Shown: positions 1 to 64,000 of the stretch, one piece after another
How positions within the stretch are numbered: position 1 is the stretch's first letter
How the letters are laid out: every line of letters starts with the position of its first letter
The notes under the pieces: model-generated
Told to the model about the DNA's origin: nothing
Databases searched by the model: none
The model's input: the letters and a program-made list of their open reading frames with translations, nothing else
Source of the DNA: an uncultured bacterium
GTDB lineage: Bacteria > Patescibacteriota > Minisyncoccia > Phycocordibacterales > UBA6065
Assembly: GCA_966243015.1 (NCBI GenBank)
Contig: CBIMES010000001.1
Location: 50,598-114,597, forward strand
Direction: 5' to 3'
Length of the DNA stretch: 64,000 bases
Program-made: the position numbers and the translations under genes

Positions 1-2788
1 CAGAAACGAGGACGAATTCGCCGCCGTGGAGGAGTTGCTTGAGCCTCTCTTTAACCGCGTCAGTAAGAAGGACCTCGTCTCGTATTCGGCCATCGTCGAC
101 GGCCTCAACAAGCTGGCAAAGGGGGTGGGCGCGAAGGACGCCCTGTCCGCGCGCGTTGCGCGCTCGCTTGGCTCGGCGCTTCGCGAGGCTGAGGCGCTCG
201 ACAGCACGACCCCTCTGTCAGACTGGAAGAAGACGTGGATCAAGAAAGACGACGACGGCAACAACGTCTGGCGCGACAGGGCGTACGCCGAGAAGCTCCG
301 CGGCGTCGCCGAGGTATTCGAGCTGTACGAGAAGAGCCTCTACGAGGACGGTTACTTCGACTTCGGTGACATGATAATGGGCTTTACGGACAAGCTGCGA
401 ACGCACGCCTCGCTTCGCGCCGAGCTCGAGGAGACGTTCCAGTACGTGCTCGTCGACGAGTTCCAGGACACCAACGGCGCGCAGATGCGACTCGTTGAGC
501 TCCTTACCTCGTCGCCGGTGCACGAGGGCAGGCCTAATGTCATGGCAGTGGGTGATGACGACCAAGCCGTATACAAGTTCCAGGGCGCCGAGCTCGACAA
601 CATCCTCGCCTTCAAGGACCTCTACAAGGAGCCGAAGATCATCGTTCTCGAGGATAATTACCGATCGACGAGACATATTCTCGACGTGGCGGAGCACGTG
701 GTAAGGTTCAACGCTGATCGCCTGACCAACGTCATGCCGTCAATCACGAAAAAGCTCGCGGCGGCGAACAAGGAGCTTCCCGCGGGTTCGATACGCAAGG
801 CGGTTCTGCCGACCGTGCTGCATCAGATGAAGTTTGTGGCAGACGAGGCAAAAAGGCTCATCGACGGGGGAGTCTCGCCCGACGACATTGCCGTCATCTC
901 CCGAGAGCATAGCGAGCTCAAGATGATTGTGCCTTTCCTGCACGAGAGGGGCATTCCGGTCTCGTACGAGCGCCAGAGGAATGTCCTTCACGAGGGTCAC
1001 GTGCGCGAACTCGTCACTATCGCTCGGTATATTCACGCCAGGGCGGGGGAGGACGCCTTCGCGCTCGACTCGCTCCTGCCCGAGATACTCAGGTACCCGT
1101 TCTGGGGCGTGTCCGAGAAGGACATATGGCAGCTTGCCCGCCTCGCCCGAGACGAGAGGGTCTCATGGACCGAGGCCTTGGGCATGAGCGGGGGCCGGCT
1201 CAAGGAAATTGGTGATTTCCTCGGCTCGCTCGCCTCGCGTTCCCACAGCGAGACGGCCGAGTTCATCCTCGACAATCTCGTGGGAACCCTGTCCGTGTCC
1301 GTCGACGGTGACGAGGAGGGGTCCCCGGCGCGTCTCGAGTTTAAGAGCCCCTTCCGCTCTTTCTACTGGAGCGAGGACAGGCTTCGTGAGCACAAGGCCG
1401 AGTATCTTGCCTTCCTCTCGAGCCTGCGCGCCTTCGTCGCGGCCCTTCGCGAGTACAAGTCGGGTGCTCCGCTCGCCCTGGCTGACCTCATTGAGTTTGT
1501 CGACCTGCGCGAGAAGAACAACGTACCGCTGCTCGACAACTCGCCGTTCGCCCAGTCGGTTAAGTCCGTCGCCCTTCTTACGGCGCACAAGGCGAAGGGC
1601 CAGGAGTTCGGCACCGTTTTCATATTGTCCTGCCAGGACGACGTCTGGGCCGGGTCATCGTCTCGCAACAAGCTGCCGTTCCCGATAAACCTGCCAATCA
1701 CGCCGTCCGCCGACGCGCTCGGCGACTTCGTGCGCCTGTTCTTCGTGGCGGTTACCCGCGCGCGTCACACGCTCTATCTTGCGGGGTACGAGATGGAGGA
1801 GTCAGGCAAGCAGTCTCTGCCGCTCCGCTTTCTCTCGTCGGGCGACGCGTCCTCCGAAGTGTTCGGGAGAATCGAGGACGTCACCCCTCCGGACCCCGGC
1901 CATGTCGAGACCCTCGAGCTCGCGGGCAGACGAGAGTCGCTCGTGCCGAAGGTCAAGGACGAGAAGGCTCTCTTTCAGCAGATTCTCGCCGACTACCGTA
2001 TGTCGGTCACCCATCTGTCGAACTTCCTCGACCTGGGAAGGGGAGGCCCCCGCTATTTCTTCGAGCAGAACCTTCTCTATTTCCCTCAGGCAAAGACGCC
2101 GTCCGGCTCTTTCGGAACGGCTGTCCACGAGACGCTCAAGAAGGTTCAGCTTCACGTCAGGGCGAACGATGCGCTTCCGTCAGACGAGGAGGTTGAGCAG
2201 TGGTTCGCGCTCCTTCTCCGGTCAGAAAGGCTCTCTCCGGCGGACGAGAAGCATTACTTCGCCAAGGGTCTCGACGTGCTCGCGGCGTACCTCAAAGAGC
2301 GAGGCGCGGGTATGCGCGCCTCGGACGAGGTCGAGGTCAATTTCAAGCACGAGGGCGTGTGCCTGGGCGACGCCCGCATCGAGGGAAAGATTGACCGCAT
2401 CTCGTTTGACGGGAACGACATCGTCGTCACTGACTACAAGACCGGCTCCGCCGTGTCTGACTGGGACTCAAGGGACGCCTACAAGCGGGCAAAGGTTGCC
2501 CGCTACAGGCGACAGCTCCTCTTCTACAAGCTCCTTGTCGAAGGGTCAGAGCGCTTTAGGGGCAGAAAGGCCTCGCGCGGCGTCATTGAGTTCGTCGAGC
2601 CCGAGGACGGTCGCATTGTCACGCTTTCCATGGAATTCCCTCAGGAAGAAGTCGATCGACTCTCGCTCCTCATTCAGGCCGTGTTCAAGAAGATTGTCGC
2701 GCTCGACCTCCCGGACGTTTCCGCGTACGGCCATGACGAAAAAGAGATCGCCCGTTTCGAGGACGATCTCATTTCCGGAGCAATCTAG
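1..2788 (+). CDS. UvrD/PcrA-type ATP-dependent DNA helicase fused to a C-terminal PD-(D/E)XK nuclease domain (AddA/RecB-like); 5' end truncated by window edge
   Basis: Helicase motifs DEFQDTN (II), YRSTRHIL (IV), TAHKAKGQEFGTVFIL and VAVTRARHTLYL (V/VI) are present, but Walker A is absent, so the N-terminus lies upstream of the window. The C-terminal region (IEGKIDRISFDG..IVVTDYKTG) looks like a PD-(D/E)XK nuclease. The annotated GTG at 26 is probably internal. Confidence 0.75.
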   Translation, partial: RNEDEFAAVEELLEPLFNRVSKKDLVSYSAIVDGLNKLAKGVGAKDALSARVARSLGSALREAEALDSTTPLSDWKKTWIKKDDDGNNVWRDRAYAEKLRGVAEVFELYEKSLYEDGYFDFGDMIMGFTDKLRTHASLRAELEETFQYVLVDEFQDTNGAQMRLVELLTSSPVHEGRPNVMAVGDDDQAVYKFQGAELDNILAFKDLYKEPKIIVLEDNYRSTRHILDVAEHVVRFNADRLTNVMPSITKKLAAANKELPAGSIRKAVLPTVLHQMKFVADEAKRLIDGGVSPDDIAVISREHSELKMIVPFLHERGIPVSYERQRNVLHEGHVRELVTIARYIHARAGEDAFALDSLLPEILRYPFWGVSEKDIWQLARLARDERVSWTEALGMSGGRLKEIGDFLGSLASRSHSETAEFILDNLVGTLSVSVDGDEEGSPARLEFKSPFRSFYWSEDRLREHKAEYLAFLSSLRAFVAALREYKSGAPLALADLIEFVDLREKNNVPLLDNSPFAQSVKSVALLTAHKAKGQEFGTVFILSCQDDVWAGSSSRNKLPFPINLPITPSADALGDFVRLFFVAVTRARHTLYLAGYEMEESGKQSLPLRFLSSGDASSEVFGRIEDVTPPDPGHVETLELAGRRESLVPKVKDEKALFQQILADYRMSVTHLSNFLDLGRGGPRYFFEQNLLYFPQAKTPSGSFGTAVHETLKKVQLHVRANDALPSDEEVEQWFALLLRSERLSPADEKHYFAKGLDVLAAYLKERGAGMRASDEVEVNFKHEGVCLGDARIEGKIDRISFDGNDIVVTDYKTGSAVSDWDSRDAYKRAKVARYRRQLLFYKLLVEGSERFRGRKASRGVIEFVEPEDGRIVTLSMEFPQEEVDRLSLLIQAVFKKIVALDLPDVSAYGHDEKEIARFEDDLISGAI

Positions 2789-2803
2789 GCCTCTGCCTGG
2801 ACG

Positions 2804-3610
2804 CTATTTCTTGCCACCGAGGATGATGTCGATGGTGCCCTTGATGTAGTCGATAGGGAGGGCGCCCGAGATGGCGACGATCGTTCGCTCCTTGTTGATG
2901 GAGACGGGGAGGCTTCCATCGGGAAGCTTGAGCGATGCGTAGAGGAGAGTCACGTCGTCAGCCGTCTTCTGCGAGAGAGGCTTTGCGAGGACGAGGAAGC
3001 TCGAAGGGGTTCCGTTCGCGCCGGCGTTCTGCGCGTCCGAGACACTCTGGGCGATCTCGGCGACGTGCTTGTCGCTGTTGAGGCAGGCGTTGAAGGCGGT
3101 CATATCAAGACCGAGGCCTCGGGCGATCTCGGGAAGCTTCGCTGGGTCGAGCCCGTCATTTGCGGGGGTAATCGCGAAGATCTGGTCGATATATGGCCAG
3201 AACTTGCCCTGGTCGGCGGCACATTCGGTTGCCTGCGCCTCCTTCGGAGCCTTCGAGTGAAGCTGGACTATAGGGAAGTGTCGGTACACCCACGATACCT
3301 TTCCGCTCGTGCCGTAGTCCTTCACGACGGTCTGGAGAGTGTTGTGAAAGTTCCTGCAGAACGGGCACTCGGTGTCAGAGTACTCGACGATGACGATGTC
3401 GGCGTTCGCGCTGCCGAGAATGTTGTCGCTCTCGGTGACGGGCGGGATGGTAATGTCCCTCTGGGCTCGGGCGAGCGCGTTTGCGTTGCCAGATGTCGAG
3501 GTACCCGACTTGCCGCTCATGTACACTGCTCCTCCGATGAGAAGTCCCGCGATGACGATGGCGATCGGAACCGCGAGTGACTGCTGCTTGGTTGATGGGG
3601 TGTCTTGCAT
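2804..3610 (-). CDS. DsbA-like thiol:disulfide oxidoreductase with N-terminal membrane anchor
   Basis: An N-terminal TM helix is followed by a thioredoxin fold with the CPFC (CxxC) active site in 'DTECPFCRNFH'. Confidence 0.75.
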   Translation of the reverse strand: MQDTPSTKQQSLAVPIAIVIAGLLIGGAVYMSGKSGTSTSGNANALARAQRDITIPPVTESDNILGSANADIVIVEYSDTECPFCRNFHNTLQTVVKDYGTSGKVSWVYRHFPIVQLHSKAPKEAQATECAADQGKFWPYIDQIFAITPANDGLDPAKLPEIARGLGLDMTAFNACLNSDKHVAEIAQSVSDAQNAGANGTPSSFLVLAKPLSQKTADDVTLLYASLKLPDGSLPVSINKERTIVAISGALPIDYIKGTIDIILGGKK

Positions 3611-3666
3611 TGATGTGTCTAAATCTTTGTATAATGTACAGGTAAGTATATCATCTTTCCCTCGCC

Positions 3667-4146
3667 ATGAAATCGATCAAACAAATGGAGATGCTGGGCT
3701 CGGTCGCGCCTGATTTCACCCTTCCCGACGAGGACGGGCAGATGCGCTCGCTTTCGGACTATCGCGGCCAGAACGTAATCCTGTACTTCTACCCCAAGGA
3801 TTTTACGTCAGGCTGCAGTCTCGAGGCCCAGGAGTTCCGCGACCACGAGTACGAGATAGGCGATCTTAATGCCGTGGTTCTGGGCGTGAGCCCCGACGAC
3901 AGCGACTCGCACAAGGAGTTCTGCCAACAGCAGGGCCTCAACTTCACCTTGCTCGCCGACACGGAGGGCGAGGCTGCCCAGTTGTATGACGTGTGGCGTG
4001 AGAAGTCGGTGTTCGGCGTAAAGCACGCCGGCGTCGAGCGAACGACGTTCCTCATAGACGAGAAGGGCATCGTGCGAAAACTATACGCAAACGTGAAGCC
4101 CGCGGGCCACGCCGTCGCGGTTATCGAGGATCTACGAAAGCTCTAG
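3667..4146 (+). CDS. bcp: peroxiredoxin Bcp (thiol peroxidase)
   Basis: FYPKDFTSGCSLEAQEFRD matches the Bcp/AhpC-TSA peroxidatic cysteine motif; a divergent promoter region precedes it. Confidence 0.85.
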   Translation: MKSIKQMEMLGSVAPDFTLPDEDGQMRSLSDYRGQNVILYFYPKDFTSGCSLEAQEFRDHEYEIGDLNAVVLGVSPDDSDSHKEFCQQQGLNFTLLADTEGEAAQLYDVWREKSVFGVKHAGVERTTFLIDEKGIVRKLYANVKPAGHAVAVIEDLRKL

Positions 4147-4398
4147 GGCATCTTCGGTTCGGGCAACCCTCTTTTCGAGTTTCGCGTGCTCTGCGCGCGA
4201 AACCTTGTTGAGGGCATGGTCGTCAATACGGTTCGAGAGAGCCGTGAATTGATAGTCCATCTTTGCCTCGAGCCTCTCTTCGAGCTTATCGATGCGCACA
4301 TCAAGTCGTGATATCTCCATGCGAAAGTCGCCCCGAAGCTCCTGAAAGCCTTTCTGGACCATGATGGCGAGCATGTCGATGGTAATGCGCGGACTCAT
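4132..4398 (-). CDS. small coiled-coil protein, paralog A of a 3-member family (88 aa)
   Basis: An internal ATG in the 329-aa track ORF gives MSPRITIDMLAIMV.. followed by a heptad-rich coiled coil. The first ~15 codons and upstream region are near-identical at nucleotide level to 11249..11521. A TACTAT hexamer lies 7 nt upstream of the ATG. Confidence 0.6.
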   Translation of the reverse strand: MSPRITIDMLAIMVQKGFQELRGDFRMEISRLDVRIDKLEERLEAKMDYQFTALSNRIDDHALNKVSRAEHAKLEKRVARTEDALELS

Positions 4399-4409
4399 GC
4401 CCAGATAGT

Positions 4410-4436
4410 AACATCGACCCGCTGAGGGTCGATGTT
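4410..4436 (-). promoter_or_regulatory. perfect 11-bp inverted repeat AACATCGACCC-N5-GGGTCGATGTT immediately upstream of the paralog A start
   Basis: Seen directly in the sequence. An identical stem with a different 5-nt spacer recurs upstream of paralog B. It lies between the putative -35 and -10 positions, so it is operator-like. Confidence 0.5.
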
Positions 4437-4490
4437 CACATTTTGATGTGCTTTTTATTTTGTCCGGCCAAAGGCCTTGTTTGGGCTTCC

Positions 4491-5066
4491 CTAGAATCCG
4501 AGCGAGAACGTCATGGCGCTCTCGGCCTTCTTCTCCCAGTCCTTTGTGTCGAGCTTCATCTCCTTGACTGCGAGGCCGTCCTTCCACTTGAGGCTTCCGT
4601 TCTTGAGGGCGTAATCGTAGATCTCCTTGGTGACCTTCACGTCGTCGGTGCAGTACTTGATGAGCTTGTCGAACTCTTTGTTCTTCCACCAGGTGATCGC
4701 CTCGAGTCCGTGACCTGACTTGCCGTATCCGAGGGTCGCCTCGGCGAGGGTGTCGAGCTTGATGCGGAAGCCGATGGCTTTCTTTACCTCCTTGAGGAGG
4801 TCGAGGCTCTTGATCTTCGTGAGATCGCCCGGATAGTACTTGTCGAGGAGAGGAATGTCGAAGTGGTCGCCGTTGAAGGTGATGAGCATGTCGGCGTTCT
4901 CGAGGATCGGCCAGAGCTTGCCGAAGTCCTCCTGGAAGAAGTGCTTGTACGAGTCGGTCTCGTACTCGTAGGTGCAGACCACGGAGATGTCGAGGTCCTT
5001 TGGGTCGTTTGATCCTACGTCCTGGAAGAGGTTTCGGGTTTCGATGTCGAAGATGACTTTGCGCAT
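4491..5066 (-). CDS. 3'-5' exonuclease, RNase H-like fold (PolB-exonuclease-domain-like, YprB-type)
   Basis: KVIFDIETRNLF, FNGDHFDIPLL and YCTDDVKVT match DEDD-type exonuclease motifs Exo I-III. Start is chosen at the internal MRKVIF (ATG at 5064-5066); the track ORF extends to 5129. Confidence 0.65.
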   Translation of the reverse strand: MRKVIFDIETRNLFQDVGSNDPKDLDISVVCTYEYETDSYKHFFQEDFGKLWPILENADMLITFNGDHFDIPLLDKYYPGDLTKIKSLDLLKEVKKAIGFRIKLDTLAEATLGYGKSGHGLEAITWWKNKEFDKLIKYCTDDVKVTKEIYDYALKNGSLKWKDGLAVKEMKLDTKDWEKKAESAMTFSLGF

Positions 5067-5127
5067 GGATTCTTTGGGCTTCTGTCTTACGGTGGTTAAT
5101 TTTATGGAAGCATTGTAGCATGAGGCC

Positions 5128-5892
5128 ATGGATACGGTACTGAATCTCTATAAAAGGAAGAGCGAGACGCCGCTCCAGACGACGGAGCGCTTTGTGCAGG
5201 CGCGGCCCGAGTACTCGGGCCAGAAGATGACCTACGCGGGAAGGCTCGACCCGATGGCTGAGGGCGTCCTTGTCGTCCTCGTGGGCGACAAGGCAAAGGA
5301 GCGAGATTCCTATACGGGTCTCGACAAGGACTACGAATTCGAGCTTGTCTTTGGCGTGGAGACTGACACGCTGGATACCCTTGGTCTTATTACGGCCTCT
5401 CGTGAGGCAAAGCCGCTTCCAACCCTCGACGAGGTGAATGCCGCCCTCAGAAAATATGTTGGCACATTTGAGCAGCAGTATCCCGCGTATTCCTCAAAGG
5501 TGGTGAACGGCGTCTCTCTCTTTGAGTACGCGCGCCGCGGCACCATAAGCACCATCACGATCCCAAAGCACGAAGTCACGGTGTCAAAGCTCGAGGCGAC
5601 AGGCGCGAGCGATGTGAGCAGGGAGGAGTTGGGCCAGAAGATCCTCTCGTCGATAGCGGCAGTTCGCGGTGACTTCAGGCAGGGTCATATAGTCGAGGCG
5701 TGGGAAGGGTATCTGACTAAATCGGCACCCGCCACTTTCAAGGTTTATCGACTCTCGGTGTCCTGCGGCAGTGGCTTCTACGTCAGGCAGCTTGTGTCTG
5801 ATCTGGGAAAGGATTTCGGGCTCGGCGCGGTCACGCTCTCTATCGTGCGAACGCGAGTGGGGTCGTATTCGCTCGCGGACTCGATCCGCTAG
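5128..5892 (+). CDS. truB: tRNA pseudouridine(55) synthase TruB
   Basis: YAGRLDPMAEGVL matches the catalytic Asp motif (HTGALDPLATGML in E. coli); DKDYEFELVFGVETDTLD and FEYARRG match TruB blocks. Confidence 0.85.
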   Translation: MDTVLNLYKRKSETPLQTTERFVQARPEYSGQKMTYAGRLDPMAEGVLVVLVGDKAKERDSYTGLDKDYEFELVFGVETDTLDTLGLITASREAKPLPTLDEVNAALRKYVGTFEQQYPAYSSKVVNGVSLFEYARRGTISTITIPKHEVTVSKLEATGASDVSREELGQKILSSIAAVRGDFRQGHIVEAWEGYLTKSAPATFKVYRLSVSCGSGFYVRQLVSDLGKDFGLGAVTLSIVRTRVGSYSLADSIR

Positions 5893-5909
5893 CCGGGATC
5901 TTCATGGGC

Positions 5910-6368
5910 CTATATGCGGCCCGTGAGACCCGCGTCCTCGATGAAGCTCTGCATGGTCGGCTGTCGGGCCGCCAGTCGCGCGCCCTCGTCGGTGAGCATG
6001 ATGATGAAAAGCGAGCCCGCGACGATGACGAGGCTCACGAGCCATTTGCCCGGCGCCTTCCACGTCGTCTTGGTCCAGACCGTGTGCATGACGAAGATAG
6101 AGTAAATAGACACGGAGAAGGGCAGGACGAGGCAGATTACGAACGCCATGCCGCTCAGCATGAAGGGTATTCCCTGGAGGGCCGTCGACCCAAACGCGAT
6201 GCGCCAGAGGAAGCGGAGGGCGAGGATAAGGCTGTCTATGTAATAGAAGGCAAAGTACCCGAAGGCGACCAGGTGAAAGGTCGTCGCCACCGACCTCATG
6301 CTTGGGGCGAAGTAGAAGTGGATGAGCTCCTGAAAGTAGGACGTTTCGGTTTTCTTGCTGTCTGCCAT
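5910..6368 (-). CDS. hypothetical integral membrane protein (about 4 TM)
   Basis: Hydrophobic helices are evident; convergent with truB; TATAAT lies 11 nt upstream of the ATG. The overlapping + strand ORF 5904..6557 is Arg/Asp/Glu low-complexity and was rejected. Confidence 0.5.
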   Translation of the reverse strand: MADSKKTETSYFQELIHFYFAPSMRSVATTFHLVAFGYFAFYYIDSLILALRFLWRIAFGSTALQGIPFMLSGMAFVICLVLPFSVSIYSIFVMHTVWTKTTWKAPGKWLVSLVIVAGSLFIIMLTDEGARLAARQPTMQSFIEDAGLTGRI

Positions 6369-6416
6369 GAGAGGCTTATATTATATGGGTTTTACGGGGT
6401 TTGGTCAAACGATCTG

Positions 6417-6444
6417 ATTGACTTTTGGCCTGTTTCGTGTATAC
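6417..6444 (+). promoter_or_regulatory. sigma70-like promoter (TTGACT-16-TATACT) for the RRM gene; about 85-nt 5' UTR
   Basis: The hexamers and the 16-nt spacing are read directly from the sequence. Confidence 0.5.
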
Positions 6445-6531
6445 TTAACCCATCGTTAGTTTCTCGGAGGAAAGACAAGTTTCTGCCAAAGGGAAGGACG
6501 GCGATAGTTACAAGTTTAGTTAAGAATCACA

Positions 6532-6825
6532 ATGGCAAAGAAACTTTACGTCGGTAATCTCTCGTACGGTACCACCTCTGAGACCCTCAAGGCTGGTTTC
6601 GAGGCAGCGGGTGCTGTTATCTCAGCATCTGTTCTCACCGACAAGATGACCGGCCGATCACGAGGCTTCGGCTTCGTCGAGATGGAGGACGCGGACGCTG
6701 ACAAGGCGATCGCTATGTTCGATGGTAAGAACTTCGAGGGCCGAGACATCAAGGTCAACGAGGCTCGCCCTATGGAGGAGCGACCACGACGCGACTTCAA
6801 CGGTCCAGCACGAAGGAGCTTCTAA
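6532..6825 (+). CDS. RNA-binding protein with RRM (RNP-1/RNP-2) domain
   Basis: LYVGNLSY (RNP-2) and RGFGFVEM (RNP-1) are present; an Arg-rich tail follows. Confidence 0.9.
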   Translation: MAKKLYVGNLSYGTTSETLKAGFEAAGAVISASVLTDKMTGRSRGFGFVEMEDADADKAIAMFDGKNFEGRDIKVNEARPMEERPRRDFNGPARRSF

Positions 6826-6849
6826 ATGAACCCTTCGGTCTAACCGACG

Positions 6850-6882
6850 AAAGGCCGCCCTTACGGGCGGCCTTTCGCTTTG
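6850..6882 (+). terminator. rho-independent terminator (GGCCGCCC-TTAC-GGGCGGCC plus U-tract)
   Basis: GC hairpin followed by TTTCGCTTTG, immediately after the RRM gene. Confidence 0.7.
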
Positions 6883-6931
6883 CAAAAAAGCCGCGCTGGT
6901 GTAGTCTTCTGATGAAACCTTCTTTATATAC

Positions 6932-7333
6932 ATGTACACACACGAGCTCACACGGGTATTGGGTCGTCCTCGTCGCTGGGAAAAAAGCCGGAGACAGTTT
7001 CGCCAGATGAGAAAAAGCTTTGATAAACTCAAGGCCGAAATCAGCAAGGTAATCGAAAGGTTCTGCAAGGGCAACAGCGCGATATCCTGGGACTGGATCG
7101 CGGATCCCGATGGTGGCGGGCGGCTCGCCTTTGTCCTTTGGGTGAAAGCGAAGCGCGAGGCGGCCATTGGGCAGTATGACGAAAAAATCAGTAGCCTGGT
7201 CAAGTGGCTCAGGCAAAGCATGGGTAAGTTCGTTAAAGTCACGCGACGGAAAGAGCCGCAGGAACTTACCAAAAGGGGCACCTTGCTCCCCATGGATAGC
7301 TTCCGCGCATTCGACCTCGCCCTTATCGGATAG
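6932..7333 (+). CDS. hypothetical protein
   Basis: The ORF ends just before a bidirectional terminator at 7344-7376 and has TATATA upstream. Overlapping minus-strand ORFs are also plausible, so the call is weak. Confidence 0.35.
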   Translation: MYTHELTRVLGRPRRWEKSRRQFRQMRKSFDKLKAEISKVIERFCKGNSAISWDWIADPDGGGRLAFVLWVKAKREAAIGQYDEKISSLVKWLRQSMGKFVKVTRRKEPQELTKRGTLLPMDSFRAFDLALIG

Positions 7334-7343
7334 TCGTTCAAGT

Positions 7344-7376
7344 AAAAAAAGGCTCACCACGGTGAGCCTTTTGTTA
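7344..7376. terminator. bidirectional terminator AAAAAAAGGCTCAC-CACG-GTGAGCCTTTT (member of a recurring GGCTCAC hairpin set)
   Basis: 7-bp GC stem with an A-tract before and a T-tract after. The same stem recurs at 30552..30569 and 44785..44802. Confidence 0.65.
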
Positions 7377-7385
7377 TTCCTGACC

Positions 7386-7940
7386 CTACTTCATAAACAG
7401 TATCCTCGACTGGGTGAGTGCCGCCACGGTCTGTATGCTGCCCATGACAAAGAAGAGGGCAGTGAAGGAGCTGTAGGTGATGAGAAAGCCTCCGATGATG
7501 ATGGCGATGCCCGTGACGATGTTCGGGAGACCCTCCGCCAGGCCCCACACGATGCCGTCCTCGCTCTCGGTTGAATACTCGTCGAGGAGTGCGTCCCAGG
7601 TCGGCGTAGAGAGGGCTGAGGCTATACCCAGGCCCGCCTGTACGATAAAAAGCTCGAGTGGGTTCGAAACGAAGATGTATGCGAAGGTCATAAGGGCGTT
7701 GAGCCAGTAGCCCGCCACCATGATCTTGCGCTTGTCGTACTTGTCCGAGAGCTTGCCTACGAGGATGGATATAATGCCCGAGATGACGAGGAAGATAGAC
7801 CAGGCGGCCGAGATGTCGAGTATGTCGCCGCCAATGCGCTCCGAGAAGACCGCGAGCAGGGGACCGAACATACCTTCGCCGAGGTACCAGATATTGCTGC
7901 CGTTAAGGAGGTTCTGAACCTTACTGTTTATCTTTTTCAT
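7386..7940 (-). CDS. MFS-transporter-like 6-TM protein (half-size; possible truncated transporter)
   Basis: 184 aa with about 6 hydrophobic helices resembling the C-terminal half of an MFS permease. No N-terminal half lies upstream, where the typA terminator sits instead. Confidence 0.5.
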   Translation of the reverse strand: MKKINSKVQNLLNGSNIWYLGEGMFGPLLAVFSERIGGDILDISAAWSIFLVISGIISILVGKLSDKYDKRKIMVAGYWLNALMTFAYIFVSNPLELFIVQAGLGIASALSTPTWDALLDEYSTESEDGIVWGLAEGLPNIVTGIAIIIGGFLITYSSFTALFFVMGSIQTVAALTQSRILFMK

Positions 7941-8018
7941 ATATGTTGGTACCTAGTATAGCGCCGAACTCGGACGGCAAAAAGCCCGCATGCGCGGGCT
8001 TTTCGTTTGATATTGAAT

Positions 8019-9815
8019 TTACTTCTTCGCCTTGTCTCGGTCGCCCTTCTTGAGGAGCTGCTTCCTGAGTCGCACTGACTCTGGGGTGATCTCGAGATAG
8101 TCGGTCTCGTGCATGATTTCGAGGCCTCGCTCGATGGTGATGGTGAATGGGGGAACGAGGTCGATGGACTCGTCCTTTCCGGCCGATCGGTAGTTTGACA
8201 TGACCTTGCCTTTGCATGGGTTAACCTCGAGGTCGTCTCCCTTAGAAGTGTTTCCGATAATCATGCCTTCGTATACAGGCACGCCTGCGCCGATGTAGAG
8301 GGTTCCTCGCTCCTGGAGGTTCCAGAGGGCGAATCCTACGGCGTCGCCGTTCTCCATCGAGATCATCGATCCCACCTCGTGCTTCTCGATGACGCCGACG
8401 TGAGGTCGGAATCCGATGAAGCGGGCAGAGAGGATGCCCTCTCCCTTGGTGTCGATGACGAACTCGCCTCGGTATCCGAGAATGCCTCGGGTAGGGATCT
8501 CGAAGGTGAGGCGGGTGATGCCCTCGCGCTCCATCATGTTGGTCATGAGGCCCTTTCGCTGGGAGAGCTTGCGGATGACCTCTCCCGAGTGCTCTGAGCG
8601 CACGTCGGCGGTGATCTCCTCGAACGGCTCGGACTTAACGCCGTCGATCTCCTTGATGATTACCTGAGGCTGCGATACCTGGAGTTCGAAGCCCTCTCGT
8701 CGCATGTTCTCCATGAGGACCGAGACGTGAAGCTCTCCTCGGCCGAAGACCTTGAAGGTGTCCGGCGATCCCGGGGTGACAGGTGGGTTGAAGTCGATGC
8801 GAAGACCCACGTTGACCTCGAGTTCCTTCTCGAGGCGCTCTCGGATCTGGCGGGTGGTGACGAACTTGCCCTCGCGTCCCGCGAAAGGCGAGTTGTTGAC
8901 GAGGAAGTTGAGGGCGATGGTCGGCTCGTCGACGTTAATCGCGTGGAGAGGCTCCTGGCTCTCGTTCTCGCAGATGGTCTCTCCGATGAAGATGTCCGAA
9001 AGGCCTGCGACCATGGCGATGTCGCCCGCGCCTGCCTCGTTAACCTCCTTTCGGTCGAGTCCCTCGAAGGTGTAGAGCTTGGTGATCTTTCCGGTTCGCG
9101 ACTCGCCGGTAGGCTTCTTGACGATGACGTTCTGGCCAACCTTGATCTTGCCCTCGTAGATTCGCCCGAGTCCGAGTCGGCCGGTGTACGAGTCGTAGGC
9201 GAGGTTGAATGGCTGCATGCGGAGCGGGGCAGAGGTGTCTGACTTCGCGGCAGGCACGAGCTCGAGGATGGTGTCGAGAAGGGGGTCGAGGTTGGTTGAC
9301 TCGTCGGTGAGCTGTCGCTTTGCGATACCCTGTCGTCCGATAGAGTAAATGGTGGTGAAGTCAATCTGCTCGTCAGTCGCGCCGAGCTCGATGAAGAGCT
9401 CGAGGATCTCGTCCATGACCTCCTTTGGCCGGGCCGCTGGCTTGTCGATCTTGTTGATGAGCACGATGGGCTTCATGCCGAGCTCGAGAGACTTCTTGAG
9501 CACGAATCGGGTCTGAGGCATCGGGCCCTCCTGCGCGTCGACGAGAAGGAGAACGGTGTCGATCGATCGGAGCACGCGCTCTACCTCTGAGCCGAAGTCG
9601 GCGTGACCGGGGGTGTCCACGATGTTGATCTTGGTGCCCTTGTAGTTGATCGACGCGTTCTTTGCGTAGATGGTGATTCCGCGCTCCTGCTCGAGTGCGT
9701 TTGAGTCCATCGAGAAGCCCTCCTTGGCCACTCCCGACTGCTTCATGATTGCGTCCATGAGCGTGGTCTTGCCGTGGTCCACGTGGGCGATGATTGCGAT
9801 GTTTCGGATCTGCAT
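8019..9815 (-). CDS. typA: translational GTPase TypA/BipA
   Basis: AIIAHVDHGKTTL (G1), DTPGHADF (G3) and NKIDK (G4) are present; length and domain order match the EF-G-like BipA. Confidence 0.95.
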   Translation of the reverse strand: MQIRNIAIIAHVDHGKTTLMDAIMKQSGVAKEGFSMDSNALEQERGITIYAKNASINYKGTKINIVDTPGHADFGSEVERVLRSIDTVLLLVDAQEGPMPQTRFVLKKSLELGMKPIVLINKIDKPAARPKEVMDEILELFIELGATDEQIDFTTIYSIGRQGIAKRQLTDESTNLDPLLDTILELVPAAKSDTSAPLRMQPFNLAYDSYTGRLGLGRIYEGKIKVGQNVIVKKPTGESRTGKITKLYTFEGLDRKEVNEAGAGDIAMVAGLSDIFIGETICENESQEPLHAINVDEPTIALNFLVNNSPFAGREGKFVTTRQIRERLEKELEVNVGLRIDFNPPVTPGSPDTFKVFGRGELHVSVLMENMRREGFELQVSQPQVIIKEIDGVKSEPFEEITADVRSEHSGEVIRKLSQRKGLMTNMMEREGITRLTFEIPTRGILGYRGEFVIDTKGEGILSARFIGFRPHVGVIEKHEVGSMISMENGDAVGFALWNLQERGTLYIGAGVPVYEGMIIGNTSKGDDLEVNPCKGKVMSNYRSAGKDESIDLVPPFTITIERGLEIMHETDYLEITPESVRLRKQLLKKGDRDKAKK

Positions 9816-10005
9816 AACGTTGATGCCGCGAGGCTCTAAAAACTTTCTGAAAAACGATTAAAAATAAAAGGAGCCCAGCGGCTCATTCATAAGTCCATTA
9901 TAGCACGATTTGAATGGGGAGTAAAGCGTTTGCGGGGTCATGAATAACAAAAAGCCCGCTCCGGTAAGGGAGGGGCTTGAATTGATCGCAAGAGTCTCGT
10001 GGGGC

Positions 10006-10524
10006 CTAGGCTGCCGCCAAGGTCGGCACAGGAATCCCGAGGAGCTCCATGATAGTTCGGTCGAGTTCGGTCGAGCCGATCTCTCGCTCCGTCTCGAAGA
10101 TCTGAAGAGTTTTAGTCTTCAGACACATCTCGACGAAGTATCTTACCGATCCGTGTTCCATCTGATCTTGGAATCGCGCGATAAGAGACGGGTCTGCAAC
10201 CTGCTCGTGACCCTTTTTGGGCCTGAGCAGGATGAGACTCACCTCGAACCCTCGTCCGCGAAGACGGGGCATGGTGATGTCGAAATGGTAGAACGGGTCC
10301 CAATCGACGCTAATTATGACGAGGTCGCTTTTGGCGAGCCCGTCGATTTTCCTTTCCATGGCAGGTATGGCGCTCACGGTCGATCCGAAGGCTCCTTGGG
10401 GGAACGCTTTGGTGTCGATGAGAACTCCTTTTCCGGCCGTGGTGATTGTCTCCAAGGACGGAGTGACGTGGCAGGCGGGATGCGTGACGATAATGAATGC
10501 TCTTCTGGGACGGGTATTGTGCAC
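10006..10524 (-). CDS. hypothetical protein
   Basis: Protein-like composition, with its own terminator (imperfect hairpin plus TTTTTGTT) between its stop and typA. The + strand ORF over 9940..10641 is low-complexity. Confidence 0.45.
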   Translation of the reverse strand: MHNTRPRRAFIIVTHPACHVTPSLETITTAGKGVLIDTKAFPQGAFGSTVSAIPAMERKIDGLAKSDLVIISVDWDPFYHFDITMPRLRGRGFEVSLILLRPKKGHEQVADPSLIARFQDQMEHGSVRYFVEMCLKTKTLQIFETEREIGSTELDRTIMELLGIPVPTLAAA

Positions 10525-10641
10525 TGTGAGGACGGGTTGAGTGTTGGTGGGGCGGTGGGTGCTTTCCCTCTTGCGATGGAAAGAGCGACTGGTGTGAAAT
10601 GGTACATTTTATGCCTGACTTGGTCAATAGGCCGTGCTACA

Positions 10642-11256
10642 ATGAGACCCTTCATGAGCAAGCATTCGGAGAGGCGGAATTCTGAGTTTAGGCGGGTCGC
10701 TACGAGCTGGGCCATCGAATTTGGCCCTATCGTGGTCTTTTTTCTTACCGCAGAGTACGTTGGTCTTGTTAACGCCACGGGCCTTTTCGTCTTCCTGACG
10801 GCCCTTGCCCTTATCGCATCGTACTCGAAGGACCGTAGAATCGCCTTATTCCCGCTCCTCGCGGGCCTTTCAGTCATCATCTTTGGCTGTCTGACGGTGT
10901 TTCTGCACAACCCTCTCTATATCATCCTCAAGGATACGGTCTATAACGGCCTCTTTGCCGTGGCGATCGCCGTAGGTCTCTATGGATACGGGAGGCCAAT
11001 TCTGAAGGATCTCTTCAGCTCGCTGTTCCATATGACGGATAGGGGATGGATGATTCTTTCGAGGCGCTGGATGGTCATGTTCGTTTTCCTCACCGTCTCC
11101 AACGAGCTGGTGAGGCATCTCTTGGGTGCCGACGCCTGGGTCAATTACAAAATGGTTGCCACGTTCTCGACTATCGTATTCGGCCTCTATCAGATAACGC
11201 TCTCGAAGAGGGAGAGGATGCCTGACTCAAACAGGTGGGGGATGAATATCAAATAG
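10642..11256 (+). CDS. yciB: intracellular septation protein A family (YciB/IspZ-like) inner membrane protein
   Basis: Five TM helices and the overall YciB pattern. The start is chosen at the internal MRPFMSKH because TACAAT directly abuts the ATG; the upstream part of the track ORF is junk. Confidence 0.55.
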   Translation: MRPFMSKHSERRNSEFRRVATSWAIEFGPIVVFFLTAEYVGLVNATGLFVFLTALALIASYSKDRRIALFPLLAGLSVIIFGCLTVFLHNPLYIILKDTVYNGLFAVAIAVGLYGYGRPILKDLFSSLFHMTDRGWMILSRRWMVMFVFLTVSNELVRHLLGADAWVNYKMVATFSTIVFGLYQITLSKRERMPDSNRWGMNIK

Positions 11257-11521
11257 CCTCGGCCTCGAGGCATGATACGCGCGCGGCGAGGGCGTCATGC
11301 TCTTGCCGCGATATTTTATTGAGGGTGAGGTCGTCTATCTTTCCCTCGATGTTACCGATACGGTTCGAGAGGGAATCAAAGCGAAGGTCCATCTTTGTCT
11401 CAAGGCGAGATACCTCTCGCGACAGTTCCGCACGAAAGTCGTTTCGAAGGTTTGCCTCGAGCTCGTCGAATCTTTTCGTTACCATAATGGCGAGCATCTC
11501 GATGGTTATGCGCGGACTCAT
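11249..11521 (-). CDS. small coiled-coil protein, paralog B (90 aa)
   Basis: MSPRITIEMLAIMV.. with the same 5' nucleotide block and upstream palindrome as paralog A. Confidence 0.6.
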   Translation of the reverse strand: MSPRITIEMLAIMVTKRFDELEANLRNDFRAELSREVSRLETKMDLRFDSLSNRIGNIEGKIDDLTLNKISRQEHDALAARVSCLEAEAI

Positions 11522-11532
11522 GCCCAGATAGT

Positions 11533-11559
11533 AACATCGACCCGTTCAGGGTCGATGTT
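11533..11559 (-). promoter_or_regulatory. perfect 11-bp inverted repeat AACATCGACCC-N5-GGGTCGATGTT upstream of paralog B
   Basis: Stem identical to 4410..4436; spacer differs (GTTCA versus GCTGA). Confidence 0.5.
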
Positions 11560-11602
11560 CACATTTTTATCTTTGCTTTAGTCTTGCTTGCCACTCGGCC
11601 CG

Positions 11603-12355
11603 CTACTTCGAGAGCAGGAGGAGGAACTCTCGGTTGCCACCCTCGCCTTCGATGGGGGAGTCGATGTGAGCGACGACCTCAAAGCCGACCTCCTGTGCCT
11701 TTGCCTTCACCCCGTCGAGCGCGGCGAATCTCTCTGAGTCGAGGGCGATGACGCCCCGGCGTCTCTGCGCGATCTCTCGCCCGACCTCAAACTGCGGTTT
11801 GACGAGGAGCACCGCTCGGCCACCCTTCCTGAGAAGCGAGAATGCCTTCGGGAGGATGTGGGTGAGGGAGATGAAGGACACGTCGGAGACGGCAATGTCG
11901 GCGAGCGGCGAATCGGGCGAGAGGGAGAACTTCCTGATGTCAGTCTGCTCGTGCAGCTCGACACGCTCGTCCTCGCGAAGCGTCTCGTCCATCTGGTCGG
12001 TGCCGACCTCGATGGCGATGACCTTCCGTGCCCCTCGCTTGAGGAGGCAGTCGGTGAATCCTCCTGTCGACGAGCCGATATCGACGGCGAGGACATCGGT
12101 CACGCCGATCTTCCACGTCTCGAGCGCGTGATCGAGTTTCTCTCCGGCGCGACTGACGAAGCGAGGGGTCTCCTTGAGGGAGATGTCATCCGAAGGGGAG
12201 ACCTCGGCGCTCGGCTTGCCGGCCTGGACCCCGTTCACGAGCACGAGACCTCTCTCGACGAGCTCTCGGGCGGCGCTTCTGCTGCGCACCAGACCCCGTC
12301 GGGCTATCTCGACATCGAGTCGATTTTTGTGTTCTAAAGTTTTCTCGAATTTCAT
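11603..12355 (-). CDS. tlyA: TlyA-family rRNA (cytidine-2'-O)-methyltransferase (S4 domain plus FtsJ-like MTase)
   Basis: N-terminal S4 RNA-binding domain (DVEIARRGLVRSRSAARELVERGLVLVNG) and SAM motif VLAVDIGSSTGGFTD. Confidence 0.85.
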   Translation of the reverse strand: MKFEKTLEHKNRLDVEIARRGLVRSRSAARELVERGLVLVNGVQAGKPSAEVSPSDDISLKETPRFVSRAGEKLDHALETWKIGVTDVLAVDIGSSTGGFTDCLLKRGARKVIAIEVGTDQMDETLREDERVELHEQTDIRKFSLSPDSPLADIAVSDVSFISLTHILPKAFSLLRKGGRAVLLVKPQFEVGREIAQRRRGVIALDSERFAALDGVKAKAQEVGFEVVAHIDSPIEGEGGNREFLLLLSK

Positions 12356-12710
12356 GTCCTAACTCTACATGAATCACGTCTAAAAGATAGGGAAGTCAAA
12401 TGTGGTGGCTCGTGACCCCTGTGGGCGAGAGGTGTCTGCAGATAGAGAGGTTACTTTATAGCTCTTTTTTAAACATTGATAAACATTACTATCAAATCTA
12501 CGTATTTAAGCCACATTATGAATCTCGGATAGCTATCTGATGGTTGGGTGGCCTTTATCTTTTTCTTATCAATTCTTTATGCCGAGATGACCATTCTGAG
12601 AGGGGGTGCCCTGCTCGGGTTGGGTGGGGTCGTGACGTTTGGAATGCGAAAATGAGGAAAGGCGCTATCCACAGAGATTTACGGTTGCATTGATTTTATA
12701 ATATTCACCA

Positions 12711-15700
12711 ATGAGCTCAGATCTCTTTTTCGAAGGAAAAAAGTTCATCTCGTCTAGACGAGCTGCGGATCTGTGCGCCTATACTCAGGACTACGTCGGT
12801 CAGCTTATTCGCTCTGGAAAGCTCGAGGCAAAAATGGTCGGAAGGAACTGGTTTGTCGCCGAGGAGTCGATTCTGGCCTACAAGCGCCTCGCGGATGAGT
12901 CTTCGAAGACCCTTTTCCAGAAGACGGATGAGGCCATCTCGGCAAGCCGAGACGCCTCAGAACACGAGGCTGTAGAGGCTGTCGAGGTGCCTGTGGCTGC
13001 GAAGGCTCCGGACCCTGTTATCCCGGAAGTTGTTTCCCCGGTTCCTGCCGTTCGAGAAGAGGCCTATGTTGGTCTTGTCTATACTTATGACGAAAGGTCA
13101 TCTCTTCCTGAGCTTAAAAAGACTTCAGTTCAGCCCGTCGCCAAGGCCGTCGTGGAGCCTGCTGTCCCGGAGACTGTCGAGGAGGTTGTGCCTGAGCCTG
13201 TGGCGGGGGTTGTCTCTCCCTTTATATATGAGGAGTCGATCGAGGGTCTCGGGGGCGACTTCGGCATGATTGATATCGGCAGGAAGGCCCTCGCCGCCGC
13301 GCTCTCGCTTTCCCTGGTCCTCGGTTCTTACTATATGGCTGACGCCGAGAGGTCGAGGTCGTTCCTCTCGTCGACAGAGGCCGTGGGTTCTCGTATGTCG
13401 CTTGCGGTCACTGATACCTTCGCCAAGCTCGCCGCGTCCGTCGGTGTCGTTAAGGAAGCGTATCTCGCGGCGGTTCACAATGCCGGTGTGTACGCGGTTG
13501 AGGGCGTCGTTGCTTTTGTTGGTGCAGCAGAGGATGTCGTCTCCTTGTACGGTGACGCAGTTGAGACGGTCGGACGACGATCGTCTGACGCGAGCGATGT
13601 ACTGGCGTCGGTCAGCATTCCTGATACGGCACGAACGATCGCGGCGCAGATCCGCGTCGAGGGTATTGGCTCCGCGTCTCTCGCGGCGGCGTCTACTGCG
13701 GGCGGCTCACTTGTCTCGGGCCTCGAGTCGGTGGCCGTTGGCGTGTACGAGGCGATTAACCCGATCTTCTCGAGGACGAGCTCGTTCCTTGCAGGGCTCT
13801 TTGCGCCAAAGGACACTGTCCTCGTCATCGACACTCCTGCGCCTATCGCCCCGCAGCCTGAGCCGCAGAGGGAGGCGGTCGCCGTCGTCGCTTCGCCTGT
13901 CGTCGTCACTCAGCCCGCGCAGCCCGTAACGCAGGTCAACAACACCTACTATCAGACCTCTGGCCTCAGCGCCGCTGACGTGACTGCTCTCGTGAAGAGT
14001 GCGACGGCGGACCTTGAGGCCCAGGTCGCCCAGGCCCAGCTCGATGCGCTCAGGGCAAACGAGAATGCCCGCAACGCGGCGGACCGCGGCTCTCGATACG
14101 ATCTCGACAGGATTACCATACGAAGGAGCGAGATCAAGGACTCGAGGATGACGGGTTCGACGATCGCCGACTCTCGCATCGAGAACTCAACACTTGTGAA
14201 CGCGAACCTCACAGGTACGACGACGGCGGGCCTGATTGCTGCGGACTCTATCACCGCCAACAGCATCACGTTCTCGAACTCGAACATCCAGAACTCGACG
14301 ACGACCAACGCGACCTCCACCAACCTCTTCGCCTCGGCCTTCGCCGCAGACCGCCTCCAGGTCGCGGGATCGACGGGCGTCACCATCACCTCGAGCGGTC
14401 TGGTGGGCATCGGCACCTCGACGCCCGAGGCACAGCTCGCCATCGCGCAGATCACGAACGGCCTGCCGATGCTCTCCGCGCGTCGCGTGACGGACGTCGC
14501 CCCTTCGGGTGACTTTATAAACTACAGGAGCGCGGACGGCGGTACCGTGCTCTTCCGCGTCGACAACTCGGGAAATCTTCTCGCCGGCGGAATCATCACC
14601 ACGGGAAGCTACACGGTCACCTCGACCTCGACGCCTCAGTTCCGCGTGCAGTACGACGGCTCTGCCGAGATGACGACCATGGTCGCGTCGACTGGCGCGG
14701 CCGTAATCGCGGTCAACGGCTCGAATCCTTCCGTGTCGTTTGTCCCTCAGTCGAATGGAACCTCGACGTTTGCGGTGACCGATGCGTCACTTGCGCCGAT
14801 TGTTTCGGTCAATACCATTGATAAGTCTGCGACGGTCACGAACCTTATTGCTTCGACGGGTGTTGTCGCGGGGCTATCGTCGACCTATTCGACAAGCACG
14901 AACGCGACGAGCACAAATTTCTTCTCGGCAAATTTCGTTGCGGTTAACTCGCTTTCCGACAATGCAACGACTACCAACCTGAGCGCCGCAACTGTCTCGG
15001 CGGGCGATATCGTCGCCACGGGTTCGCTTGCCGTCACGGGCCAGACAACTCTCGGGGGAGTTGTTCTCGTCAATTCGACGACGACAAACGCGGTCGGCAC
15101 GAATTTGGCTTTCGTAAACTCGACCTCCACCAATCTCTACGCCCAGTCTCTCGCCTCTGACGACTCTGTTCTCGGAAACGCGACGTCGACCAATTTCTTC
15201 TCGACCTTTGGCCGATTGCTGACGGGAACCATCGACAGCCTCTCGTCGACTATCGCGTCGATCGGCGACCTCTTCGCGAACACGCTCGTCGTCACGAACA
15301 GCACGACGACCAACGCAACAACTACTAACCTCTACGCCCAGTCGCTCGTGGCGGGCACTTCGACGTTCGCGGCTCTTAACGCATCGGGGCAGGTTGTCGT
15401 CGGCACCACGACCGGCTCGAGCTATATCGGATGGGGAGGCTATGGCTACGATGCTGCGCTTACCGTCGAGGGCGGCGCGAAGATCGTAAGTAATACTGGT
15501 GAGACTCTCATTCAGAACACCACTAATTATCCTGTTCATGACGACACGACGCTCTTCAGGAACAACGTGCTCGCTATTCAGAATACCGGCGTTACGGCGA
15601 CCAACAGGAAGCTTCCTTCCGCTATTCGCTTCCTTGACGAGACGGGCGCCGAGATGGGTGCCATTGGTTACAGCAACGACAATGTGTGGGCTCCTTTCGC

Positions 15701-18700
15701 CGAGTCATTCTTTATATCCGCGAGCCAGCCGTACTATCCAGGCACTCCGGCGCAGGCGCCGACGAGGTTCGCCCTCCTTCAGGAGGGTCTGTATCAGAGC
15801 GTCGCTCGATACGCGCCTCGTCTTGAGTTCACGACTGACTGGACCACGAACTTCAAGGATCCTCTTGGAAATACGAACCTCAGCATATCTCCGTCGGGTA
15901 CTTCGACCTTCAGGTACTCACTCACCAGTCAGGTGTCCTCGTCGACTGTTCTCACTGTTCACAATACGGGTGGAAGCTTCAACACCTCGTCCGCACCATT
16001 GTCTTCATATGCTGGGTCATTCACGTCCGCTTCGACTCGCTCTGCCGGATCAAACGCGCTTACCAACGTGGGAATCTACGCAAGCGCCTCGGGTGCCCAG
16101 AACAACTACGCTGCGATTTTCGATCAGGGCAACGTGGGTATCGGCACCTCTACGCCGAATCGTGCCCTCTCCGTCGTCGGAGACATAGACTTCACGGGAT
16201 CCCTGCGCACGGGAGGAGTGGCAAGGATCAATTCCGGGGGAGTCTTCATTGCCGCTAACGGAACCGTGGGCAATCCCGGATATAACTTCTCGGGCGACAC
16301 TGGATCCGACACGGGTATGTATCGCGTGGCCGAGGACACGATAGGCTTCTCTACGGCGGGCGTGAACAGGCTGACGATCGGAAACACGGGCAACATAGGT
16401 GTCGGTACCACGTCCCCGACAGCCAGGGTATCTACGGTGTTCAGCTCAAATTCCACATCTAACGCAATAAACCTGAGCCCGTCCAACGATGGGAACAGGG
16501 CGCTTTGGCTCGACGGAAACATGATAAACGTGAGTACGGTCGTGTCGTCGTACTCGCAGACGGCGAACTCGCTTCCGCTCTTCATACAGCCGTACTGGTC
16601 GAACTTCCAGACGGGTCTGACCGTGGGAACCACGACGAACCAGACGGCCGTCAACACGGCGATGATCGTGTACGGCTCGAACGCGTCGTCCGCGACGACC
16701 TCGAGGACGTTCGCGACGAGGAACGGCGACAACACGGAAACTTTCACCGTCCTGAACTCTGGCAATATCGGAATTGGAACCACGAGCCCTTCGACGCGCC
16801 TCACGGTTCACGAGACGGGCAGCCTCGCTGCGGCGCGACTGCTGAACGCGTCAAACGCCTTTGACACGCTCCAGCTTCAGTCCACCATCTCTAATGGCTA
16901 CTCAAGTATCGGATTCCTGAATACTTCCGGAAACTCGATGGGCGGATTCGGCTATGCCAACACGGGAGTCGCCGGCAGCCTTCAGGATAAGGTCTACTTC
17001 TACTCCGTAAGCAAGGACATGGTGTTTAGCACCAACAACGGGTCGACGGGTATGCTTACCCTCAACACCGCGGGTAATTTGGGAATTGGCAGCACTACGC
17101 CGCTCTCGACGCTCTCGGTCACGGGCTCTGGAACCACTAGACCGTTCACCGTGGCGTCCTCAACGGGCAACGCCCTGTTCTCGGTGGGCATAGACGGATC
17201 ATCGACCTCGACCGGAACAAGCACGGCCGCAAGTTTCGTGTCCACGTCGGTCATTGCGACCTCGAGCATAATGGGATCTCTCCACGTCGGCGGTCTGTCT
17301 AACACGACTGCAAGGCTTTATTCATCCGGAGCCATCCAGTTCATCAACGGAACTGATCCCGGCCTCTATGGAGCCCTTTGGTCACCGAACTCGGGCGACT
17401 TCGCTGCCAACATGGCAGGACCTCAGCTCGCCTTCTACACTGGCGGCAACAATGCGCGAATCGAGCGCCTCCGCATTGACAGTGCGGGCAACGTCGGCAT
17501 CGGCACGACGTCCCCGACACAGCTCCTTACGCTCTATAAGTCCGGCGGAGACGCGTACACGCAGTACGCCTCGAGTAACACTGGTTCGGCCGCCACGGAC
17601 GGATTCCATGTCGGCGTCGGCACGGCGGGCGAGGCGTTCCTCAACAACAGGGAGTCTACGTCGATGCTGTTTAGGACGGCTGGAGTCTCAAGGATGGTCA
17701 TTGATTCTGGCGGCAACGTCGGAATTGGTACTACCACGCCGCTCACAAAGCTCGATATCGTAAGCAACATCTCCGATCGCATCAGGATGACTGGATCCTC
17801 TTCCGATACCAATCCCGTCAATGGATCGTGGGGTGGTGCGATGTATCTCTCGAACTCCGATACTACCTCAGGCAACTACAACGGCGTGCTCTTCGCGAAT
17901 GCGACCCCCGCCTGGACAAGCGGTATCTTCGGCATAAACACCACCCATGCGAACAGGACGGGCGAACTTTCGTTCTTCACCTGGAATGCGGGTGTTGGTA
18001 GCGAGAAGATGCGCATCACTCCTGCGGGTAACGTCGGCATCGGCACAACATCACCCGCATCTCTCCTTGCAGTTAGCGGAAAGGGAACTTTCGGTACAAG
18101 CGACGCCGTCACGCCTCAGCTCGAGGTCATCGGCGGAACGAGCGGCGCGGGAATGATTCGCCTCAATCGCGCGGGAACAGGCACGGTCTTTGATTGGGCG
18201 CTTACTGGCGGAGGCCTCGCGTTCAATGATGTGAGCGGCGCGTCGGGCGCGACCGTAGTTAATATTTTTGGCGCCAGCGGCCTTAATGAGCTTTACGTCG
18301 GTCAGGCGTCCAAGACGATAGTCGATACTCGTGCCTCTCTTATATCGGGAACCACGTTCGGTTCCTCCGCGGGAACTGACGTCGCCGCACAAAATCTCAC
18401 GCTTCGTTCCGGCCTCGGCACGGGCGCGGGTGTCCCGGGCGATCTCGTCTTCCAGACTGGTACTGTGCTTGCTTCGGGTTCAACTGCGCAGTCTGGTAGC
18501 GCTCGTCTTACCATTAAGGCGACCACCGGCAACGTCGGGATAGGTACGACAACCCCTCAGAAGTTACTGCATCTCTACGGAGATCCGACTACGGCTCGCT
18601 TGAGAATGCAGAGCAATACCGCCTTGAATAGTGTATACGCTGAGATGGCTACTGACGCTAGTACTGGATCGTTCAACTTGCTTGCAGACCATAGCGCTGG

Positions 18701-21347
18701 CGCGGCAAATAGTAGTATAGGATTTTTTGTGGATGGATCGCAGAGGGTTATAATCGACCAGTCTGGTAATGTTGGCATTGGCACGACTACGCCTGGGGTA
18801 AAACTTGAAGTGGCGGGAGACGTGCGTATTCCGACGGGAAGTGTCGGCACGGCATCCTTGCGTTTCGGTGTCGATAACAACTCCGGTTTTTACCAGCCGT
18901 CTTCTGGCTCCATCGCTTGGACTTCAGGAAGCGTTGAAAGGTTCAGAATTACTAACACCGGAGAAGTTGGTATCGGTACCACGAGCCCGACGGCCCGTCT
19001 CCAGGTCGACGTCGTGGACAGCGATGCCTCGTCGTATACGGGTGACTTCGCCGTCGTTGGCTCGACCAATAAGGCCGTGGCTTTGGGTGTTAATTCGACG
19101 TACGGCTGGATGCAGTCTCATGGTAGCGTCCCTTTGGCTATTAACCCGAACGGAAACAATGTTGGAATCGGAAGCACCTCTCCGGCGCACCTTCTCTCGG
19201 TGAGCGGAAGCTCGGGCGGATGGATGGGCTTCAACTCTGCCGGCACGGGCGGCGGCGGATCGCCGACCCTTTCCCTCAGCGTGAGCCCGGCCTCGAACGC
19301 GAGCGCGGGAGCGTACCAGACCCTCAGGGGAAACCTCGAGGCGTGGGTTGACGTCATTGCCCAGAACAACGCATCGGGCCAGCGCCACATGAGGTTCGGT
19401 AACGGCCAGCCTACCAATACTTTCTCGGTGCAGGCGCTTAACGACGCGGGCAACACCATCCTGAGGACTCCGTTCTCGGTGCACAATCTTGCTCCGACCG
19501 CGTCTCTCTACGTTAGCTCGACGGGTAACGTGGGCGTGGGAACGTCGAGCCCTGCCGCGCCTCTCACCGTCTTCTCGACGGTGGCAAACAACGCTGCCGG
19601 TCAGGAAGTCCTCAGGCTCGGCGCGCCTCTTTCCGGAGGAATCCCCGGCTCTGGCCCTGCTATAGTGTTCGCGAACAACGCGGGAACCGTCGAGAACTTC
19701 AAGATCAGGTCGGGCGCAGACGCCTCGGGATCGGGAAGGGGTAACCTCACGTTCTCGGGCGGCGGCGCGACCCTCGCGACCCTTTCCGACCTCATGACCC
19801 TCTCCTATACCGGAAACCTCGGTATCGGCACGACCTCTCCGGCCGCGAAGCTCTCGGTCGTGGGCGAGACGCTTTCGAGCTGGTTCACCGCGACCTCGAC
19901 GACGGCGACCTCGTCGATCGCCGGAAGCTTCGACGTGGGCAACGGCGCCCTCAGGTACAACTACGGAACGGGCCTCACCTCGATCGACAACCTCCAGCTC
20001 GGCAACCTCAACTTCGAGGCCGACTCGGGCGTCGTCACCTGGGTCGACATGCCTGTGACCGCTGCGTCGGCTGCCGGCACCAAGCAGAGCTACACCGCCT
20101 CGATCAACGGCAACCCGCTCCTCACCGTCTACTCTGAGTCAGACGGCGCGGGCGGCATCCAGAACTCGGGCGTAGGCATCGGCACCTCCACGCCGCTCGC
20201 GAAGCTCGACATCTGGGGCAATTTCCGCGTGTCAACCTCGACTTCGGCCGCCTCGCCGCTTGTCTTCGCGAACACGGCTTCGGGAATGTTCGGTATCGGT
20301 ACCTCTTCTCCGACCGCGCAGCTTCACACGACGGGCACCGTCAGGTTCTCGAACTTCGGATCGGGTACTCTCACGACGGATGCGAGCGGAAACGTGTCGG
20401 TATCGTCTGACGAGCGGCTCAAGGACATCTCGGGTCGATTCAGCCGAGGCCTCGAGGACCTCAAGAAGATCAGCCCGATCCTCTACAAGTGGAACGCGAC
20501 GTCTGGTCTCGATATGGTCGAGCTCTACGCCGGATTCTCTGCCCAGAACGTCGAGACCGCGATTCCCGAGGCTGTCGGCGTCAATCCGAATGGCTTCCTC
20601 AGCCTCAACGACCGACCTATCCTCGCGGCCTCGGTCAACGCGATCAAGGAGCTCGCGCTCTCCGTCGCAAGCACGACCGAACGCGTGGCGGGAATCGAGA
20701 GCAGGGTAAGGAGCCTCGAGCTCACCCTGGCGACCGCCGGCGTTCCTGGGTTCGTGACCGCTACGACCTCGGCATCCTCGACGATCGAGACGGTTACGGG
20801 ATGGCTCGCGTCGCTCGGCGCTTCGATTGAGAACGCGGTCGCGCGATTCGTGACGGTCATTGCTGACGCAATCTCGACCAAGAAGCTCACTGTGGGCGAC
20901 ACGTCCAACCTCGCGGCGTCGGGCATCACTATCTTCGACCGATCGACCGGCCAGCCTGTGTGTATGTTCGTCGAGGGCGGCGTCATGAAGAGCGAGCCGG
21001 GGGAGTGCGGCGCGCAGAGCCAGCCTTCGACCCCAGAGCCTTCGCAGCAGGATCCTCAGCCGACCCAGCCTGAGCCGGCGCCCTCAGAGCCATCGGGCGA
21101 GACGGCCTCGACCACGCCGGAAGTGACCGGCTCTACGGGCACCACCACTCCTGAGATTGCCCCTGAGCCGACGGCAAGCACGACCCCCGAGGTAACGCCG
21201 GAGGCTCAGCCTGAGGTGCCTCAGGAAACCACCGGCCCAGAAGAGGTCGTCGCTTCAGAGACGGAGCCTGAGCAGGCCCCTGAAGCCCCAGAAACGCCCT
21301 CAGAGCCCGCTTCCGAGCCCGAGCCGACTCCCGTAGCAACCGAGTAA
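12711..21347 (+). CDS. giant (2878 aa) membrane-anchored surface fibre/adhesin-like protein with HTH_17-like N-terminus, TM helix, beta-helix-like repeats, C-terminal peptidase S74 domain and Pro/Thr-rich tail
   Basis: Single uninterrupted ORF. Domain calls are given in the sub-features below. Confidence 0.8.
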   Translation: MSSDLFFEGKKFISSRRAADLCAYTQDYVGQLIRSGKLEAKMVGRNWFVAEESILAYKRLADESSKTLFQKTDEAISASRDASEHEAVEAVEVPVAAKAPDPVIPEVVSPVPAVREEAYVGLVYTYDERSSLPELKKTSVQPVAKAVVEPAVPETVEEVVPEPVAGVVSPFIYEESIEGLGGDFGMIDIGRKALAAALSLSLVLGSYYMADAERSRSFLSSTEAVGSRMSLAVTDTFAKLAASVGVVKEAYLAAVHNAGVYAVEGVVAFVGAAEDVVSLYGDAVETVGRRSSDASDVLASVSIPDTARTIAAQIRVEGIGSASLAAASTAGGSLVSGLESVAVGVYEAINPIFSRTSSFLAGLFAPKDTVLVIDTPAPIAPQPEPQREAVAVVASPVVVTQPAQPVTQVNNTYYQTSGLSAADVTALVKSATADLEAQVAQAQLDALRANENARNAADRGSRYDLDRITIRRSEIKDSRMTGSTIADSRIENSTLVNANLTGTTTAGLIAADSITANSITFSNSNIQNSTTTNATSTNLFASAFAADRLQVAGSTGVTITSSGLVGIGTSTPEAQLAIAQITNGLPMLSARRVTDVAPSGDFINYRSADGGTVLFRVDNSGNLLAGGIITTGSYTVTSTSTPQFRVQYDGSAEMTTMVASTGAAVIAVNGSNPSVSFVPQSNGTSTFAVTDASLAPIVSVNTIDKSATVTNLIASTGVVAGLSSTYSTSTNATSTNFFSANFVAVNSLSDNATTTNLSAATVSAGDIVATGSLAVTGQTTLGGVVLVNSTTTNAVGTNLAFVNSTSTNLYAQSLASDDSVLGNATSTNFFSTFGRLLTGTIDSLSSTIASIGDLFANTLVVTNSTTTNATTTNLYAQSLVAGTSTFAALNASGQVVVGTTTGSSYIGWGGYGYDAALTVEGGAKIVSNTGETLIQNTTNYPVHDDTTLFRNNVLAIQNTGVTATNRKLPSAIRFLDETGAEMGAIGYSNDNVWAPFAESFFISASQPYYPGTPAQAPTRFALLQEGLYQSVARYAPRLEFTTDWTTNFKDPLGNTNLSISPSGTSTFRYSLTSQVSSSTVLTVHNTGGSFNTSSAPLSSYAGSFTSASTRSAGSNALTNVGIYASASGAQNNYAAIFDQGNVGIGTSTPNRALSVVGDIDFTGSLRTGGVARINSGGVFIAANGTVGNPGYNFSGDTGSDTGMYRVAEDTIGFSTAGVNRLTIGNTGNIGVGTTSPTARVSTVFSSNSTSNAINLSPSNDGNRALWLDGNMINVSTVVSSYSQTANSLPLFIQPYWSNFQTGLTVGTTTNQTAVNTAMIVYGSNASSATTSRTFATRNGDNTETFTVLNSGNIGIGTTSPSTRLTVHETGSLAAARLLNASNAFDTLQLQSTISNGYSSIGFLNTSGNSMGGFGYANTGVAGSLQDKVYFYSVSKDMVFSTNNGSTGMLTLNTAGNLGIGSTTPLSTLSVTGSGTTRPFTVASSTGNALFSVGIDGSSTSTGTSTAASFVSTSVIATSSIMGSLHVGGLSNTTARLYSSGAIQFINGTDPGLYGALWSPNSGDFAANMAGPQLAFYTGGNNARIERLRIDSAGNVGIGTTSPTQLLTLYKSGGDAYTQYASSNTGSAATDGFHVGVGTAGEAFLNNRESTSMLFRTAGVSRMVIDSGGNVGIGTTTPLTKLDIVSNISDRIRMTGSSSDTNPVNGSWGGAMYLSNSDTTSGNYNGVLFANATPAWTSGIFGINTTHANRTGELSFFTWNAGVGSEKMRITPAGNVGIGTTSPASLLAVSGKGTFGTSDAVTPQLEVIGGTSGAGMIRLNRAGTGTVFDWALTGGGLAFNDVSGASGATVVNIFGASGLNELYVGQASKTIVDTRASLISGTTFGSSAGTDVAAQNLTLRSGLGTGAGVPGDLVFQTGTVLASGSTAQSGSARLTIKATTGNVGIGTTTPQKLLHLYGDPTTARLRMQSNTALNSVYAEMATDASTGSFNLLADHSAGAANSSIGFFVDGSQRVIIDQSGNVGIGTTTPGVKLEVAGDVRIPTGSVGTASLRFGVDNNSGFYQPSSGSIAWTSGSVERFRITNTGEVGIGTTSPTARLQVDVVDSDASSYTGDFAVVGSTNKAVALGVNSTYGWMQSHGSVPLAINPNGNNVGIGSTSPAHLLSVSGSSGGWMGFNSAGTGGGGSPTLSLSVSPASNASAGAYQTLRGNLEAWVDVIAQNNASGQRHMRFGNGQPTNTFSVQALNDAGNTILRTPFSVHNLAPTASLYVSSTGNVGVGTSSPAAPLTVFSTVANNAAGQEVLRLGAPLSGGIPGSGPAIVFANNAGTVENFKIRSGADASGSGRGNLTFSGGGATLATLSDLMTLSYTGNLGIGTTSPAAKLSVVGETLSSWFTATSTTATSSIAGSFDVGNGALRYNYGTGLTSIDNLQLGNLNFEADSGVVTWVDMPVTAASAAGTKQSYTASINGNPLLTVYSESDGAGGIQNSGVGIGTSTPLAKLDIWGNFRVSTSTSAASPLVFANTASGMFGIGTSSPTAQLHTTGTVRFSNFGSGTLTTDASGNVSVSSDERLKDISGRFSRGLEDLKKISPILYKWNATSGLDMVELYAGFSAQNVETAIPEAVGVNPNGFLSLNDRPILAASVNAIKELALSVASTTERVAGIESRVRSLELTLATAGVPGFVTATTSASSTIETVTGWLASLGASIENAVARFVTVIADAISTKKLTVGDTSNLAASGITIFDRSTGQPVCMFVEGGVMKSEPGECGAQSQPSTPEPSQQDPQPTQPEPAPSEPSGETASTTPEVTGSTGTTTPEIAPEPTASTTPEVTPEAQPEVPQETTGPEEVVASETEPEQAPEAPETPSEPASEPEPTPVATE
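12744..12887 (+). other. HTH_17 / excisionase-MerR-like helix-turn-helix domain at N-terminus of the giant protein
   Basis: FISSRRAADLCAYTQDYVGQLIRSGKLEAKMVGRNWFV fits the LLTVKEAAELLGVS..TIYRLI..GKLPA.KIGRRW pattern. Confidence 0.5.
14397..20340 (+). repeat. about sixteen divergent protein-level repeats with motif [NV]-[VL]-G-[IV]-G-T-[ST]-[ST]-P-x(2,3)-[KR/Q]-L-x-[VIL], plus TTTNATSTN[LF][FY] motifs, inside the giant ORF
   Basis: Examples: NVGIGTSTPNRALSV, NIGVGTTSPTARVST, NVGIGTTTPQKLLHL, NLGIGTTSPAAKLSV. Periodicity is about 55-130 aa. Confidence 0.7.
20406..20750 (+). other. peptidase S74 / intramolecular chaperone auto-processing domain (phage tail-fibre / endosialidase type)
   Basis: SSDERLKDISGRFSRGLEDLKKISPILYKWN matches the S-D-x-R-L-K-x-[NI] start and YxY core of the domain. 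Confidence 0.6.
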
Positions 21348-21359
21348 TGAAAATCGTCC

Positions 21360-21902
21360 ATGAGCCATACAAAAAGAAACAAGAAATCGACCGTTTCCGC
21401 AGTCATCGTCGCCCTCGTGGTCCTGGCCGCCCTCGCCGCGTATCTTTTCGTCGGGCAGGGGACTGCCTCCAGGGAGGCATCGGGAACCGAGGCGAGAAAG
21501 GAGTCTAAAGCGTTTGAGTACCGCAAGACGGGCCTCTCGTTCTCGCACGACTCTGAACATACGGTTCGGGTCGTGTCTGATCAAGGGATCGATACGATTG
21601 TGGTCCAGTCGGAGTCTGACACGTCCAAGGGCCTTCAGATTTCCGTCCTGCCGTACGAGGACGATCCGTCGACTCTCACGTTCCAGAAGATCATGTCCGA
21701 CATACCCGACATGAAGGTCGAGAGGCCTCAGGTCGGCACTCTGCCGTTCGGCTCACAAGCCCTCTCGTTCGAGACGGGCGACGGAGCTTTGCGCACAAGG
21801 GAAGTGTGGTTCGCTCGTGCGGGCTACGTGTATCAGATGAGCGCGCCGATTGGCTCGTCCGGGCTGATTGAGTCGACCATAGCGTCCATGTCATTTGAGT
21901 AA
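21360..21902 (+). CDS. hypothetical membrane-anchored/secreted protein
   Basis: N-terminal signal anchor (VSAVIVALVVLAALAAYLF); lies between the giant gene and the LamG gene. Confidence 0.55.
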   Translation: MSHTKRNKKSTVSAVIVALVVLAALAAYLFVGQGTASREASGTEARKESKAFEYRKTGLSFSHDSEHTVRVVSDQGIDTIVVQSESDTSKGLQISVLPYEDDPSTLTFQKIMSDIPDMKVERPQVGTLPFGSQALSFETGDGALRTREVWFARAGYVYQMSAPIGSSGLIESTIASMSFE

Positions 21903-24117
21903 TATGAGGAAACTATTATTCACAGCGCTTCTCGCGATCGCGGCATTCACGATACTCTCGGGAGATGCTCTTGCCGCGACGCTCGTCAGGCCGGCGAACA
22001 ACCTGGGGCTTGTGGGATGGTGGACCCTTGATCAGGGTACGTCGACGCGAGCGACGGATTCCTCGGGCTACGGGAACAATGGCACGCTTTTTAACTTTGC
22101 CGCCCCCGCAACTGTCTCGAGCGGATGGACGACGTACGGCAAGAGGGGAGGCGCGATGCTCTTTGACGGTACGAACGACACTATCCAGGTGCCTCATGGC
22201 GCCTCGATGAAGCCGTCCTCGACCATGACCGTGTCGGCGTGGGTCAAGCCAGACGTCGGATCGCTCTCGAGCGCCATACGCGAAATCTACAGGAAGGAGG
22301 ATGCCCAAAGGCACCTTTTCTCCTTTCAGATGCCGGCAGGTCAATGCGCGACGGGTACGGGTGTCTCAACGTGCATTTCCTTCGGCATAGTCGTCGGGGG
22401 CACGTACTCTGAGTTTGACGTCCCGATTACTGCGTCAGATTTCGAGGGCAGGTGGCGACTCGTCACTGCGGTGTATGATGGTACGAACAGGTATATGTAC
22501 TTCGACGGCGTACTTGCATCGAGCACGCCCACCACGGGAGCCATCGGCACATCGGGAACCAATTCCGCGTATATAGGTTCGAACGGCGGAGGTGGCGAGT
22601 GGTTTAAGGGGGCAATTGATGATCTCCGCGTCTACAGCAGGGCCCTTTCCGCATCGGAGGTTGAGGCGTTGTACTCGACGGGAGCCGTCACGAGAAAGAC
22701 GGCAAACAACACAGACCTCTTTGGTTCGTGGACCTTCGACGAGGGAACCTCGACTGTCGCACACGACTTTTCGGGCAATGGCAGGAATGGAACGCTCAAC
22801 GGTTTCCCTGCGGTGTCTACCGTGTCGAGCGGCTGGGCCTTGGGGAAGAGGGGGAACGGACTGGTCTTTGACGGAACCAACGATTACGTTGAGGTTGCCA
22901 ACACGCTCTCTGATATAGGCACCGGATCGTTTACCTCGGCGGCATGGTTCAGGGCGTCGAACACAGGTATCACTTGGAAGCGCGTCATGCACACGGGCTG
23001 TGTCGCCTATACCAACGGCATGTTTATGGCCCGTTGGAACGCAAGCGGCCAGATGGCCGCAGCCGTATGCAACGGATCGGCAGCGGCTAACAGCTTCGTG
23101 CCCGTGACAACGGCAACCTATCTCGACGGCAGGTGGCATCACATGGCGTTCGTCGTTGACCGCGTCGCCGGTACGGCACGGATCTACATTGATGGTGTCA
23201 ACGTGACGATTCAGAAAAATATCTCTGGCACGGAATGCGGCACGCTTTCCGGTGACTCTCTGTATCTCGATATCTCGGCGTGCCCGTCGGCAACCGTGGC
23301 CGGCGGTAACCTCCGCCTCGGTGCGAACTCGACGGGAGGCGAGAGGTGGGACGGATTAATCGACGATGCCAAGCTCTATTCGAGAGCCCTCTCTGCCTCT
23401 GAGATTTCAGGTCTCTATTCCCAGGGGGCGGCGACCATCGGCGTTACCACCGACAAGGTGTCGAGCGGCTTGGTCGGGTATTGGTCGTTCAATGGAAAGG
23501 ATATGGACTGGTCATCTAACACCGCCTATGACAGGTCTGGGTACGGTATTAACGGCATTGGTACCGCGCAGCTCTCGGCGACAACGTCGCCCGTGGCTGG
23601 CAGGGTTGGGCAGGCACTCTCTTTCACGGGGGCAAACGGCCTGGACATGCCTGTCACCACGGGCTCAATAGGGGCTCTCACGAACGCCATATCCATGTCT
23701 CTGTGGGTTAAGAGGGGCGACGACGGAACCTTCAGGAATATCGCGGGCGTGACCAAGGACGATTCGACTACGTCTTATTCCTGGGGTTTCAGGGTTAACA
23801 ACACTAACAATGTCTTCTTCGACGTGTTTGTTTCTGGGTTCAGGCTTCAGGTCGGAGACCCTTCGGTCGTGCCTGTCGGCACGTGGGCGCACTACACGTT
23901 CACTTGGGACGGTGCAAACCTTATCCTATATAAGAACGGAGTCCTTACGAGCTCAACCACGAGGTCGGGTACGCTCGATCCGTATAACACCAAACAGTTC
24001 GGCATATCAAACACAGGCGGTTATTCGCGCTTCGTCGGCTCGATCGATGAGGTAAGGGTCTACAACAGGGCCCTCTCCGCGGCCGAGGCAAAGCAGCTCT
24101 ATCTCATGGGCAAATAG
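21895..24117 (+). CDS. secreted protein with four LamG-like (concanavalin A-like lectin/glucanase, Laminin_G_3) repeats
   Basis: Signal peptide, then four repeats each ending in D[DE]x[RK][VL]Y[SN]RALSAxE[VIA]xxLY. Confidence 0.8.
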   Translation: MSNMRKLLFTALLAIAAFTILSGDALAATLVRPANNLGLVGWWTLDQGTSTRATDSSGYGNNGTLFNFAAPATVSSGWTTYGKRGGAMLFDGTNDTIQVPHGASMKPSSTMTVSAWVKPDVGSLSSAIREIYRKEDAQRHLFSFQMPAGQCATGTGVSTCISFGIVVGGTYSEFDVPITASDFEGRWRLVTAVYDGTNRYMYFDGVLASSTPTTGAIGTSGTNSAYIGSNGGGGEWFKGAIDDLRVYSRALSASEVEALYSTGAVTRKTANNTDLFGSWTFDEGTSTVAHDFSGNGRNGTLNGFPAVSTVSSGWALGKRGNGLVFDGTNDYVEVANTLSDIGTGSFTSAAWFRASNTGITWKRVMHTGCVAYTNGMFMARWNASGQMAAAVCNGSAAANSFVPVTTATYLDGRWHHMAFVVDRVAGTARIYIDGVNVTIQKNISGTECGTLSGDSLYLDISACPSATVAGGNLRLGANSTGGERWDGLIDDAKLYSRALSASEISGLYSQGAATIGVTTDKVSSGLVGYWSFNGKDMDWSSNTAYDRSGYGINGIGTAQLSATTSPVAGRVGQALSFTGANGLDMPVTTGSIGALTNAISMSLWVKRGDDGTFRNIAGVTKDDSTTSYSWGFRVNNTNNVFFDVFVSGFRLQVGDPSVVPVGTWAHYTFTWDGANLILYKNGVLTSSTTRSGTLDPYNTKQFGISNTGGYSRFVGSIDEVRVYNRALSAAEAKQLYLMGK

Positions 24118-24136
24118 CGATATATAATTACAGCAT

Positions 24137-24355
24137 ATGACACCAGAACAAGAGCAGATTTTGAGGGAGGTTAAGCAGCTCGCGGAGGAGAACGCCGAGA
24201 CACTGAGGGTCATCAGGCGCTCGTATAGGATCGGCAACATCATGAGGGTTGTCTACTGGGTTTTCCTCATCGGCCTCTCGCTCGGCGCGCTCTATTTCAT
24301 CCAGCCGTACGTCGATACCGCAAAGGACGCGTACAGCGAACTCCTCTCTTTCTAA
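24137..24355 (+). CDS. small membrane protein (72 aa, C-terminal TM)
   Basis: TATATAAT lies 6 nt upstream of the ATG; coiled N-terminus plus TM (VVYWVFLIGLSLGALYFI); followed by element E1. Confidence 0.5.
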   Translation: MTPEQEQILREVKQLAEENAETLRVIRRSYRIGNIMRVVYWVFLIGLSLGALYFIQPYVDTAKDAYSELLSF

Positions 24356-24360
24356 TTAAT

Positions 24361-24467
24361 CACACAAAGCAAAAGTCCTCAGGAAACTAGCGAGCGCGAC
24401 CGGCGCGAGCTCGAGGAATTTCCCAGCAGGGAAATATCCGTGTTCCTGAGGACTTTTGCTTTGTGTG
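24361..24467. repeat. palindromic element E1: 25-bp perfect inverted repeat (CACACAAAGCAAAAGTCCTCAGGAA / TTCCTGAGGACTTTTGCTTTGTGTG) enclosing a 57-nt core
   Basis: Core ACTAGCGAGCGCGACCGGCGCGAGCTCGAGGAATTTCCCAGCAGGGAAATATCCGTG is 100% identical to E2. It abuts the 3' end of tRNA-Phe. A-tract/T-tract flanks give bidirectional-terminator geometry. Confidence 0.75.
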
Positions 24468-24538
24468 CTTGGACCCAGGTTCGAACTGGGGACCCTTCCC
24501 TCTTCAGGGGAATGCTCTACCAACTGAGCTATCCAAGC
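24466..24538 (-). tRNA. tRNA-Phe (anticodon GAA)
   Basis: Manual fold: acceptor GCTTGGA/TCCAAGC, D arm GCTC-AGTTGGTA-GAGC, anticodon loop CTGAAGA, T arm CCCAG-TTCGAAC-CTGGG, discriminator A. Confidence 0.9.
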
Positions 24539-24594
24539 GGTTCATATAATCTAAGGCTTTTTCGCCCAAATCGCAAGGGTCTCGATTAAACGGA

Positions 24595-24694
24595 ATAAGA
24601 AAAGGCCTTTGGAAGACTAGCGAGCGCGACCGGCGCGAGCTCGAGGAATTTCCCAGCAGGGAAATATCCGTGCTTCCAAAGGCCTTTTGCTTAT
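24595..24694. repeat. palindromic element E2: about 21-bp inverted repeat (ATAAGAAAAGGCCTTTGGAAG / CTTCCAAAGGCCTTTTGCTTAT) enclosing the same 57-nt core as E1
   Basis: Same core as E1. The stems differ from E1 at three positions, each with a compensating change in the partner arm. The right arm overlaps the hsp20 stop codon (24691-24693). Confidence 0.75.
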
Positions 24695-25149
24695 GAAGAC
24701 TTTACTCGGAGCTTGCTCTGCTTTGACTTGTCTATCTTCGGGAGGCGGATGGTGAGGAGTCCGTGCTTCTCGGTCGCCTCGGCGTCCTCGACCTCGATTT
24801 CCTCGGGGAGCATGACGGTTCGGGAGAATGAGCCCCAGTAGAGCTCGCGGTGGAAGTAGTTGCCGTCGCTCGTCTCCTCTGACTCCTCGCGCTTGCCCTT
24901 GATGGTCACCATGTCTCGGGTGATATTCACGTCGAGGTCCTCTGGTCGCACGCCCGCCACCATGGTCTTGATGACGATCTCCTCGGGCGTCTGGAACACG
25001 TCGACGGTGAGCTGACCCTCGGTCTCGGTTTCCTCGAGGAGGCCGTTGTGAATCTCGCCCGGCTGGGTGTCGAAGTCAGTGTCCGCCTCGTCCTCAATCT
25101 TGACGGTGCCGGTCAGACGCTCAAAGAACGATTTTTTTGATGGGTGCAT
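24691..25149 (-). CDS. Hsp20/alpha-crystallin family small heat-shock protein
   Basis: Alpha-crystallin domain blocks (VDVFQTPEEIVIKTMVAGV.., GLLTIRLPK). Confidence 0.85.
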   Translation of the reverse strand: MHPSKKSFFERLTGTVKIEDEADTDFDTQPGEIHNGLLEETETEGQLTVDVFQTPEEIVIKTMVAGVRPEDLDVNITRDMVTIKGKREESEETSDGNYFHRELYWGSFSRTVMLPEEIEVEDAEATEKHGLLTIRLPKIDKSKQSKLRVKSS

Positions 25150-25150
25150 A

Positions 25151-25861
25151 TTAGGTGGTTTGTTGTGCTTTCTTTATCTTCTCAAACAGAAGGAGGACGA
25201 CGATTGCCATCATCCAGATGACGGAGAATGCGAGGAATGTTTTGCTCCCGTTTGCATCACCTATTATAAACAGGTTGAAGAGCGTGTGCAATCCAATCGC
25301 GAGCGAGAGGCCGAGCAGTCGCCAGAGCATCTTCCATATCCTGCTGCTGTGGAACTGGCTGCCGATTGCGTAGCCGAGAATCGCCGAGCAGACGACGTGC
25401 AGCATGCTCGCGCCCATGAACCTCATGTTGCCCGTGACGGCGCCTTTCCAGACGTCGCCCTCGAGAAGCGGCGTGAGGATGAAGAGCGTGTTCTCGAGCG
25501 CCGCGAATCCGAGCGCGGCGGTGATCATGTAGATGATGGCGTCGACGGGCTCGTCGTAATCGACGGTGTAGAGCACGAGAAGGGCCACGACGACGTACTT
25601 GGCGAGCTCCTCGAAGGCAGCCCAGAGGAAGAGCGTGGTCGGTCCAAGGCCGAGCTCGAGGATGGTGAGCTTCTGGAGCGGGTACATGAGGGGCACGACG
25701 GCCATGCCGCCGAGGAAGACGAGGAGGAGGTGGCGAAGGGGCTCGGGGTGCAGCTTGTCCTCGCGGGTCCAGAACCAGAGCCAGAAGAGCGCGGGAAGGA
25801 TTCCGCCGATGACGGCGTAGGTGAGCGCTGACGTGGGGAACGCTGTGGCTAGCTCGGCCAT
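25151..25861 (-). CDS. PrsW-family intramembrane metalloprotease
   Basis: Multi-TM protein with EELAKY (EExxK), FAALEN (FxxxE/H) and HVVCSAI / HTLFNLF His motifs, as in PrsW/YpdC. Confidence 0.55.
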   Translation of the reverse strand: MAELATAFPTSALTYAVIGGILPALFWLWFWTREDKLHPEPLRHLLLVFLGGMAVVPLMYPLQKLTILELGLGPTTLFLWAAFEELAKYVVVALLVLYTVDYDEPVDAIIYMITAALGFAALENTLFILTPLLEGDVWKGAVTGNMRFMGASMLHVVCSAILGYAIGSQFHSSRIWKMLWRLLGLSLAIGLHTLFNLFIIGDANGSKTFLAFSVIWMMAIVVLLLFEKIKKAQQTT

Positions 25862-28035
25862 GTTTCGATGATGAGGGGCTTCTTATCGCTGATCGGAAGG
25901 TCTTTCCAGATTTCCTCGGTGACGAACGGCATGAACGGGTGAAGGGTCTTGAGTATGAGCTCGAGAGTGTGGAGGAGGAACTGCTGTCGCGACGACCTCT
26001 CGGCGTCGGTGCCTGTGGCGAGGATGCCCTTGCTCTCCTCGAGAATCTGGTCGGCGAAGGTGTTCCAGGCGTACGCGTAGAGCTTCTCGCCCACGAGATA
26101 GAACTTGTACTCATTCATCTCCTTGGTGATCTCGGCGACGAGGGCGTCCTGCTCGATGATGAGCGCGGCGTCTCGCTCGCTCCATGCCGTGAAGCCCCTG
26201 TCGAGAGAGATGGTCTCGGTCGACGAGAGGACGAAGCGGGTGATGTTCCAGAGCTTGTTGGCGAAGTTCTTATAGGCGCGGATCTTGTCCTCGGACATTT
26301 TGGTGTCGTTGCCGGGGCCCGTGCCGATAATGAGCGACATGCGCACGGCGTCGGTTCCGTACTTCTTGCTCATCTCGAGCGGATCGATGATGTTGCCGAG
26401 AGACTTCGACATCTTGCGTCCCTGACCGTCGCGGACAAGTCCGTGAAGGTACACGGTCCTGAACGGGATGGTGTCGAGAAGGTAGGTCGACATGAGGATC
26501 ATGCGGGCGACCCAGAAGAAGAGGATGTCGTAGCCCGTCTCGAGAACCGCGGTCGGGTGATAGGTACGGAGATCCTCGGTGTTGTCAGGCCAGCCGAGCG
26601 TTGAGAAGGTCCAGAGGCCCGACGAGAACCAGGTATCGAGGGTATCCTCGTCCTGGACCCAGCCTTCGCCCGGTGACACGGTGCCGAATCGTGCCTCTTC
26701 GCCCTTGTACCAGACAGGGATGCGGTGTCCGAACCAGATCTGGCGGGAGATGCACCAGTCAGCCAGGTTGTTGATCCAGTTGCTGTAGACGCGCTGGAAG
26801 TTCTCGGGAATGATCTCGATGTGTCGGTCGCCTGGCTCGAGGACTTCGAGCATGAGCTCCTTGAGTGACTTGTTGCCGCGCGCCGCGATCTTCTTGTTCA
26901 CGTCGATGAACCACTGCAGTTTCGGCAATGGCTCGACGATGCCGCCCGTTCGCTCGGCGGTGGACATGTTCTGGGCGATCTCTTCCTCCTTCTCGAGGAG
27001 GCCCTGCTCCTTGAGCCAGGTTACGACGATCTCGCGAGCCTCGGTAGTTTTCTTGCCGGCGAGGAGGGGTGACGAGACGCTCATCTTGGCGAACTCGTTA
27101 ATGACGGGGACGAGAGGGAGGTTGTGTCGCTGGGCGATGTCATAGTCGACGTGGCTGTGTGCCGGGGTGACGCCGACGGCCCCGGTGCCGAACTCGGGGT
27201 TTACCTCGCTGTCGCCGACGATCTTCACGTGGATCTTCTCGCCCGCGAAGTCGATGTCGTACTCGGTGCCGATGAGGTGCTTGTAGCGCGCGTCGTCAGG
27301 GTGAACGGCGACGCCCGTGTCGCCGACCTTGGTCTCGGGTCGCGTCGTGGCGATGGAGATAGGAAAGTCCTTTGAATATTTAAATGTGTAGAGCTTGCCC
27401 TTGCCCTCGACGTAGGTGATCTCGTCGTCGGAGATGGTGGTCTGGCCTTTCGGGTCCCAGTTGACCACGCGGTACTTGCGGTAGATGAGCCCGTCCTCGT
27501 ACATGCGACGGAAGGTCTCGTACACTGCCTTTTCGCGCTTCTCGTCGAGCGTGTACGCCTCGCGCGACCAGTCGATGGACGCGCCCATCTTCTTCACCTG
27601 ATTGGTGATGGTGTCGTGGCTCTGTTGGGCGAACTCGCGGACGCGGCGGAGGAGTTCTTCTCGGCCGAGGTCCTGTCGTCGCTTGCCCTCCTTCTTGTAG
27701 ATCTCGCCCTCAACCTTTGACTGGGTGGCGATGGCGGCGTGGTCGGTGCCGGGAATCCAAAGCGTCTTGAAGCCCATCATACGCTTGAAGCGAACCATGA
27801 TGTCCTCAATCACAAGCATCGAAGCGTGTCCGATATGAAGGGTTCCCGTCACGTTCGGCGGCGGAAGCACGATCGAAAATGGCGTCTTGTGTCGCTCGGG
27901 GAGATTGTCCGGATTGAAATAGCCGCTGTCGACCCATGCCTGGTAGATGGCGTCCTCGCTGGCCTCGGGATTGTACGGCTTGAGGAATTTCGCAGGAATG
28001 TTGGGCTCCTGGTAGGGCTTGTTATCCGGGTTCAT
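25849..28035 (-). CDS. valS: valine--tRNA ligase (compact form)
   Basis: PPPNVTGTLHIGHA (HIGH), GTDHAAIATQ and GRKMSKSLGN (KMSKS). The N-terminal region matches ValRS rather than IleRS/LeuRS. At 728 aa it lacks the C-terminal coiled coil. Confidence 0.85.
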   Translation of the reverse strand: MNPDNKPYQEPNIPAKFLKPYNPEASEDAIYQAWVDSGYFNPDNLPERHKTPFSIVLPPPNVTGTLHIGHASMLVIEDIMVRFKRMMGFKTLWIPGTDHAAIATQSKVEGEIYKKEGKRRQDLGREELLRRVREFAQQSHDTITNQVKKMGASIDWSREAYTLDEKREKAVYETFRRMYEDGLIYRKYRVVNWDPKGQTTISDDEITYVEGKGKLYTFKYSKDFPISIATTRPETKVGDTGVAVHPDDARYKHLIGTEYDIDFAGEKIHVKIVGDSEVNPEFGTGAVGVTPAHSHVDYDIAQRHNLPLVPVINEFAKMSVSSPLLAGKKTTEAREIVVTWLKEQGLLEKEEEIAQNMSTAERTGGIVEPLPKLQWFIDVNKKIAARGNKSLKELMLEVLEPGDRHIEIIPENFQRVYSNWINNLADWCISRQIWFGHRIPVWYKGEEARFGTVSPGEGWVQDEDTLDTWFSSGLWTFSTLGWPDNTEDLRTYHPTAVLETGYDILFFWVARMILMSTYLLDTIPFRTVYLHGLVRDGQGRKMSKSLGNIIDPLEMSKKYGTDAVRMSLIIGTGPGNDTKMSEDKIRAYKNFANKLWNITRFVLSSTETISLDRGFTAWSERDAALIIEQDALVAEITKEMNEYKFYLVGEKLYAYAWNTFADQILEESKGILATGTDAERSSRQQFLLHTLELILKTLHPFMPFVTEEIWKDLPISDKKPLIIETWPS

Positions 28036-28061
28036 AGATGCGCTTCATGATATCAAAAAAC

Positions 28062-28087
28062 ACTGGTTTTTCCAGTGTTTTCGGTGC
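28062..28087 (-). terminator. terminator hairpin AAAACACTGG-TTTTTC-CCAGTGTTTT downstream of tsaD
   Basis: Stem-loop with T-tract between the tsaD stop and the valS start. Confidence 0.6.
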
Positions 28088-28091
28088 GTGT

Positions 28092-29321
28092 CTAGTCTTG
28101 TGCGGTCCGTGGCCCGATGGGCAGGGTGCCGTACGCCTTGAGCTCTGCGCCCGGTGTGAGAGCCTCGGCCCGCCTGAAGTATCCGGCGAGGGCAATCATG
28201 AGCGCGTTGTCCGTGGAGTGGTCGGTCTGGGGCAGGAGGATGCGAAGGCCGAAGTCCTGGGCCATAGACTCGAGAGCCGAGCGGATGTGGGCGTTGGCGA
28301 TGACTCCTCCGCCGATGATGACGGTCTCGACGGCGAACTCCTCGGCGGCGCGTCGCATCTTGGCGACAAGCACGTCCGTCATGGCGTCCTCGGCCTCGCG
28401 GGCAACGCCTTTGATCTGGTCGGGCGTGAGGGTCGCTCCGTTCTCGGTCAGCTTCTTGGTGAGGTAGAGGACGGCGGTCTTGAGTCCCGAGAACGAGAAG
28501 TCAAAGTCCTTACTCGATATCATCGGGCGAGGCAGAGGCTCGGGGCTCTCGATGCCCGCGGCTCGCGCCTCTGCCGCGAGAGCGGAAATCTTCGGGCCTC
28601 CCGGATACGGCAGGCCGAGCATGCGGGCGATCTTGTCGAAGCATTCGCCGACGGCGTCGTCGCGGGTCTCGCCGACGATCTTGTACGAGCCAACCTTGTC
28701 CATGAGGACAATCTGAGTGTGTCCGCCCGAGATGAGAAGGGAAAGCGCCGGGTACATGATTCGACGGTCGAGGAGGTCGTAGAGGGCGCGACCGTTGTCC
28801 TCGCCCTTGTCGATGCGCGAGACGAGGGCCGCGAGGATGTGTCCCTCCATGTGGTTCGCGGCGACGAGCGGGATGTTCCAGACAATCGAAAGGGCTCGGG
28901 CAAAGTTGATGCCGACCCAGAGGGCTGGCGTGAGGCCAGGGCCAACGGTGACGCTGATGAGGTCGATGAGGGGCTTCCGTACAGTTGGTATGAAAGCCTT
29001 GAGCGCCTCGAGAAGCTCCGGCTCGTAGGTGAAAAGGCTGTTGAGGACGGGCAGGAGGTCTGGGGTAATTGCACCCGGCTCGTCAGGGGTCACGGCCTCG
29101 AGCGCCCCGGCCTGCTCGAGGGTTCGGGCGAGGACGGGCACGAGGTTCTTGGCATGCTCGCGCTTGGCGAGGTTGGGAAAGACTCCGCCGTACGGGGAGT
29201 GGACGTCAATCTGCGAGTGCACCGTGTTGCCGAGTATGCGGACGGAGTTGGTGTCGTCGTGGGCCTCGATGAGGCTTGCCGCTGTCTCGTCGCATGATGT
29301 TTCTATGCCGAGTATGCGCAT
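28092..29321 (-). CDS. tsaD: tRNA N6-adenosine threonylcarbamoyltransferase TsaD (Kae1/Gcp family)
   Basis: MRILGIETSCDETA, HMEGH metal-binding motif and C-terminal GGVIAN. Start is set at the internal ATG (29319-29321) because the track ORF runs into tRNA-Val. Confidence 0.85.
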   Translation of the reverse strand: MRILGIETSCDETAASLIEAHDDTNSVRILGNTVHSQIDVHSPYGGVFPNLAKREHAKNLVPVLARTLEQAGALEAVTPDEPGAITPDLLPVLNSLFTYEPELLEALKAFIPTVRKPLIDLISVTVGPGLTPALWVGINFARALSIVWNIPLVAANHMEGHILAALVSRIDKGEDNGRALYDLLDRRIMYPALSLLISGGHTQIVLMDKVGSYKIVGETRDDAVGECFDKIARMLGLPYPGGPKISALAAEARAAGIESPEPLPRPMISSKDFDFSFSGLKTAVLYLTKKLTENGATLTPDQIKGVAREAEDAMTDVLVAKMRRAAEEFAVETVIIGGGVIANAHIRSALESMAQDFGLRILLPQTDHSTDNALMIALAGYFRRAEALTPGAELKAYGTLPIGPRTAQD

Positions 29322-29344
29322 GGGTTTTAGAGTGGAAACTGCTG

Positions 29345-29417
29345 TGCGCGGTATAGGACTTGAACCTATGACCCTCTCAACGTCAATGAGATGCTCTACC
29401 AACTGAGCTAACCGCGC
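29345..29417 (-). tRNA. tRNA-Val (anticodon GAC)
   Basis: Manual fold: acceptor GCGCGGT/ACCGCGC, D arm GCTC-AGTTGGTA-GAGC, anticodon loop TTGACGT, T arm ATAGG-TTCAAGT-CCTAT. Confidence 0.9.
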
Positions 29418-29473
29418 GTACCGATTACTTTACACTATCGGACGGCTTTATCAAGCCCCGTCAGTCTCTGGGC

Positions 29474-29803
29474 CTATTTCGCCGGCGGCGCGTCCTTCGG
29501 CCTGTCGAACTTCTCGGAGAGCTTCTTGATGCCGAAATACACGACTGCCGCGAGGATGAGGAAGTTTATGAGAAGAGAGAGGAACTTGCCGTATCCGATG
29601 ACCGTGTCGCCAATCGTGAGCGACATCGAGGCGAGGTCAGGGAAGTTGTGGAGGGCGAGTCCGATAAGGGGATTAACAATGTCGTTCACGAACGATCCAA
29701 CCAGGTCGGAGACCGCCCGGCCGAGGATGAAACCTATTGCGAAGCCCGCCACGCCCTGCGTGCGGACGAAGTGGAAGAATCCTGAAAGCTGTTCCTTTAT
29801 CAT
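29474..29803 (-). CDS. mscL: large-conductance mechanosensitive channel MscL
   Basis: GFAIGFILGRAVSDLVGSFVNDIVNP plus a second TM; typical MscL length. Confidence 0.85.
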   Translation of the reverse strand: MIKEQLSGFFHFVRTQGVAGFAIGFILGRAVSDLVGSFVNDIVNPLIGLALHNFPDLASMSLTIGDTVIGYGKFLSLLINFLILAAVVYFGIKKLSEKFDRPKDAPPAK

Positions 29804-29839
29804 GATCTTATTCTAAGACGGAGGGCCGCGTGCCGTCCA

Positions 29840-30076
29840 TTACCCGCGTATCGCGAATACCTTGTCCCGGCTCGTGTCCCCTTTGACGAGCGATATGCGC
29901 GACAAGGGTACGTCGAGGCGCTCTGATATGAGTTTGGCTGCACGTTCGTTCGCCCGGCCCTTCTCGGGAGGCACGTTGACTTTTACCTTGAATGAGTCTG
30001 GGCCGATTTCCTCGACCGATTCCTTGCGGGCGTTGGGTGTGACCCTGACGGTGATGATGCGCTGGGACGACTTCAT
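29840..30076 (-). CDS. YggU/DUF167 family protein
   Basis: 78 aa; IITVRVTPNARKESVEE..KVKVNVPPEKGRANERAAKLISERL matches the UPF0235 pattern. Confidence 0.65.
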   Translation of the reverse strand: MKSSQRIITVRVTPNARKESVEEIGPDSFKVKVNVPPEKGRANERAAKLISERLDVPLSRISLVKGDTSRDKVFAIRG

Positions 30077-30108
30077 GGGGAGTCTGCTGGTTCCAGGGAA
30101 CCGTGTTG

Positions 30109-30195
30109 CGGAGAGGGGGAGATTCGAACTCCCGAGACCCTTTCGAGCCTGTCAGTTTTCGAAACTGATGCATTCGACCACTCTGCCACCTCTCC
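30109..30195 (-). tRNA. tRNA-Ser (anticodon CGA), type II with long variable arm
   Basis: Manual fold: acceptor GGAGAGG/CCTCTCC, anticodon stem-loop TCAGT-TTCGAAA-ACTGA, long variable arm, T arm GGGAG-TTCGAAT-CTCCC, discriminator G. Confidence 0.85.
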
Positions 30196-30275
30196 AGGTG
30201 CCTATCTTGAATGGCTCGAACATACTCTCACATTTTTGAGATTTTTTCAAAGAGTGCTATATTTCGAGGCGTTCC

Positions 30276-30347
30276 GGCCCTATCGTCTAATGGTTAGGAC
30301 ACGGGCTTTTCAAGCCTGTAATCCGGGTTCGATTCCCGGTAGGGTCA
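30276..30347 (+). tRNA. tRNA-Glu (anticodon TTC)
   Basis: Manual fold: acceptor GGCCCTA/TAGGGTC (one G-U), anticodon stem-loop CGGGC-TTTTCAA-GCCTG, T arm CCGGG-TTCGATT-CCCGG. Confidence 0.85.
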
Positions 30348-30384
30348 CATCGTAAAGGCTCGGCGCCTGTTATAATTGCCGCAT

Positions 30385-30549
30385 ATGAAGATAATCAAAA
30401 TAGTGCATCTGACCTTGGCGTCTGTATCGGGCCTGCTCCTTATCTCGTATGGAGGGGTAGATGACAGTCCCGGTGCGCAAGGCATAGGGCTCTTGACCAT
30501 TTTGGCGAGCGTGTTTATCGTCTTTCACATCCTCGTTTCTAAGAAATAA
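30385..30549 (+). CDS. small two-helix membrane protein (54 aa) not in the ORF track
   Basis: Perfect TATAAT lies 8 nt upstream of the ATG. Product MKIIKIVHLTLASVSGLLLISYGG..LLTILASVFIVFHILVSKK; terminator hairpin GGCTCA-CTCCAC-TGAGCC plus T-tract immediately after the stop. Confidence 0.45.
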   Translation: MKIIKIVHLTLASVSGLLLISYGGVDDSPGAQGIGLLTILASVFIVFHILVSKK

Positions 30550-30689
30550 AAGGCTCACTCCACTGAGCCTTTTATTCCGGCTTAGCCACGGGCCCTTTCG
30601 GTACCTTGTCTCACAAGGTACCGACGGGCTATACTGAAAAGGCAAAAGGGTAGTACTATAGAAGGGAACCAATTCATAACATCACATTC

Positions 30690-32120
30690 ATGTTCGCACG
30701 CATCAGGAAACACAGGACTCTGGCAATTGTTATCGGCGCAGTCGTATTGATCATCGGGGCGGCCATGGCATTCGGCGGAGGCTCCAAGAACGGTAACGAG
30801 ACGGTATCCGCCGTCAGGAAGGATCTCGTGAAGACCGTCAGGGTCAGTGGCAAGGTTGCTGCCCAGGACGACGCCGCCCTTGGCTTCGAGATCGGCGGCA
30901 CCGTCGCGCGCGTATACAAGAAAGTCGGTGACCCTGTCCGCGCCGGCGAGGCTCTCGTGGCCCTCGACGCCGCGGGTACCAACGCGGACCTTCTCAAGGC
31001 CCAGGCGGACCTCGCCTCCGCCGAGGCGGAGCTTGCCCGACTCCAGGGCTCTGCCCAGTTCGAGGCCAAGACCGAGAACGCGAAGTCTTCCGCCCAGCAG
31101 TCCATCGACGACGCCTTCACCCAGGTCGACGACGCGATCCGCAACAGGATAGACCAGTTCTTCAGGAATCCTCGAACCTCGAATCCCGAGATCATCGTCG
31201 CATTCAACGACGAGAACGGCCTCAGGGCGTCGGTCAACGCGCAGCGCGTGGCCGTCGAGGAGATTCTGACGAAGTGGAAGGCGTCCCGACCCGACATTTC
31301 GACCGCCCGGGCCTATATCGCCACGGTCTCCGGGTTCCTCAACGACGTGTCGCGAGCCGTGAACACCTTCGAGCCAAATTCATCGCTCACCCAGGCAACT
31401 ATCGACAAGTACAAGGCTGACGTGGCGACCGCCCGACAGAACGTGAACACCTCTTCGGCGGCACTCCTTTCCGCCGAGGACACCCTGAGCCAGTCTCTCT
31501 CTGACGTGCCAGTGCAGGTGTCGCGCGTCGAGGCCGCCCGCGCCACCGTCCAGAGTTTCCAGTCCAGCGTCTCTCGCTCGGTCATCGTCTCGCCGATTAC
31601 CGGCATTGTCTCGAAGCAGGACGCCAAGGTTGGCCAGGCTGTTTCCCCTAATGCCGTCCTCGTCTCGGTCATAAGCAAAGACTACAAGATCGACGCCTAC
31701 GTTCCGGAGGTGTCTATCGCCGGCATCGCCCTCGGCAACACGGCGACCGCGACCCTTGACGCTTACGGTTCGTCGGTTCCGTTCAAGGCAAAGGTATCTC
31801 ACATTGATCCTGCCGAGACCGTTCGCGACGGCGTCTCCAACTACAAGATCGAGCTCTCGTTCGACGAATCGGACGCTCGCGTGAAGTCCGGCATGACGGC
31901 CAACGTGAGCATCGAGACCCTTCGCACGGCGCAGGCCCTCTCGGTTCCTCTCCGCTCGGTTCTCACCAAGGATGATGGGGTCAGGGTCGTGTTCGTGAAG
32001 GTTGGCGACGACTCCGTCGAGCGCGAGGTGGAGACCGGCGTGTCGGACTCGGAGGGCAACGTGGAGATCGTCTCGGGACTGACCGAGGGCGAGACCGTGC
32101 TCCTTAACCCAACCAACTAG
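30690..32120 (+). CDS. ABC-exporter membrane fusion protein (HlyD/DevB/MacA family periplasmic adaptor)
   Basis: N-terminal TM, biotinyl/lipoyl-like hairpin (VSGKVAAQDDAALGFEIGGTVARVYKKVGDPVRAGEALVALD), long coiled coil and beta-barrel. Confidence 0.8.
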   Translation: MFARIRKHRTLAIVIGAVVLIIGAAMAFGGGSKNGNETVSAVRKDLVKTVRVSGKVAAQDDAALGFEIGGTVARVYKKVGDPVRAGEALVALDAAGTNADLLKAQADLASAEAELARLQGSAQFEAKTENAKSSAQQSIDDAFTQVDDAIRNRIDQFFRNPRTSNPEIIVAFNDENGLRASVNAQRVAVEEILTKWKASRPDISTARAYIATVSGFLNDVSRAVNTFEPNSSLTQATIDKYKADVATARQNVNTSSAALLSAEDTLSQSLSDVPVQVSRVEAARATVQSFQSSVSRSVIVSPITGIVSKQDAKVGQAVSPNAVLVSVISKDYKIDAYVPEVSIAGIALGNTATATLDAYGSSVPFKAKVSHIDPAETVRDGVSNYKIELSFDESDARVKSGMTANVSIETLRTAQALSVPLRSVLTKDDGVRVVFVKVGDDSVEREVETGVSDSEGNVEIVSGLTEGETVLLNPTN

Positions 32121-32122
32121 TA

Positions 32123-33370
32123 ATGCCTCAGTTTATCCGCATTGGATTCTTCCTTGCCCTCAGGCAGATACGCCGGGCGAGCATCTGGACGACGAGCCTG
32201 ATCGTCTTCGTCATGGTCCTGACGTTCCTCAATCTTGTGGTGGTGTCGGGCGTGCTCGTCGGGCTTATCCAGGGAGCCGTGGACGCGAACAAGGTCTACT
32301 ACACGAGCGACGTCATCATCTCGAACCTCTCGAAGAAGGACTACATCGAGAAGAGCCCTCAGGTCATCTCGATCGTCTCAGCGCTGCCCGAGGCTCAGGC
32401 CTACGCGGCCCGCTACCTTCAGAGCGGTCAGATCGAGGCTCACTACAAGGAGGCGACCAAGGACGAGGATATCGAGCGCGCCGGCGGAAGCTTCGTCGGC
32501 ATCGACCCAATCCGCGAGGACCAGGTGACGAATCTGTCCCGATTCGTCGTCGAGGGCGAGTACCTCGCGCCGGACGACTACGATCAGATCATGATCGGCG
32601 CGAACCTCCTCAAGAAGTACCTGCCAATCGAGTCGCCGGGCTTCACGACGCTCTCTGACATCAGTATCGGCGACAAGATACGAATCAAGGTGGGTGACGT
32701 GACTCGCGAGATGACTATCAAGGGCATCGTCAAATCGAAGGTGGACGAGCTGGGCTTCCGCGTCTTCATGGTGGACAGCCAGTTCCGTTCGCTTATCGGC
32801 AGGAATGACTACAACGTGGACGAGATATCAATCAAGCTCAAGCCCGGCTCTGACCCGGTTCTCGTGCGCGACGGATTGCTTCGCGCCGGAGTGGGCGAGC
32901 TCGCTCGCGTGCAGACCTTCGAGGACGCGCAGCCGAAGTTCCTCCAGGACATCAAGGCGACCTTCGCCCTCCTCGGAAACATGATTTCGTCGATCGGCCT
33001 TGCCGTGGCGTCGATTACTATCTTCATCGTCATCTTCATCAACGCGATCACCCGCCGAAAGTTCATCGGCATCATGAAGGGCATTGGCATCAGCGGCACC
33101 GCCATCGAGACCTCGTACGTCTTCCAGTCGATCTTCTACGCCGTCATCGGCTCGACCATTGGCCTTGGCGTGTTGTACCTCATGCTTCAGCCGTATATTG
33201 CCGCGCACCCAATCGACTTCCCGTTCTCTGACGGAATCCTCGTGGCGCCGCTCGACGGAACCCTGTTTCGCATCGGCCTGCTCGTTATCACGACCATCGT
33301 CGCCGGATACATCCCGGCCCGCATGATCGTGCGCAAGAACACCCTTGATTCGATTCTCGGACGAAACTAG
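32123..33370 (+). CDS. ABC transporter permease, FtsX-like (DevC/MacB-type, 4 TM with large periplasmic domain)
   Basis: N-terminal TM, about 200-aa extracytoplasmic domain, then three C-terminal TM helices with the FtsX signature region. Confidence 0.8.
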   Translation: MPQFIRIGFFLALRQIRRASIWTTSLIVFVMVLTFLNLVVVSGVLVGLIQGAVDANKVYYTSDVIISNLSKKDYIEKSPQVISIVSALPEAQAYAARYLQSGQIEAHYKEATKDEDIERAGGSFVGIDPIREDQVTNLSRFVVEGEYLAPDDYDQIMIGANLLKKYLPIESPGFTTLSDISIGDKIRIKVGDVTREMTIKGIVKSKVDELGFRVFMVDSQFRSLIGRNDYNVDEISIKLKPGSDPVLVRDGLLRAGVGELARVQTFEDAQPKFLQDIKATFALLGNMISSIGLAVASITIFIVIFINAITRRKFIGIMKGIGISGTAIETSYVFQSIFYAVIGSTIGLGVLYLMLQPYIAAHPIDFPFSDGILVAPLDGTLFRIGLLVITTIVAGYIPARMIVRKNTLDSILGRN

Positions 33371-33382
33371 CCCTCACACACC

Positions 33383-34078
33383 ATGCATCCAAACACACAC
33401 AAGCTCATAGACGTCAGGAACCTGAAGAAGACCTTCACCGACGGCGAGAAGCAGACGCATGTGCTCAAGGGCATCGAATTTTCCGTGAACGAGCACGAGT
33501 TCATCGCCATCGTTGGAAGGTCAGGAGCGGGAAAGTCGACGCTCCTCTACCAGCTCTCCCTCCTCGACGAGCCGACTTCGGGCGAGATTTATATCTTCGG
33601 CAAGGACACCCACAACATGAAGCCGGAGCAGAAGACCGTCTTTCGCCTCAACGAGCTTGGCTATGTCTTCCAGGACTACGCGCTTCTGCCCGACCTTACC
33701 GCGGTCGAGAACGTGGCGCTGCCGCTTATGATGCAGGGCAAGGACAAGGCGCATGCATATGCGGAGGCGAAGGCCGCCCTCGAGCGCGTGAAGCTCGGCC
33801 ATCGCCTCGGCAACCTGCCGAGCCAGCTTTCCGGAGGAGAGCAGCAGCGCGTGTCAGTCGCCCGCGCTCTGGCTCACAAGCCAAAGATCCTCTTTGCCGA
33901 TGAGCCGACGGCAAATCTCGACAATGAGTCGTCCCGAACGGTTATGGCGCTTTTCCAGGAGATCTACGCCCAGGGCCAAACCATCATCATGGTTACTCAC
34001 GAGGAGGAGTACGCGAGGATGGCGAAGCGCGTCGTCAGACTCGACGACGGCAGGATAATCAGCGACGAGAGAGATTAG
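33383..34078 (+). CDS. ABC transporter ATP-binding protein (DevA/LolD/MacB-NBD type)
   Basis: GRSGAGKSTLL (Walker A), LSGGEQQRVSVARAL (signature), ILFADEPT (Walker B), H-loop. Confidence 0.9.
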   Translation: MHPNTHKLIDVRNLKKTFTDGEKQTHVLKGIEFSVNEHEFIAIVGRSGAGKSTLLYQLSLLDEPTSGEIYIFGKDTHNMKPEQKTVFRLNELGYVFQDYALLPDLTAVENVALPLMMQGKDKAHAYAEAKAALERVKLGHRLGNLPSQLSGGEQQRVSVARALAHKPKILFADEPTANLDNESSRTVMALFQEIYAQGQTIIMVTHEEEYARMAKRVVRLDDGRIISDERD

Positions 34079-34090
34079 GTTTTGCGGTGG

Positions 34091-34125
34091 AAAGCCGGGG
34101 CCTTGCGGCCCCGGCTTTCATTTGC
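34091..34125 (+). terminator. rho-independent terminator AAAGCCGGGGCC-TTGC-GGCCCCGGCTTT plus T-run
   Basis: Follows the ABC ATPase stop. Confidence 0.7.
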
Positions 34126-34139
34126 TGTATAATCAATCT

Positions 34140-34991
34140 ATGAGGACTTTCGCACATGTAATCGGTGCGCTGATCTTTCTCTCGCCGCTCTGCGCGGGCG
34201 CGGCTGATATTTCGCTTGTGCCCGTTTCGCCGATTCAGGGCGACCCTCTCATGGTTTCCGTCGGCGGTCTCATCGGGTCCACGACCGTGCGCTCGATTGC
34301 CTTCGGCAGCAGGGCCTTGCCCGTGTTTTCATATCAAGGCAGGTCGACGGCGCTTTACGGCATCGACATTCGGGACAAGGTTGGCACGTCTACGGTGACC
34401 GTAATACTCTCTGACGGCTCAGTTTTAAGCAGGCCTGTGTATGTGGGCGAGAGGAGGCGCATCGAAGAGCCGTTTAGAATTCCGGAGAAGCTCGGCGGCA
34501 ACACACAGGCCGCGGCCACGACCCTCGTGAGCACCCTGGCCCGGGAGAACGCGAGCCTGCTTGGCCTTCGCACGGGAACTCATGCCTTCTGGACTCAGCC
34601 GTTTGGGTACCCTGTCGCGAGCCCTGTCGTGACCGACGCCTATGGGTATTCGCGCAACACCGTCGGTACGGTTCTGACGCACAAGGGAACTGATTTCAGG
34701 GCTCCCGAGGGCACGCCGGTGCTCGCCATGAACCGCGGCGTGGTGCGTCTGACGCAGGAGGGCAGGAACTACGGCAAGACCATCATTGTCGATCACGGCC
34801 TCGGCCTCCAGACCTTCTATATGCATCTCTCTAAAATAAACGTGAACGTGGGGGAGTTGGTGTTGCCTGGCCAGGTTATCGGGCTCTCGGGCAAGACGGG
34901 ATACGCCGAGGCGGCGCACCTTCATACGACCGTGCGTATTAATGAGGTGTCGATTGACCCAAAGAGATTTCTCGAGCTGTTCGGAAGATAG
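34140..34991 (+). CDS. M23 family (LytM-like) peptidoglycan endopeptidase
   Basis: HKGTDFRAPEGTPV, IIVDHGLGLQTFYMHL and AHLHTTV (HxxxD / HxH metal site). Start is set at 34140 because TGTATAAT lies 6 nt upstream; the track starts at 34122. Confidence 0.8.
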   Translation: MRTFAHVIGALIFLSPLCAGAADISLVPVSPIQGDPLMVSVGGLIGSTTVRSIAFGSRALPVFSYQGRSTALYGIDIRDKVGTSTVTVILSDGSVLSRPVYVGERRRIEEPFRIPEKLGGNTQAAATTLVSTLARENASLLGLRTGTHAFWTQPFGYPVASPVVTDAYGYSRNTVGTVLTHKGTDFRAPEGTPVLAMNRGVVRLTQEGRNYGKTIIVDHGLGLQTFYMHLSKINVNVGELVLPGQVIGLSGKTGYAEAAHLHTTVRINEVSIDPKRFLELFGR

Positions 34992-34998
34992 ACCAGAT

Positions 34999-35313
34999 TT
35001 ACTGCGTACCTGTGTAATAGAGTGCGAGAGCGGAAATTAGTACGTATAGAAAAAAGATGTAACTTTGTCCGTTCCGTGACACCGGTCGACCAATAGTCTT
35101 GGCAAGCCTTAAAAGCGCAAACATGAATGCCCCCAGCCCAAACATGATTATGGACGTATTCTCTTTGAGGCTGAACCTTGAGGTGAGTGAAATCCAGGGC
35201 ATGCAAATGAAGAAGTACAGGATTATTAAGGAGCTTAGTGTTTTTAGGAACGGGAAAAGCGAACTTCCTTGCACGGTTCCGCTGGAAAATTCTTTGTTAT
35301 TTTGTTCTTGCAT
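34999..35313 (-). CDS. hypothetical membrane protein (about 3 TM), AT-richer than surroundings
   Basis: Hydrophobic helices; TAGACT lies 7 nt upstream of the ATG, after a hairpin downstream of trxB. Confidence 0.4.
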   Translation of the reverse strand: MQEQNNKEFSSGTVQGSSLFPFLKTLSSLIILYFFICMPWISLTSRFSLKENTSIIMFGLGAFMFALLRLAKTIGRPVSRNGQSYIFFLYVLISALALYYTGTQ

Positions 35314-35369
35314 ACGGTAAAGTCTACCCTATCTGGATCTTTTAAACACCTCGGTCATCGGGAGGGTGT

Positions 35370-36305
35370 TTATTTCGCGTTGAGGTACACGTAGATGTCC
35401 TCGAGCGCCTTCACGGCATCGCCCGCAGCGATGTTGTTCTGGTGGTAGAGTCCGTCCGTGCAGTCTCCGGCGGCCCAGATGCCCGGGGTTGAGGTTGCCT
35501 GAGTGCGTGGGTCGACGATGATACGTCCGTAGGGATCAACGCTCACGACCTCCTTGGCGAACTCGGTCGTAGGGATTGATCCGATCTCGACGAATATACC
35601 CGAGACAGGGAGCTCGACGCTCTCGCCGGACTCCTTGTTTTGGTAGGTGATCGAACTGACAAATTTCGTGCCCTTCACCTCAGTCGGCATGGCATTGGTG
35701 ATGGCGCGCATCTTTAGGTTCGAGAGCACCTTCTTTACGGTAACAGGATCTGCGCGGAATTCCTCGCTCCTGTTGAGGAGGGTGACCGACTTGCAGTACG
35801 CGAGAAGCTGCGAAGCGCTCTCGAAGGCGGCGTTGCCGCCGCCGATGACCGCTACGTCCTGGTCAGCGAAGAGCGGGCCGTCGCACGAGGCGCAGTAGGT
35901 GATGCCCTTGTGCTCAAACTTGTCGGCGCCGGGCACCTCGAGCTTGCGGCGATGGCTGCCGGTGGCGATGAGGACGGTCTTGGCGGTGTACGAGCCCTTG
36001 TCGGTCGTGACGGTGAAGGCTGTGCCTCCGTTCGGCGCGTCGGCCTTGGCGATCTTCTGGCACCACTCGCCAGTCTTGATGTCGACGATGTCTCCCGCAT
36101 AGGCGCGGAGGTGGGCTTCCATGCTCTTGGCAAAGTCGGCACCGGCGATCTTAATCGTGCCGATCCAGTTCTCGATGCCCTCGGAGACGGTCGATTGGCT
36201 CTCCCAGTCCTTGGTGATGAAGACGGTCTTGAGTCGCTTGCGCGAGGCGTAGACTCCCGCCGCAACTCCCGCTGGTCCGCCGCCGATGATTGCTAGGTCG
36301 TACAT
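35370..36305 (-). CDS. trxB: thioredoxin-disulfide reductase
   Basis: MYDLAIIGGGPAG (FAD), CASCDG redox-active CxxC, GGGNAAFE (NADPH), GIWAAGDCTD. Start is the internal ATG at 36303-36305. Confidence 0.9.
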   Translation of the reverse strand: MYDLAIIGGGPAGVAAGVYASRKRLKTVFITKDWESQSTVSEGIENWIGTIKIAGADFAKSMEAHLRAYAGDIVDIKTGEWCQKIAKADAPNGGTAFTVTTDKGSYTAKTVLIATGSHRRKLEVPGADKFEHKGITYCASCDGPLFADQDVAVIGGGNAAFESASQLLAYCKSVTLLNRSEEFRADPVTVKKVLSNLKMRAITNAMPTEVKGTKFVSSITYQNKESGESVELPVSGIFVEIGSIPTTEFAKEVVSVDPYGRIIVDPRTQATSTPGIWAAGDCTDGLYHQNNIAAGDAVKALEDIYVYLNAK

Positions 36306-36431
36306 GTGATTGAGGTTAGTGGGGTAAATTATAGCAAGTAAGCGCGGTGTCCGAACCTTGATTAGGTTACAGTCCCGTGCTGAAACTCGGTATACGACAT
36401 GCTCCAGCGTTCTTGGGAGATAAGAAGGCGT

Positions 36432-36533
36432 CCCGCGCACACCTTTTCAAAACCCTATCGAAGCGCGACTGGCGCTGAGATGAGAAAATCCCCAGTGAGG
36501 GGATTTTCGTGGTTTTGAAAAGGTGTGCGCGGG
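36432..36533. repeat. palindromic element E3: 23-bp perfect inverted repeat (CCCGCGCACACCTTTTCAAAACC / GGTTTTGAAAAGGTGTGCGCGGG) enclosing a 56-nt core related to E1/E2
   Basis: Core CTATCGAAGCGCGACTGGCGCTGAGATGAGAAAATCCCCAGTGAGGGGATTTTCGT shares the GCGCGACyGGCGC block and an A/T-rich inner hairpin (AAAATCCCC-AGTGA-GGGGATTTT) with E1. It lies directly 3' of ftsZ. Confidence 0.65.
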
Positions 36534-36537
36534 GAGA

Positions 36538-37740
36538 CTATTTCTTTCTCCTCAAGAACGCTGGAACCGCGCCCCAGTCGTCGTCCTCTGAGTCGATGGT
36601 AGGGATGGCCGCCTTCTTATCCTCGGGCGCTGGCTTTGGCTCCGGCTTCTCCTCCTTTGGGGCTGGTGCTGGCGGAGGGGTCACGCTGTTGTGAATCTTG
36701 CCCTTCGGAGCCTCCTCCTTCTGCTCTGGGGCCGATGATGAAGAGAAGAGGGACTTGCTGCGGACGGGTGCCGCGACCTGAGGGGCGTCGCCGAATCCGG
36801 ACGCGATGACGGTGATGCGCATCTCGCCCTTCTTGATCTTCTCGTCGCGGACGGTACCGAAGATGACCTTCGCGTTAGGGTCGATGGACTCGGTGATGAT
36901 CTTCGCGGCGTCCTGGATCTCGAACATGGTGACGTCGTCGCCTCCCGCGATGGAGAAGAGTACGCCCTTGGCGCCCGCGATCGATACGTCGAGGAGGGGC
37001 GAGGAGATCGCCATCTTCGCGGCGTCCTCGGCTCGTTTCTCGCCGGTGGCGAATCCGATGCCCATGAGAGCGGTTCCCGTGTTCTCGAGGACCGAGCGGA
37101 TGTCGGCGAAGTCGATGTTGATGATACCTGGGGTGGTGATGAGGTCAGAGATTCCCTCGACGGCCTGCTTGAGGACCTCGTCGCAGAGCGCGAAAGCGGC
37201 CTTCGCCGTGGTGTTGCGGTCGATATTGGTGAGGAGTCGGTCGTTCGGGATGACGATGATCGCGTCCACCTCCTTGCGAAGGTTCTCGAGAGCCTGCTCC
37301 GCGAGGCGCATGCGCTGGATGCCCTCGAAGAAGAACGGCTTGGTGACGACGGCGACAGTGAGTGCGCCGAGCTCCTTCGCGGTCTTTGCGATGACGGGTG
37401 CCGCGCCCGATCCGGTTCCGCCTCCCATGCCTCCCGAGACGAACACCATGTCTGCGCCCTTGAGGGCCTCCTGGAGCTCCTCCTTGGTCTCCTCGACTGC
37501 GCGTCGTCCGAGATCGGGGTTCATTCCCGTTCCGAGTCCCTTGGTGAGGTTCTTGCCCACGTGGATCTTCTTCTTGGCGAGGGAGTGATGGAGGTCCTGC
37601 GCGTCTGTGTTGACTGCGATAAAGTCCACGCCCTTAACCTTGGAGTTGATCATGTGGTTGAGGGTGTTCTTTCCGGAACCGCCCGCTCCCACGACTTTGA
37701 TGCGTGCGAACGTCTCTACTTCGGGAACGATGTTTGGCAT
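36538..37740 (-). CDS. ftsZ: cell division protein FtsZ
   Basis: GGGTGSGAAPVIA tubulin signature, T7 loop, C-terminal Pro/Ala/Glu-rich linker. Confidence 0.95.
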   Translation of the reverse strand: MPNIVPEVETFARIKVVGAGGSGKNTLNHMINSKVKGVDFIAVNTDAQDLHHSLAKKKIHVGKNLTKGLGTGMNPDLGRRAVEETKEELQEALKGADMVFVSGGMGGGTGSGAAPVIAKTAKELGALTVAVVTKPFFFEGIQRMRLAEQALENLRKEVDAIIVIPNDRLLTNIDRNTTAKAAFALCDEVLKQAVEGISDLITTPGIINIDFADIRSVLENTGTALMGIGFATGEKRAEDAAKMAISSPLLDVSIAGAKGVLFSIAGGDDVTMFEIQDAAKIITESIDPNAKVIFGTVRDEKIKKGEMRITVIASGFGDAPQVAAPVRSKSLFSSSSAPEQKEEAPKGKIHNSVTPPPAPAPKEEKPEPKPAPEDKKAAIPTIDSEDDDWGAVPAFLRRKK

Positions 37741-37858
37741 GGTGAATTACGGCTAAGGCTGGCTTGCTAAAGTGGGTACATGATATCAAAAGGGCCTGGA
37801 AATACAACACAAGGCTGTGGCCCAATGTTGACAGTGTTTTCAGGTCAAAAGAGCGTGT

Positions 37859-39013
37859 CTATGGCAAAAACTGTCTCAGGAAATCGAGTGATTTCTTGAT
37901 AAGGGGGTGCCTGAGGCCGCCTGCGCCCGAGCTACCGGTCTCCTCGCCGTTGAGGGCGAGCATGGAGAGGCCGTAGGCGACGGAATACGGCGCCTCCTTG
38001 AGGCTGCCGACGCGCGCGGGGATCTTGAGCGAGTCCTTGGCGAGCTCCTCGATGCCGGGGATGGCGGAACCCGCGCCCGTGAGGATGATGCCCGCGGGGA
38101 GGAGGCCGTTTCGGTCGATCTTCTTGAGATGTGCCTCGATGAGGTCAAAGATGTCGGAGAGGCGCGCGCCCACGATCTCGTCGAGCTTGCGCTTCGAGAA
38201 CTGGATGTTCGCCGGCGCGCCCCCGCGCTTGAGAGTCTCGGCGTCCTCGATCGGAATCTTGAGGCCGAGGGCGATGTCGTTCGTGATGTCGACCGAGCCG
38301 AGGGGGAATACCTCGACGGAAAGCGGGAGGTTGTTCTCGTAGGTGACGATGGAGACAGTCTCGGCGCCGACGTTCGCGAGCACACAGCCGGCGACCTTCT
38401 GGTTCTTCGAGAGGGCGACGAGGGCTGAGGCGACGGGGGACGCGACGATGTCGATGACCTCGATGCCTGCCTCGGTGATGGTGTCCACGAGGTCGTCGAG
38501 GTGCTGCGAGAGGCAGGTGACGAAGAGGACCTTTGCCTCGAGCTTGTTGCCCTTCATGCCTCGCGGTCGGCCGAAGACGGGCTTGCCGTCGATTTTGTAG
38601 GAGAGGGGAACGGTGTGGATGATGCGCTTGTTGGCGAGGGCCGATGCGGGAATGTTCTTCTCGGCGACGGCGGTCGCTTTCTCTATATCCATGTCCGACA
38701 CTTCGGAATCGCCGCGGGAGATAGTCGCCGAGCCGGTGGCGACGAGGCTCGTGAGGCTGATGCCGCTGATCGAGACGACCGCCTTGCGTACCTTGTGGCC
38801 CGAGTTTCTCTCTGCGCTCGCGAGCGCGGAAAGCACGCTCTCGGCGGCCTCGGGAACGTTTACGATGTAGCCGTGGCGCACGCCCTTTGACTCGGCGGTT
38901 CCGACGCCGACGATTTTTGGCATGGTGCGCTGTCCCTCGGGACGTGACTCGGTCAGGACGATCTTGACCTCGTGCGTTCCGATGTCTATGCCTGCTGCTA
39001 TTTTGCTGCGCAT
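37859..39013 (-). CDS. ftsA: cell division protein FtsA (actin-like ATPase)
   Basis: AGIDIGTHEVKIVL phosphate-1 motif, actin-fold blocks, position immediately upstream of ftsZ. Confidence 0.85.
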   Translation of the reverse strand: MRSKIAAGIDIGTHEVKIVLTESRPEGQRTMPKIVGVGTAESKGVRHGYIVNVPEAAESVLSALASAERNSGHKVRKAVVSISGISLTSLVATGSATISRGDSEVSDMDIEKATAVAEKNIPASALANKRIIHTVPLSYKIDGKPVFGRPRGMKGNKLEAKVLFVTCLSQHLDDLVDTITEAGIEVIDIVASPVASALVALSKNQKVAGCVLANVGAETVSIVTYENNLPLSVEVFPLGSVDITNDIALGLKIPIEDAETLKRGGAPANIQFSKRKLDEIVGARLSDIFDLIEAHLKKIDRNGLLPAGIILTGAGSAIPGIEELAKDSLKIPARVGSLKEAPYSVAYGLSMLALNGEETGSSGAGGLRHPLIKKSLDFLRQFLP

Positions 39014-39037
39014 TACGGTGGTAAGAAACCGAAGCGA

Positions 39038-39421
39038 CTAGATTCCGAATTTCTTACGGAACGCTGCTTCTGTTCTGTCCATTCTACTACCGTGGTCCAT
39101 TCCTTTCAAATGGCAGAGCGCGTGGATGTAGAGAAAGGCGATGAAGTTCGAGGTGTTTCTCTCGAAGTCAGGCGCCTGCCGCTTTGCCTCGAGGGGGTTG
39201 ATGAATATCTCGCCGCTCTTCTCGTCGAGCTCGAAGGAGAGCACGTTCGGCACGTAGTCCTTGCCTCGATGGGCAATGTTGAGTTTGCGCGACTCGGCGT
39301 CGCCGACAAAGGCAAGCGAGAGATCATAGTCCTCGCCGAGTACGGCGTCCTTCATACGAGCAAAAGCCAAGCGGGGAAGCTTGGCTTTCGTTTTGTTGAT
39401 GAGAGAGAATCCTCTCGCCAT
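39038..39421 (-). CDS. ybeY: rRNA maturation endoribonuclease YbeY
   Basis: HALCHLKGMDHG matches the H-x-x-H-L-x-G-x-D-H zinc motif. Confidence 0.8.
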   Translation of the reverse strand: MARGFSLINKTKAKLPRLAFARMKDAVLGEDYDLSLAFVGDAESRKLNIAHRGKDYVPNVLSFELDEKSGEIFINPLEAKRQAPDFERNTSNFIAFLYIHALCHLKGMDHGSRMDRTEAAFRKKFGI

Positions 39422-39424
39422 ACC

Positions 39425-39670
39425 TTATCGTCGTCGAGGCTCCTGAGGGGCGACCTTTCCGAGCTTGATGTCCTCGGCGAGCTTCTCGCGTCGCGCGATG
39501 CCTGCGAGGGTCTTCATCTTTCGCTTGTACGACGAGAGGGTTCGTGCGTGGTATCGCTCGCCTCGCACGCGAGGGAGGATTCCCGAGCCCTGCACGCGCT
39601 TGGTGAAGCGCCTGAGGAGGCTGAGGGGATTTTCGTTGCCGTTCTTGGTTACTTCTACGTTTGTTGCCAT
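39425..39670 (-). CDS. rpsU: 30S ribosomal protein S21
   Basis: NVEV..ENPLSLLRRFTKRVQGSGILPRVRGERYHARTLSSYKRKMK matches the S21 pattern. Start is the internal MATNVEV. Confidence 0.7.
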   Translation of the reverse strand: MATNVEVTKNGNENPLSLLRRFTKRVQGSGILPRVRGERYHARTLSSYKRKMKTLAGIARREKLAEDIKLGKVAPQEPRRR

Positions 39671-39775
39671 AGGCCAATAGAGTATCATAGGGCTCTACAA
39701 AAGGCAATAAACAGCCAAAACTAGGGGCTCTCGTTGTTTGTCATGGGTCTCGCTCGGGTGTACGATAGGGTAACT

Positions 39776-40081
39776 ATGGCTAATGTGCAGTTCGAGAATG
39801 AGGGAGGTTTTTCGAGGTCTTATTCCTCGCAACAGAGATCGGGCATGATCGCGTTTGTGATGGGTCGCCTTGGTCTGAAAAGCGAGGGTTCCGCCAGGAC
39901 CGCTCTTGCCGTCCTGTCGCTTGTCCTTATCGCCGGCGCGATTGTCTTCTACGCATATTCAAGCCGGCAGGCGGGAGGCCCGGTTCCTTCGCCTGTCGAC
40001 ACGATGACGCCCGAGGAAAAAGCGCGTTTGCCGAAGGCGACCCTTGAGGTGTACGAGAGGATTCACTCGCCGCGCAAATAA
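39776..40081 (+). CDS. hypothetical single-pass membrane protein
   Basis: TACGAT lies 9 nt upstream of the ATG at 39776; one TM (LAVLSLVLIAGAIVFYAY). Confidence 0.4.
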   Translation: MANVQFENEGGFSRSYSSQQRSGMIAFVMGRLGLKSEGSARTALAVLSLVLIAGAIVFYAYSSRQAGGPVPSPVDTMTPEEKARLPKATLEVYERIHSPRK

Positions 40082-40090
40082 CTCAATCAC

Positions 40091-40630
40091 ATGACATTCA
40101 CACGTGCCAAGAACGCTGGTTTTACCCTCATCGAGCTCCTTGTCGTGATCTCTATCATTGCCCTCCTCTCGAGCGTGGTGCTCGGGTCGGTCAACACCGC
40201 GCGCAAGAAAGCCCTGAACGCGAAGATGGCGTCGGAGGTCCAGTCCATGATGAAGGCCCTTGAGGTCTACAAGACAACTGTTGGTACCTATCCCTGCGAA
40301 GGCACGGGAGGCTGCTGGCTTCAGGATTACTGCGGGGATACGTCTCTCAGGGACGGATTCCAGCCGCTCGTTACCGCAAAGGTCCTTTCTTCCGTGCCGC
40401 GACATCCTGCGAACACGTCGTGCAGCGACGGATACAACTATTACTTTTATTGGTACGGATACGAGGAGCCCGGCTATTCTGAGTTTGCTGACATGGACGC
40501 CAAATGCGGCGGCAGGCCCGTCAGAAAGTATATGGTCGGCATCATAAGCAATCAGACTCTTCCTAAGGGACTCGGCAACATGGAGCAGTGGGGAGATACC
40601 TATACCGAGTATCAGTGCGTCGGTCTCTAG
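40091..40630 (+). CDS. type IV pilin / pseudopilin (prepilin N-terminal methylation motif)
   Basis: KNAGFTLIELLVVISIIALLSSVVL matches the class III signal G-FTLIELLVV; the C-terminal domain has paired Cys. Confidence 0.85.
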   Translation: MTFTRAKNAGFTLIELLVVISIIALLSSVVLGSVNTARKKALNAKMASEVQSMMKALEVYKTTVGTYPCEGTGGCWLQDYCGDTSLRDGFQPLVTAKVLSSVPRHPANTSCSDGYNYYFYWYGYEEPGYSEFADMDAKCGGRPVRKYMVGIISNQTLPKGLGNMEQWGDTYTEYQCVGL

Positions 40631-40926
40631 GTCTGTCCTTCGACACTGTTGGTTGACGGACTTCGTGTCGGTGCTAGGCTGGGGTTGTAACCCGCTCATC
40701 ACATGGTCTTCATCCTTGCCTCCCAAGCCTGCGAAAATGGGAATCACGCATCGTGCACGGGGTCTCGTCCCGCGTCTCCTCCGGGAGCTTTCGGCGGCTG
40801 GCGCTGTCCGTGCTTCTGCCACGCGACGATTCAGTCGTCAGGGGTGGACATTAGCCTGCTCCTTCAGCCTGTTGCTCCGGCGCCTTTGCCCCAGAAGCGG
40901 GTCTGTAGTCGCGCCTCGTAGCCTCC

Positions 40927-40958
40927 CAAGCAAAGCCGCACCTTAACGGTGCGGCTTT
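40927..40958 (+). terminator. terminator AAAGCCGCACC-TTAA-CGGTGCGGCTTTTT ending a ~300-nt non-coding stretch after the pilin gene
   Basis: GC hairpin plus T5. Confidence 0.6.
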
Positions 40959-40985
40959 TTCGTGATTGCTTTTCTGCGGGCGACG

Positions 40986-42239
40986 CTAGACCCTGTACTT
41001 CTTGAGTCTCGCCACGACCTCGCCAAGGGCGACGGTGTCCTGCGACCTGGTAGAGGTCTCGCGGACGATGACGCTGTCCTCCATAGCCTCTTTCTTGCCC
41101 ATGATGATGACGATGGGGGCCTGCGACTTCTCGGCGATGCCGACCTGTCCGGCCATCTTGTCCTTGGCGAGCGACTGGATGACGGGGATGCGGGCCTGGC
41201 GAAGGGTTTCGATGAGCCTGAGGCTCTTGAGCTTTGCCTCGAAGCCGAGCTGCATGAAGCAAATCTGAGGATTGAGGATGTCGCGGATCGTGCCAACCTT
41301 CACGGCGTCGCCCTTGAGGTTTTTCTTGTTGACTGCGATTGAAACGCCGACGGCGGGAAGCTCCTTCTTGTGCCCGAGGCGCTTGGCGAGGGTATCGTAG
41401 CGGATGCCGATTGCCTTTGGGTGGTCCTTTGGGTCAGAGGTGCGGATTTCGAAGATGGTCTCGCCGCAGTAGTCTCGGTTGGCCATGAGGCCGTTGTTTA
41501 TGACGTACGGCACGTCGAGCGACTCGAGGTACTCGAGCACCTCCTTGAAATGGGCTCGCGACTTTTCGGAGAGGAAGTTGATGGACTTTGGGCACTCCTC
41601 GGCGAGACGCTTGCAGACCTCGTGGTCGCAGGCGATGAGGGAGAAGACGTCCTTCTTGAAGAGCTGCTTGCAGTCGGCGGGAAGCTCGTTCATATGCTTG
41701 CGGTAGTACGCGGTGATCTCGCGGGTGAAGCGGGCAAGGGACTCTTTGTCGCCGATCGAGTTGATCTCGACGTGGAGGTCTGTCTCGCCTGCGTCCTGGA
41801 GGATGGCGAGGGACGCCTGGAGGAGGATCGCCTCGGCTATGGACTTCGGGGTTCCGATGATATCGAGTCCCATATGGGCCTCCTTTGGGCTTGCCTTGCG
41901 CTTGTCGCCGGCAAACGGCTTTCGGTGCGAGAGCATGACGGGCTGGGGGAGGCTCGCCATCTTCTCCTTCTCGTAGAGCTTAAGCAAGGCGATCTTCTCC
42001 TCGAGGCGGACGATTGCGCCCTCCTCGTGATTGTCGTGGTCAATGACGATCTCGCCTTCGGAGATAGACTTTGCCTCAGTGGTGTCGGCCTGGGTGAGGT
42101 GAGGGAGGGCGAGCGGCGTGAAGCCGTAGAAAAGTGCGGTCTCGAGCGCCTGGTCGAGATGCTCGTAGGATACGTACGCCGGATGCTCGAGTGCCTTGCC
42201 TTTGACTGCCGCCTTCTTGGTCTGCGTCATCTGGGTCAT
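40986..42239 (-). CDS. divergent histidyl-tRNA synthetase-like protein (class II aaRS core plus anticodon-binding domain; HisS or HisZ-like paralog)
   Basis: The motif-2-like region (SHRKPFAGDKRKASPKEAHMGLDIIG) and C-terminal anticodon-binding-like domain (APIVIIMGKKEAMEDSVIVRE) resemble HisRS. Other catalytic motifs are divergent. Confidence 0.5.
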   Translation of the reverse strand: MTQMTQTKKAAVKGKALEHPAYVSYEHLDQALETALFYGFTPLALPHLTQADTTEAKSISEGEIVIDHDNHEEGAIVRLEEKIALLKLYEKEKMASLPQPVMLSHRKPFAGDKRKASPKEAHMGLDIIGTPKSIAEAILLQASLAILQDAGETDLHVEINSIGDKESLARFTREITAYYRKHMNELPADCKQLFKKDVFSLIACDHEVCKRLAEECPKSINFLSEKSRAHFKEVLEYLESLDVPYVINNGLMANRDYCGETIFEIRTSDPKDHPKAIGIRYDTLAKRLGHKKELPAVGVSIAVNKKNLKGDAVKVGTIRDILNPQICFMQLGFEAKLKSLRLIETLRQARIPVIQSLAKDKMAGQVGIAEKSQAPIVIIMGKKEAMEDSVIVRETSTRSQDTVALGEVVARLKKYRV

Positions 42240-42268
42240 GTGGGTTATGGAAAAATCTGGTTAGCCTG

Positions 42269-42865
42269 CTAAGGGGTCTCGCTGACATTCGTCACGGTCG
42301 TGCTTGCCACCGCGCCGGGGAACGTGCCGATGCGGGAGAACGGCAGCAGTCTGAGGACCGGCCTGCCGACAATGTCGCCCTTCGGCAGGGCGCCCCAGGC
42401 GCGCGAGTCGAGGCTTACGCGGCGATTGTCTCCCATGACGAAGTACTCGTCGGCGCCGAGGAGGAGGCTCGTGTTGCCGAACGTCTCCGAGCCCGTGTAA
42501 GGCTCGTTGAGGACGACGCCCTCGGGATGCTCGGCATTCTCGACCTTCACCTGATCGTCGGTGACGACGACTCGCTCGCCGGGGAGTCCGATGATGCGCT
42601 TGATGAAGTACTTGGAAGGGTCCTGTGGGTACTTGAAGATGACTACGTCGCCGCGCTCGATGTCCTTGAATCGGTAGGAGATCTCGTCGACGATGAGGTA
42701 CTGGCCGTCCTTGAAGGTGTTGTCCATCGACGCGCCGTTCACGATGAACGGCTGAGCGACCCAGAGACGGATGGGGAAGACGACGACGAGGGCGATGAGG
42801 GCATATCGAATAATCTCTCCGAGTGTGCTGGTCTTCTTCTGCGCCTCCTCGTGCTTCGTGTCCAT
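42269..42865 (-). CDS. lepB: signal peptidase I
   Basis: N-terminal TM, IVNGASMDNT (catalytic Ser), YFIKRIIGLPGE (catalytic Lys), GDNRRVSLDSR. The track uses TTG at 42922; the internal ATG at 42863-42865 is preferred. Confidence 0.85.
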   Translation of the reverse strand: MDTKHEEAQKKTSTLGEIIRYALIALVVVFPIRLWVAQPFIVNGASMDNTFKDGQYLIVDEISYRFKDIERGDVVIFKYPQDPSKYFIKRIIGLPGERVVVTDDQVKVENAEHPEGVVLNEPYTGSETFGNTSLLLGADEYFVMGDNRRVSLDSRAWGALPKGDIVGRPVLRLLPFSRIGTFPGAVASTTVTNVSETP

Positions 42866-42924
42866 GGTGTGCGTGGTTAGTTTTGTGTATGAAGTGTATA
42901 TCCTGGGGCGCTCTTGACGCAACG

Positions 42925-43030
42925 GGCTCCCGCATGGTGCTCAGAAAAGCACGGATATTTTCCTGGTGGAAAATTCCTCGAGCTCGGCCCGTCGGCCTCG
43001 CTAGTCTTTTCTGAGCACCATGCGGGAGCC
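42925..43030. repeat. palindromic element E4 (inverted orientation relative to E1-E3): 25-bp perfect inverted repeat (GGCTCCCGCATGGTGCTCAGAAAAG / CTTTTCTGAGCACCATGCGGGAGCC) enclosing a 56-nt core
   Basis: Reverse complement of the core (ACTAGCGAGGCCGACGGGCCGAGCTCGAGGAATTTTCCACCAGGAAAATATCCGTG) is about 85% identical to the E1/E2 core. The inner GC mini-hairpin differs by compensatory changes. Confidence 0.7.
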
Positions 43031-43093
43031 ATCGTGGAGACAAGAGTCGCCAAGCAAAAACCGCTGGGCGAACCATGCGGTTTGAAGAGTGCC

Positions 43094-43234
43094 TTAGGGG
43101 CGGTGGCGGATAATGCCGACGAGACCATCGAGCGCTACGGAGAACACGGGGATTCCCACGGCGAACCAGAGGTCCGACGCGAAGATTCCGACGGCGATGG
43201 TTATGAGGGCGACTGCGCCTACTTTCAGGATCAT
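43094..43234 (-). CDS. possible 46-aa hydrophobic peptide (MILKVGAVALITIAVGIFASDLWFAVGIPVFSVALDGLVGIIRHRP)
   Basis: Small ORF whose 3' end is followed by element E4, by analogy with the other E elements at 3' ends of minus-strand genes. Weak. Confidence 0.25.
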   Translation of the reverse strand: MILKVGAVALITIAVGIFASDLWFAVGIPVFSVALDGLVGIIRHRP

Positions 43235-43416
43235 GGTGGTGAAAAGCGGATGTCTCGTGATGAGCCAGTCCGCTTTTTTCCGCCATGATCGTATATGTTA
43301 ACTCTGCGTATATTATACACCCAAAATGGGCGTCTTGTCAATGTGGGAGAGGGGTCGAAAGAGGGCTTACCGAGGCCCTTTTCTGGCATGTCCACATGGC
43401 GTATACTGTGCCTACT

Positions 43417-44049
43417 ATGATCATCATTGGACTTGGAAACCCAGGGGCTGAATACGAGGGCACGCGACACAACGCGGGTCGCGAGGCGGTAATGAAGTTT
43501 GCGACGAAGATGAAGTTCGACGACTTCAAGGCGGACAAGAAGTCGCAGGCGCTCGTCGTGAAGGGGACGGTCGAGAAGGGCAAGGCGACCCTCGTCCTTC
43601 CCGAGACGTTTATGAACAAGTCCGGCGTCTCCGCCGGTGTGTTCGCCAAGACCCCGAAGAAGGCGAAGGACCCTAACGGCAAGATTATTAAGGCCTTTCC
43701 CGATCTCATCGTCGTGCACGACGACCTCGATATTCCGCTCGGCAAGGCGAAGATGTCCTGGGACAAGAGCGCGGGCGGACACAAGGGCGTTCAGTCCATC
43801 ATCAAGGCCGTCGGCACCCAGGCGTTCTTCCGTATCCGCATCGGTATCTCTCCCGCAAAAGCCAATGGCCAGGTGAAGAAGATTGACCATGACACCATCA
43901 TCGACAACTTCATCGTCGCCGACTTCAAGCCGAAGGAGGCCGAGGAGCTCAAGAAGGTCATCAAGAAGGTTGTCGACTGCCTCGAGCTCGCCGTCTCTGA
44001 CTCTCCGGAGCGTGCTATGAGCGAGTATAACGCGGAGTTCAGCAAATAA
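43417..44049 (+). CDS. pth: peptidyl-tRNA hydrolase
   Basis: IIGLGNPGAEYEGTRHNAGR (catalytic His), VVHDDLDIPLGK, GHKGV. Start is the internal ATG with TATACT 9 nt upstream. Confidence 0.85.
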   Translation: MIIIGLGNPGAEYEGTRHNAGREAVMKFATKMKFDDFKADKKSQALVVKGTVEKGKATLVLPETFMNKSGVSAGVFAKTPKKAKDPNGKIIKAFPDLIVVHDDLDIPLGKAKMSWDKSAGGHKGVQSIIKAVGTQAFFRIRIGISPAKANGQVKKIDHDTIIDNFIVADFKPKEAEELKKVIKKVVDCLELAVSDSPERAMSEYNAEFSK

Positions 44050-44052
44050 GAG

Positions 44053-44080
44053 AAAGCCCCGCGAGGGGCTTTTCTTTTTG
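44053..44080 (+). terminator. terminator AAAGCCCC-GCGA-GGGGCTTT plus T-run after pth
   Basis: Hairpin plus TCTTTTTG. Confidence 0.7.
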
Positions 44081-44107
44081 GGTCAGAGGGAGTAGGGTGA
44101 TTGCCAA

Positions 44108-44326
44108 ATGGATCCTATTCTTCTCTTCTACGTCTACGACGCTGTCGCTCTCGCGTGTTTCCTTCTCGGTCTCTATCTCATTGCTCGTGGCGGGCATGTT
44201 GGCAAGCTCGCTGGCGTGCTGTTTCTCACGGTGGCGCTAGCCTCATGCACCCAGTCGGCGCGTCTCGCTCACAAGGAGGCGTCGAAGCACATACCTATAC
44301 CCGGGTTTGACTCTCCTGGGAGGTAA
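44108..44326 (+). CDS. small membrane protein (72 aa, two TM)
   Basis: Hydrophobic helices; a strong terminator (GGCGCTTCC-GTAA-GGAAGCGCC plus T8) at 44335..44369 follows directly. Confidence 0.5.
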   Translation: MDPILLFYVYDAVALACFLLGLYLIARGGHVGKLAGVLFLTVALASCTQSARLAHKEASKHIPIPGFDSPGR

Positions 44327-44334
44327 CCAAAGCA

Positions 44335-44369
44335 AAAGGCGCTTCCGTAAGGAAGCGCCGTTTTTTTTG
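44335..44369 (+). terminator. rho-independent terminator with T8 tract
   Basis: Seen directly in the sequence. Confidence 0.75.
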
Positions 44370-44784
44370 CGAGCATGCGCAAGGAACAAAGGGGTGGGGA
44401 CGGGGCGGTCTCGCGTGCGCCCCGTCCCACGGCGATAGTTTTTGTTTGTCCGCCGTGACGAGTCTCGAATGTGTGTACCAGCAAGCCGTTTTGTTCCGCT
44501 CGGACTTGCCAGAGCATCGTTCTGGCTCTCGGGTTCGCCGAACCATCCTGGCCTTGGCCGCCTCCGTGGCGGCATTGGCTCAACCTTTCGGGCCTGGTAG
44601 CGTATGTGTGAGGTGGGCTCTGAGGCCTCAATCCCGCAATTCCATGTATGACCCTGCCTCTGTGCGGGCTTTCGGGCTGGAATCACTCGGCTCCTATTCG
44701 GAATTTCGAGATCTTTGTTCCGTCCATAGTCCATCATACGCCCGATGCGCCTGCGGTCAATCGCCGCCGGTGCGCAACGTAAAA

Positions 44785-44828
44785 GGCTCACCGAAGTGAG
44801 CCTTTTATTGCGGCCTTGTGAGGCCTTT
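44785..44828 (-). terminator. tandem terminator hairpins downstream of rpsA (GGCCT-CACA-AGGCC then GGCTCAC-TTCG-GTGAGCC plus T4)
   Basis: Two hairpins between the rpsA stop (44831) and the orphan region; the second is a GGCTCAC-family hairpin. Confidence 0.6.
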
Positions 44829-44830
44829 TA

Positions 44831-45931
44831 TTACTTCTTGTCGCCTACGTACGAGAGGGTCATCTTCTGGCTGCCCGCATCGAAGAGGGTGATCTTGAAG
44901 CTGTAGGTCTTGCCGAGCTCGAGGTTCTGGCGGAGCTTCTCCTCAGAGCCGAACTCAGAGACGTGAACGAGACCAGCAATTCCTTCCTCGATAGAAGCGA
45001 GCGCTCCGTGTCGGTTGAACTTGATGATGACGCCCTTGACCTCCATCTCCTTCTTGTACTTCTTGCCTGCCTCTGACCATGGGTTAGGCTTGAGAGCCTT
45101 GATAGAAAGGGAAACCTTTCCGTCCTTGATCTCGATGACGCGGACCTTGACCTTATCGCCTACCTTGAAGCGGGTCTTAGGGTCCTCAACCAGAGCCCAG
45201 TCGATCTCAGAGATGTGCACGAGACCCTCGAGACCCTCGTCGATCTTGACGAAGACACCGAAGTCAACCATGCCGGTAACCTTGCCTTCAACGTCGTCGC
45301 CGACCTTGAACTTGGCGACCTGCTCGGTCTTGTCCTTTGACTCAGAGTTCTTTTCCGAGAAGATGAGCTTGCCCTCCTTAGGGAACGCGCCGATAATCGA
45401 GACCGCGAGCTTGGTGCCGACGAGCTTCTTGAGCTCCTCGAGGATGCGATCCTTGTCGCCGTCCTGCACTCGTGGGTAATGCTCAGGCTTGAGCTGGGAC
45501 GCAGGGAGGAAGCCCTGGATGCCCTGCCACTCGATGATGAGACCTCCCTTGTTGGCCTCCTTGATAGGGAGCTCGAGGATCTTCTTCTCCGCGATAGCCT
45601 GCTCTGCCTCGGTCCAGATGAGGGCCTGACGAGCCTCCTTGAGGGAGAGCTCGATGTAGCCGTCCTTGTTAGACTGGTCGACGATCTTCGCCGCGATCTT
45701 GTCGCCGACGTTGATCTTCTTGATAACGTCTCGGGCGATGATGTACTCGCGACCGTAGATGATGCCGGTTCCGAACGGAGGGAGGTCTACGAAGACGCCC
45801 TTCTTGTCGATGGCGATGACGTTGCCCTCGATCATGTCGCCGACGTTAGGCGGGGTGAGGGTGTCCGCGAGGAACTTGTCCATCACTCCGGCCTTCTTAA
45901 TCTCTTCTGCCATAGTGTAAATGGCCGTCAC
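44831..45931 (-). CDS. rpsA: 30S ribosomal protein S1 (short, 4 S1 domains)
   Basis: Four S1/OB repeats (GNVIAIDKKGVFVDL, IIEWQGIQGFLPASQL, GKVTGMVDFGVFVKI, VKGVIIKFNRHGALASI). Confidence 0.8.
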   Translation of the reverse strand: MTAIYTMAEEIKKAGVMDKFLADTLTPPNVGDMIEGNVIAIDKKGVFVDLPPFGTGIIYGREYIIARDVIKKINVGDKIAAKIVDQSNKDGYIELSLKEARQALIWTEAEQAIAEKKILELPIKEANKGGLIIEWQGIQGFLPASQLKPEHYPRVQDGDKDRILEELKKLVGTKLAVSIIGAFPKEGKLIFSEKNSESKDKTEQVAKFKVGDDVEGKVTGMVDFGVFVKIDEGLEGLVHISEIDWALVEDPKTRFKVGDKVKVRVIEIKDGKVSLSIKALKPNPWSEAGKKYKKEMEVKGVIIKFNRHGALASIEEGIAGLVHVSEFGSEEKLRQNLELGKTYSFKITLFDAGSQKMTLSYVGDKK

Positions 45932-46083
45932 GGCTCTTTTCCCAGTGCTCGTTGCCAGTGGTCGCGGAAAAGGGTTACCGATCGGGCGGGATAAAATAAA
46001 AACTGACGAAAGTCAGGTAAAGGCAAGATACCATAAGTGGGGCTTCACGTAAAGCCTTACCTTGGCCGCGCGCGTCGACCTGC

Positions 46084-46359
46084 TTACGGGACCTTTTCCT
46101 CAAGCCTGACAATGCGTTTCTCGTGGTCCTGCCAGTTGCTTCGCGCGACGACGGTGAGGGATTCGAGGTTTCCTTCGACTCGGGTGAGTCTGGTGTCTAT
46201 GGTGTTGAGTTTCGTTTTAACCTCGGACATGTCGGTCTGAAGGTCATAGAGAGCGGGTTCAATGCTTGTCTTGAATTCGTGCATTTCAGCCTTGAATTCG
46301 TTGAATTCAACCTTGGTTACCATTCTCTCGTTGATATCGTCGAAACCGCGCTTCGTCAT
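46084..46359 (-). CDS. small coiled-coil protein, divergent paralog C of the 4132/11249 family
   Basis: MTKRGFDDINERMVTKVEFNEFKAEM.. aligns with MVTKRFDELEANLRNDFRAEL.. of paralog B. The start is uncertain because the frame stays open upstream. Confidence 0.45.
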   Translation of the reverse strand: MTKRGFDDINERMVTKVEFNEFKAEMHEFKTSIEPALYDLQTDMSEVKTKLNTIDTRLTRVEGNLESLTVVARSNWQDHEKRIVRLEEKVP

Positions 46360-46888
46360 GGTGGCGAGTTCGCCGACGGCATCGTCGACGATGACACGAA
46401 CCTCTCGTATCACCTCCTTGCTGATCTTTTTGCTGAGCTCTCTGCTCAGCTCGGTGCCAAAAGTCACGAGGTCTTTCCTCGTGATGGGGTCGCTGTCGCT
46501 TGTGTGGTGCTTTCTCCTCACGCCTGTAATTGTCGGGCTAAAGGCGATGAAATCCCATGAAATAAAAATCAAAGAGTGCTTTGGGCGAGAGTTTATGACT
46601 TTAGGCAAGCGGTACAAAAGAAAATGGCCGCACCTTGCGGTGCGGCCACGAGAGACCGGCTCGGCCTTTCGGTTGGCTTGGCAGACGTTCGCGTCGGGGG
46701 ACGCGCGGTGCGAGTGGTGGCCTGCATGTCGGCCGGCTCGTCCTCGGCTGCGTTGTTTCTGCCTGATTCGTCTTCCCGTGCTTGGCGCGGGGGGAGTACT
46801 CTGGAATCGCGTTGAATCGGTTTGCGGACCGGCTCGGTGAGCCGCGACCCTCAACCCCGACCGTTGCAAGCGGTCGGTTTGGCCAGTC

Positions 46889-46925
46889 TGCCCGGCGCCG
46901 GGCAGACTCGAGTTTTTCTTTGCCG
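46889..46925 (+). terminator. rho-independent terminator AGTCTGCCCGG-CG-CCGGGCAGACT plus GAGTTTTTCTTTG with no upstream CDS (end of candidate ncRNA)
   Basis: 10-11 bp GC stem plus T-tract on the + strand. Confidence 0.55.
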
Positions 46926-47042
46926 ACAGGCGAGGAACCGTTCCCGCATCTAGGCTACTCCCTGTGCGACGGGTGTCAATAAAGAAAGCGCCCCTTCTTG
47001 TCAATCTAGATGCGGAAAGGGAAATACACTATACTTCTCGGC

Positions 47043-47666
47043 ATGGTAATCACATATCAAGGCGGATACTTCTTCAAGGTACAGTTCGGCGACATAACGC
47101 TCGCCGTCAACCCGATCTCAAAGGACTCGAAGCTCAAGTCGAGCCGCTTCGGCGCGGATGTCGCCCTCGTCTCGGCGAACAACGGTGACATGAACGGCGT
47201 CGACCAGGTGTCGTTCGGCGGCAAGGAGGCTTTTTCCATCACCGGTCCCGGCGAATACGAGATCAAGGACGTTTTCATCAAAGGCTTCGCCTCGGAAACC
47301 AATTATGGGGGAGAAAAGAAGATCAACACCATATATACGGTGCAGCTCGAGAACATGAACCTCTGTTTCCTGGGCGCCCTCTCGACCAAGGACCTGCCAA
47401 CCGAGGCTGACGAGAGCATTGAGTCCATCGACATCCTCTTCGTGCCTGTCAGCTCGGACACGCTTTCGCCTGCCGACGCGTACAAGCTCGCGGTGAAGCT
47501 CGAGCCGAAGCTCATTATCCCGGTGTCCACGGATGCGGCAGCCATCAAGACCTTCCTCAAGGAGGCCGGCGAGGAGGGACAGAAGCCGCAGGACAAGCTC
47601 ACCCTCAAGCGCAAGGACCTCGACGGCAAGGACGCCGACGTCGTCGTGCTCGAGGCTCAGGCCTAG
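47043..47666 (+). CDS. MBL-fold metal-dependent hydrolase-like protein (UPF0173-like)
   Basis: Beta-lactamase-fold pattern (KVQFGDITLAVNP.., DVALVSANNGD.., IDILFVPVSSD). TATACT lies 7 nt upstream of the ATG at 47043. Confidence 0.55.
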   Translation: MVITYQGGYFFKVQFGDITLAVNPISKDSKLKSSRFGADVALVSANNGDMNGVDQVSFGGKEAFSITGPGEYEIKDVFIKGFASETNYGGEKKINTIYTVQLENMNLCFLGALSTKDLPTEADESIESIDILFVPVSSDTLSPADAYKLAVKLEPKLIIPVSTDAAAIKTFLKEAGEEGQKPQDKLTLKRKDLDGKDADVVVLEAQA

Positions 47667-47694
47667 GTAACGCGGGCGAGGCCCGCTCACATCA

Positions 47695-48102
47695 ATGTTT
47701 CAATTTATCGAGAACATGAGGAGGAAGTCGGAAAGCCAGAAGCGTCGCTTCATCTTCCTTTCCGCTACGGGTGTCACTCTCGTTATTGCGTGTTTCTGGG
47801 GCGTTGCTCTCGCCTTTAGGATAAACAGCGGCGCGATTTCCTTCGAGCTAAGCCCTTCTGAGAACAGCGAAATCAGGAATCTCGGCCAGAAGCTGAATGA
47901 TTCCTGGAATGAGTTCTTCGCCGATATCGACGATGGATCCACTACGACTGTCTCCTCTACCGAAGCGCAGTACCCCGCCCTTGAGGAGATGTTTGGCGGA
48001 AGGAGGGCGACCTCATCTGAGTCCGACCGTGATTCCGAGCCCGACGTTATCCTTGATGAGCCTCAGACGGAGTACTATCCAGCTGATATCTATTCGAACT
48101 AA
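47695..48102 (+). CDS. hypothetical membrane-anchored protein
   Basis: N-terminal TM (FIFLSATGVTLVIACFWGVALAF) plus an acidic C-terminal region; a bidirectional terminator at 48105..48140 follows. Confidence 0.5.
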   Translation: MFQFIENMRRKSESQKRRFIFLSATGVTLVIACFWGVALAFRINSGAISFELSPSENSEIRNLGQKLNDSWNEFFADIDDGSTTTVSSTEAQYPALEEMFGGRRATSSESDRDSEPDVILDEPQTEYYPADIYSN

Positions 48103-48144
48103 AGAAAAGGCGCCGCACTTCGTGCGGCGCCTGCTTTTCGGGGC

Positions 48145-48534
48145 CTAATGCCAGGTCTTGGGCCAGTCCCAGCTAATGTTGAATCTATCGAGTGTTATCG
48201 AGATCGCGGTCAGCGTTCTCTTGCCAATGTCGTAGATTCCGGACACTTTGGCGGCGGGTATCGCGACGAATTCCTCCACGGTGATTTCCGCGAACGTGCG
48301 TTTCGTTCCCGGAACCTGCTTTATGAGGATTGCTGAGCGTATGCCCGCGTGATCCTTTGTCACCTTACTCTGGAAGAAATCCCCGAATCTCATGTCGAGG
48401 ACTTCCTGGCTGGGCAATGAGGACTCCACGGCCTTCAGCAGTAAGTGCGATGCCTCGATAAAGGCGGGTGATTTTTCTGGGACAAGTCGCATCTGGTGGG
48501 CCGCGGCACGGATGCGCGATAGGTTTTTGATCAT
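48145..48534 (-). CDS. hypothetical protein with helix-hairpin-helix-like segment
   Basis: EITVEEFVAIPAAKVSGIYDIGKRTLTAISITL resembles RNA polymerase alpha-CTD/HhH motifs. Weak. Confidence 0.45.
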   Translation of the reverse strand: MIKNLSRIRAAAHQMRLVPEKSPAFIEASHLLLKAVESSLPSQEVLDMRFGDFFQSKVTKDHAGIRSAILIKQVPGTKRTFAEITVEEFVAIPAAKVSGIYDIGKRTLTAISITLDRFNISWDWPKTWH

Positions 48535-48639
48535 GGGTAAAGGTCGTTTCGATGTTGACGTTACGTTGTGTGAGCGAGTATGTCAAGTACTTGAAAAGTG
48601 CTGAAAATGCTATAATCCACGCACTAAAACCCATAATCC

Positions 48640-51108
48640 ATGAGCCCGAAAAACACCGTTCCTGAGCCTAAGCTGCCGTTCGAAGAGAAGGGCGTCATCG
48701 GACGAAGCATCGTCACTGAGATGCGCGAGTCATACCTCGACTACGCGATGTCGGTCATCACCTCGCGAGCGCTTCCTGACGTGCGCGACGGACTCAAACC
48801 GGTGCACCGCCGCATCCTCTACGCGATGCACGAGATCGGCCTCACGGCGTCCGCCAAGACCAAGAAGTCGGCGACCATCGTCGGAGACGTGCTCGGTAAG
48901 TACCACCCGCACGGCGACGCGTCGGTGTACGACGCGATGGTGAAGATGGCCCAGGACTTCTCGATGCGCTACCCGCTCATCATCGGTCAGGGTAACTTCG
49001 GCTCGATCGACGGAGACGGCGCCGCGGCGTACCGATACACCGAGGCAAAGATGTCCAAGCTCTCGGGTGAGCTTCTCCGCGACCTCGAGAAGGAGACCGT
49101 CGACTTCCGGCCGAACTACGACAACACCAAGAAGGAACCGGTCGTTCTTCCGACCGCCGTGCCGAACCTCCTCCTCAACGGCACCCTCGGCATCGCCGTC
49201 GGTATGGCGACGAACATCCCTCCGCATAATCTCGGCGAGGTGCTCGACGCTACGACCCATCTCATGGAGAATCCCGACGCGACTACGGAGGACCTCCTGG
49301 GCTTCATCAAGGGACCTGACTTCCCGACGGGCGGCACCATCTACAACGAGAAGGACATCCATCACGCCTATTCGACCGGAAAGGGCGGTATCGTCACGCG
49401 TGGCGACGCCGAGATCGTCGAGAACAAGGCGGGCCAGTTCCAGATCATCATCAGCTCGATCCCGTATCGCGTGGTGAAGGCAGACCTCATCATGGCAATC
49501 GCCGATCACGTGCGCGAGAAACGCATCGAGGGCATCAAAGGCCTCCGCGACGAGTCCGCGAAGGACATTCGCATCGTCATCGACCTCAAGCAGGGCGCGC
49601 ACCCTCAGAAGGTGCTCAACTTCCTCTACAAGCACACTCAGCTCGAGGAGACCTTCCATTTGAATATGGTCGCCCTCGTGAAGGGCCGACCGGAGACTCT
49701 CTCGCTCAAGTCCATCCTCGAGCACTTTATCGAGCATCGCATGGAGGTGGTCAAGCGACGCACCACCTACGATCTCCGCATCGCCGAGGCACGCGAGCAT
49801 ATCCTCCTCGGTCTCAAGAAGGCCCTCGATCACATCGACGAGATCATCAAGCTCATCCGCGCCTCAAAGACCGTAGAGGAGGCGAAGGAGGGGCTCATGA
49901 AGAAGTTCAAGTTCTCGGCCCTCCAGGCCCAGGCTATCCTCGACATGCGACTTCAGAAGCTCGCTGGACTCGAGCGCAAGAAGATCGAGGACGAGCTCAA
50001 GGAGGTCCAGGCCCTCATCGAGGAGCTCAAGGCGCTTCTCGCCAGCCCGAAGAAGATGATGAACGCCATCAAGGGCGAGCTCGTCGAGATTCGCGCGAAG
50101 TACGGCAACGAGCGACGCACCAAGTCAGTGAGAACCGCCCTCGGCGAGATCTCCGACGAGGACCTCATCCCTGACGTCGAGACCGTTCTTGTCCTCACCC
50201 AGGGCGGCTACGTCAAGCGAACTGCCCCGGACGAGTACCGCAAGCAGAAGCGCGGAGGCGTGGGCGTCGTCGATCTCGATACCAAGGAAGAGGACTTCGT
50301 CACCAACCTCGTCACTACCACGACCCATGCGGACGTGCTCTTCTTCACCGACAAGGGCAGGGCGTTTCAGATCAAGATGTACGACATTCCCGAGGGTAGG
50401 CGCGCCACCAAGGGCAAGGCCCTCGTGAACTTCCTCGCACTCGCCGACGACGAGAAGGTCACCTCGATCCTGCCGATGCCGAAGGAGTCAAAGGCGTCCG
50501 CGGAGCTCTCGCTCATGATGGTCACCAAGCTCGGAACCGCCAAGAAGGTAAAGGCCGAGAGCTTCCACGACGTACGCCGATCGGGCCTCATCGCCATCAC
50601 CCTTGAGCCGGGCGACGCGCTTGTCTCGGTGTCGTTCGTCTCGAAGGGCGACGACGTGTCCATCGTCACGGCCGACGGTCAGTCTATCCGCTTCGCGGAG
50701 TCTGACGTCCGCGAGATGGGCAGGGCGGCCATGGGCGTCCGCGGCATCAACCTCGGAAAGGGCGACTCCGTCATCAGCGCGGACGCCGTGAAGAAGGGCG
50801 CCAAGGGCGCGCGCATGATGGTTATCTCGAAGAACGGCTACGGCAAGACGACCGACATGTCCGAGTACAAGACTCAGGGCCGCGGCGGATCGGGAATCCT
50901 CACCATGAACGTGACTGACAAGACGGGCGTCGTCATCGCCGCCAAGGTCATCACCGAGGAGGACAGCGAGCTCGTGGCTATGTCCAAGAAGTCCCAGGTC
51001 GTCCGCGTCGAGCTCGCCGAGATTCCGACCCTCGGCCGCCAGACCCAGGGCGTCCGCGTCATGAAGCTCCGCGACGGCGACTCTCTCGCGAGCGTGGTCT
51101 GTCTCTAG
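48640..51108 (+). CDS. gyrA: DNA gyrase subunit A
   Basis: N-terminal GyrA box ([21 protein letters not shown]), active-site Tyr region, C-terminal beta-pinwheel repeats. TGcTATAAT lies 24 nt upstream. Confidence 0.95.
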
Positions 51109-51133
51109 GCTCAAAATTCCCATATTTCCTCAA

Positions 51134-51168
51134 GCGACGCCTCCCGAAAGGGAGGCGTTGACTTTTTG
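51134..51168 (+). terminator. terminator ACGCCTCCC-GAAA-GGGAGGCGT plus TGACTTTTTG after gyrA
   Basis: Seen directly in the sequence. Confidence 0.7.
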
Positions 51169-51251
51169 TGTTTCTCATGTAGAAATGGGTTCAGACAGTA
51201 ATCGGATGCGCGCGTCGCGCGTCCGCTGTTCTTCGCAAACCGTTTGAAATC

Positions 51252-52292
51252 ATGACTACACCACAAAAACCGCCCCCGAATCCCCACAAATTGGACGATT
51301 CGGAAGAAGGGTCTGACGGCAGGAAGAAAGGTGTCTGGATTTGGCTTGTGAGCATAGCGCTGGTCCTTACCATCGGCGCGATGCTCCTGACCAAGGCGCA
51401 CATGCTGCCCTGGTCTTCCGAATCCGCGACGCCTGCCACGGCTGACCACAAGTCTGAGTCCGAGCGACTCAAGAAGGAAAATGAGGAGCTCGTCGGCAAG
51501 CTTTCGCTCGCCGAGGGTAAACTCAAGAATTCCGAGGGTCAGCTCAAGATAAAGCAGGCAGCCCTGGACACCGCAAACCTCACCCTTACCGCAAACGCGG
51601 TAGAGGCCGAGAGGATAAACGGCGAGCGGCTGTCGATGATCAAAGATATGGGTAAGACGGGTAGGGAACGAGACGACCTCAAGGTCGAGCGGGACACGTT
51701 GAAGAAGCAGAACGAGCTTCTCATCGCCGACCTCGAGACCGTCGATGGAAAGAGGAAGGCACTTGAAGCCGAGAATGAGGCCCTTAAACAGATCGCGGCC
51801 TCTCTTCAGGTGACTCCCTTAGCCCCGACCGAGGCGACTGCTTCCTCTGTCTCCCTGCAACCTGAACCGATGCCGCAGGTGCCGCCAACACCGGTGCCGG
51901 CAATCGAGGTCGAGCAGGGTCCTGTAAAGCCGTCAGCCGTGCCGGTCGTTTCAGCGTCTCCCTCGGGCGCCTCGCACAAGAAGACGCGAAGCGGCTCGTG
52001 GAAGCAGCTGAAATTCCACGTCGGCATATCTACGGACTCATATTCGGTTTCCGAGTATGTGTCCGAAGAAAGGCTTCGTGTTGTCCCGGTTCGTGGTCTC
52101 GTGCTCGAGACCAAGCCCGAGGGCGTGCTGGGTAGGCTGGCGTCCCCCGACTATACCCAGATCAAGGAAGACGTCTCGCAGATATCTGTCCCAAGCGGCG
52201 TTCGCTCGATCAGACTTTGTATCGACCCGACTCTCGCCCAGAAGGGAAGCCAGCTGATCGTCGAGGTGTTCGTGCCGGACGGAAAAAAGTAG
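51252..52292 (+). CDS. membrane-anchored coiled-coil protein (hypothetical)
   Basis: TM (VWIWLVSIALVLTIGAMLL), long coiled coil (ERLKKENEELVGKLSLAEGKLKN..), Pro-rich linker, beta-rich C-terminal domain. A terminator lies at 52309..52342. Confidence 0.6.
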   Translation: MTTPQKPPPNPHKLDDSEEGSDGRKKGVWIWLVSIALVLTIGAMLLTKAHMLPWSSESATPATADHKSESERLKKENEELVGKLSLAEGKLKNSEGQLKIKQAALDTANLTLTANAVEAERINGERLSMIKDMGKTGRERDDLKVERDTLKKQNELLIADLETVDGKRKALEAENEALKQIAASLQVTPLAPTEATASSVSLQPEPMPQVPPTPVPAIEVEQGPVKPSAVPVVSASPSGASHKKTRSGSWKQLKFHVGISTDSYSVSEYVSEERLRVVPVRGLVLETKPEGVLGRLASPDYTQIKEDVSQISVPSGVRSIRLCIDPTLAQKGSQLIVEVFVPDGKK

Positions 52293-52373
52293 GCAAGTTG
52301 TCTTATCGGCCCCGAGCGCAAAGCGCTCGGGGCTTTTTCTTGCCGTGGCAGGGTTTGCTATACTATGTACATC

Positions 52374-52832
52374 ATGAAAAACGTACGTGTCCTTGCGGGA
52401 AAGGTTATTGGATCGCTCTTCGCACTCGCCCTTGTCTTGTCGGCTGTCGCGCCAACGGTCGCTTCGGCCCAGTTCACTCTTTTTCAGGGTGGTTCGGGAG
52501 GTTCTGGCGGATCGGTATCAAGTGGCTTCGCTGGAGGCGCGTGCGCCAATCTGAGGACGGGTGGCTTCGTCGGAGTGGTTGACTGCGTCATCATCTTTTT
52601 CAACTACTTCATCTACATCATCACCGCGCTCACCGTTGTTTACGTGGTCGTCGGTGCCTTCAGGCTCACGAACGAGGAGAAGAGGGAGGACGGCAAGCAG
52701 ATGATCTATCACGGCATCATTGGCCTCTTTATCATGTCGTCCATTTGGGGCCTTGTTAACATACTCGACAGTACCTTCAATTTGTCCGGCAGCTCGCCGA
52801 TGATTCCTCCGACCATAGAAAGGACTTTCTAG
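52374..52832 (+). CDS. VirB2/TrbC-like pilin candidate P1 (signal peptide plus two TM helices)
   Basis: Signal peptide ending ASAQ, Gly/Ser-rich segment with a Cys pair, helix-1 (VIIFFNYFIYIITALTVVYVVVGAF), charged loop NEEKREDGKQ, helix-2 (IYHGIIGLFIMSSIWGLVNIL). TATACT lies 9 nt upstream of the ATG at 52374. Confidence 0.6.
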   Translation: MKNVRVLAGKVIGSLFALALVLSAVAPTVASAQFTLFQGGSGGSGGSVSSGFAGGACANLRTGGFVGVVDCVIIFFNYFIYIITALTVVYVVVGAFRLTNEEKREDGKQMIYHGIIGLFIMSSIWGLVNILDSTFNLSGSSPMIPPTIERTF

Positions 52833-53116
52833 CCTCATTTTCCGGTCAATGCCCTCCCTGAGAGGGTATTGACTTTTTGTATTTTTATGATAAAAGGATA
52901 ACAAACAGTATCACAAGGAGGCGCGCGATTGCGTCTCACTGTTGTTCTTCGAAACCAACACCGTTTGTAACTATGAGCTCAACACCCAGTGGTGATGGTC
53001 AAAAGGATCCTGTCCTCGAGACCCACCTCACCAATAACTTCGTCAGAATCTTCTTTTTCCTCGTCCCTCGCCCCAAGTTTATGAAGGGCGAGAAGTGGAA
53101 AAATTTGTCCGGAGTC

Positions 53117-53902
53117 ATGAAGGCTAAATCCCTGGGCATATCCCTCAACAGGATTGCTGCTGCGATAGCCCTTCTTCTCCTTTGTGGAGCCTTCGCGTTT
53201 GTGTTTTACCTGGCTTGTCCCGTTCTCATCAAATGGGCTCGGGCCGCCGAGCAGTCCATTCACATTCCCGGTTCATCCGAGAGCGATGGTGTTCCCGTCG
53301 GCTCTGTGTCTCTCAAGGAATACGAGGAGGCGCTTCGTGCGAAGGAGGTTGCCGAGCAGTCGCTGATGGCCGCCATCCTTCGGGGCGACGGTCTCAAGGA
53401 CGAGGCCAACGTGCTTGCTGATCACAATGCCAAATTGCTCGATTCGGTCACCAGGCTTCAGGCCGACGCAAAGACGCCTCACTATGTCATTGTCCGTCCT
53501 GAGCAGCAGAAGCAGGAGCAGCCGCCCGCATCCATCGTGATTCAGGAACCGCTCCTGCCGCTCGCGCCGCCGGAGCCGATTCGCATCCCGTCAGGGCTTA
53601 TTCCCGTGACGGTATACGGGTCGTCCAACGAGTATGAGTATGGCTCGGGCGTTCGGTCGAGGCCGTTCTGCGTCAGCGAGGAGATAAAGCAGGGTAAGGT
53701 CCTCGTGTCGCGCAGGAAAGGTCTCATGATGGAGATTGAGACAGGTATCAGTCTTCGGAAGAATGATGTGCCGACGGTGGTGGCGGTTCCCGTCGAGTCA
53801 GATGTCATCGTGGTCCCTCGCGGAGCCAAGAAGGTTCGCTTCTACTACGAGGACACAGATTCGTCTGATCCGGCGCCGCTCAAGGTGAGGGTCATGGAGT
53901 AG
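53117..53902 (+). CDS. membrane-anchored hypothetical protein (signal anchor, coiled coil, Pro-rich linker, C-terminal beta domain)
   Basis: Start chosen at MKAKSLGISLN with GGAG 3 nt upstream; the track ORF starts at 52877. The C-terminal motif PRGAKKVRFYYED..LKVRVME resembles the C-terminus of the 57914..58465 protein. Confidence 0.5.
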   Translation: MKAKSLGISLNRIAAAIALLLLCGAFAFVFYLACPVLIKWARAAEQSIHIPGSSESDGVPVGSVSLKEYEEALRAKEVAEQSLMAAILRGDGLKDEANVLADHNAKLLDSVTRLQADAKTPHYVIVRPEQQKQEQPPASIVIQEPLLPLAPPEPIRIPSGLIPVTVYGSSNEYEYGSGVRSRPFCVSEEIKQGKVLVSRRKGLMMEIETGISLRKNDVPTVVAVPVESDVIVVPRGAKKVRFYYEDTDSSDPAPLKVRVME

Positions 53903-53983
53903 TGTCCCGTTGACTACAGGGCGCCGAGAAATTCTCGGCGCTTTTTTTATGGAAATAACTGAATATAGCTGCCTCAGGTATTT

Positions 53984-54532
53984 TTGATATACTTATACGC
54001 ATCTATGTTCAGCGACCCACGTCACAACCTTGAGCAACTCGGCATGTCGGACGGTGCGATCGTCGCCGACCTCGGATCAGGTTCGGGGTTCTATTCGATG
54101 GAGGCCGCGCGCATCGTCGCTCCTCTCGGCAAGGTGTATGCGGTCGACGTGCAGAAGGACATGCTGGAGAAACTCAAGCGCGAGGCTCAGAAAGTCCATA
54201 TTCGCAACATCGACATAGTCCACGGCGATCTCGAGCGCTTGGGCGGTACCAAGATTCGTGATGGCATCGTAGACGTGGTCATCGTGTCGAACGTGCTTTT
54301 CATGCTCGAGGACAAGAAGACTTTCCTTCAAGAGGTGCGTCGCATTCTCAAGGCCAAGGGCCGCATCCTCCTTATCGACTGGTCCGCGTCCTTCTCGCTC
54401 ATGGGCCCCCATCCCGAACACGTCGTCTACAAGGACAATGCCCTTATCATGCTCAAGGAGGCAGGTTTTTCCTTCGAGCGTGAGATCAGCGCTGGCGCGC
54501 ATCACTATGGTATAATTGCGCGAAAGCAATAA
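53984..54532 (+). CDS. class I SAM-dependent methyltransferase
   Basis: VADLGSGSGFY (motif I), YAVDVQ (motif II), VVIVSNVLFML (motif III). Confidence 0.8.
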   Translation: MIYLYASMFSDPRHNLEQLGMSDGAIVADLGSGSGFYSMEAARIVAPLGKVYAVDVQKDMLEKLKREAQKVHIRNIDIVHGDLERLGGTKIRDGIVDVVIVSNVLFMLEDKKTFLQEVRRILKAKGRILLIDWSASFSLMGPHPEHVVYKDNALIMLKEAGFSFEREISAGAHHYGIIARKQ

Positions 54533-54533
54533 C

Positions 54534-55826
54534 ATGACCCGATTCCAACTTATCTTTACGGGATTCCTCATCGCGGCTGCGGTTGTCGGTGCGATACTTT
54601 TCTCCATTCAGAGAAGCAAGGGTTCTACGGCTGCCATCCAGGTGACCATGTGGGGGACTATCGATGCAGAGACATTCGGCGACTTTCTTGGTAAGGCGTC
54701 CCTCACGAACCGCGATACGGTCAACATCGATTATGTCGCCAAGGATCGAACGACCTTCGAGACCGATCTTATCGCTGCCCTTGCTCGCGGTCAGGGTCCC
54801 GATATGATCCTCCTGCCTCAGGACCTTCTCGTGAAGCAACGTGACAAGTTCTACGTCGTGCCGTTCGAGAACTATTCTGAGCGCCTTTTCAGAGATTCGT
54901 TTGTCGAGGAGGGCGAGCTCTTCCTGACCCCCGAGGGTGTTATCGGCCTGCCATTCGCGGTCGATCCGATTGTTATGTACTGGAACAGGAACATTTTCTC
55001 GAACGCGAGCATCCCGCTTCCTCCGACTTCGTGGACCGAGCTCTACACCCTTGCGCCGAAGATCATACAGAAGGACGCCTCGGGCAACATAACTCAGGCG
55101 CTCGTCGCGTTCGGTTCTATGAACAATGTAAGCCATGCCAAAGATTTGGTCTCGCTTCTCTCGCTTCAGGCCGGTACTTCGATCGTCGCGCGTGACACTC
55201 AGCTTAATTATCTTCGAAGCACGTTCTCTGACCAGGGCAGCGGCCTTATCCCGGCAGAGCAGGCCGTTAATTTCTTCACGGAGTTCTCTGACCCTGTAAA
55301 GGCGTCGTACTCGTGGAACAGGTCTCTCGCCACGGACAGGAACATGTTCCTGTCCGGGAAACTCGCCTTGTACTTTGGCTATGCGAGCGAAATCGCTGGC
55401 ATCAGGCTCGCGAACCCCAACCTCAACTTCGACGTCGCGGCCGTCCCTCAGATTCCCGGAAAGAGGCTGACCTTCGGCAGCATGCAGGCGATAACCCTTC
55501 TCAAGTCGTCGAAGAATCTCGGCGCGGCCTATGTCGCCGCTCAGGTTCTTACGGGCAAGGCCCTTCAGGCCGAATGGGTCGCCTCGAGCGGTCTCCCGCC
55601 CGTGCGTCGCGACCTTCTCGCCACCACGCCTGGCAACGCCTACACCGCAGTCTTTTACGAGAGCGCCCTCATGTCCCGCGCATGGCTCGATCCTAACAGC
55701 GAGGCGACGAAAGCGACCTTCACCAAGCTCGTCGAGAGCGTGACCTCGGGCAGGGTCCGGGCGAGCGAGGCGGTACGAACCGCGAGCACGGAGATAGACG
55801 TGCTCCTTCAGCAGGCAAACATATGA
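54534..55826 (+). CDS. ABC-transporter substrate-binding protein (extracellular solute-binding family 1-like), orphan
   Basis: N-terminal signal anchor plus bilobed SBP pattern. No cognate permease or ATPase genes are adjacent. Confidence 0.6.
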   Translation: MTRFQLIFTGFLIAAAVVGAILFSIQRSKGSTAAIQVTMWGTIDAETFGDFLGKASLTNRDTVNIDYVAKDRTTFETDLIAALARGQGPDMILLPQDLLVKQRDKFYVVPFENYSERLFRDSFVEEGELFLTPEGVIGLPFAVDPIVMYWNRNIFSNASIPLPPTSWTELYTLAPKIIQKDASGNITQALVAFGSMNNVSHAKDLVSLLSLQAGTSIVARDTQLNYLRSTFSDQGSGLIPAEQAVNFFTEFSDPVKASYSWNRSLATDRNMFLSGKLALYFGYASEIAGIRLANPNLNFDVAAVPQIPGKRLTFGSMQAITLLKSSKNLGAAYVAAQVLTGKALQAEWVASSGLPPVRRDLLATTPGNAYTAVFYESALMSRAWLDPNSEATKATFTKLVESVTSGRVRASEAVRTASTEIDVLLQQANI

Positions 55827-56293
55827 AACGAATAATCATTTTACTCTCGATCTTCGCGCTTTTCGCCCTCTCGGCGCAATCCGCCCTTGCGCAGGGCAAT
55901 ACGGGATCGGGCTCCGGCGACCCAAAGAATGACAATTTCCAGATTGTGCCATGCACGGGCGTCACCAAGACTCAGCCTGACGGCACGGTGACGGGCAGCG
56001 AGTGTGACTTCAATGCGCTCATCGAGATGACGAACAGGGTCATCAAGTTCCTGCTTTACATGTCGATACCGTTCGTTCTCGCCATGACTATCTACACGGC
56101 TTTCCAGTTCCTGACCTCGAACGGCAATCCTGTCAAACTCGAGAAGGCCAAGCACATGCTTTGGTACGTCGGCGTTGGTCTGCTCTGGATCCTGGTCTCG
56201 TTCATCCTCGTCTACACGGTCCTCGACAATCTGCTGTCGCCAAACATCAAGAACGATTCGCAGGGAATCTGGAGGAGCTATTTCAACCCATAA
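55823..56293 (+). CDS. VirB2/TrbC-like pilin candidate P2
   Basis: Signal peptide ..SALAQG, Cys pair (PCTG..SECD), then two hydrophobic helices separated by SNGNPVKLEKAKH. Confidence 0.55.
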   Translation: MKRIIILLSIFALFALSAQSALAQGNTGSGSGDPKNDNFQIVPCTGVTKTQPDGTVTGSECDFNALIEMTNRVIKFLLYMSIPFVLAMTIYTAFQFLTSNGNPVKLEKAKHMLWYVGVGLLWILVSFILVYTVLDNLLSPNIKNDSQGIWRSYFNP

Positions 56294-56297
56294 TCAC

Positions 56298-56750
56298 ATG
56301 AAGCATCACATCATCGCCTTCGCAGTCATCTTCGCGGTCTCGGCACCCGCCCTCGTCGCGGCACAAACCGAGTATCGCTACGCAGAGGTGTCGACCACCA
56401 CGGGATTCGGCGGTACGAACAGGGGAGCTGCGTCGGTCGCCACGTCTTCGAGGAACAATATCACCGCCACCGCCAAGCTCGAGAATCCGCTCAAGGGAGT
56501 GAACAGCCTCGGCGACTTCGTCTACCTCGTCATCAATTTCGTATACAGCCTCAGCTATGCCGTCATAGCATTCTTTCTCATCCTCTCGGGCTTCAAGTTT
56601 GTCATGGCGCAGGGAAAGCCTGACGCTCTCGACAACGCCAAGGAGACCTTCAAGAACACCATTATCGGTGCGGTCATTCTCATCGGCGCGAACGTTATCA
56701 CGGAGGTCGTGAGAACAGTCATTAATCAGTTTGTAAGAACATCAATATAA
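56298..56750 (+). CDS. VirB2/TrbC-like pilin candidate P3
   Basis: Start at MKHHIIAFAVIFAVSAPALVAAQ; two helices separated by AQGKPDALDNAKE. Confidence 0.55.
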   Translation: MKHHIIAFAVIFAVSAPALVAAQTEYRYAEVSTTTGFGGTNRGAASVATSSRNNITATAKLENPLKGVNSLGDFVYLVINFVYSLSYAVIAFFLILSGFKFVMAQGKPDALDNAKETFKNTIIGAVILIGANVITEVVRTVINQFVRTSI

Positions 56751-56760
56751 AAACACAGCC

Positions 56761-57147
56761 ATGAAAAAGATACTTGTAGCAGGCTTCCTTGCCCTCACCG
56801 TGCTTACGGCGCCGGTCTTGGCCTCGGCTCAGGCAAAGGGTTCGATATCGTCGTGCGGTCAGCTTCAGACCGAGGGTGCGGCGGGTTTGGTGAAGTGCAT
56901 CATCGCCTTCTTTGATTACTTCGTCTACATTGTCACCGCCCTTGCCGTGGTCTACATCGTCCTCGGCGCGTTCAAGCTCCTGAACGAGGAGAAGAGGGAC
57001 GAGGGTAAGCAGACCATTTACTACGGCATTATCGGCCTCTTCGTCATGATGTCGATCTGGGGCTTCGTCAACATCCTTAACAACACCTTCAAGCTCGGCA
57101 CTTCGGCCGATCAGGTAAACAGGCCGACCCTCATCCCATCGCGATAG
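56761..57147 (+). CDS. VirB2/TrbC-like pilin candidate P4 (closest paralog of P1)
   Basis: CIIAFFDYFVYIVTALAVVYIVLGAFKLLNEEKRDEGKQTIYYGIIGLFVMMSIWGFVNIL is about 75% identical to the P1 core. Confidence 0.6.
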   Translation: MKKILVAGFLALTVLTAPVLASAQAKGSISSCGQLQTEGAAGLVKCIIAFFDYFVYIVTALAVVYIVLGAFKLLNEEKRDEGKQTIYYGIIGLFVMMSIWGFVNILNNTFKLGTSADQVNRPTLIPSR

Positions 57148-57221
57148 GTTATCCCCACGCTTTGTCGAAGCTTGGCTTTCCTTGGTATAATTGAGGGGCA
57201 TTATAAAATTTAGAACAACTC

Positions 57222-57584
57222 ATGAAAAAAATCGGATTCATCGCTGCATTGCTCGTCCTTCCATTCACGGCAGGCGCGCAGGGAGCAATCAATAACGTCT
57301 GGGACATCTTCAACTTCATCAACAGGATTCTCAACACGCTTCTCCCGCTCATCATCGCTGCTGCCGTCGTGTACTTCATCTACGGCATCGCGACCTACGT
57401 CATGTCGGGTAGCGACGACGCAAAGGCTGCCGCAAAGGATCGCATCATCTACGGCATCATCGGCCTCTTCGTAATGGTATCCGTATGGGGTCTCGTGAAC
57501 ATCCTCGTGAACACCTTCGGCATTAGCAACCAGACCGCTCCGGGAAACATCAACAATCAGCTCCCGAACGTCCCTACTAACTAG
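57222..57584 (+). CDS. VirB2/TrbC-like pilin candidate P5
   Basis: Signal peptide ..TAGAQG; helices separated by SGSDDAKAAAKDR; second helix IIYGIIGLFVMVSVWGLVNIL. Confidence 0.55.
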   Translation: MKKIGFIAALLVLPFTAGAQGAINNVWDIFNFINRILNTLLPLIIAAAVVYFIYGIATYVMSGSDDAKAAAKDRIIYGIIGLFVMVSVWGLVNILVNTFGISNQTAPGNINNQLPNVPTN

Positions 57585-57589
57585 TCCCC

Positions 57590-57838
57590 ATGAACGCTCT
57601 GGGTGTACCTCTTGTCCAGAAGTTCTTCGCTGTGGTGGTGAATCCGGCGATACGACTTCTCTTCGCGGCTGCCGTTGTGTACTTCGTCTACGGAGTCTTC
57701 AACTACGTCAGGCACTCAAGCGACGGCGACGCAAGGGCAGAGGGTGCCAATCACATCCTTTGGAGCACGATCGGCCTCTTCATCATGGTTTCCGTCTGGG
57801 GTATCATCGGCGTCCTCAGGAGCACGGTGGGTCAGTAG
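57590..57838 (+). CDS. VirB2/TrbC-like pilin candidate P6 (no obvious cleavable signal peptide)
   Basis: AAVVYFVYGVFNYV, then the loop SSDGDARAEGANH, then ILWSTIGLFIMVSVWGIIGVL. Same family as P5. Confidence 0.5.
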   Translation: MNALGVPLVQKFFAVVVNPAIRLLFAAAVVYFVYGVFNYVRHSSDGDARAEGANHILWSTIGLFIMVSVWGIIGVLRSTVGQ

Positions 57839-57913
57839 GAAGGACAGGAGACAGGAAAAAGAAAAAGGCCCGCGCACATGTGCGCGGGCCTTTGATTTGC
57901 CCCGAACCGTTCC

Positions 57914-58465
57914 TTACTCCGGCACCTTGATGTTGAAGGCCTTGCTCGAGAAGAACCTGACCTTGGTGGCACCGTCGGGAATCTTGAACGCGCCGCGAGC
58001 GGGCAGCTCGTGGGGTTTTCCGTCTGCCATCATCCAGATGCCGGGTTTGGCCTCGATGCCGATCTTCCTGCTGAGGAGGTCGGCGACGGAGTATTCCGGC
58101 GACAGGACGTTGGGCTCGATGGTTATCTCGGCCTCGACGCCAGTCGGTCGGTCGCCTTCGGCATAGCCGAAGCGATAGGTGATGCCGGACTCGGAGGTTA
58201 TGGACTCGAGCGGGACGCTCTCGACCTTGGTTTTCGTCTTGCGACGTTCCGAGGTTGAGGAGCCTGACGAGAATCCGGTTTGGCCGGTCTCGGCGCGCTC
58301 CTCGGTTTCTTCCTTGTCGGCTTTCGCCTTTCTTCCTTCGGTGCTCTTGCAGCCGGAGAAGCTGTTGCTGACGATGGCGATGGTGCAGATGAGGGCACAC
58401 AGGGCGATGAACTTTACGAGTTTACCGCTCAGTGTGACGCTGTCCTTTGCGGGTGTGTCTGACAT
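57914..58465 (-). CDS. putative lipoprotein / membrane-anchored secreted protein
   Basis: N-terminal hydrophobic segment ending ..SNSFSGC (lipobox-like). Its own promoter (TTGACA..TATCAT) and SD (AAAGGAG) are present. Confidence 0.5.
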   Translation of the reverse strand: MSDTPAKDSVTLSGKLVKFIALCALICTIAIVSNSFSGCKSTEGRKAKADKEETEERAETGQTGFSSGSSTSERRKTKTKVESVPLESITSESGITYRFGYAEGDRPTGVEAEITIEPNVLSPEYSVADLLSRKIGIEAKPGIWMMADGKPHELPARGAFKIPDGATKVRFFSSKAFNIKVPE

Positions 58466-58579
58466 TATCGTGTCTCCTTTGGAGGGTTGATGGTTGGGAA
58501 TATGTGAAGATCTGTATGCCGTATCTGCGGCAAACTTTATATTATGATATATCGTTTTATGTAAATTGTCAAGTAATGA

Positions 58580-58612
58580 AAAAGGGCCGTCACTTGCGTG
58601 ACGGCCCTCGCT
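58580..58612 (-). terminator. terminator GGGCCGTCAC-TTGC-GTGACGGCCC plus TTTTTCATT downstream of 58621..59355
   Basis: Seen directly in the sequence. Confidence 0.65.
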
Positions 58613-58620
58613 GCTAAGTC

Positions 58621-59355
58621 CTAGGACTTAGGCTTGGTCGTTATGGTCATCTCCGTGTCACCGTCTGGCTTGAACCAGAAGTGAGTTGGATTCGCCGAGA
58701 ATATTCGATCCGTATCGATATACGTTCCAGGCGCTGCTCTGTGCACTTTTCGCTCGTCATTCACCCTGAGGGAGAAATCGACGGGCGGATTGAGCGTGAC
58801 ATCAATTCGCTTGTCTTTCGGCACGGGGATCTTCTTCCAGCCTCCCGCTTTGACCCAGATCACCCGCTCTGTGGGGTGATCCGATATCTCGGCGAGCGCT
58901 TGGTCGAAGGCCTCCTCGATTGAGGGCGAATCTTCAGACTTCCACACGACGTATACCCAGCTGCCCACAGCAGTCACCAGGACGATGATGCCGAACAGCT
59001 TCGCTATCTTCTTGGGCGCAGCCATGACCGCGTATATGCTGAACACGATCGCGATCTGGGTTATCCAGAATATGCTGCCCCTATACCAGAACGTCCACCA
59101 CCACTCGTATTCTGTCCTGGCACAGAGCCAGTTGAAGAATCCGAGCGATATGCTGATGAGGGCGAGGGACTTTGCGATTTCCTTACCGTGCTTCTCCCAG
59201 AGTTCCTCAATCCAGCTTTTGGGTTGGTCTGTTGTCTTGGGCTTGCCCTTGGCGTCCTCCTTCATCTTTTCGTAGACGATGAGTGCGACAAAGATGAGGC
59301 CTATGATACCAACCGCACCAAGCGCTAACATTAACTTCAGTTCCAGCGGTGTCAC
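58621..59355 (-). CDS. hypothetical integral membrane protein (about 4 TM) with C-terminal soluble domain
   Basis: Hydrophobic helices; immediately downstream of the SPFH gene on the same strand. Possible NfeD-like partner; this is inference. Confidence 0.5.
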   Translation of the reverse strand: MTPLELKLMLALGAVGIIGLIFVALIVYEKMKEDAKGKPKTTDQPKSWIEELWEKHGKEIAKSLALISISLGFFNWLCARTEYEWWWTFWYRGSIFWITQIAIVFSIYAVMAAPKKIAKLFGIIVLVTAVGSWVYVVWKSEDSPSIEEAFDQALAEISDHPTERVIWVKAGGWKKIPVPKDKRIDVTLNPPVDFSLRVNDERKVHRAAPGTYIDTDRIFSANPTHFWFKPDGDTEMTITTKPKS

Positions 59356-59373
59356 TGTTCTAACTCCTTTCTT

Positions 59374-60552
59374 TTAGTTGTTACCAGGTTTTTCGCCTGC
59401 TGTTCCCGGACTTATTCCAAATGCTGGCATGGCTGGTGTGCCGATGACAACCGTATGGATTGATTTCGAATTACCGAGCGACTGCAGGCCCGCATGCGGG
59501 TTTTCCTTTGTGGCGTCCGCCATTTGCTTTGCGGCCTGCGCCTCAGCATTACCTTTAACCTTGATCGCCTCGGCCTCCTTCTGTGCTTCATAGAGCTTCG
59601 CGTCCGCGAGGATGCGCATCTCTTTCGACTTGGCCTCTGCGGCTGTTTCGACCTTCTCCTTGTCTCGATCCGCGTAATACTTGGTGAGGGACGCCTTTTG
59701 GGTGTCGCTCATCTTGTCTGTCGGATCGATGGAGAAGCCGAGGAAGTTAACCGAAACGATTTCCTGTCCGAGGGTGCTCTTGATACCGGGATTGCCCCTG
59801 TCAGAGTCGTTGAGAAGGGCGATGCCCTTCTGCAGGCGACTTCTTACATGGACTTTGGGCGTATTTTCTCCACCTTCGTCCTTTTTTGGCTCATCCGTTC
59901 CGACCTCTGCCTCCATCTGGATTATCTCGTTCAACTTACTGGTTCCGAAGATATCTCGGATTTCGGCGGTTACTGAGCCGTTCGCGTTAGCGAGCCAACC
60001 TGGTGATTTGTTGCCGAAGAGGCTTTTGTTTGCGTCCACTGTCCTGGTTGTGATGACGAAGTCGGCTGTGATGGGTATGCCTTCCTCGGTTTCAGCGCCG
60101 CGGACGGTTATGCCGAACGATGCCTGCCAGAATATTGAGTCGGCCCTATCGTTTTTTCCGTGTATCGTGTAGTCGGTCGCTCCATCGGTGCCTTTGGAGT
60201 ATTTTGTCCTCGGGAACATGTATTTGTATCGCGAGGCGAAAGGCCAGAGGCCTATCCAATATATTCCATAGATGTTTCCGGGGAGGCTTATGCTCGTTGG
60301 AGCATTACCCTCGGTAACAATCCCTGTCTTTGGGTGAACCCAGTAACCAGTTATGTTGCCTATGAAGCGCGCTACTCTGTCGCCGTGCATGATCACCACA
60401 ATCTCTCCCTGGGGAACCATGGTGAACATGATGTCCTTGTGGGCAAAATAATAGATGGCCATGCCGATTGCTGTCAGGGCGGTAAGCCCGATGAGGACCA
60501 GGATCAGGATGATGTTCAGCCTGTCTTGGTCCAGTATTTCGATATCTGTCAT
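59374..60552 (-). CDS. SPFH/band-7 (stomatin/flotillin-like) domain protein
   Basis: N-terminal TM; SPFH blocks (VPQGEIVVIMHGDRVARFIG.., TVRGAETEEGIPITADFVITTRTVD); C-terminal Ala/Glu/Lys-rich coiled coil (ILADAKLYEAQKEAEAIKVKGNAEAQAAKQ). GGAGGA SD upstream. Confidence 0.6.
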   Translation of the reverse strand: MTDIEILDQDRLNIILILVLIGLTALTAIGMAIYYFAHKDIMFTMVPQGEIVVIMHGDRVARFIGNITGYWVHPKTGIVTEGNAPTSISLPGNIYGIYWIGLWPFASRYKYMFPRTKYSKGTDGATDYTIHGKNDRADSIFWQASFGITVRGAETEEGIPITADFVITTRTVDANKSLFGNKSPGWLANANGSVTAEIRDIFGTSKLNEIIQMEAEVGTDEPKKDEGGENTPKVHVRSRLQKGIALLNDSDRGNPGIKSTLGQEIVSVNFLGFSIDPTDKMSDTQKASLTKYYADRDKEKVETAAEAKSKEMRILADAKLYEAQKEAEAIKVKGNAEAQAAKQMADATKENPHAGLQSLGNSKSIHTVVIGTPAMPAFGISPGTAGEKPGNN

Positions 60553-60737
60553 TGTCTGATTCCTCCGTGGTTGGTGGTTTTCGTTGTGTGTTTATGTCTG
60601 TGTCAAAGGGCAGGGAGGCGGGTGCCTCCTGGTGCTGTCCTGTTGTATATAATAGCATTTTATATACAAAAAGTCAAGTATGTGGTTTTGTGAAAACAGG
60701 GCCTTGTTAAGCTCTCCGCGCGCGTTTGGAAAAGAAA

Positions 60738-60775
60738 AAGGGCCTGTCCGCTTACGCGGACAGGCCCTTGGGTCT
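60738..60775 (-). terminator. terminator GGGCCTGTCCGC-TTAC-GCGGACAGGCCC plus TTTTTCTTTTCC downstream of the REC gene
   Basis: Seen directly in the sequence. Confidence 0.65.
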
Positions 60776-60792
60776 CGTTTCTTGGTCGGTAT

Positions 60793-61230
60793 CTAGCCTT
60801 GCGACCTGAGCGCCGCATCCTCGAGGACCTTGCGGAGGGCCATGAAGTTGAAGGGTTTGAGCAGGTTTATCTGCCCGTCCCTTGGTTCCAGGGCTTTCTC
60901 TTTCGGGTCGATGCCTTGCAGGTATGAGGAGATGCGCACGCGCAGGGTCTGGGGACGCTCCTTCTTTGCCCATTCGAGCAGGAAGAGTGCATCCTTGTCG
61001 ATGCCCGCCGGGACATCTAGGCCGTGGGTGTCAGTATCCACGATAAGGATGTCGGTCTTGGTGGCCGATATGACCCCGAGCGCGACGCCTGGGCTTCGAG
61101 TCGAGATGTCGATCTCGAAGCCCAGGTGGGGTATCGCCTGGTCGAGCAGGGCTCGGAATTCGGGGTTTGCCACCATGATCACTATCGAGAACTGAGGCTT
61201 TGTGGAAGGAACAGGTGAGTCGGTATTCAC
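60793..61230 (-). CDS. stand-alone receiver (REC/CheY-like) domain protein
   Basis: Beta-alpha repeats with an acidic pocket (ILIVDTDTHGLD) and KPFNFMALRKVL matching the conserved Lys/Pro region of receiver domains. Confidence 0.5.
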   Translation of the reverse strand: MNTDSPVPSTKPQFSIVIMVANPEFRALLDQAIPHLGFEIDISTRSPGVALGVISATKTDILIVDTDTHGLDVPAGIDKDALFLLEWAKKERPQTLRVRISSYLQGIDPKEKALEPRDGQINLLKPFNFMALRKVLEDAALRSQG

Positions 61231-61279
61231 GATTACTATAGTATCAGAATTTATTGATTATGTCAATAAATCTGTCTGG

Positions 61280-61360
61280 TGCGCGAGAGAGGACTTGAAC
61301 CTCCATGCCTTGCGGCGCCTGCTCCTAAGGCAGGTGTGTCTGCCATTTCACCACTCGCGC
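61280..61360 (-). tRNA. tRNA-Leu (anticodon TAG), type II
   Basis: Manual fold: acceptor GCGCGAG/CTCGCGC, anticodon stem-loop CCTGC-CTTAGGA-GCAGG, long variable arm, T arm GGAGG-TTCAAGT-CCTCT, discriminator A. Confidence 0.85.
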
Positions 61361-61419
61361 AGATGCGTTCAGTATAACAAAAGAGAGAATTTCGAATGTG
61401 CCGAATCTGACCTTCATCA

Positions 61420-61445
61420 CTTCCTGTATGGGTACATACAGGAAG
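61420..61445. repeat. hairpin CTTCCTGTATG-GGTA-CATACAGGAAG (11-bp perfect stem) between tRNA genes
   Basis: Seen directly in the sequence. Confidence 0.6.
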
Positions 61446-61456
61446 TGTTTCGCTCG

Positions 61457-61500
61457 GAAACGGCCCCGGAAGAAAGCTAGCTTTCTTCCGGGGCCGTTTC
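61457..61500. repeat. perfect 44-bp palindrome GAAACGGCCCCGGAAGAAAGC-TA-GCTTTCTTCCGGGGCCGTTTC between tRNA-Lys and tRNA-Leu(TAG)
   Basis: 21-bp arms around a central TA, with no loop; likely a processing or terminator structure. Confidence 0.65.
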
Positions 61501-61511
61501 GCTCACTCGAG

Positions 61512-61584
61512 TCCTTCCTGTAGGGATCGAACCTACGACCTTATCCTTAAGAGGGATCTGCTCTACCAACTGAGCTAAGGAAGG
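61512..61584 (-). tRNA. tRNA-Lys (anticodon CTT)
   Basis: Manual fold: acceptor CCTTCCT/AGGAAGG, D arm GCTC-AGTTGGTA-GAGC, anticodon loop CTCTTAA, T arm GTAGG-TTCGATC-CCTAC. Confidence 0.8.
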
Positions 61585-61652
61585 GTGTTTCAGTATCTTA
61601 CAACAGCTTTGATTTTTTTTCCAGTCCTGGGCCTTCCCGAGGGCTCTGGCGG

Positions 61653-61739
61653 TGCCCAGGGTCGGATTCGAACCGACATGCTCTGTTACGAGCGGGAGAT
61701 TTTAAGTCTCCTGCGTCTGACCAGTTTCGCCACCCGGGC
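61653..61739 (-). tRNA. tRNA-Leu (anticodon TAA), type II
   Basis: Manual fold: acceptor GCCCGGG/CCTGGGC, anticodon stem-loop GGAGA-CTTAAAA-TCTCC, long variable arm, T arm GTCGG-TTCGAAT-CCGAC. Confidence 0.85.
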
Positions 61740-61754
61740 GGCGTTTCTACCGAG

Positions 61755-61826
61755 AGGCCACGGCGAGAATCGAACTCGCGCATAGAGATTTTGCAGATCT
61801 CCGAATTACCACTTTTCTACGTGGCC
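61755..61826 (-). tRNA. tRNA-Cys (anticodon GCA)
   Basis: Manual fold: acceptor GGCCACG/CGTGGCC, anticodon stem-loop GAGAT-CTGCAAA-ATCTC, T arm GCGAG-TTCGATT-CTCGC, discriminator U as expected for Cys. Confidence 0.85.
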
Positions 61827-61864
61827 GTCTGACGTGCGCGCGGCTTTACCGCGGCATGTCTATC

Positions 61865-62194
61865 TTAGAGCCCATTCGTGAGCGCGTCAATTTTCTGGCG
61901 GCTCTTCTCGCCCTGGTCGATGGCGAAGTCGAAGAAGGGGATGCGCATGAGGCGGCCGTGCTCCTTGACGAACTCGCGGAACTGGCCGCGCTGCCTCTTG
62001 GCGAAGTCGAGGGCGGCGTTCTCCTGGTCCTCGGGGAGCACGGTGAAGAAGATCGTCGCGGTCGAGCCCTGCTGGTTGGTCTCGATCTTGGTGACGGTGA
62101 TGAGGGAGGTGCGGTTCGACTCGAGCGAGAGGAATCGCGCCGCGAGGTCGCGGATGATCTCCTCGAATCGTCCCTGCTTGATTGATGATGACAT
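61865..62194 (-). CDS. rbfA: ribosome-binding factor A
   Basis: KH-like RbfA pattern (RFEEIIRDLAARFL..TVTKIETNQQGSTATIFFTVL); position immediately downstream of infB. Confidence 0.8.
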   Translation of the reverse strand: MSSSIKQGRFEEIIRDLAARFLSLESNRTSLITVTKIETNQQGSTATIFFTVLPEDQENAALDFAKRQRGQFREFVKEHGRLMRIPFFDFAIDQGEKSRQKIDALTNGL

Positions 62195-62218
62195 GGTGTT
62201 TGTGGTGTGTGGAGGGAA

Positions 62219-63736
62219 TTACTTCTCGACGACGGCGAAGGCCTCGATGACGTCGCCCGGCGCGAGCTCCATCTTGGCGTCGATCATGGCTCCGAACTCG
62301 AAGCCCTCGGCGACCGAGCTCGTCTTTGACTTTGCCTGCTGGAGCTCGCGGACGACGCCCTCGCCGATCACGGTCTCGCGACGGACAATCCTAACGCGGG
62401 CGCCAAGGGTCATCTCGCGGTCGATGACCTTGCCTCCGATGATCTGCTTGTCCTTGGTGGCGCTGAAGAACTTGAGGATCTTGGCCTTGCCCGTGACCTC
62501 CTCGGTCTTGACCTTTGGTCGGGCCTCGATGACCTTCTGCTCGAGCCACTCGGTGAGCTTGTAGATGATGTCGAAGGTCGCGTAGGTGATGCCGAGACGT
62601 TCGATCATTGCCTTTGCCTGGCCGTCCGCCTTCACGTTGAAGCCGACGACGAGGGTCTCGGTGCCGCCTCCCGCAGTCTTGATGTCCGACTCGGTGATGT
62701 CGCCGATTGACGCGTGAACGACTTTGACGACGACGCGGTCGTTCTGGATCTTCTTGATCTCGTGCTCGATGGCCTCGACTGACCCGAGGACGTCTGCCTT
62801 CACAATGACGGGGAGGATTTTCTTGGCGCCCTCCTCCGGTCGTCGTGGGCCCATGGGGACGATGACGGGTCGACCAGACTTTTCCTCGGCGATGCGCTCG
62901 AGGTGCGCCTCCAGAGACTTCTTGGAGCTGAAGCAGACGAAGGTGCCGCCAACCTTCGGCGCGAGGTTCCATCCGACGATGCGGACGGGGCTCGAGAAGG
63001 TGGCCTCGGTAATCTTCTTGCCGCTGAAGTCCTCGAGCATGCGGACGGGGGAGAACGCCTCGCCTACAGCGACGAACATGCCGGTCGAGAGGGAGCCGTT
63101 CTTGATGATGAGGGTGGCCGAGATGCCCTTCTTTGGGTCTCGGTATGCCTCTATGACGGTTCCGGTCGCGAGGGTCTCTGAGTCGCCCTCGAGTCCCGCT
63201 ACGTCCGCGGTCAGGATGATGAGGTCGAGGAGCTCGTCGATGCCTTCGCCAGTCTTTGACGAGATGGGCACGTACGAGATGTTGCCGCCGTAGCCCTCGA
63301 GGTAGATCTCGTTCTCGGCGAGAGATATTTTGGCTCGCTCGACGTTTGCCTGGGGTTTGTCGATTTTAGTGATGGCGACGATGAACGGCACGCCTGCGGC
63401 GACGATCTGCTTGTACGCCTCGACGGTCTGCTTCTTCACGCCGTCCTCGGACGAGACGATGAGAATGGCGATGTCCGCGGTCGAGGCGCCGCGCTCGCGC
63501 ATGCCCGCGAATGCCTCGTGGCCTGGGGTGTCGATGAAGGTGATCTTCTGGGGGCCATCCTTCGTGTCGCGGGTGACCTCGTAGGCGGTGATGCTCTGGG
63601 TGATGCCACCGGCCTCCTTGTCTACGACGTTAGACTTGCGGATATAGTCGAGTAGGGTCGATTTGCCGTGGTCAACGTGACCCATGATGGAGACGACGGG
63701 CGGACGCTTCTGGTTTGTGTTGAAGTCGATAGACAT
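62219..63736 (-). CDS. infB: translation initiation factor IF-2 (short form lacking N-terminal extension)
   Basis: VVSIMGHVDHGKSTLLD (G1), DTPGHEAF (G3) and NKIDK (G4); beta-barrel domains II and IV. Confidence 0.95.
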   Translation of the reverse strand: MSIDFNTNQKRPPVVSIMGHVDHGKSTLLDYIRKSNVVDKEAGGITQSITAYEVTRDTKDGPQKITFIDTPGHEAFAGMRERGASTADIAILIVSSEDGVKKQTVEAYKQIVAAGVPFIVAITKIDKPQANVERAKISLAENEIYLEGYGGNISYVPISSKTGEGIDELLDLIILTADVAGLEGDSETLATGTVIEAYRDPKKGISATLIIKNGSLSTGMFVAVGEAFSPVRMLEDFSGKKITEATFSSPVRIVGWNLAPKVGGTFVCFSSKKSLEAHLERIAEEKSGRPVIVPMGPRRPEEGAKKILPVIVKADVLGSVEAIEHEIKKIQNDRVVVKVVHASIGDITESDIKTAGGGTETLVVGFNVKADGQAKAMIERLGITYATFDIIYKLTEWLEQKVIEARPKVKTEEVTGKAKILKFFSATKDKQIIGGKVIDREMTLGARVRIVRRETVIGEGVVRELQQAKSKTSSVAEGFEFGAMIDAKMELAPGDVIEAFAVVEK

Positions 63737-63755
63737 GGGTTGTTCATAAAATTAT

Positions 63756-64000
63756 TATTTGCCGCCGAGCTTTTCCTGTGCCGCCGAAAGGGCCTGGTGC
63801 TCTTCTTCCGAGAGGTCGATCTGCGACTTGAAGGCGGTGATGCCCTTGGCGAAGACCGAGACGCGCTCGCGGGTGTAGAGGCTCGAGATGACGATACCGT
63901 TTCCGTTCTCGTCGATCATCGCCGTGGCGAAGCTCTGGTTTCCGCCGAGGCCGTCTCCCTTGAAGGCGTTGAAGCGGACCGTCTCTACCGCCTGGGTGCT
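63756..64000 (-). CDS. hypothetical protein (possibly DUF4446-like), 5' end beyond window
   Basis: C-terminal fragment ..VRFNAFKGDGLGGNQSFATAMIDENGNGIVISSLYTRERVSVFAKGI..LGGK* immediately upstream of infB. The family assignment is tentative. Confidence 0.35.

Follow-up and report, generated by a model that had tools for sequence, protein, structure and literature searches.

A stretch of 64,000 nucleotides of DNA (the window) from a genome of the Paceibacterota (CPR/Patescibacteria) probably carries, beside its rpsA gene, an RNA gene of approximately 345-400 nt on the minus strand. Its transcription is predicted from the sequence; its gene-like architecture is well supported. Taken as a whole, the flagged region, 44372-44784, is best explained as a fast-evolving RNA of approximately 400 nt that is read in the direction of rpsA and belongs to a lineage-restricted family, an explanation to which we give about an even chance. 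On the best reading of the related sequences, the family belongs to a genus-level Paceibacteria clade, adjoins rpsA and is most fittingly classed as a new, lineage-restricted family of sRNAs. An earlier note on this DNA had picked out the region as a GC-rich, terminator-bounded candidate for a structured non-coding RNA. The support for such a gene comes from a recurring promoter, 5' block and 3' module, not from the features that were stressed first.

The CPR/Patescibacteria are mostly uncultured bacteria with tiny genomes and poorly understood regulation, and our literature search found no paper on regulatory RNAs of this group. If our reading is correct, an RNA family running from promoter to terminator by the S1 gene would be an entry point into CPR riboregulation. 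Such a family would turn over faster than synonymous sites, duplicate in tandem and sometimes carry 16S-like pieces.

The rpsA-pth spacer and its boundaries

The flagged region lies inside a 781-nt spacer between the convergent genes rpsA (44831-45913, minus strand) and pth (43396-44049, plus strand). The product of rpsA is an S1-like protein, 93% identical to the S1 of a Candidatus Paceibacterota MAG. Downstream of pth and outside the predicted RNA is ORF72 (44108..44326, plus strand), which would encode a small hydrophobic protein of 72 aa with two hydrophobic segments and 62% hydrophobic residues. ORF72 matched no Pfam or NCBIfam family and no toxin family.

The hairpins that had been reported to bound the region are all present. 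At the pth side, an intrinsic terminator (44327..44359, active in prediction on both strands and common to ORF72 on the plus strand) consists of a 9-bp hairpin at 44338-44359 and a run of eight T. Read on the minus strand, it is GGCGCUUCC-UUAC-GGAAGCGCC followed by UUUUGCUUUGG. At the rpsA side, a 12-bp palindromic hairpin (44780-44807) follows the rpsA stop (44831) and is taken as bidirectional because A/T tracts flank it, and a 5-bp hairpin (44812-44825) has a T-run on its plus-strand side only. The description of the region as GC-rich is accurate only marginally, with a GC content of 0.598 (59.8%) versus 0.578 (57.8%) for the window.

For comparison, 160 related loci were recovered. Relatives keep the synteny of rpsA with pth, lepB and hisS-like genes, and the rpsA-pth spacer varies in length from approximately 15 to approximately 3000 nt, most being 30-160 nt. 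By blastn, the long spacers are mutually unrelated. Neither blastn nor nhmmer found a counterpart of the region in the 160 loci, and phage and plasmid collections contained nothing similar to it. Matches from two pattern scans of viral contigs were dismissed as chance. Nine near-identical contigs have zero SNPs in the region and are hence uninformative on variation. The organism was detected in the sequencing runs SRR16817056, SRR16817057 and SRR16817059 and in the ENA assemblies ERZ27393303, ERZ27393482, ERZ27393765, ERZ27393901 and ERZ27394105.

Coding potential

The region is non-coding in every frame. Its minus-strand ORFs are 182, 120 and 83 aa long and those on the plus strand 117, 52, 46 and 44 aa, and the earlier remark that only Arg/Ser/Cys-rich ORFs occur inside the region is borne out for both strands. 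These ORFs have flat GC1/2/3 values of approximately 0.55-0.66 and codon log-odds of -0.33 to -0.56; for pth, rpsA and the Lactamase_B gene, GC1/2/3 is approximately 0.55/0.31-0.37/0.80 and the codon log-odds are +0.50 to +0.65. A Pfam search with the region's ORFs matched nothing. Among 5.8 billion proteins, the 182-aa minus-strand ORF matched only itself. An exhaustive HMMER search of 1.84 billion representatives found no real homologue of the 117-aa plus-strand ORF. Its two weak matches were rejected as summed-repeat artefacts, each being a sum over tandem repeats with 12/33 identities per repeat. A degraded protein gene had been named as something to exclude, and tblastx of the region against 80 relatives was empty, which together with the protein searches leaves no real homologue.

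It is therefore highly improbable, to judge from these searches, that the region is a protein-coding or degraded gene, whether through the 182-aa ORF or through a short leaderless peptide that would begin at the AUG at 44727. The 182-aa ORF has been annotated by public gene callers, and each of the three closest genomes has an AUG or GUG followed by GAC at the predicted 5' end. However, the codon and GC3 signal is missing from every frame, two exhaustive protein searches found no homologue, and the 182-aa ORF runs across the terminator and overlaps ORF72. In each of three genomes, the window's and those of its nearest relatives L001 and L091, the conserved 5' block described below falls in a different frame, and the peptides that it would yield there (14, 33 and >70 aa) are unrelated; the conservation is therefore at the nucleotide level and not that of a peptide. 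The publicly annotated 182-aa ORF is spurious, a result of direct use for annotation.

A predicted transcription unit on the minus strand

A predicted sigma70-type promoter (44760-44733, minus strand) lies just past the rpsA terminator and would start the RNA. Its -35 hexamer, TTGACC (44755..44760), and -10 hexamer, TATGAT (44733..44738), are separated by a 16-nt spacer and have 10/12 consensus matches. The transcript would begin approximately 6-8 nt past the -10 hexamer and end at the U-tract of the 44359-44338 terminator. With its ends placed from the promoter and terminators in this way, the predicted transcript is approximately 398 nt long (44330..44727, minus strand). A shorter transcript of approximately 345 nt, ending past the tail near 44380, is possible.

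The order of the predicted gene, all on the minus strand, would be promoter, conserved 5' block, rapidly diverging interior, G/C hairpin, pyrimidine-rich tail and shared terminator. The 5' block (AUGGACGGAACAAAGAUCUCGAAAUUCCGAAUAGGAGCCGAGUG, 44684..44727) contains TGGACG, CTCGAAATYCC and GCCnAGTG, which are common to the L001 and L091 units. Within it lie the 5' strands of two predicted helices. The first, P0 (GGAACAAAG, 44713..44721), pairs with the tail core at 44391-44383. The second, the long-range helix P1, is formed by UCUCGAA (44705..44711) with UUCGAGA (44463..44469), 35 nt upstream of the G/C hairpin. Two hairpins of the predicted fold flank the 3' strand of P1. One of them, GGCAAGUCCG-AGCGGAACAAAA-CGGCUUGCUGG (44478..44510), is superficially like P4 of RNase P RNA and exposes in its loop GGAACAAAA, which is likewise complementary to the tail. 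The other, CACGGCG-N16-CGCCGUG (44428..44457), stands immediately before the G/C hairpin.

The G/C or clamp hairpin (GGGACGGGGCG-N10-CGCCCCGUCCC, 44397..44428) is the same one that had been singled out at the start, and the 11-bp perfect hairpin GGGACGGGGCG-N10-CGCCCCGTCCC is found exactly at 44397-44428 as reported. It is followed by the pyrimidine-rich tail (CACCCCUUUGUUCCUUG, 44380..44396), which carries the family signature UUGUUCUUU. In the predicted fold, GGAACAAAG at the 5' end is the partner of the window's tail core, CUUUGUUCC. When 5' ends were shuffled, 4.7% paired with the tail equally well for the window and 1.7% for L091.

Folding and the choice of strand

Several strong perfect hairpins had been claimed for the region. 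The clamp hairpin is the only perfect stem of at least 9 bp inside the region. The second example given, GCCGCC-TCCGT-GGCGGC, is at 44557-44573 rather than at 44568-44584 and is only 6 bp long. Across the window, perfect stems of at least 9 bp occur at approximately 35 places, versus 0-8 detections per shuffled window.

The region folds with an energy of -173 kcal/mol on the plus strand and -154 kcal/mol on the minus strand (z = -2.3 and -2.0, respectively, against dinucleotide shuffles). Measured against 154 other 413-nt segments of the same sequence after regression on GC, the residuals are -0.87 sd (plus) and -0.2 sd (minus), and 25 (plus) and 65 (minus) of these 154 segments fold at least as well. 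The predicted transcript from 44727 to 44330 reaches -156.3 kcal/mol with z = -4.28, a value that includes the 3' hairpins; the 273-nt body alone has z = -1.58, which is no excess of folding. The earlier description as a structured non-coding RNA thus stands in part. A non-coding RNA gene is the best explanation of the region, but the body's z of -1.58 and an interior that cannot be aligned give little weight to the word structured. Elsewhere in the window, an outlier in folding energy at approximately 36345-36758 was considered as an RNA gene and rejected, being the junction of two genes with a terminator.

The slightly better fold of the plus strand (-173 vs -154 kcal/mol) agrees with a transcript from that strand, namely a long 3' UTR or read-through of the pth-ORF72 operon that is stopped by the hairpins at 44780-44825, and both boundary hairpins have T-runs on their plus side. 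Such a transcript would have to pass the strong eight-T terminator right after ORF72, no plus-strand promoter was found inside the region, and every feature common to relatives is specific for the rpsA strand. We consider a plus-strand origin unlikely.

Nearest relatives

The S1 proteins of the L001 and L091 loci are 93% and 92% identical to that of the window, respectively. Both loci have in common with the window the promoter and the 5' block TGGACG...CTCGAAATYCC...GCCnAGTG, and apart from the window's own strains, only L001 and L091 contain the pattern TGGACG-N(2-12)-CTCGAAATYCC. In an unconstrained database search, the 5' block gives E = 0.94 and 12, which is not significant, and the match is meaningful only by position. 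L091 also has the window's stem GGGACGGG/CCCGTCCC, and a hairpin GGGACGGGAG...CUCCCGUCCC at the place of the window's G/C hairpin.

In the window and L091, the partner of the P1 strand CUCGAA of the 5' block is UUCGAG, which lies shortly before the G/C hairpin. The L091 equivalent, GAGCUCGAA/UUCGAGCUC, differs by one compensatory double change from U-A to G-C. An alternative pairing is possible at this place in L001. The structure shared with the closest relatives amounts to one long-range helix and the 3' hairpin. The pairing between tail and 5' end takes the form GAACGAG/CUUGUUC in L091. Predicted folds place the tail core in a helix in the window, L091 and L001 and leave it mostly free in the short units of other relatives. 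Pairing of the tail with the 5' end was rejected as a family-wide feature since it holds only for the window and L091.

The rest of the RNA has diverged strongly. Identity of the interior to L001 and L091 is 25-29%, which is the random level, and the interiors cannot be aligned. The 5' block is 52-54% identical, versus 57-64% for the fourfold-degenerate sites of rpsA. Since the 5' block is no better conserved than these sites, purifying selection on its sequence is not demonstrated.

A recurring architecture downstream of rpsA

Long spacers were read in the rpsA orientation in L001, L005, L008, L009, L010, L011 and L016, and later in L091, L093 and L096. A common plan recurs in them. After the rpsA terminator comes a promoter of the form TTGACn-16/17-TAnnnT and a body of 40-450 nt; a hairpin with a G-rich and a C-rich arm comes next, then a pyrimidine-rich tail whose core is UUGUUCUUU, and a second, canonical terminator closes the unit. 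The minus strand of the window fits this plan in all of its parts. At some loci, there are two or three tandem units, each with its own promoter and terminator. The family is absent from most relatives. Conservation and covariation in related genomes had been proposed as a check on the candidate, and the outcome is divided: the sequence is not conserved, but the promoter, the 5' block and the 3' module recur by position.

The promoter pattern TTGACN-16/17-TANNNT occurs 12 times in the window vs 2.0 times in shuffles, and these sites include one upstream of the tRNA cluster/operon. In 8/13 long related spacers it stands 33-84 nt past the rpsA stop, against a background of 0.078 per kb, and the sequences between the promoter hexamers are unrelated among relatives. 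The window, too, has a sigma70-type promoter on the rpsA strand no more than approximately 100 nt past the rpsA terminator.

For the hairpin-plus-tail module, a covariance model (A1/R1) was built from 10 sequences, the window's included. R1 has one match in the 64-kb window, at 44374-44429 on the minus strand, whose 39.4 bits are partly by construction as the window sequence is in the model; nothing else in the window scores above 17 bits. Outside the training set, R1 matched L093 (40.9 bits), L016, L096, L005b, L014 and L004, and these matches sit just downstream of rpsA on the rpsA strand. Lower-scoring matches elsewhere are ordinary terminators. A G/C hairpin followed within approximately 17 nt by UUG(U/C)UC(U/C)UU is found in the window and in the independent members L093, L016/L096, L091 and L104. 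A perfect hairpin and then TTG[TC]TC[TC]TT within 14 nt occurs at 9 sites in 1.08 Mb read on both strands. Seven of these are downstream and 2 (L104/L105) upstream of rpsA, always on the rpsA strand. In the clamp stem, 9/11 pairs show double changes, a covariation that is partly circular because the sequences were picked as hairpins.

These observations bear on whether the convergent rpsA-pth gap is a gene at all or a non-functional spacer, that is, a hot spot of insertion, deletion and rearrangement in which the hairpins would terminate convergent transcription or insulate against it and the site resembling a promoter would be a relic or chance. The range of spacer lengths, from approximately 15 to approximately 3000 nt, with mutually unrelated contents agrees with a mere spacer, as do the divergence of the interior past the neutral benchmark, the unexceptional folding and the insulator-like T-run of the 44812-44825 hairpin on the plus-strand side only. 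What speaks against it is a near-consensus promoter at the same place in 8/13 long spacers amid unrelated sequence, a specific tail motif after a G/C hairpin almost only here and on the rpsA strand, and tandem units that each have their own promoter and terminator. We regard a functionless gap as possible but doubtful. In the preferred reading of an RNA family, the members would keep the position of the promoter and the hairpin-plus-tail module, and their bodies, of approximately 90-450 nt, would be free to change.

A second minus-strand non-coding unit lies at 46612-46955 in the window. It is better conserved and has more compensatory changes. Paralogy of the window RNA with this unit was considered and rejected, as the CAAAGA...CUCGA motif on which it was based had been defined post hoc and is unsupported by BLAST.

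Possible function

We propose that the RNA may act as an independently transcribed regulatory RNA whose working parts would be its 5' end and the hairpin-plus-tail module. The C/U-rich tail could bind a protein or, as the C-rich regions of RsaE/RoxS do, serve as an anti-Shine-Dalgarno-like seed. The proposal is made because the 3' end has the layout of C-rich sRNAs. In the long forms (window, L091 and L001), a purine-rich segment close to the 5' end is predicted to pair with the tail and so mask it. By analogy with the known sRNAs, a seed function of the tail is a tentative idea that we consider less likely than not, and the predicted pairing of the tail in the window RNA would count against a freely available seed.

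A broader idea is that the rpsA-linked RNAs across Paceibacteria are mimics of the ribosome or rRNA, which we think quite unlikely. Their tails, placed after a hairpin, would resemble the 3' end of 16S rRNA, and the RNAs would adjust translation in these reduced genomes by titrating Shine-Dalgarno sequences, S1 or further ribosomal proteins. The units are placed downstream of rpsA in the window's clade and upstream in L104/L105. A search for rRNA-derived sequence in the window RNA found none (z = 0.2 and 0.3). Separately, we observed 16S rRNA-like pieces in units of relatives. Helix 11 is represented in L010 and L091, L010 also contains positions 392-432, and the 790 loop may be present in the L009 and L010 units.

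Another way to read the locus is as a type I toxin-antitoxin system with the RNA as antitoxin and the hydrophobic ORF72 as toxin. Its convergent layout and shared bidirectional terminator would suit such a system, and small hydrophobic ORFs stand at the same position in several relatives (61-77 aa in L001, L005, L008 and L011; L091 has a 159-aa ORF there that is related to that of L001). In a crude window scan, the duplex between the tail and the ORF72 ribosome-binding region (-21.7 kcal/mol) ranked 2nd of 127 candidate starts. However, this value reflects a G-rich site, L001 tails bind it equally well, and no cognate pairing was found in L001, L005, L008 and L011 (z from -1.1 to +0.7). The overlap of the RNA with ORF72 is the 22-nt terminator stem only. 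The 61-77-aa ORFs have two hydrophobic segments and match no toxin family. Moreover, the ORF occurs without the RNA in L110 and L094, and the RNA without the ORF in L009, L004, L014 and L007. A toxin-antitoxin pair is very unlikely and was rejected on these co-occurrence and pairing tests.

Comparison with known RNA families and systems

Rfam was searched at the gathering threshold with the whole window and 18 relatives; in a second round, E values up to 10 were admitted for a 3.3-kb segment, a 441-nt segment (lax filters) and six relatives. At the gathering threshold, the window and the relatives gave tRNAs only. The lax searches gave only sub-threshold minus-strand matches to RsaE, CC3552 and Sr006, which were driven by terminators and all align one layout of hairpin, C/U-rich linker and terminator. 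Of these families, RsaE (RF01820) scores 24.5 bits versus a gathering threshold of 79, with E = 0.45 in the 3.3-kb segment and 0.06 in the 441-nt segment. The Rfam search that had been suggested for the region therefore found no known RNA family in it. The RNA family is not in Rfam 15, and the window RNA does not qualify as a member of RsaE or of any other Rfam family.

The absence of the hallmarks of RNase P RNA, tmRNA and SRP RNA, noted earlier, agrees with both Rfam and ARAGORN. The RNaseP_bact_a/b models stayed without a match on 3.3 kb and on 441 nt when E values up to 10 were admitted, no covariance-model match to SRP RNA or 6S RNA was found by Rfam in the window, the 3.3-kb or the 441-nt segment, and ARAGORN detected 8 tRNAs and no tmRNA in the window. 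The suggestion that the region might hold a divergent RNase P RNA, tmRNA, SRP RNA or 6S RNA finds no support in these empty Rfam and ARAGORN searches or in the lack of the element in most relatives. In size, the window RNA is near RNase P RNA and tmRNA, and the segment 44510-44478 (minus strand) locally resembles both P4 strands, GGCAAGUCCGAGC and ACAAAACGGCUUG. However, its P4-like strands, GGCAAGUCCG and CGGCUUGC, are adjacent, only 12 nt apart, and make one simple hairpin, which is the wrong topology for P4 of RNase P. Most relatives lack the element at this conserved locus, having rpsA-pth spacers of only approximately 15-160 nt, and it is therefore not an essential housekeeping RNA of the locus. 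A divergent housekeeping RNA is scarcely credible.

Like 6S and Ms1-type RNAs, the window RNA would stand alone, span a few hundred nt and have paired ends. It differs in its predicted fold, which is multibranched and not a rod with a central bubble, and neither 6S nor Ms1 has an Rfam match in the window. Against the 3' hairpin of the Ms1 model, the G/C hairpin of L010 scores 18.3 bits, which reflects a GC-rich stem only.

Compared with par RNA II/fst, RatA/txpA and SR4/bsrG, the window RNA likewise faces a small hydrophobic ORF in convergent orientation, and the two end at a common bidirectional terminator. In contrast to these systems, it has no extended complementarity and no conserved pairing with the ribosome-binding site. 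ORF72 is also longer and has two hydrophobic segments, and RNA and ORF occur independently of each other.

The C-rich regions of RsaE/RoxS pair with G-rich Shine-Dalgarno sequences (PMC4409812). With a score of 24.5 vs 79 bits, the window RNA is not a member of that family. RsaE/RoxS is approximately 100 nt long vs approximately 400 nt for the window RNA, and belongs to another phylum. It has three or four C-rich stretches, and the window RNA has a single one, CCCCACCCC (44395-44387), whose 3' half pairs in the predicted fold with the 5' end, as does the UUUGUUCC core. The C/U-rich stretch reads UCCCCACCCCUUUGUU in the window RNA vs UCCCAUCCCCUUUGUU in the RsaE consensus. The likeness to RsaE/RoxS and the C-rich sRNAs of Firmicutes lies in the 3' part, where each has a hairpin, a single C/U-rich stretch and an intrinsic terminator.

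Small ORFs and a probably spurious gene call near pth

Public gene calls place a 182-aa ORF on the minus strand at window positions 44243-44791, and this call is found on at least seven contigs. The ORF crosses the terminator and overlaps ORF72, the 72-aa hydrophobic ORF downstream of pth. It has neither a coding signature nor a homologue and is almost certainly a spurious gene call.

Several relatives also carry small ORFs after pth, in the same orientation as pth. ORF72 lies at 44108-44326 on the plus strand, its counterpart in L001, one of the two nearest related loci, is at 5705-5938 on the minus strand, and others were seen in the gaps of L005, L008, L011 and L091. They are 61-77 aa long with two hydrophobic segments, except in L091, the other nearest relative, where the ORF has 159 aa. 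The relatives' ORFs are only 16-33% identical to ORF72, and no match to any of the small ORFs was detected in Pfam or NCBIfam. The motif (G/A)UAGG(G/U)U is alike upstream of four of them. Together, these small ORFs look like one fast-evolving family of small membrane proteins.

A second non-coding unit

A second non-coding unit, about 340 nt from promoter to terminator, was observed on the minus strand at 46612-46979. It is located between a 162-aa coiled-coil gene (46084-46572, minus) and a Lactamase_B_3-like gene (47010-47666, plus). The promoter is TTGACA-16-TAGCCT (46979-46952, minus), and the terminator, GGCCGCACC-GCAA-GGUGCGGCC followed by a U-tract, occupies 46649-46615 on the same strand. 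GC1/2/3 is flat across the unit, its z is -3.65, and Rfam gave no match to it.

This unit is more conserved than the flagged region between rpsA and pth (44372-44784). With nhmmer, L091 358-716 aligned to it over its full length (E = 1.4e-4). The orthologous promoter and terminator are present in L001 at 2152-2500, where the blocks GGCCAAACC, GCGAAUCnGGCAGA and CUGCCAAGCC are kept. RNAalifold on the three sequences gave 87 pairs, 25 of which show compensatory changes, and the pairs include a long-range closing helix.

Other promoters and terminators

Two strict-consensus promoters stand back to back at 6408-6380 (minus) and 6418-6445 (plus), within a 563-nt stretch (6369-6931) that has no GC3-positive ORF. 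Gaps are also numerous from about 10.5 to 24.9 kb under the same GC3 filter, which is crude; this part may contain genes of atypical composition or further non-coding units. Three terminator hairpins (7347-7372, 30545-30576 and 44780-44807) share the near-identical stem AAAAGGCTCAC...GTGAGCCTTTT. Either one terminator sequence may be used repeatedly, or these are copies of a small repeat element.

The rpsA-linked module in relatives

In L104 and L105, which are more distant Paceibacteria (S1 69% identical), positions 2000-2240 hold the same hairpin, followed by a UCCCACUUUUUUGUUCUUUA tail and a second terminator, on the rpsA strand and upstream of rpsA. This is a hint that the hairpin-plus-tail module goes with the S1 gene and not with the rpsA-pth spacer as such.

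Segments of 16S rRNA were found copied, in the sense strand, in the bodies of the rpsA-downstream RNA units of L010 (5054-6115), L091 (1973-3128) and, marginally, L009 (5054-5662). They are absent from the window RNA and from L001. The L010 unit has exact matches of 20, 19 and 13 nt to E. coli 16S (413-432, 259-277 and 392-404, respectively). Smith-Waterman alignments gave z = 12.8 for L010 and z = 5.1 for L091, in both cases over 16S 243-277 (helix 11), and the L091 unit has an additional 23S-like piece (z = 4.9). The marginal match in L009 (z = 2.9) is close to the 790 loop, and its 790-loop-like GAUUAGAUACC sits in the loop of the G/C hairpin. The order of the pieces differs from that in 16S, and they may have originated through gene conversion, from a decayed rRNA gene or as selected mimicry.

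What the first reader, a model, noticed from the sequence alone, without database searches (positions are those of the whole stretch)
52374..57838. Six paralogous VirB2/TrbC-like two-TM secreted small proteins (pilin candidates), five in tandem
P1 lies at 52374..52832. The tandem array 55823..57838 encodes P2-P6.
Each is 82-156 aa and shares the layout: cleavable signal peptide (AxA/AQG), a short segment often with a Cys pair, hydrophobic helix 1, a short charged loop (NEEKREDGKQ / SGSDDAKAAAKDR / SSDGDARAEGANH / AQGKPDALDNAKE), then hydrophobic helix 2 with a conserved IIYGIIGLFVMVSVWGLVNIL-type sequence.
This is the topology and size of T4SS VirB2/TrbC pilin precursors. P1 and P4 are about 75% identical across the core although 4 kb apart, so duplication was recent.
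No VirB4/VirB6/VirD4-like genes lie in the window. Neighbours are a methyltransferase, an orphan SBP, membrane-anchored coiled-coil proteins and, downstream on the opposite strand, an SPFH-protein operon.
A multi-paralog pilin-like array suggests subunit diversification for a pilus or filament, or a family of small membrane-active peptides.
Basis: inference. Interest (0 to 1): 0.75.

Follow-up and report, generated by a model that had tools for sequence, protein, structure and literature searches.

The report
Conserved VirB2-like pilin gene array
The six small membrane proteins are real and belong to the known 'T4SS pilin' family of ultra-small Patescibacteria; the array is an old, fixed-order operon shared by a whole bacterial class and always sits behind a sugar-binding-protein gene, not a recent duplication.

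Summary
Five pass Pfam's own threshold for PF18895 (T4SS_pilin). The sixth, P2, is a divergent homologue (hhalign probability 99.5%). The window comes from a Paceibacteria/Parcubacteria genome. Tandem VirB2-like pilin genes are already described in Patescibacteria and are essential in one cultured species, so the kind is known.

1. MTase–SBP–P2–P3–P4–P5–P6 is one terminator-bounded operon next to gyrA. It recurs in essentially all 80 species-level relatives fetched. The classes keep a fixed order (T2–T3–T45×n–T6), and MTase–SBP precedes all 69 arrays where the SBP gene is visible.
2. P1/P4 is an old duplication, not a recent one. The core is 65% identical in protein and 71% in DNA, and orthologues of each copy exist in other species.
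3. P6 has no signal peptide, and this holds across its class.

No VirB4, VirB6 or VirD4 lies in the window or within ±10 kb in relatives. Three relatives that carry the array are listed in the literature as VirB4-positive.

I think these are pilin or channel subunits for a T4SS encoded elsewhere. Whether a pilus forms, and what the SBP does, is unproven.

The parts
52374..52832 (+). P1, an extra T45-class pilin-like gene (152 aa; 155 aa from the ATG at 52365). It has a signal peptide, a Cys pair (C57/C71) and two TM helices. It appears monocistronic.
   Evidence: ORF. PF18895 29.6 bits. Hydropathy. Terminator-like hairpins at 52308-52334 and 52844-52874 flank it. Orthologues sit at the same position in L007 and L010.
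53918..53944 (+). Terminator-like hairpin that closes the upstream gene and marks the 5' boundary of the MTase-SBP-pilin operon.
   Evidence: 12-bp stem, 7 GC pairs, T-tract.
54005..54532 (+). Class I SAM-dependent methyltransferase (175 aa, no TM segment). It is the first gene of the operon.
   Evidence: Methyltransf_31/11/25 at E 1e-16 to 1e-19. Below every NCBIfam equivalog cut-off. Immediately precedes the SBP gene wherever the upstream DNA is visible in the loci. Its stop lies 1 nt before the SBP start.
54534..55826 (+). Membrane-anchored carbohydrate-type solute-binding protein (430 aa, N-terminal TM segment 3-28, no lipobox). Its stop overlaps the P2 start (ATGA).
   Evidence: SBP_bac_8 69 bits and SBP_bac_1 51 bits. 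Closest solved structures are the 4r9f chain deposited as 'MBP1' and maltodextrin and acarbose/maltose SBPs. Followed by pilin-class genes in 69 of 69 loci that show the SBP gene. No permease or importer ATPase is adjacent.
55823..56293 (+). P2, class T2 (156 aa). A divergent family member with a Cys pair (C44 nearly invariant, C61 invariant) before TM1.
   Evidence: PF18895 only 14.7 bits, but the T2 profile against the other classes gives hhalign probability 99.5%, E 2.9e-23. At least 2 Cys in 57 of 58 T2 orthologues. Conserved columns.
56298..56750 (+). P3, class T3 (150 aa), with the conserved 'LENPLKGV...SGFKFVMAQG' motif. This is the class whose relatives also hit TrbC/VirB2.
   Evidence: PF18895 35.4 bits. 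Alignment with P0065, P0089, P0113 and P0115; P0065, P0089 and P0115 carry precomputed PF04956 hits.
56761..57147 (+). P4, class T45 (128 aa), with Cys pair C32/C46. It is the paralogue of P1.
   Evidence: PF18895 42.8 bits. BLASTP against P1 E 3e-44.
57162..57191 (+). Promoter-like site (TTGTCG, 18 nt, TG-TATAAT) in the 74-nt P4-P5 spacer. It may be an internal promoter for P5-P6.
   Evidence: 10 of 12 matches with an extended -10. This is a consensus match only and is not shown to function.
57222..57584 (+). P5, class T45 (120 aa), the most canonical family member.
   Evidence: PF18895 46.7 bits. NF045849 'Mbov_0395 family pilin-like conjugal transfer protein' E 8.3e-8, 31.8 bits, below the cut-off of 40. 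AF2 helical hairpin.
57590..57838 (+). P6, class T6 (82 aa). It consists of the mature-domain hairpin only and has no signal peptide. It is the last gene of the operon.
   Evidence: PF18895 35.7 bits. Two hydrophobic segments. 71 of 74 T6 orthologues likewise have two, with median length 88 aa.
57864..57893 (.). GC-rich palindrome flanked by an A-run and a T-run. It looks like a bidirectional terminator that ends the pilin operon and the convergent minus-strand operon.

Best explanation
The six genes encode VirB2-like 'T4SS pilin' family proteins (Pfam PF18895) of a Paceibacteria (Parcubacteria, Patescibacteria) bacterium.

Operon structure. Five of the genes form the 3' part of a seven-gene operon, MTase-SBP-P2-P3-P4-P5-P6, which lies next to gyrA. 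The operon is ancient and vertically inherited across the class. It holds four non-redundant subunit classes in fixed order. T2, T3 and T6 are single-copy. T45 varies in copy number, and the window has three copies: P4, P5 and the detached P1.

Proposed mechanism.
- P1-P5 are made as Sec precursors.
- Signal peptidase I cuts after the A-x-A motif, which would leave an N-terminal Gln.
- The mature about 75-130-residue proteins sit in the cytoplasmic membrane as helical hairpins. Both ends face out and the short charged loop faces in.
- P6 inserts without a leader.
- The Cys pairs of P1, P2 and P4 are probably oxidised outside the cell.
- A chromosomal MPF-FATA-like T4SS encoded elsewhere (VirB4-TrsD-VirB3-VirB6, near dnaA in this class according to the literature) then extracts the hairpins and assembles them into a heteromeric surface filament or conduit used in host-cell contact. 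T45 would be the bulk subunit, and T2, T3 and T6 would be specialised subunits.
- The membrane-anchored, sugar-type SBP is a dedicated partner. It may recognise glycans or act as an assembly or tip factor.
- The role of the MTase is unknown.

Shown here: family membership, topology, operon structure, conserved order and the link to the SBP. Inferred: processing, dependence on the T4SS, filament formation, and the roles of the classes, the SBP and the MTase.
For: Family membership:
- PF18895 is above the gathering score for 5 of 6 proteins.
- The P2 class is homologous to the rest at hhalign 99.5%.
- 119 of 126 relatives hit PF18895, and 39 of 126 hit TrbC/VirB2 PF04956 (best E 4.5e-7).
- There is a sub-threshold match to the Mycoplasma ICE pilin-like family NF045849.
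- Sources name homologues 'pilin'.

Topology: hydropathy and the AF2 hairpin.

Operon:
- Gene spacings are 1, -4, 4, 10, 74 and 5 nt.
- Strong terminator-like hairpins occur only at 53918-53944 and 57864-57893.

Conservation:
- 523 tblastn-confirmed relatives were found in GTDB species genomes.
- In the 80 loci fetched, the same GyrA-...-MTase-SBP-T2-T3-T45-T45-T6 layout recurs with GyrA identity from 89% down to 61%.
- 35 of 69 loci have exactly the window's order. The rest differ mostly in T45 copy number (1-6) or in an undetected T2.
- Four further contexts reached through protein hits are the same locus.

Link to a T4SS:
- Published Table S3 shows a PF18895 gene two CDS from VirB4-TrsD-VirB3 in two Paceibacteria genomes.
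- Three genomes that carry this array in my data (C7867-001 = L041, Nomurabacteria RIFCSPLOWO2_01_FULL_42_17 = L058, Yonathbacteria CG_4_8_14_3_um_filter_46_25 = L047) are listed there as Paceibacteria with VirB4 present.
- VirB4 is present in 2,417 of 3,035 Patescibacteria assemblies.
- The predicted pilins of Southlakia epibionticum are essential and lie inside its T4SS cluster.
Against: - No VirB4, VirB6, VirB8, VirD4 or relaxase gene lies in the 64-kb window, in 7.5 kb beyond its left edge, or within ±10 kb of the array in any of 80 relatives.
- VirB4 could not be sought in the window's own genome.
- None of the six proteins reaches the TrbC/VirB2 Pfam threshold.
- A profile of the family finds no solved pilin by sequence.
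- No pilus has been seen in any Patescibacterium according to the papers read, which speak of a 'potential to elaborate conjugative pili'.
- Monoderm T4SSs normally lack VirB2 pilins.
- The invariable coupling to an SBP has no precedent in T4SS biology that I know of and could point to another function.
Confidence: 0.6

Rival explanations
1. The proteins are membrane-resident T4SS subunits, not a pilus. They belong to the VirB2-like family and work with the T4SS, but they stay in the cytoplasmic membrane or cell-wall zone as a heteromeric channel or stalk lining of a monoderm-type translocon. They do not polymerise into an extracellular filament.
For: - The Patescibacteria T4SS is nested in MPF-FATA, the monoderm class that has no pili.
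- Four single-purpose classes in fixed stoichiometric order look more like a defined complex than like a homopolymer.
- P6 lacks a leader.
- No pilus has been observed; the review speaks only of a 'potential'.
Against: - The family's only sequence affinities are with pilin families (PF18895, PF04956, NF045849).
- The variable copy number of T45 (1-6) fits a bulk polymerising subunit.
- Nothing here distinguishes a filament from a channel.
Confidence: 0.22
2. The operon is an SBP-centred membrane module that does not depend on the T4SS. The five hairpin proteins (ten TM helices in all) and the anchored sugar-binding SBP would form a solute- or glycan-capture, uptake or sensing complex. The resemblance to VirB2 would reflect only shared ancestry or shared topology.
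For: - MTase-SBP precedes the array in 69 of 69 loci where the SBP gene is visible, and SBP and P2 overlap by 4 nt.
- No ABC permease or importer ATPase is adjacent.
- The array is never within 10 kb of VirB4.
- The T4SS cluster of Paceibacteria has its own single PF18895 gene next to VirB4, so the array may be surplus to T4SS needs.
Against: - No known transporter is built from VirB2-like hairpins.
- Pfam, NCBIfam and PHROGs show no transporter-family similarity above noise for the six proteins.
- Homologous arrays in other Patescibacteria classes sit beside VirB4 and are essential together with the T4SS.
Confidence: 0.12
3. The proteins are small membrane-active peptides, such as holins, bacteriocins or immunity proteins, or they are unrelated small hydrophobic ORFs.
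For: Small size, two TM helices and tandem paralogues are also typical of holin and bacteriocin-immunity clusters.
Against: - None of the six has a PHROGs hit at E<=0.01, and no holin, bacteriocin or immunity family appears in Pfam even at E<=1.
- The locus is a core chromosomal operon next to gyrA, vertically conserved across a class. It is not a mobile or accessory island.
- No phage, lysin or bacteriocin-processing genes are nearby.
Confidence: 0.03

Closest known systems
VirB2-like pilin arrays of Patescibacteria (Quinonero-Coronel et al. 2025, PMC12102498; the essential predicted pilins in the T4SS cluster SEML1_0006-0019 of Southlakia epibionticum, Wang et al. 2023, PMC10633639)
   Same: - Same Pfam family (PF18895).
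- Same phylum.
- Several sequence-divergent paralogues in tandem. Identities of the other five to P5 here are 20-45%; the published arrays average 25% with a maximum of 54%.
- Chromosomal, with no relaxase nearby.
   Different: - The published arrays were recorded near virB4 (Fig. S9 ring 5; Table S3) and are reported as most abundant in Microgenomatia and Saccharimonadia.
- This array lies next to gyrA, more than 10 kb from any VirB4, in an operon with a methyltransferase and an SBP.
- It has a fixed class order that is conserved across Paceibacteria.
- In the part of Table S3 that I could read, Paceibacteria genomes list only a single VirB4-adjacent PF18895 gene.
TrbC/VirB2 pilins of Gram-negative T4SSs (PF04956; T-pilus VirB2, RP4 TrbC, F TraA)
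   Same: - Small precursor with a cleaved leader.
- Two hydrophobic helices joined by a short charged loop.
- A third of relatives (39 of 126) hit PF04956 at E<=0.01, with a best E of 4.5e-7.
- From my own recollection, not checked here: the A-x-A then Gln junction resembles the VirB2 processing site.
   Different: - The six window proteins score only 12-14 bits against a cut-off of 27.9.
- Their leaders are of ordinary length (about 20-33 aa).
- They are not encoded with VirB3-VirB11.
- The host is a monoderm.
- There is no evidence of cyclisation or acetylation enzymes.
Mbov_0395 family pilin-like conjugal transfer protein of Mycoplasma ICEs (NCBIfam NF045849)
   Same: - P5 matches almost the whole 80-position model (positions 9-78) at E 8.3e-8, and P2 matches at E 3.4e-4.
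- According to the family's name, its members come from ICEs of a wall-less monoderm, whose T4SS class (MPF-FATA) is the one the Patescibacteria VirB4 clade nests in.
   Different: - The scores are below the curated cut-off (31.8 against 40), so this is not a member.
- The ICE protein is a single gene on a mobile element, not a chromosomal multi-class array.
Tandem VirB2 paralogues of Bartonella and Anaplasma phagocytophilum, as cited in PMC12102498
   Same: Several VirB2 paralogues encoded side by side.
   Different: Those arrays are interpreted as antigenic or host-range variation. Here the classes are orthologous across species and positionally fixed, which argues for distinct structural roles and not for variation. 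Only the T45 class varies in copy number.

Membership tests
Pfam PF18895 T4SS_pilin | Whole-protein HMM score at or above the curated gathering score (26.6 bits) | tested here: met
   P1 29.6, P3 35.4, P4 42.8, P5 46.7 and P6 35.7 bits. P2 scores 14.7 bits and fails directly, but its orthologue profile aligns to the profile of the other classes with hhalign probability 99.5%, E 2.9e-23.
Pfam PF18895 T4SS_pilin | Two-helix hydrophobic hairpin covering most of the 71-position model | tested here: met
   Matches cover model positions 3-12 to 71. Two hydrophobic segments follow the leader. AF2 gives H26-61 and H65-99 with core pLDDT 84-91.
TrbC/VirB2 pilin (PF04956) | HMM score at or above the gathering score (27.9 bits) | tested here: not met
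   P2 13.6, P4 13.1 and P5 12.3 bits; the others have no hit. Among 126 relatives, 39 match at E<=0.01, best 4.5e-7. The relationship is therefore remote homology, not membership.
TrbC/VirB2 pilin (PF04956) | Encoded within a T4SS gene cluster alongside VirB4 | tested here: not met
   No T4SS machinery gene lies in the window, in the 7.5 kb to its left, or within ±10 kb in 80 relatives.
TrbC/VirB2 pilin (PF04956) | Processed by signal peptidase and assembled into an extracellular pilus by the T4SS | not testable with these tools
   Only heuristic A-x-A sites are available. There are no proteomic or imaging data.
Patescibacteria VirB2-like pilin array (PMC12102498) | Two or more PF18895/PF04956-type genes in tandem, or separated by one non-pilin gene, in a Patescibacteria genome | tested here: met
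   Five consecutive genes lie at 55823-57838. Relatives are Paceibacterota, Taylor-, Nomura-, Yonath- and Wolfebacteria.
Patescibacteria VirB2-like pilin array (PMC12102498) | Located near virB4 (within ±20 CDS), as recorded in that survey | tested here: not met
   There are about 48 kb upstream and 6 kb downstream of the array in the window without VirB4. The result is the same within ±10 kb in relatives.
Patescibacteria VirB2-like pilin array (PMC12102498) | VirB4 present in the same genome | not testable with these tools
   The rest of the 493,814-bp source contig could not be read. Indirect support: three array-bearing relatives are listed as VirB4-positive, and 80% of Patescibacteria assemblies have VirB4.
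NCBIfam NF045849 Mbov_0395 pilin-like conjugal transfer protein | Score at or above the curated cut-off (40 bits) | tested here: not met
   P5 31.8 bits (E 8.3e-8) and P2 20.2 bits.
Holins and phage membrane proteins | Similarity to a holin or phage family profile | tested here: not met
   No PHROGs family at E<=0.01 for any of the six. No holin family in Pfam at E<=1.
ABC importer operon (for the SBP) | SBP gene accompanied by permease and ATPase genes | tested here: not met
   The operon holds only the MTase, the SBP and the pilin-like genes. The only ABC system in the window is a HlyD-FtsX-ABC exporter at 30690-34078.

The most novel reading that the evidence does not exclude
In Paceibacteria the T4SS has two pilin loci. 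One is a single VirB4-adjacent gene. The other is this class-wide gyrA-linked operon, which builds a heteromeric filament or conduit from four fixed VirB2-like classes. The co-translated, membrane-anchored, sugar-type SBP would act as its tip, adhesin or cargo-capture module, and the methyltransferase might modify the subunits. This would be a host-glycan-binding or nutrient-scavenging organelle with no counterpart among described T4SSs. From my own knowledge, it would be functionally reminiscent of the archaeal 'bindosome', in which sugar-binding proteins are displayed by a pilus-like assembly system.
Probability: 0.15. Interest if true: 0.75.

Novelty: new variant of a known kind. Interest (0 to 1): 0.4.

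Why it matters
Patescibacteria are a huge, mostly uncultured group of ultra-small bacteria that depend on hosts. Their T4SS and its predicted pilins are essential in the one species tested, yet nobody knows what the system transports or whether it makes a pilus.

This locus shows that in the largest class, Paceibacteria, most VirB2-like genes are not in the T4SS cluster. They sit in a separate, deeply conserved operon with four non-interchangeable subunit classes and an obligatory sugar-type binding protein.

That changes how the arrays should be read. They look like a defined multi-subunit structure, not antigenic variation. It also gives concrete targets (T2, T3, T6 and the SBP) for structural modelling, proteomics and genetics.

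As a gene family the finding is ordinary. The operon architecture is the part worth noting.

Tried and rejected
- A sequence search of all PDB chains with a family profile found no pilin and only noise.
- The search for related loci with the 13-sequence alignment A2 failed because no conserved stretch was found. It was repeated with the tighter alignment A3.
- I tried to find VirB4 in the same genome. The large source contig is never returned by the look-up of encoding contigs, walking is limited to window proteins, and no Paceibacteria VirB4 sequence could be obtained as a seed. This attempt was abandoned.
- I looked for a VirB4-adjacent pilin among the protein hits. All 120 listed hits classify as T2, T3, T45 or T6, and the four contexts inspected were all the same syntenic locus.
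- The supplement of PMC12102498 was searched by WGS prefix without result. A search by organism name succeeded. Table S3 rows for those genomes lie beyond the stored cut.
- The holin/bacteriocin reading is rejected.
- 'Recent duplication' is rejected.
- Antisense ORFs 55841-56155 and 56722-57201 are rejected as shadows, with GC3 0.49.

Full report
OBSERVATION. P1 is 52374-52832, with an alternative ATG at 52365. P2 is 55823-56293, P3 is 56298-56750, P4 is 56761-57147, P5 is 57222-57584 and P6 is 57590-57838. Public gene calls on contigs that carry identical proteins use the same boundaries. Their GC3 is 0.67-0.75, matching neighbouring real genes, while the antisense ORFs across the array have GC3 of about 0.49.

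Hydropathy confirms the layout for P1-P5. Each has a signal-like N-terminal segment ending in A-x-A-Q or AQG, followed by two long hydrophobic helices around a short charged loop. AlphaFold2 of P5, run with a 126-sequence alignment, gives a helical hairpin (H26-61 and H65-99; mean pLDDT 75, core 84-91).

Three details need correcting. First, P6 has no signal peptide. Second, Cys pairs occur in P1, P2 and P4 only. Third, P1 and P4 are 53% identical over 124 columns (E 3e-44) and 65% over the 81-residue core, not about 75%.

FAMILY. Pfam PF18895 (T4SS_pilin) is hit above its curated cut-off of 26.6 bits by P1 (29.6), P3 (35.4), P4 (42.8), P5 (46.7) and P6 (35.7). P2 reaches only 14.7 bits. I aligned 46 orthologues of P2 and 130 orthologues of the other classes. 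The profile-profile comparison gives probability 99.5% and E 2.9e-23 over 110 columns, so P2 is a divergent member of the same superfamily.

Of 126 relatives scanned one by one, 119 hit PF18895. 39 also hit TrbC/VirB2 PF04956, with a best E of 4.5e-7. The six window proteins themselves stay at 12-14 bits for PF04956 against a cut-off of 27.9.

NCBIfam adds a sub-threshold match of P5 (E 8.3e-8, 31.8 bits, cut-off 40) and of P2 (E 3.4e-4) to NF045849. That family is the 'Mbov_0395 family pilin-like conjugal transfer protein' of Mycoplasma ICEs. Sources name close homologues 'pilin [Candidatus Paceibacterota bacterium]' or 'Type IV secretion system pilin'.

ORGANISM AND WINDOW. Relatives are Paceibacterota/Parcubacteria-group MAGs, including Taylor-, Nomura-, Yonath- and Wolfebacteria. 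The window's proteins occur on a 493,814-bp NCBI contig.

The rest of the window is housekeeping. It holds UvrD/PDDEXK helicase-nuclease, DsbA-like and AhpC proteins, TruB, BipA, an FtsJ-like methyltransferase and LeuRS. It also holds TsaD, MscL, a HlyD-FtsX-ABC exporter, an M23 peptidase, FtsZ, Pth, GyrA, IF-2 and eight tRNAs. In addition there is a 2,878-aa protein and a triple-LamG protein.

No VirB4, VirB6, VirB8, VirD4 or relaxase gene is present. None lies in the 7.5 kb beyond the left edge either.

ANATOMY OF THE LOCUS. MTase (54005-54532), SBP (54534-55826) and P2-P6 are packed with spacings of 1, -4, 4, 10, 74 and 5 nt. The strong terminator-like hairpins (12-13-bp stems) lie at 53918-53944, before the MTase gene, and at 57864-57893, after P6. 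The second is a palindrome shared with the convergent minus-strand genes. Between them the scan lists only one weak hairpin, with a 6-bp stem (56554-56569, inside P3). The 74-nt P4-P5 spacer carries a promoter-like site with an extended -10 (57162-57191).

P1 stands alone between two terminator-like hairpins (52308-52334 and 52844-52874). It is flanked by two paralogous membrane-anchored coiled-coil proteins, at 51252-52292 and 52973-53902, which are 27% identical over 210 aa (E 2e-10).

The SBP has an N-terminal TM anchor and no lipobox. It hits SBP_bac_8 and SBP_bac_1. Its closest solved relatives are the 4r9f chain deposited as 'MBP1' and maltodextrin and acarbose/maltose SBPs. No permease or importer ATPase accompanies it.

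COMPARATIVE EVIDENCE. This is the main new result. A scan of one genome per GTDB species with the T45 motif gave more than 598 pattern matches, of which 523 were confirmed by tblastn. I fetched the best 80 loci. Mapping the window's proteins onto them shows the same neighbourhood...S1 protein - metallo-beta-lactamase-fold protein - GyrA - (variable) - MTase - SBP - pilin genes ... IF-2. GyrA identity to the window falls from 89% to 61% across these loci.

I then classified the pilin ORFs with four class HMMs. Of the 69 loci that show the SBP gene, 35 have exactly the window's order, T2-T3-T45-T45-T6. Nearly all the others differ only in the number of T45 genes (1 to 6) or in an undetected T2. 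Every array with enough upstream DNA is preceded by MTase-SBP. Four further contexts, reached independently through protein hits, are the same locus. All 120 listed protein hits fall into these four classes.

Class properties are conserved. T6 lacks a leader in 71 of 74 orthologues, with a median length of 88 aa. T2 has at least two Cys in 57 of 58 orthologues; in the T2 alignment C61 is invariant and C44 nearly invariant. T3 carries the 'LENPLKGV...SGFKFVxAQG' motif and is the class whose members hit TrbC/VirB2.

The array is therefore an ancient, ordered set of non-redundant subunits with one expandable class. It is not the product of recent tandem duplication or diversification.

For P1 and P4 specifically, the core is 71% identical in DNA, and 26 of 53 conserved residues use different codons. 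In a neighbour-joining tree, window P1 groups with the P1-like genes that occupy the same post-gyrA position in L007 and L010, and P4 groups with their slot-4 genes. The duplication therefore predates those species.

RELATION TO T4SS MACHINERY. No ORF of at least 400 aa with a Walker A motif, other than ClpB, lies within ±10 kb of the array in any of the 80 loci. I could not read the rest of the window's own genome, so whether it has VirB4 is untested.

The literature fills part of this gap. VirB4 occurs in 2,417 of 3,035 Patescibacteria assemblies, and its clade nests within MPF-FATA. In Paceibacteria it lies near dnaA/dnaN. Table S3 of that survey shows, for two Paceibacteria genomes, a cluster of VirB6-VirB3-TrsD-VirB4 or VirB4-TrsD-VirB3 with one PF18895 gene two CDS from VirB4.

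Three genomes that carry the gyrA-linked array in my data are listed there as Paceibacteria with VirB4 present. They are C7867-001 (L041), Nomurabacteria RIFCSPLOWO2_01_FULL_42_17 (L058) and Yonathbacteria CG_4_8_14_3_um_filter_46_25 (L047).

In Southlakia epibionticum the predicted pilins are essential and lie inside the T4SS cluster. [quoted passage not shown]

WHAT IS KNOWN AND WHAT IS NOT. Tandem arrays of divergent VirB2-like genes in Patescibacteria are published: 441 arrays of 2-11 genes, with mean identity 25%. That survey records arrays near virB4 (Fig. S9 ring 5). In the readable part of its Table S3, PF18895 hits appear only with 'VirB4 proximity = Yes'. The two Paceibacteria genomes in that part (RAAC4_OD1_1 and a Nomurabacteria genome) show a single pilin each.

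The paper contains no occurrence of the words gyrA or substrate-binding, and its only mention of a methyltransferase is KsgA near virB4. A further literature search found nothing on a Paceibacteria pilin operon of this kind.

My conclusion is that the gene family and the idea of pilin arrays are known. The VirB4-distal, gyrA-linked MTase-SBP-T2-T3-T45n-T6 operon of Paceibacteria appears not to have been described in the papers I could search. I therefore rate it a new variant of a known kind, with moderate interest.

MECHANISM. My best explanation (confidence about 0.6) runs as follows.
- P1-P5 are Sec precursors, cut after A-x-A to leave an N-terminal Gln.
- They insert as hairpins with the loop facing the cytoplasm, and P6 inserts without a leader.
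- A T4SS encoded elsewhere extracts the hairpins and assembles a heteromeric surface filament or conduit for host contact.
- T45 is the bulk subunit, and T2, T3 and T6 are specialised subunits.
- The anchored sugar-type SBP is a dedicated partner.

Shown here are family membership, topology, operon structure, conservation of order and the SBP link. Everything about processing, assembly and roles is inference from established VirB2 biology and from the cited papers.

There are three rivals. The proteins may be a membrane-resident channel and not a pilus (0.22). They may form an SBP-centred module independent of the T4SS (0.12). They may be holin- or bacteriocin-like peptides (0.03).

The decisive tests are a whole-genome VirB4 scan, array-versus-VirB4 phyletic profiles, multimer modelling, and proteomics or cryo-ET.

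Noticed in passing
window 51252-52292 and 52973-53902: The two membrane-anchored coiled-coil proteins that flank P1 are paralogues of each other (27% identity over 210 aa, E 2.4e-10). Neither has a significant Pfam family. The region between gyrA and the MTase gene varies among relatives: it holds 0-2 extra T45 pilin genes, other hypothetical proteins, and a Y1 transposase in L093.
   Followed up: partly
window 12711-21347 and 21895-24117: A 2,878-aa protein whose only Pfam hit is a Peptidase_S74 (endosialidase chaperone) domain near residue 2566. It is followed by a 740-aa protein with three Laminin_G_3 domains. These are probably giant surface or adhesin proteins.
   Followed up: no
window 52344-52376, 54510-54536, 57182-57224: No Shine-Dalgarno-like sequence precedes any of the pilin-operon starts. 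TATA-rich -10-like boxes lie directly before, or a few nt before, several ATGs (P1: ...gctatact ATG; SBP: ...ggtataat...). This suggests leaderless or SD-independent initiation.
   Followed up: no
window 2804-3610 (- strand): A membrane-anchored DsbA/Thioredoxin_4-like protein sits next to an AhpC/TSA peroxiredoxin (3667-4146). It could oxidise the extracytoplasmic Cys pairs of P1, P2 and P4.
   Followed up: no
window 57914-60552 (- strand): The convergent operon encodes three TM-anchored proteins of 183, 244 and 392 aa. The 'SPFH' label for the 392-aa protein rests only on weak hits (HflC E 0.002, FloT E 0.0046; Band_7 'faint' in L007). Conservation among relatives is patchy, at 20-37% identity.
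   Followed up: partly
L062 (JAHFLU010000058.1) about 1200-6000; also L032, L039, L040, L060: T45-class copy number expands in some species, up to six consecutive T45 genes in L062. T2, T3 and T6 stay single-copy in most loci.
   Followed up: partly
loci L011, L017, L019, L028 and others: Many 'TPA_asm: uncultured Candidatus Saccharibacteria bacterium' MAG records have GyrA 79-86% identical to this Paceibacteria-type window and carry the same operon. The organism label of those records looks unreliable.
   Followed up: no
window 30690-34991: A HlyD-FtsX-ABC_tran (MacAB-like) exporter operon is followed by a Peptidase_M23 protein. It is the only ABC system in the window and is unrelated to the orphan SBP.
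   Followed up: no
window 61277-61826 (- strand): A cluster of four tRNA genes (Leu-tag, Lys-ctt, Leu-taa, Cys-gca) lies between the response-regulator-like gene and rbfA/infB.
   Followed up: no
PMC12102498 Table S3: Paceibacteria genomes in the published table show one PF18895 gene two CDS from VirB4. None of the 120 protein hits to the window's array classes came from such a context. The VirB4-adjacent pilin is therefore probably a fifth, more divergent class.
   Followed up: partly
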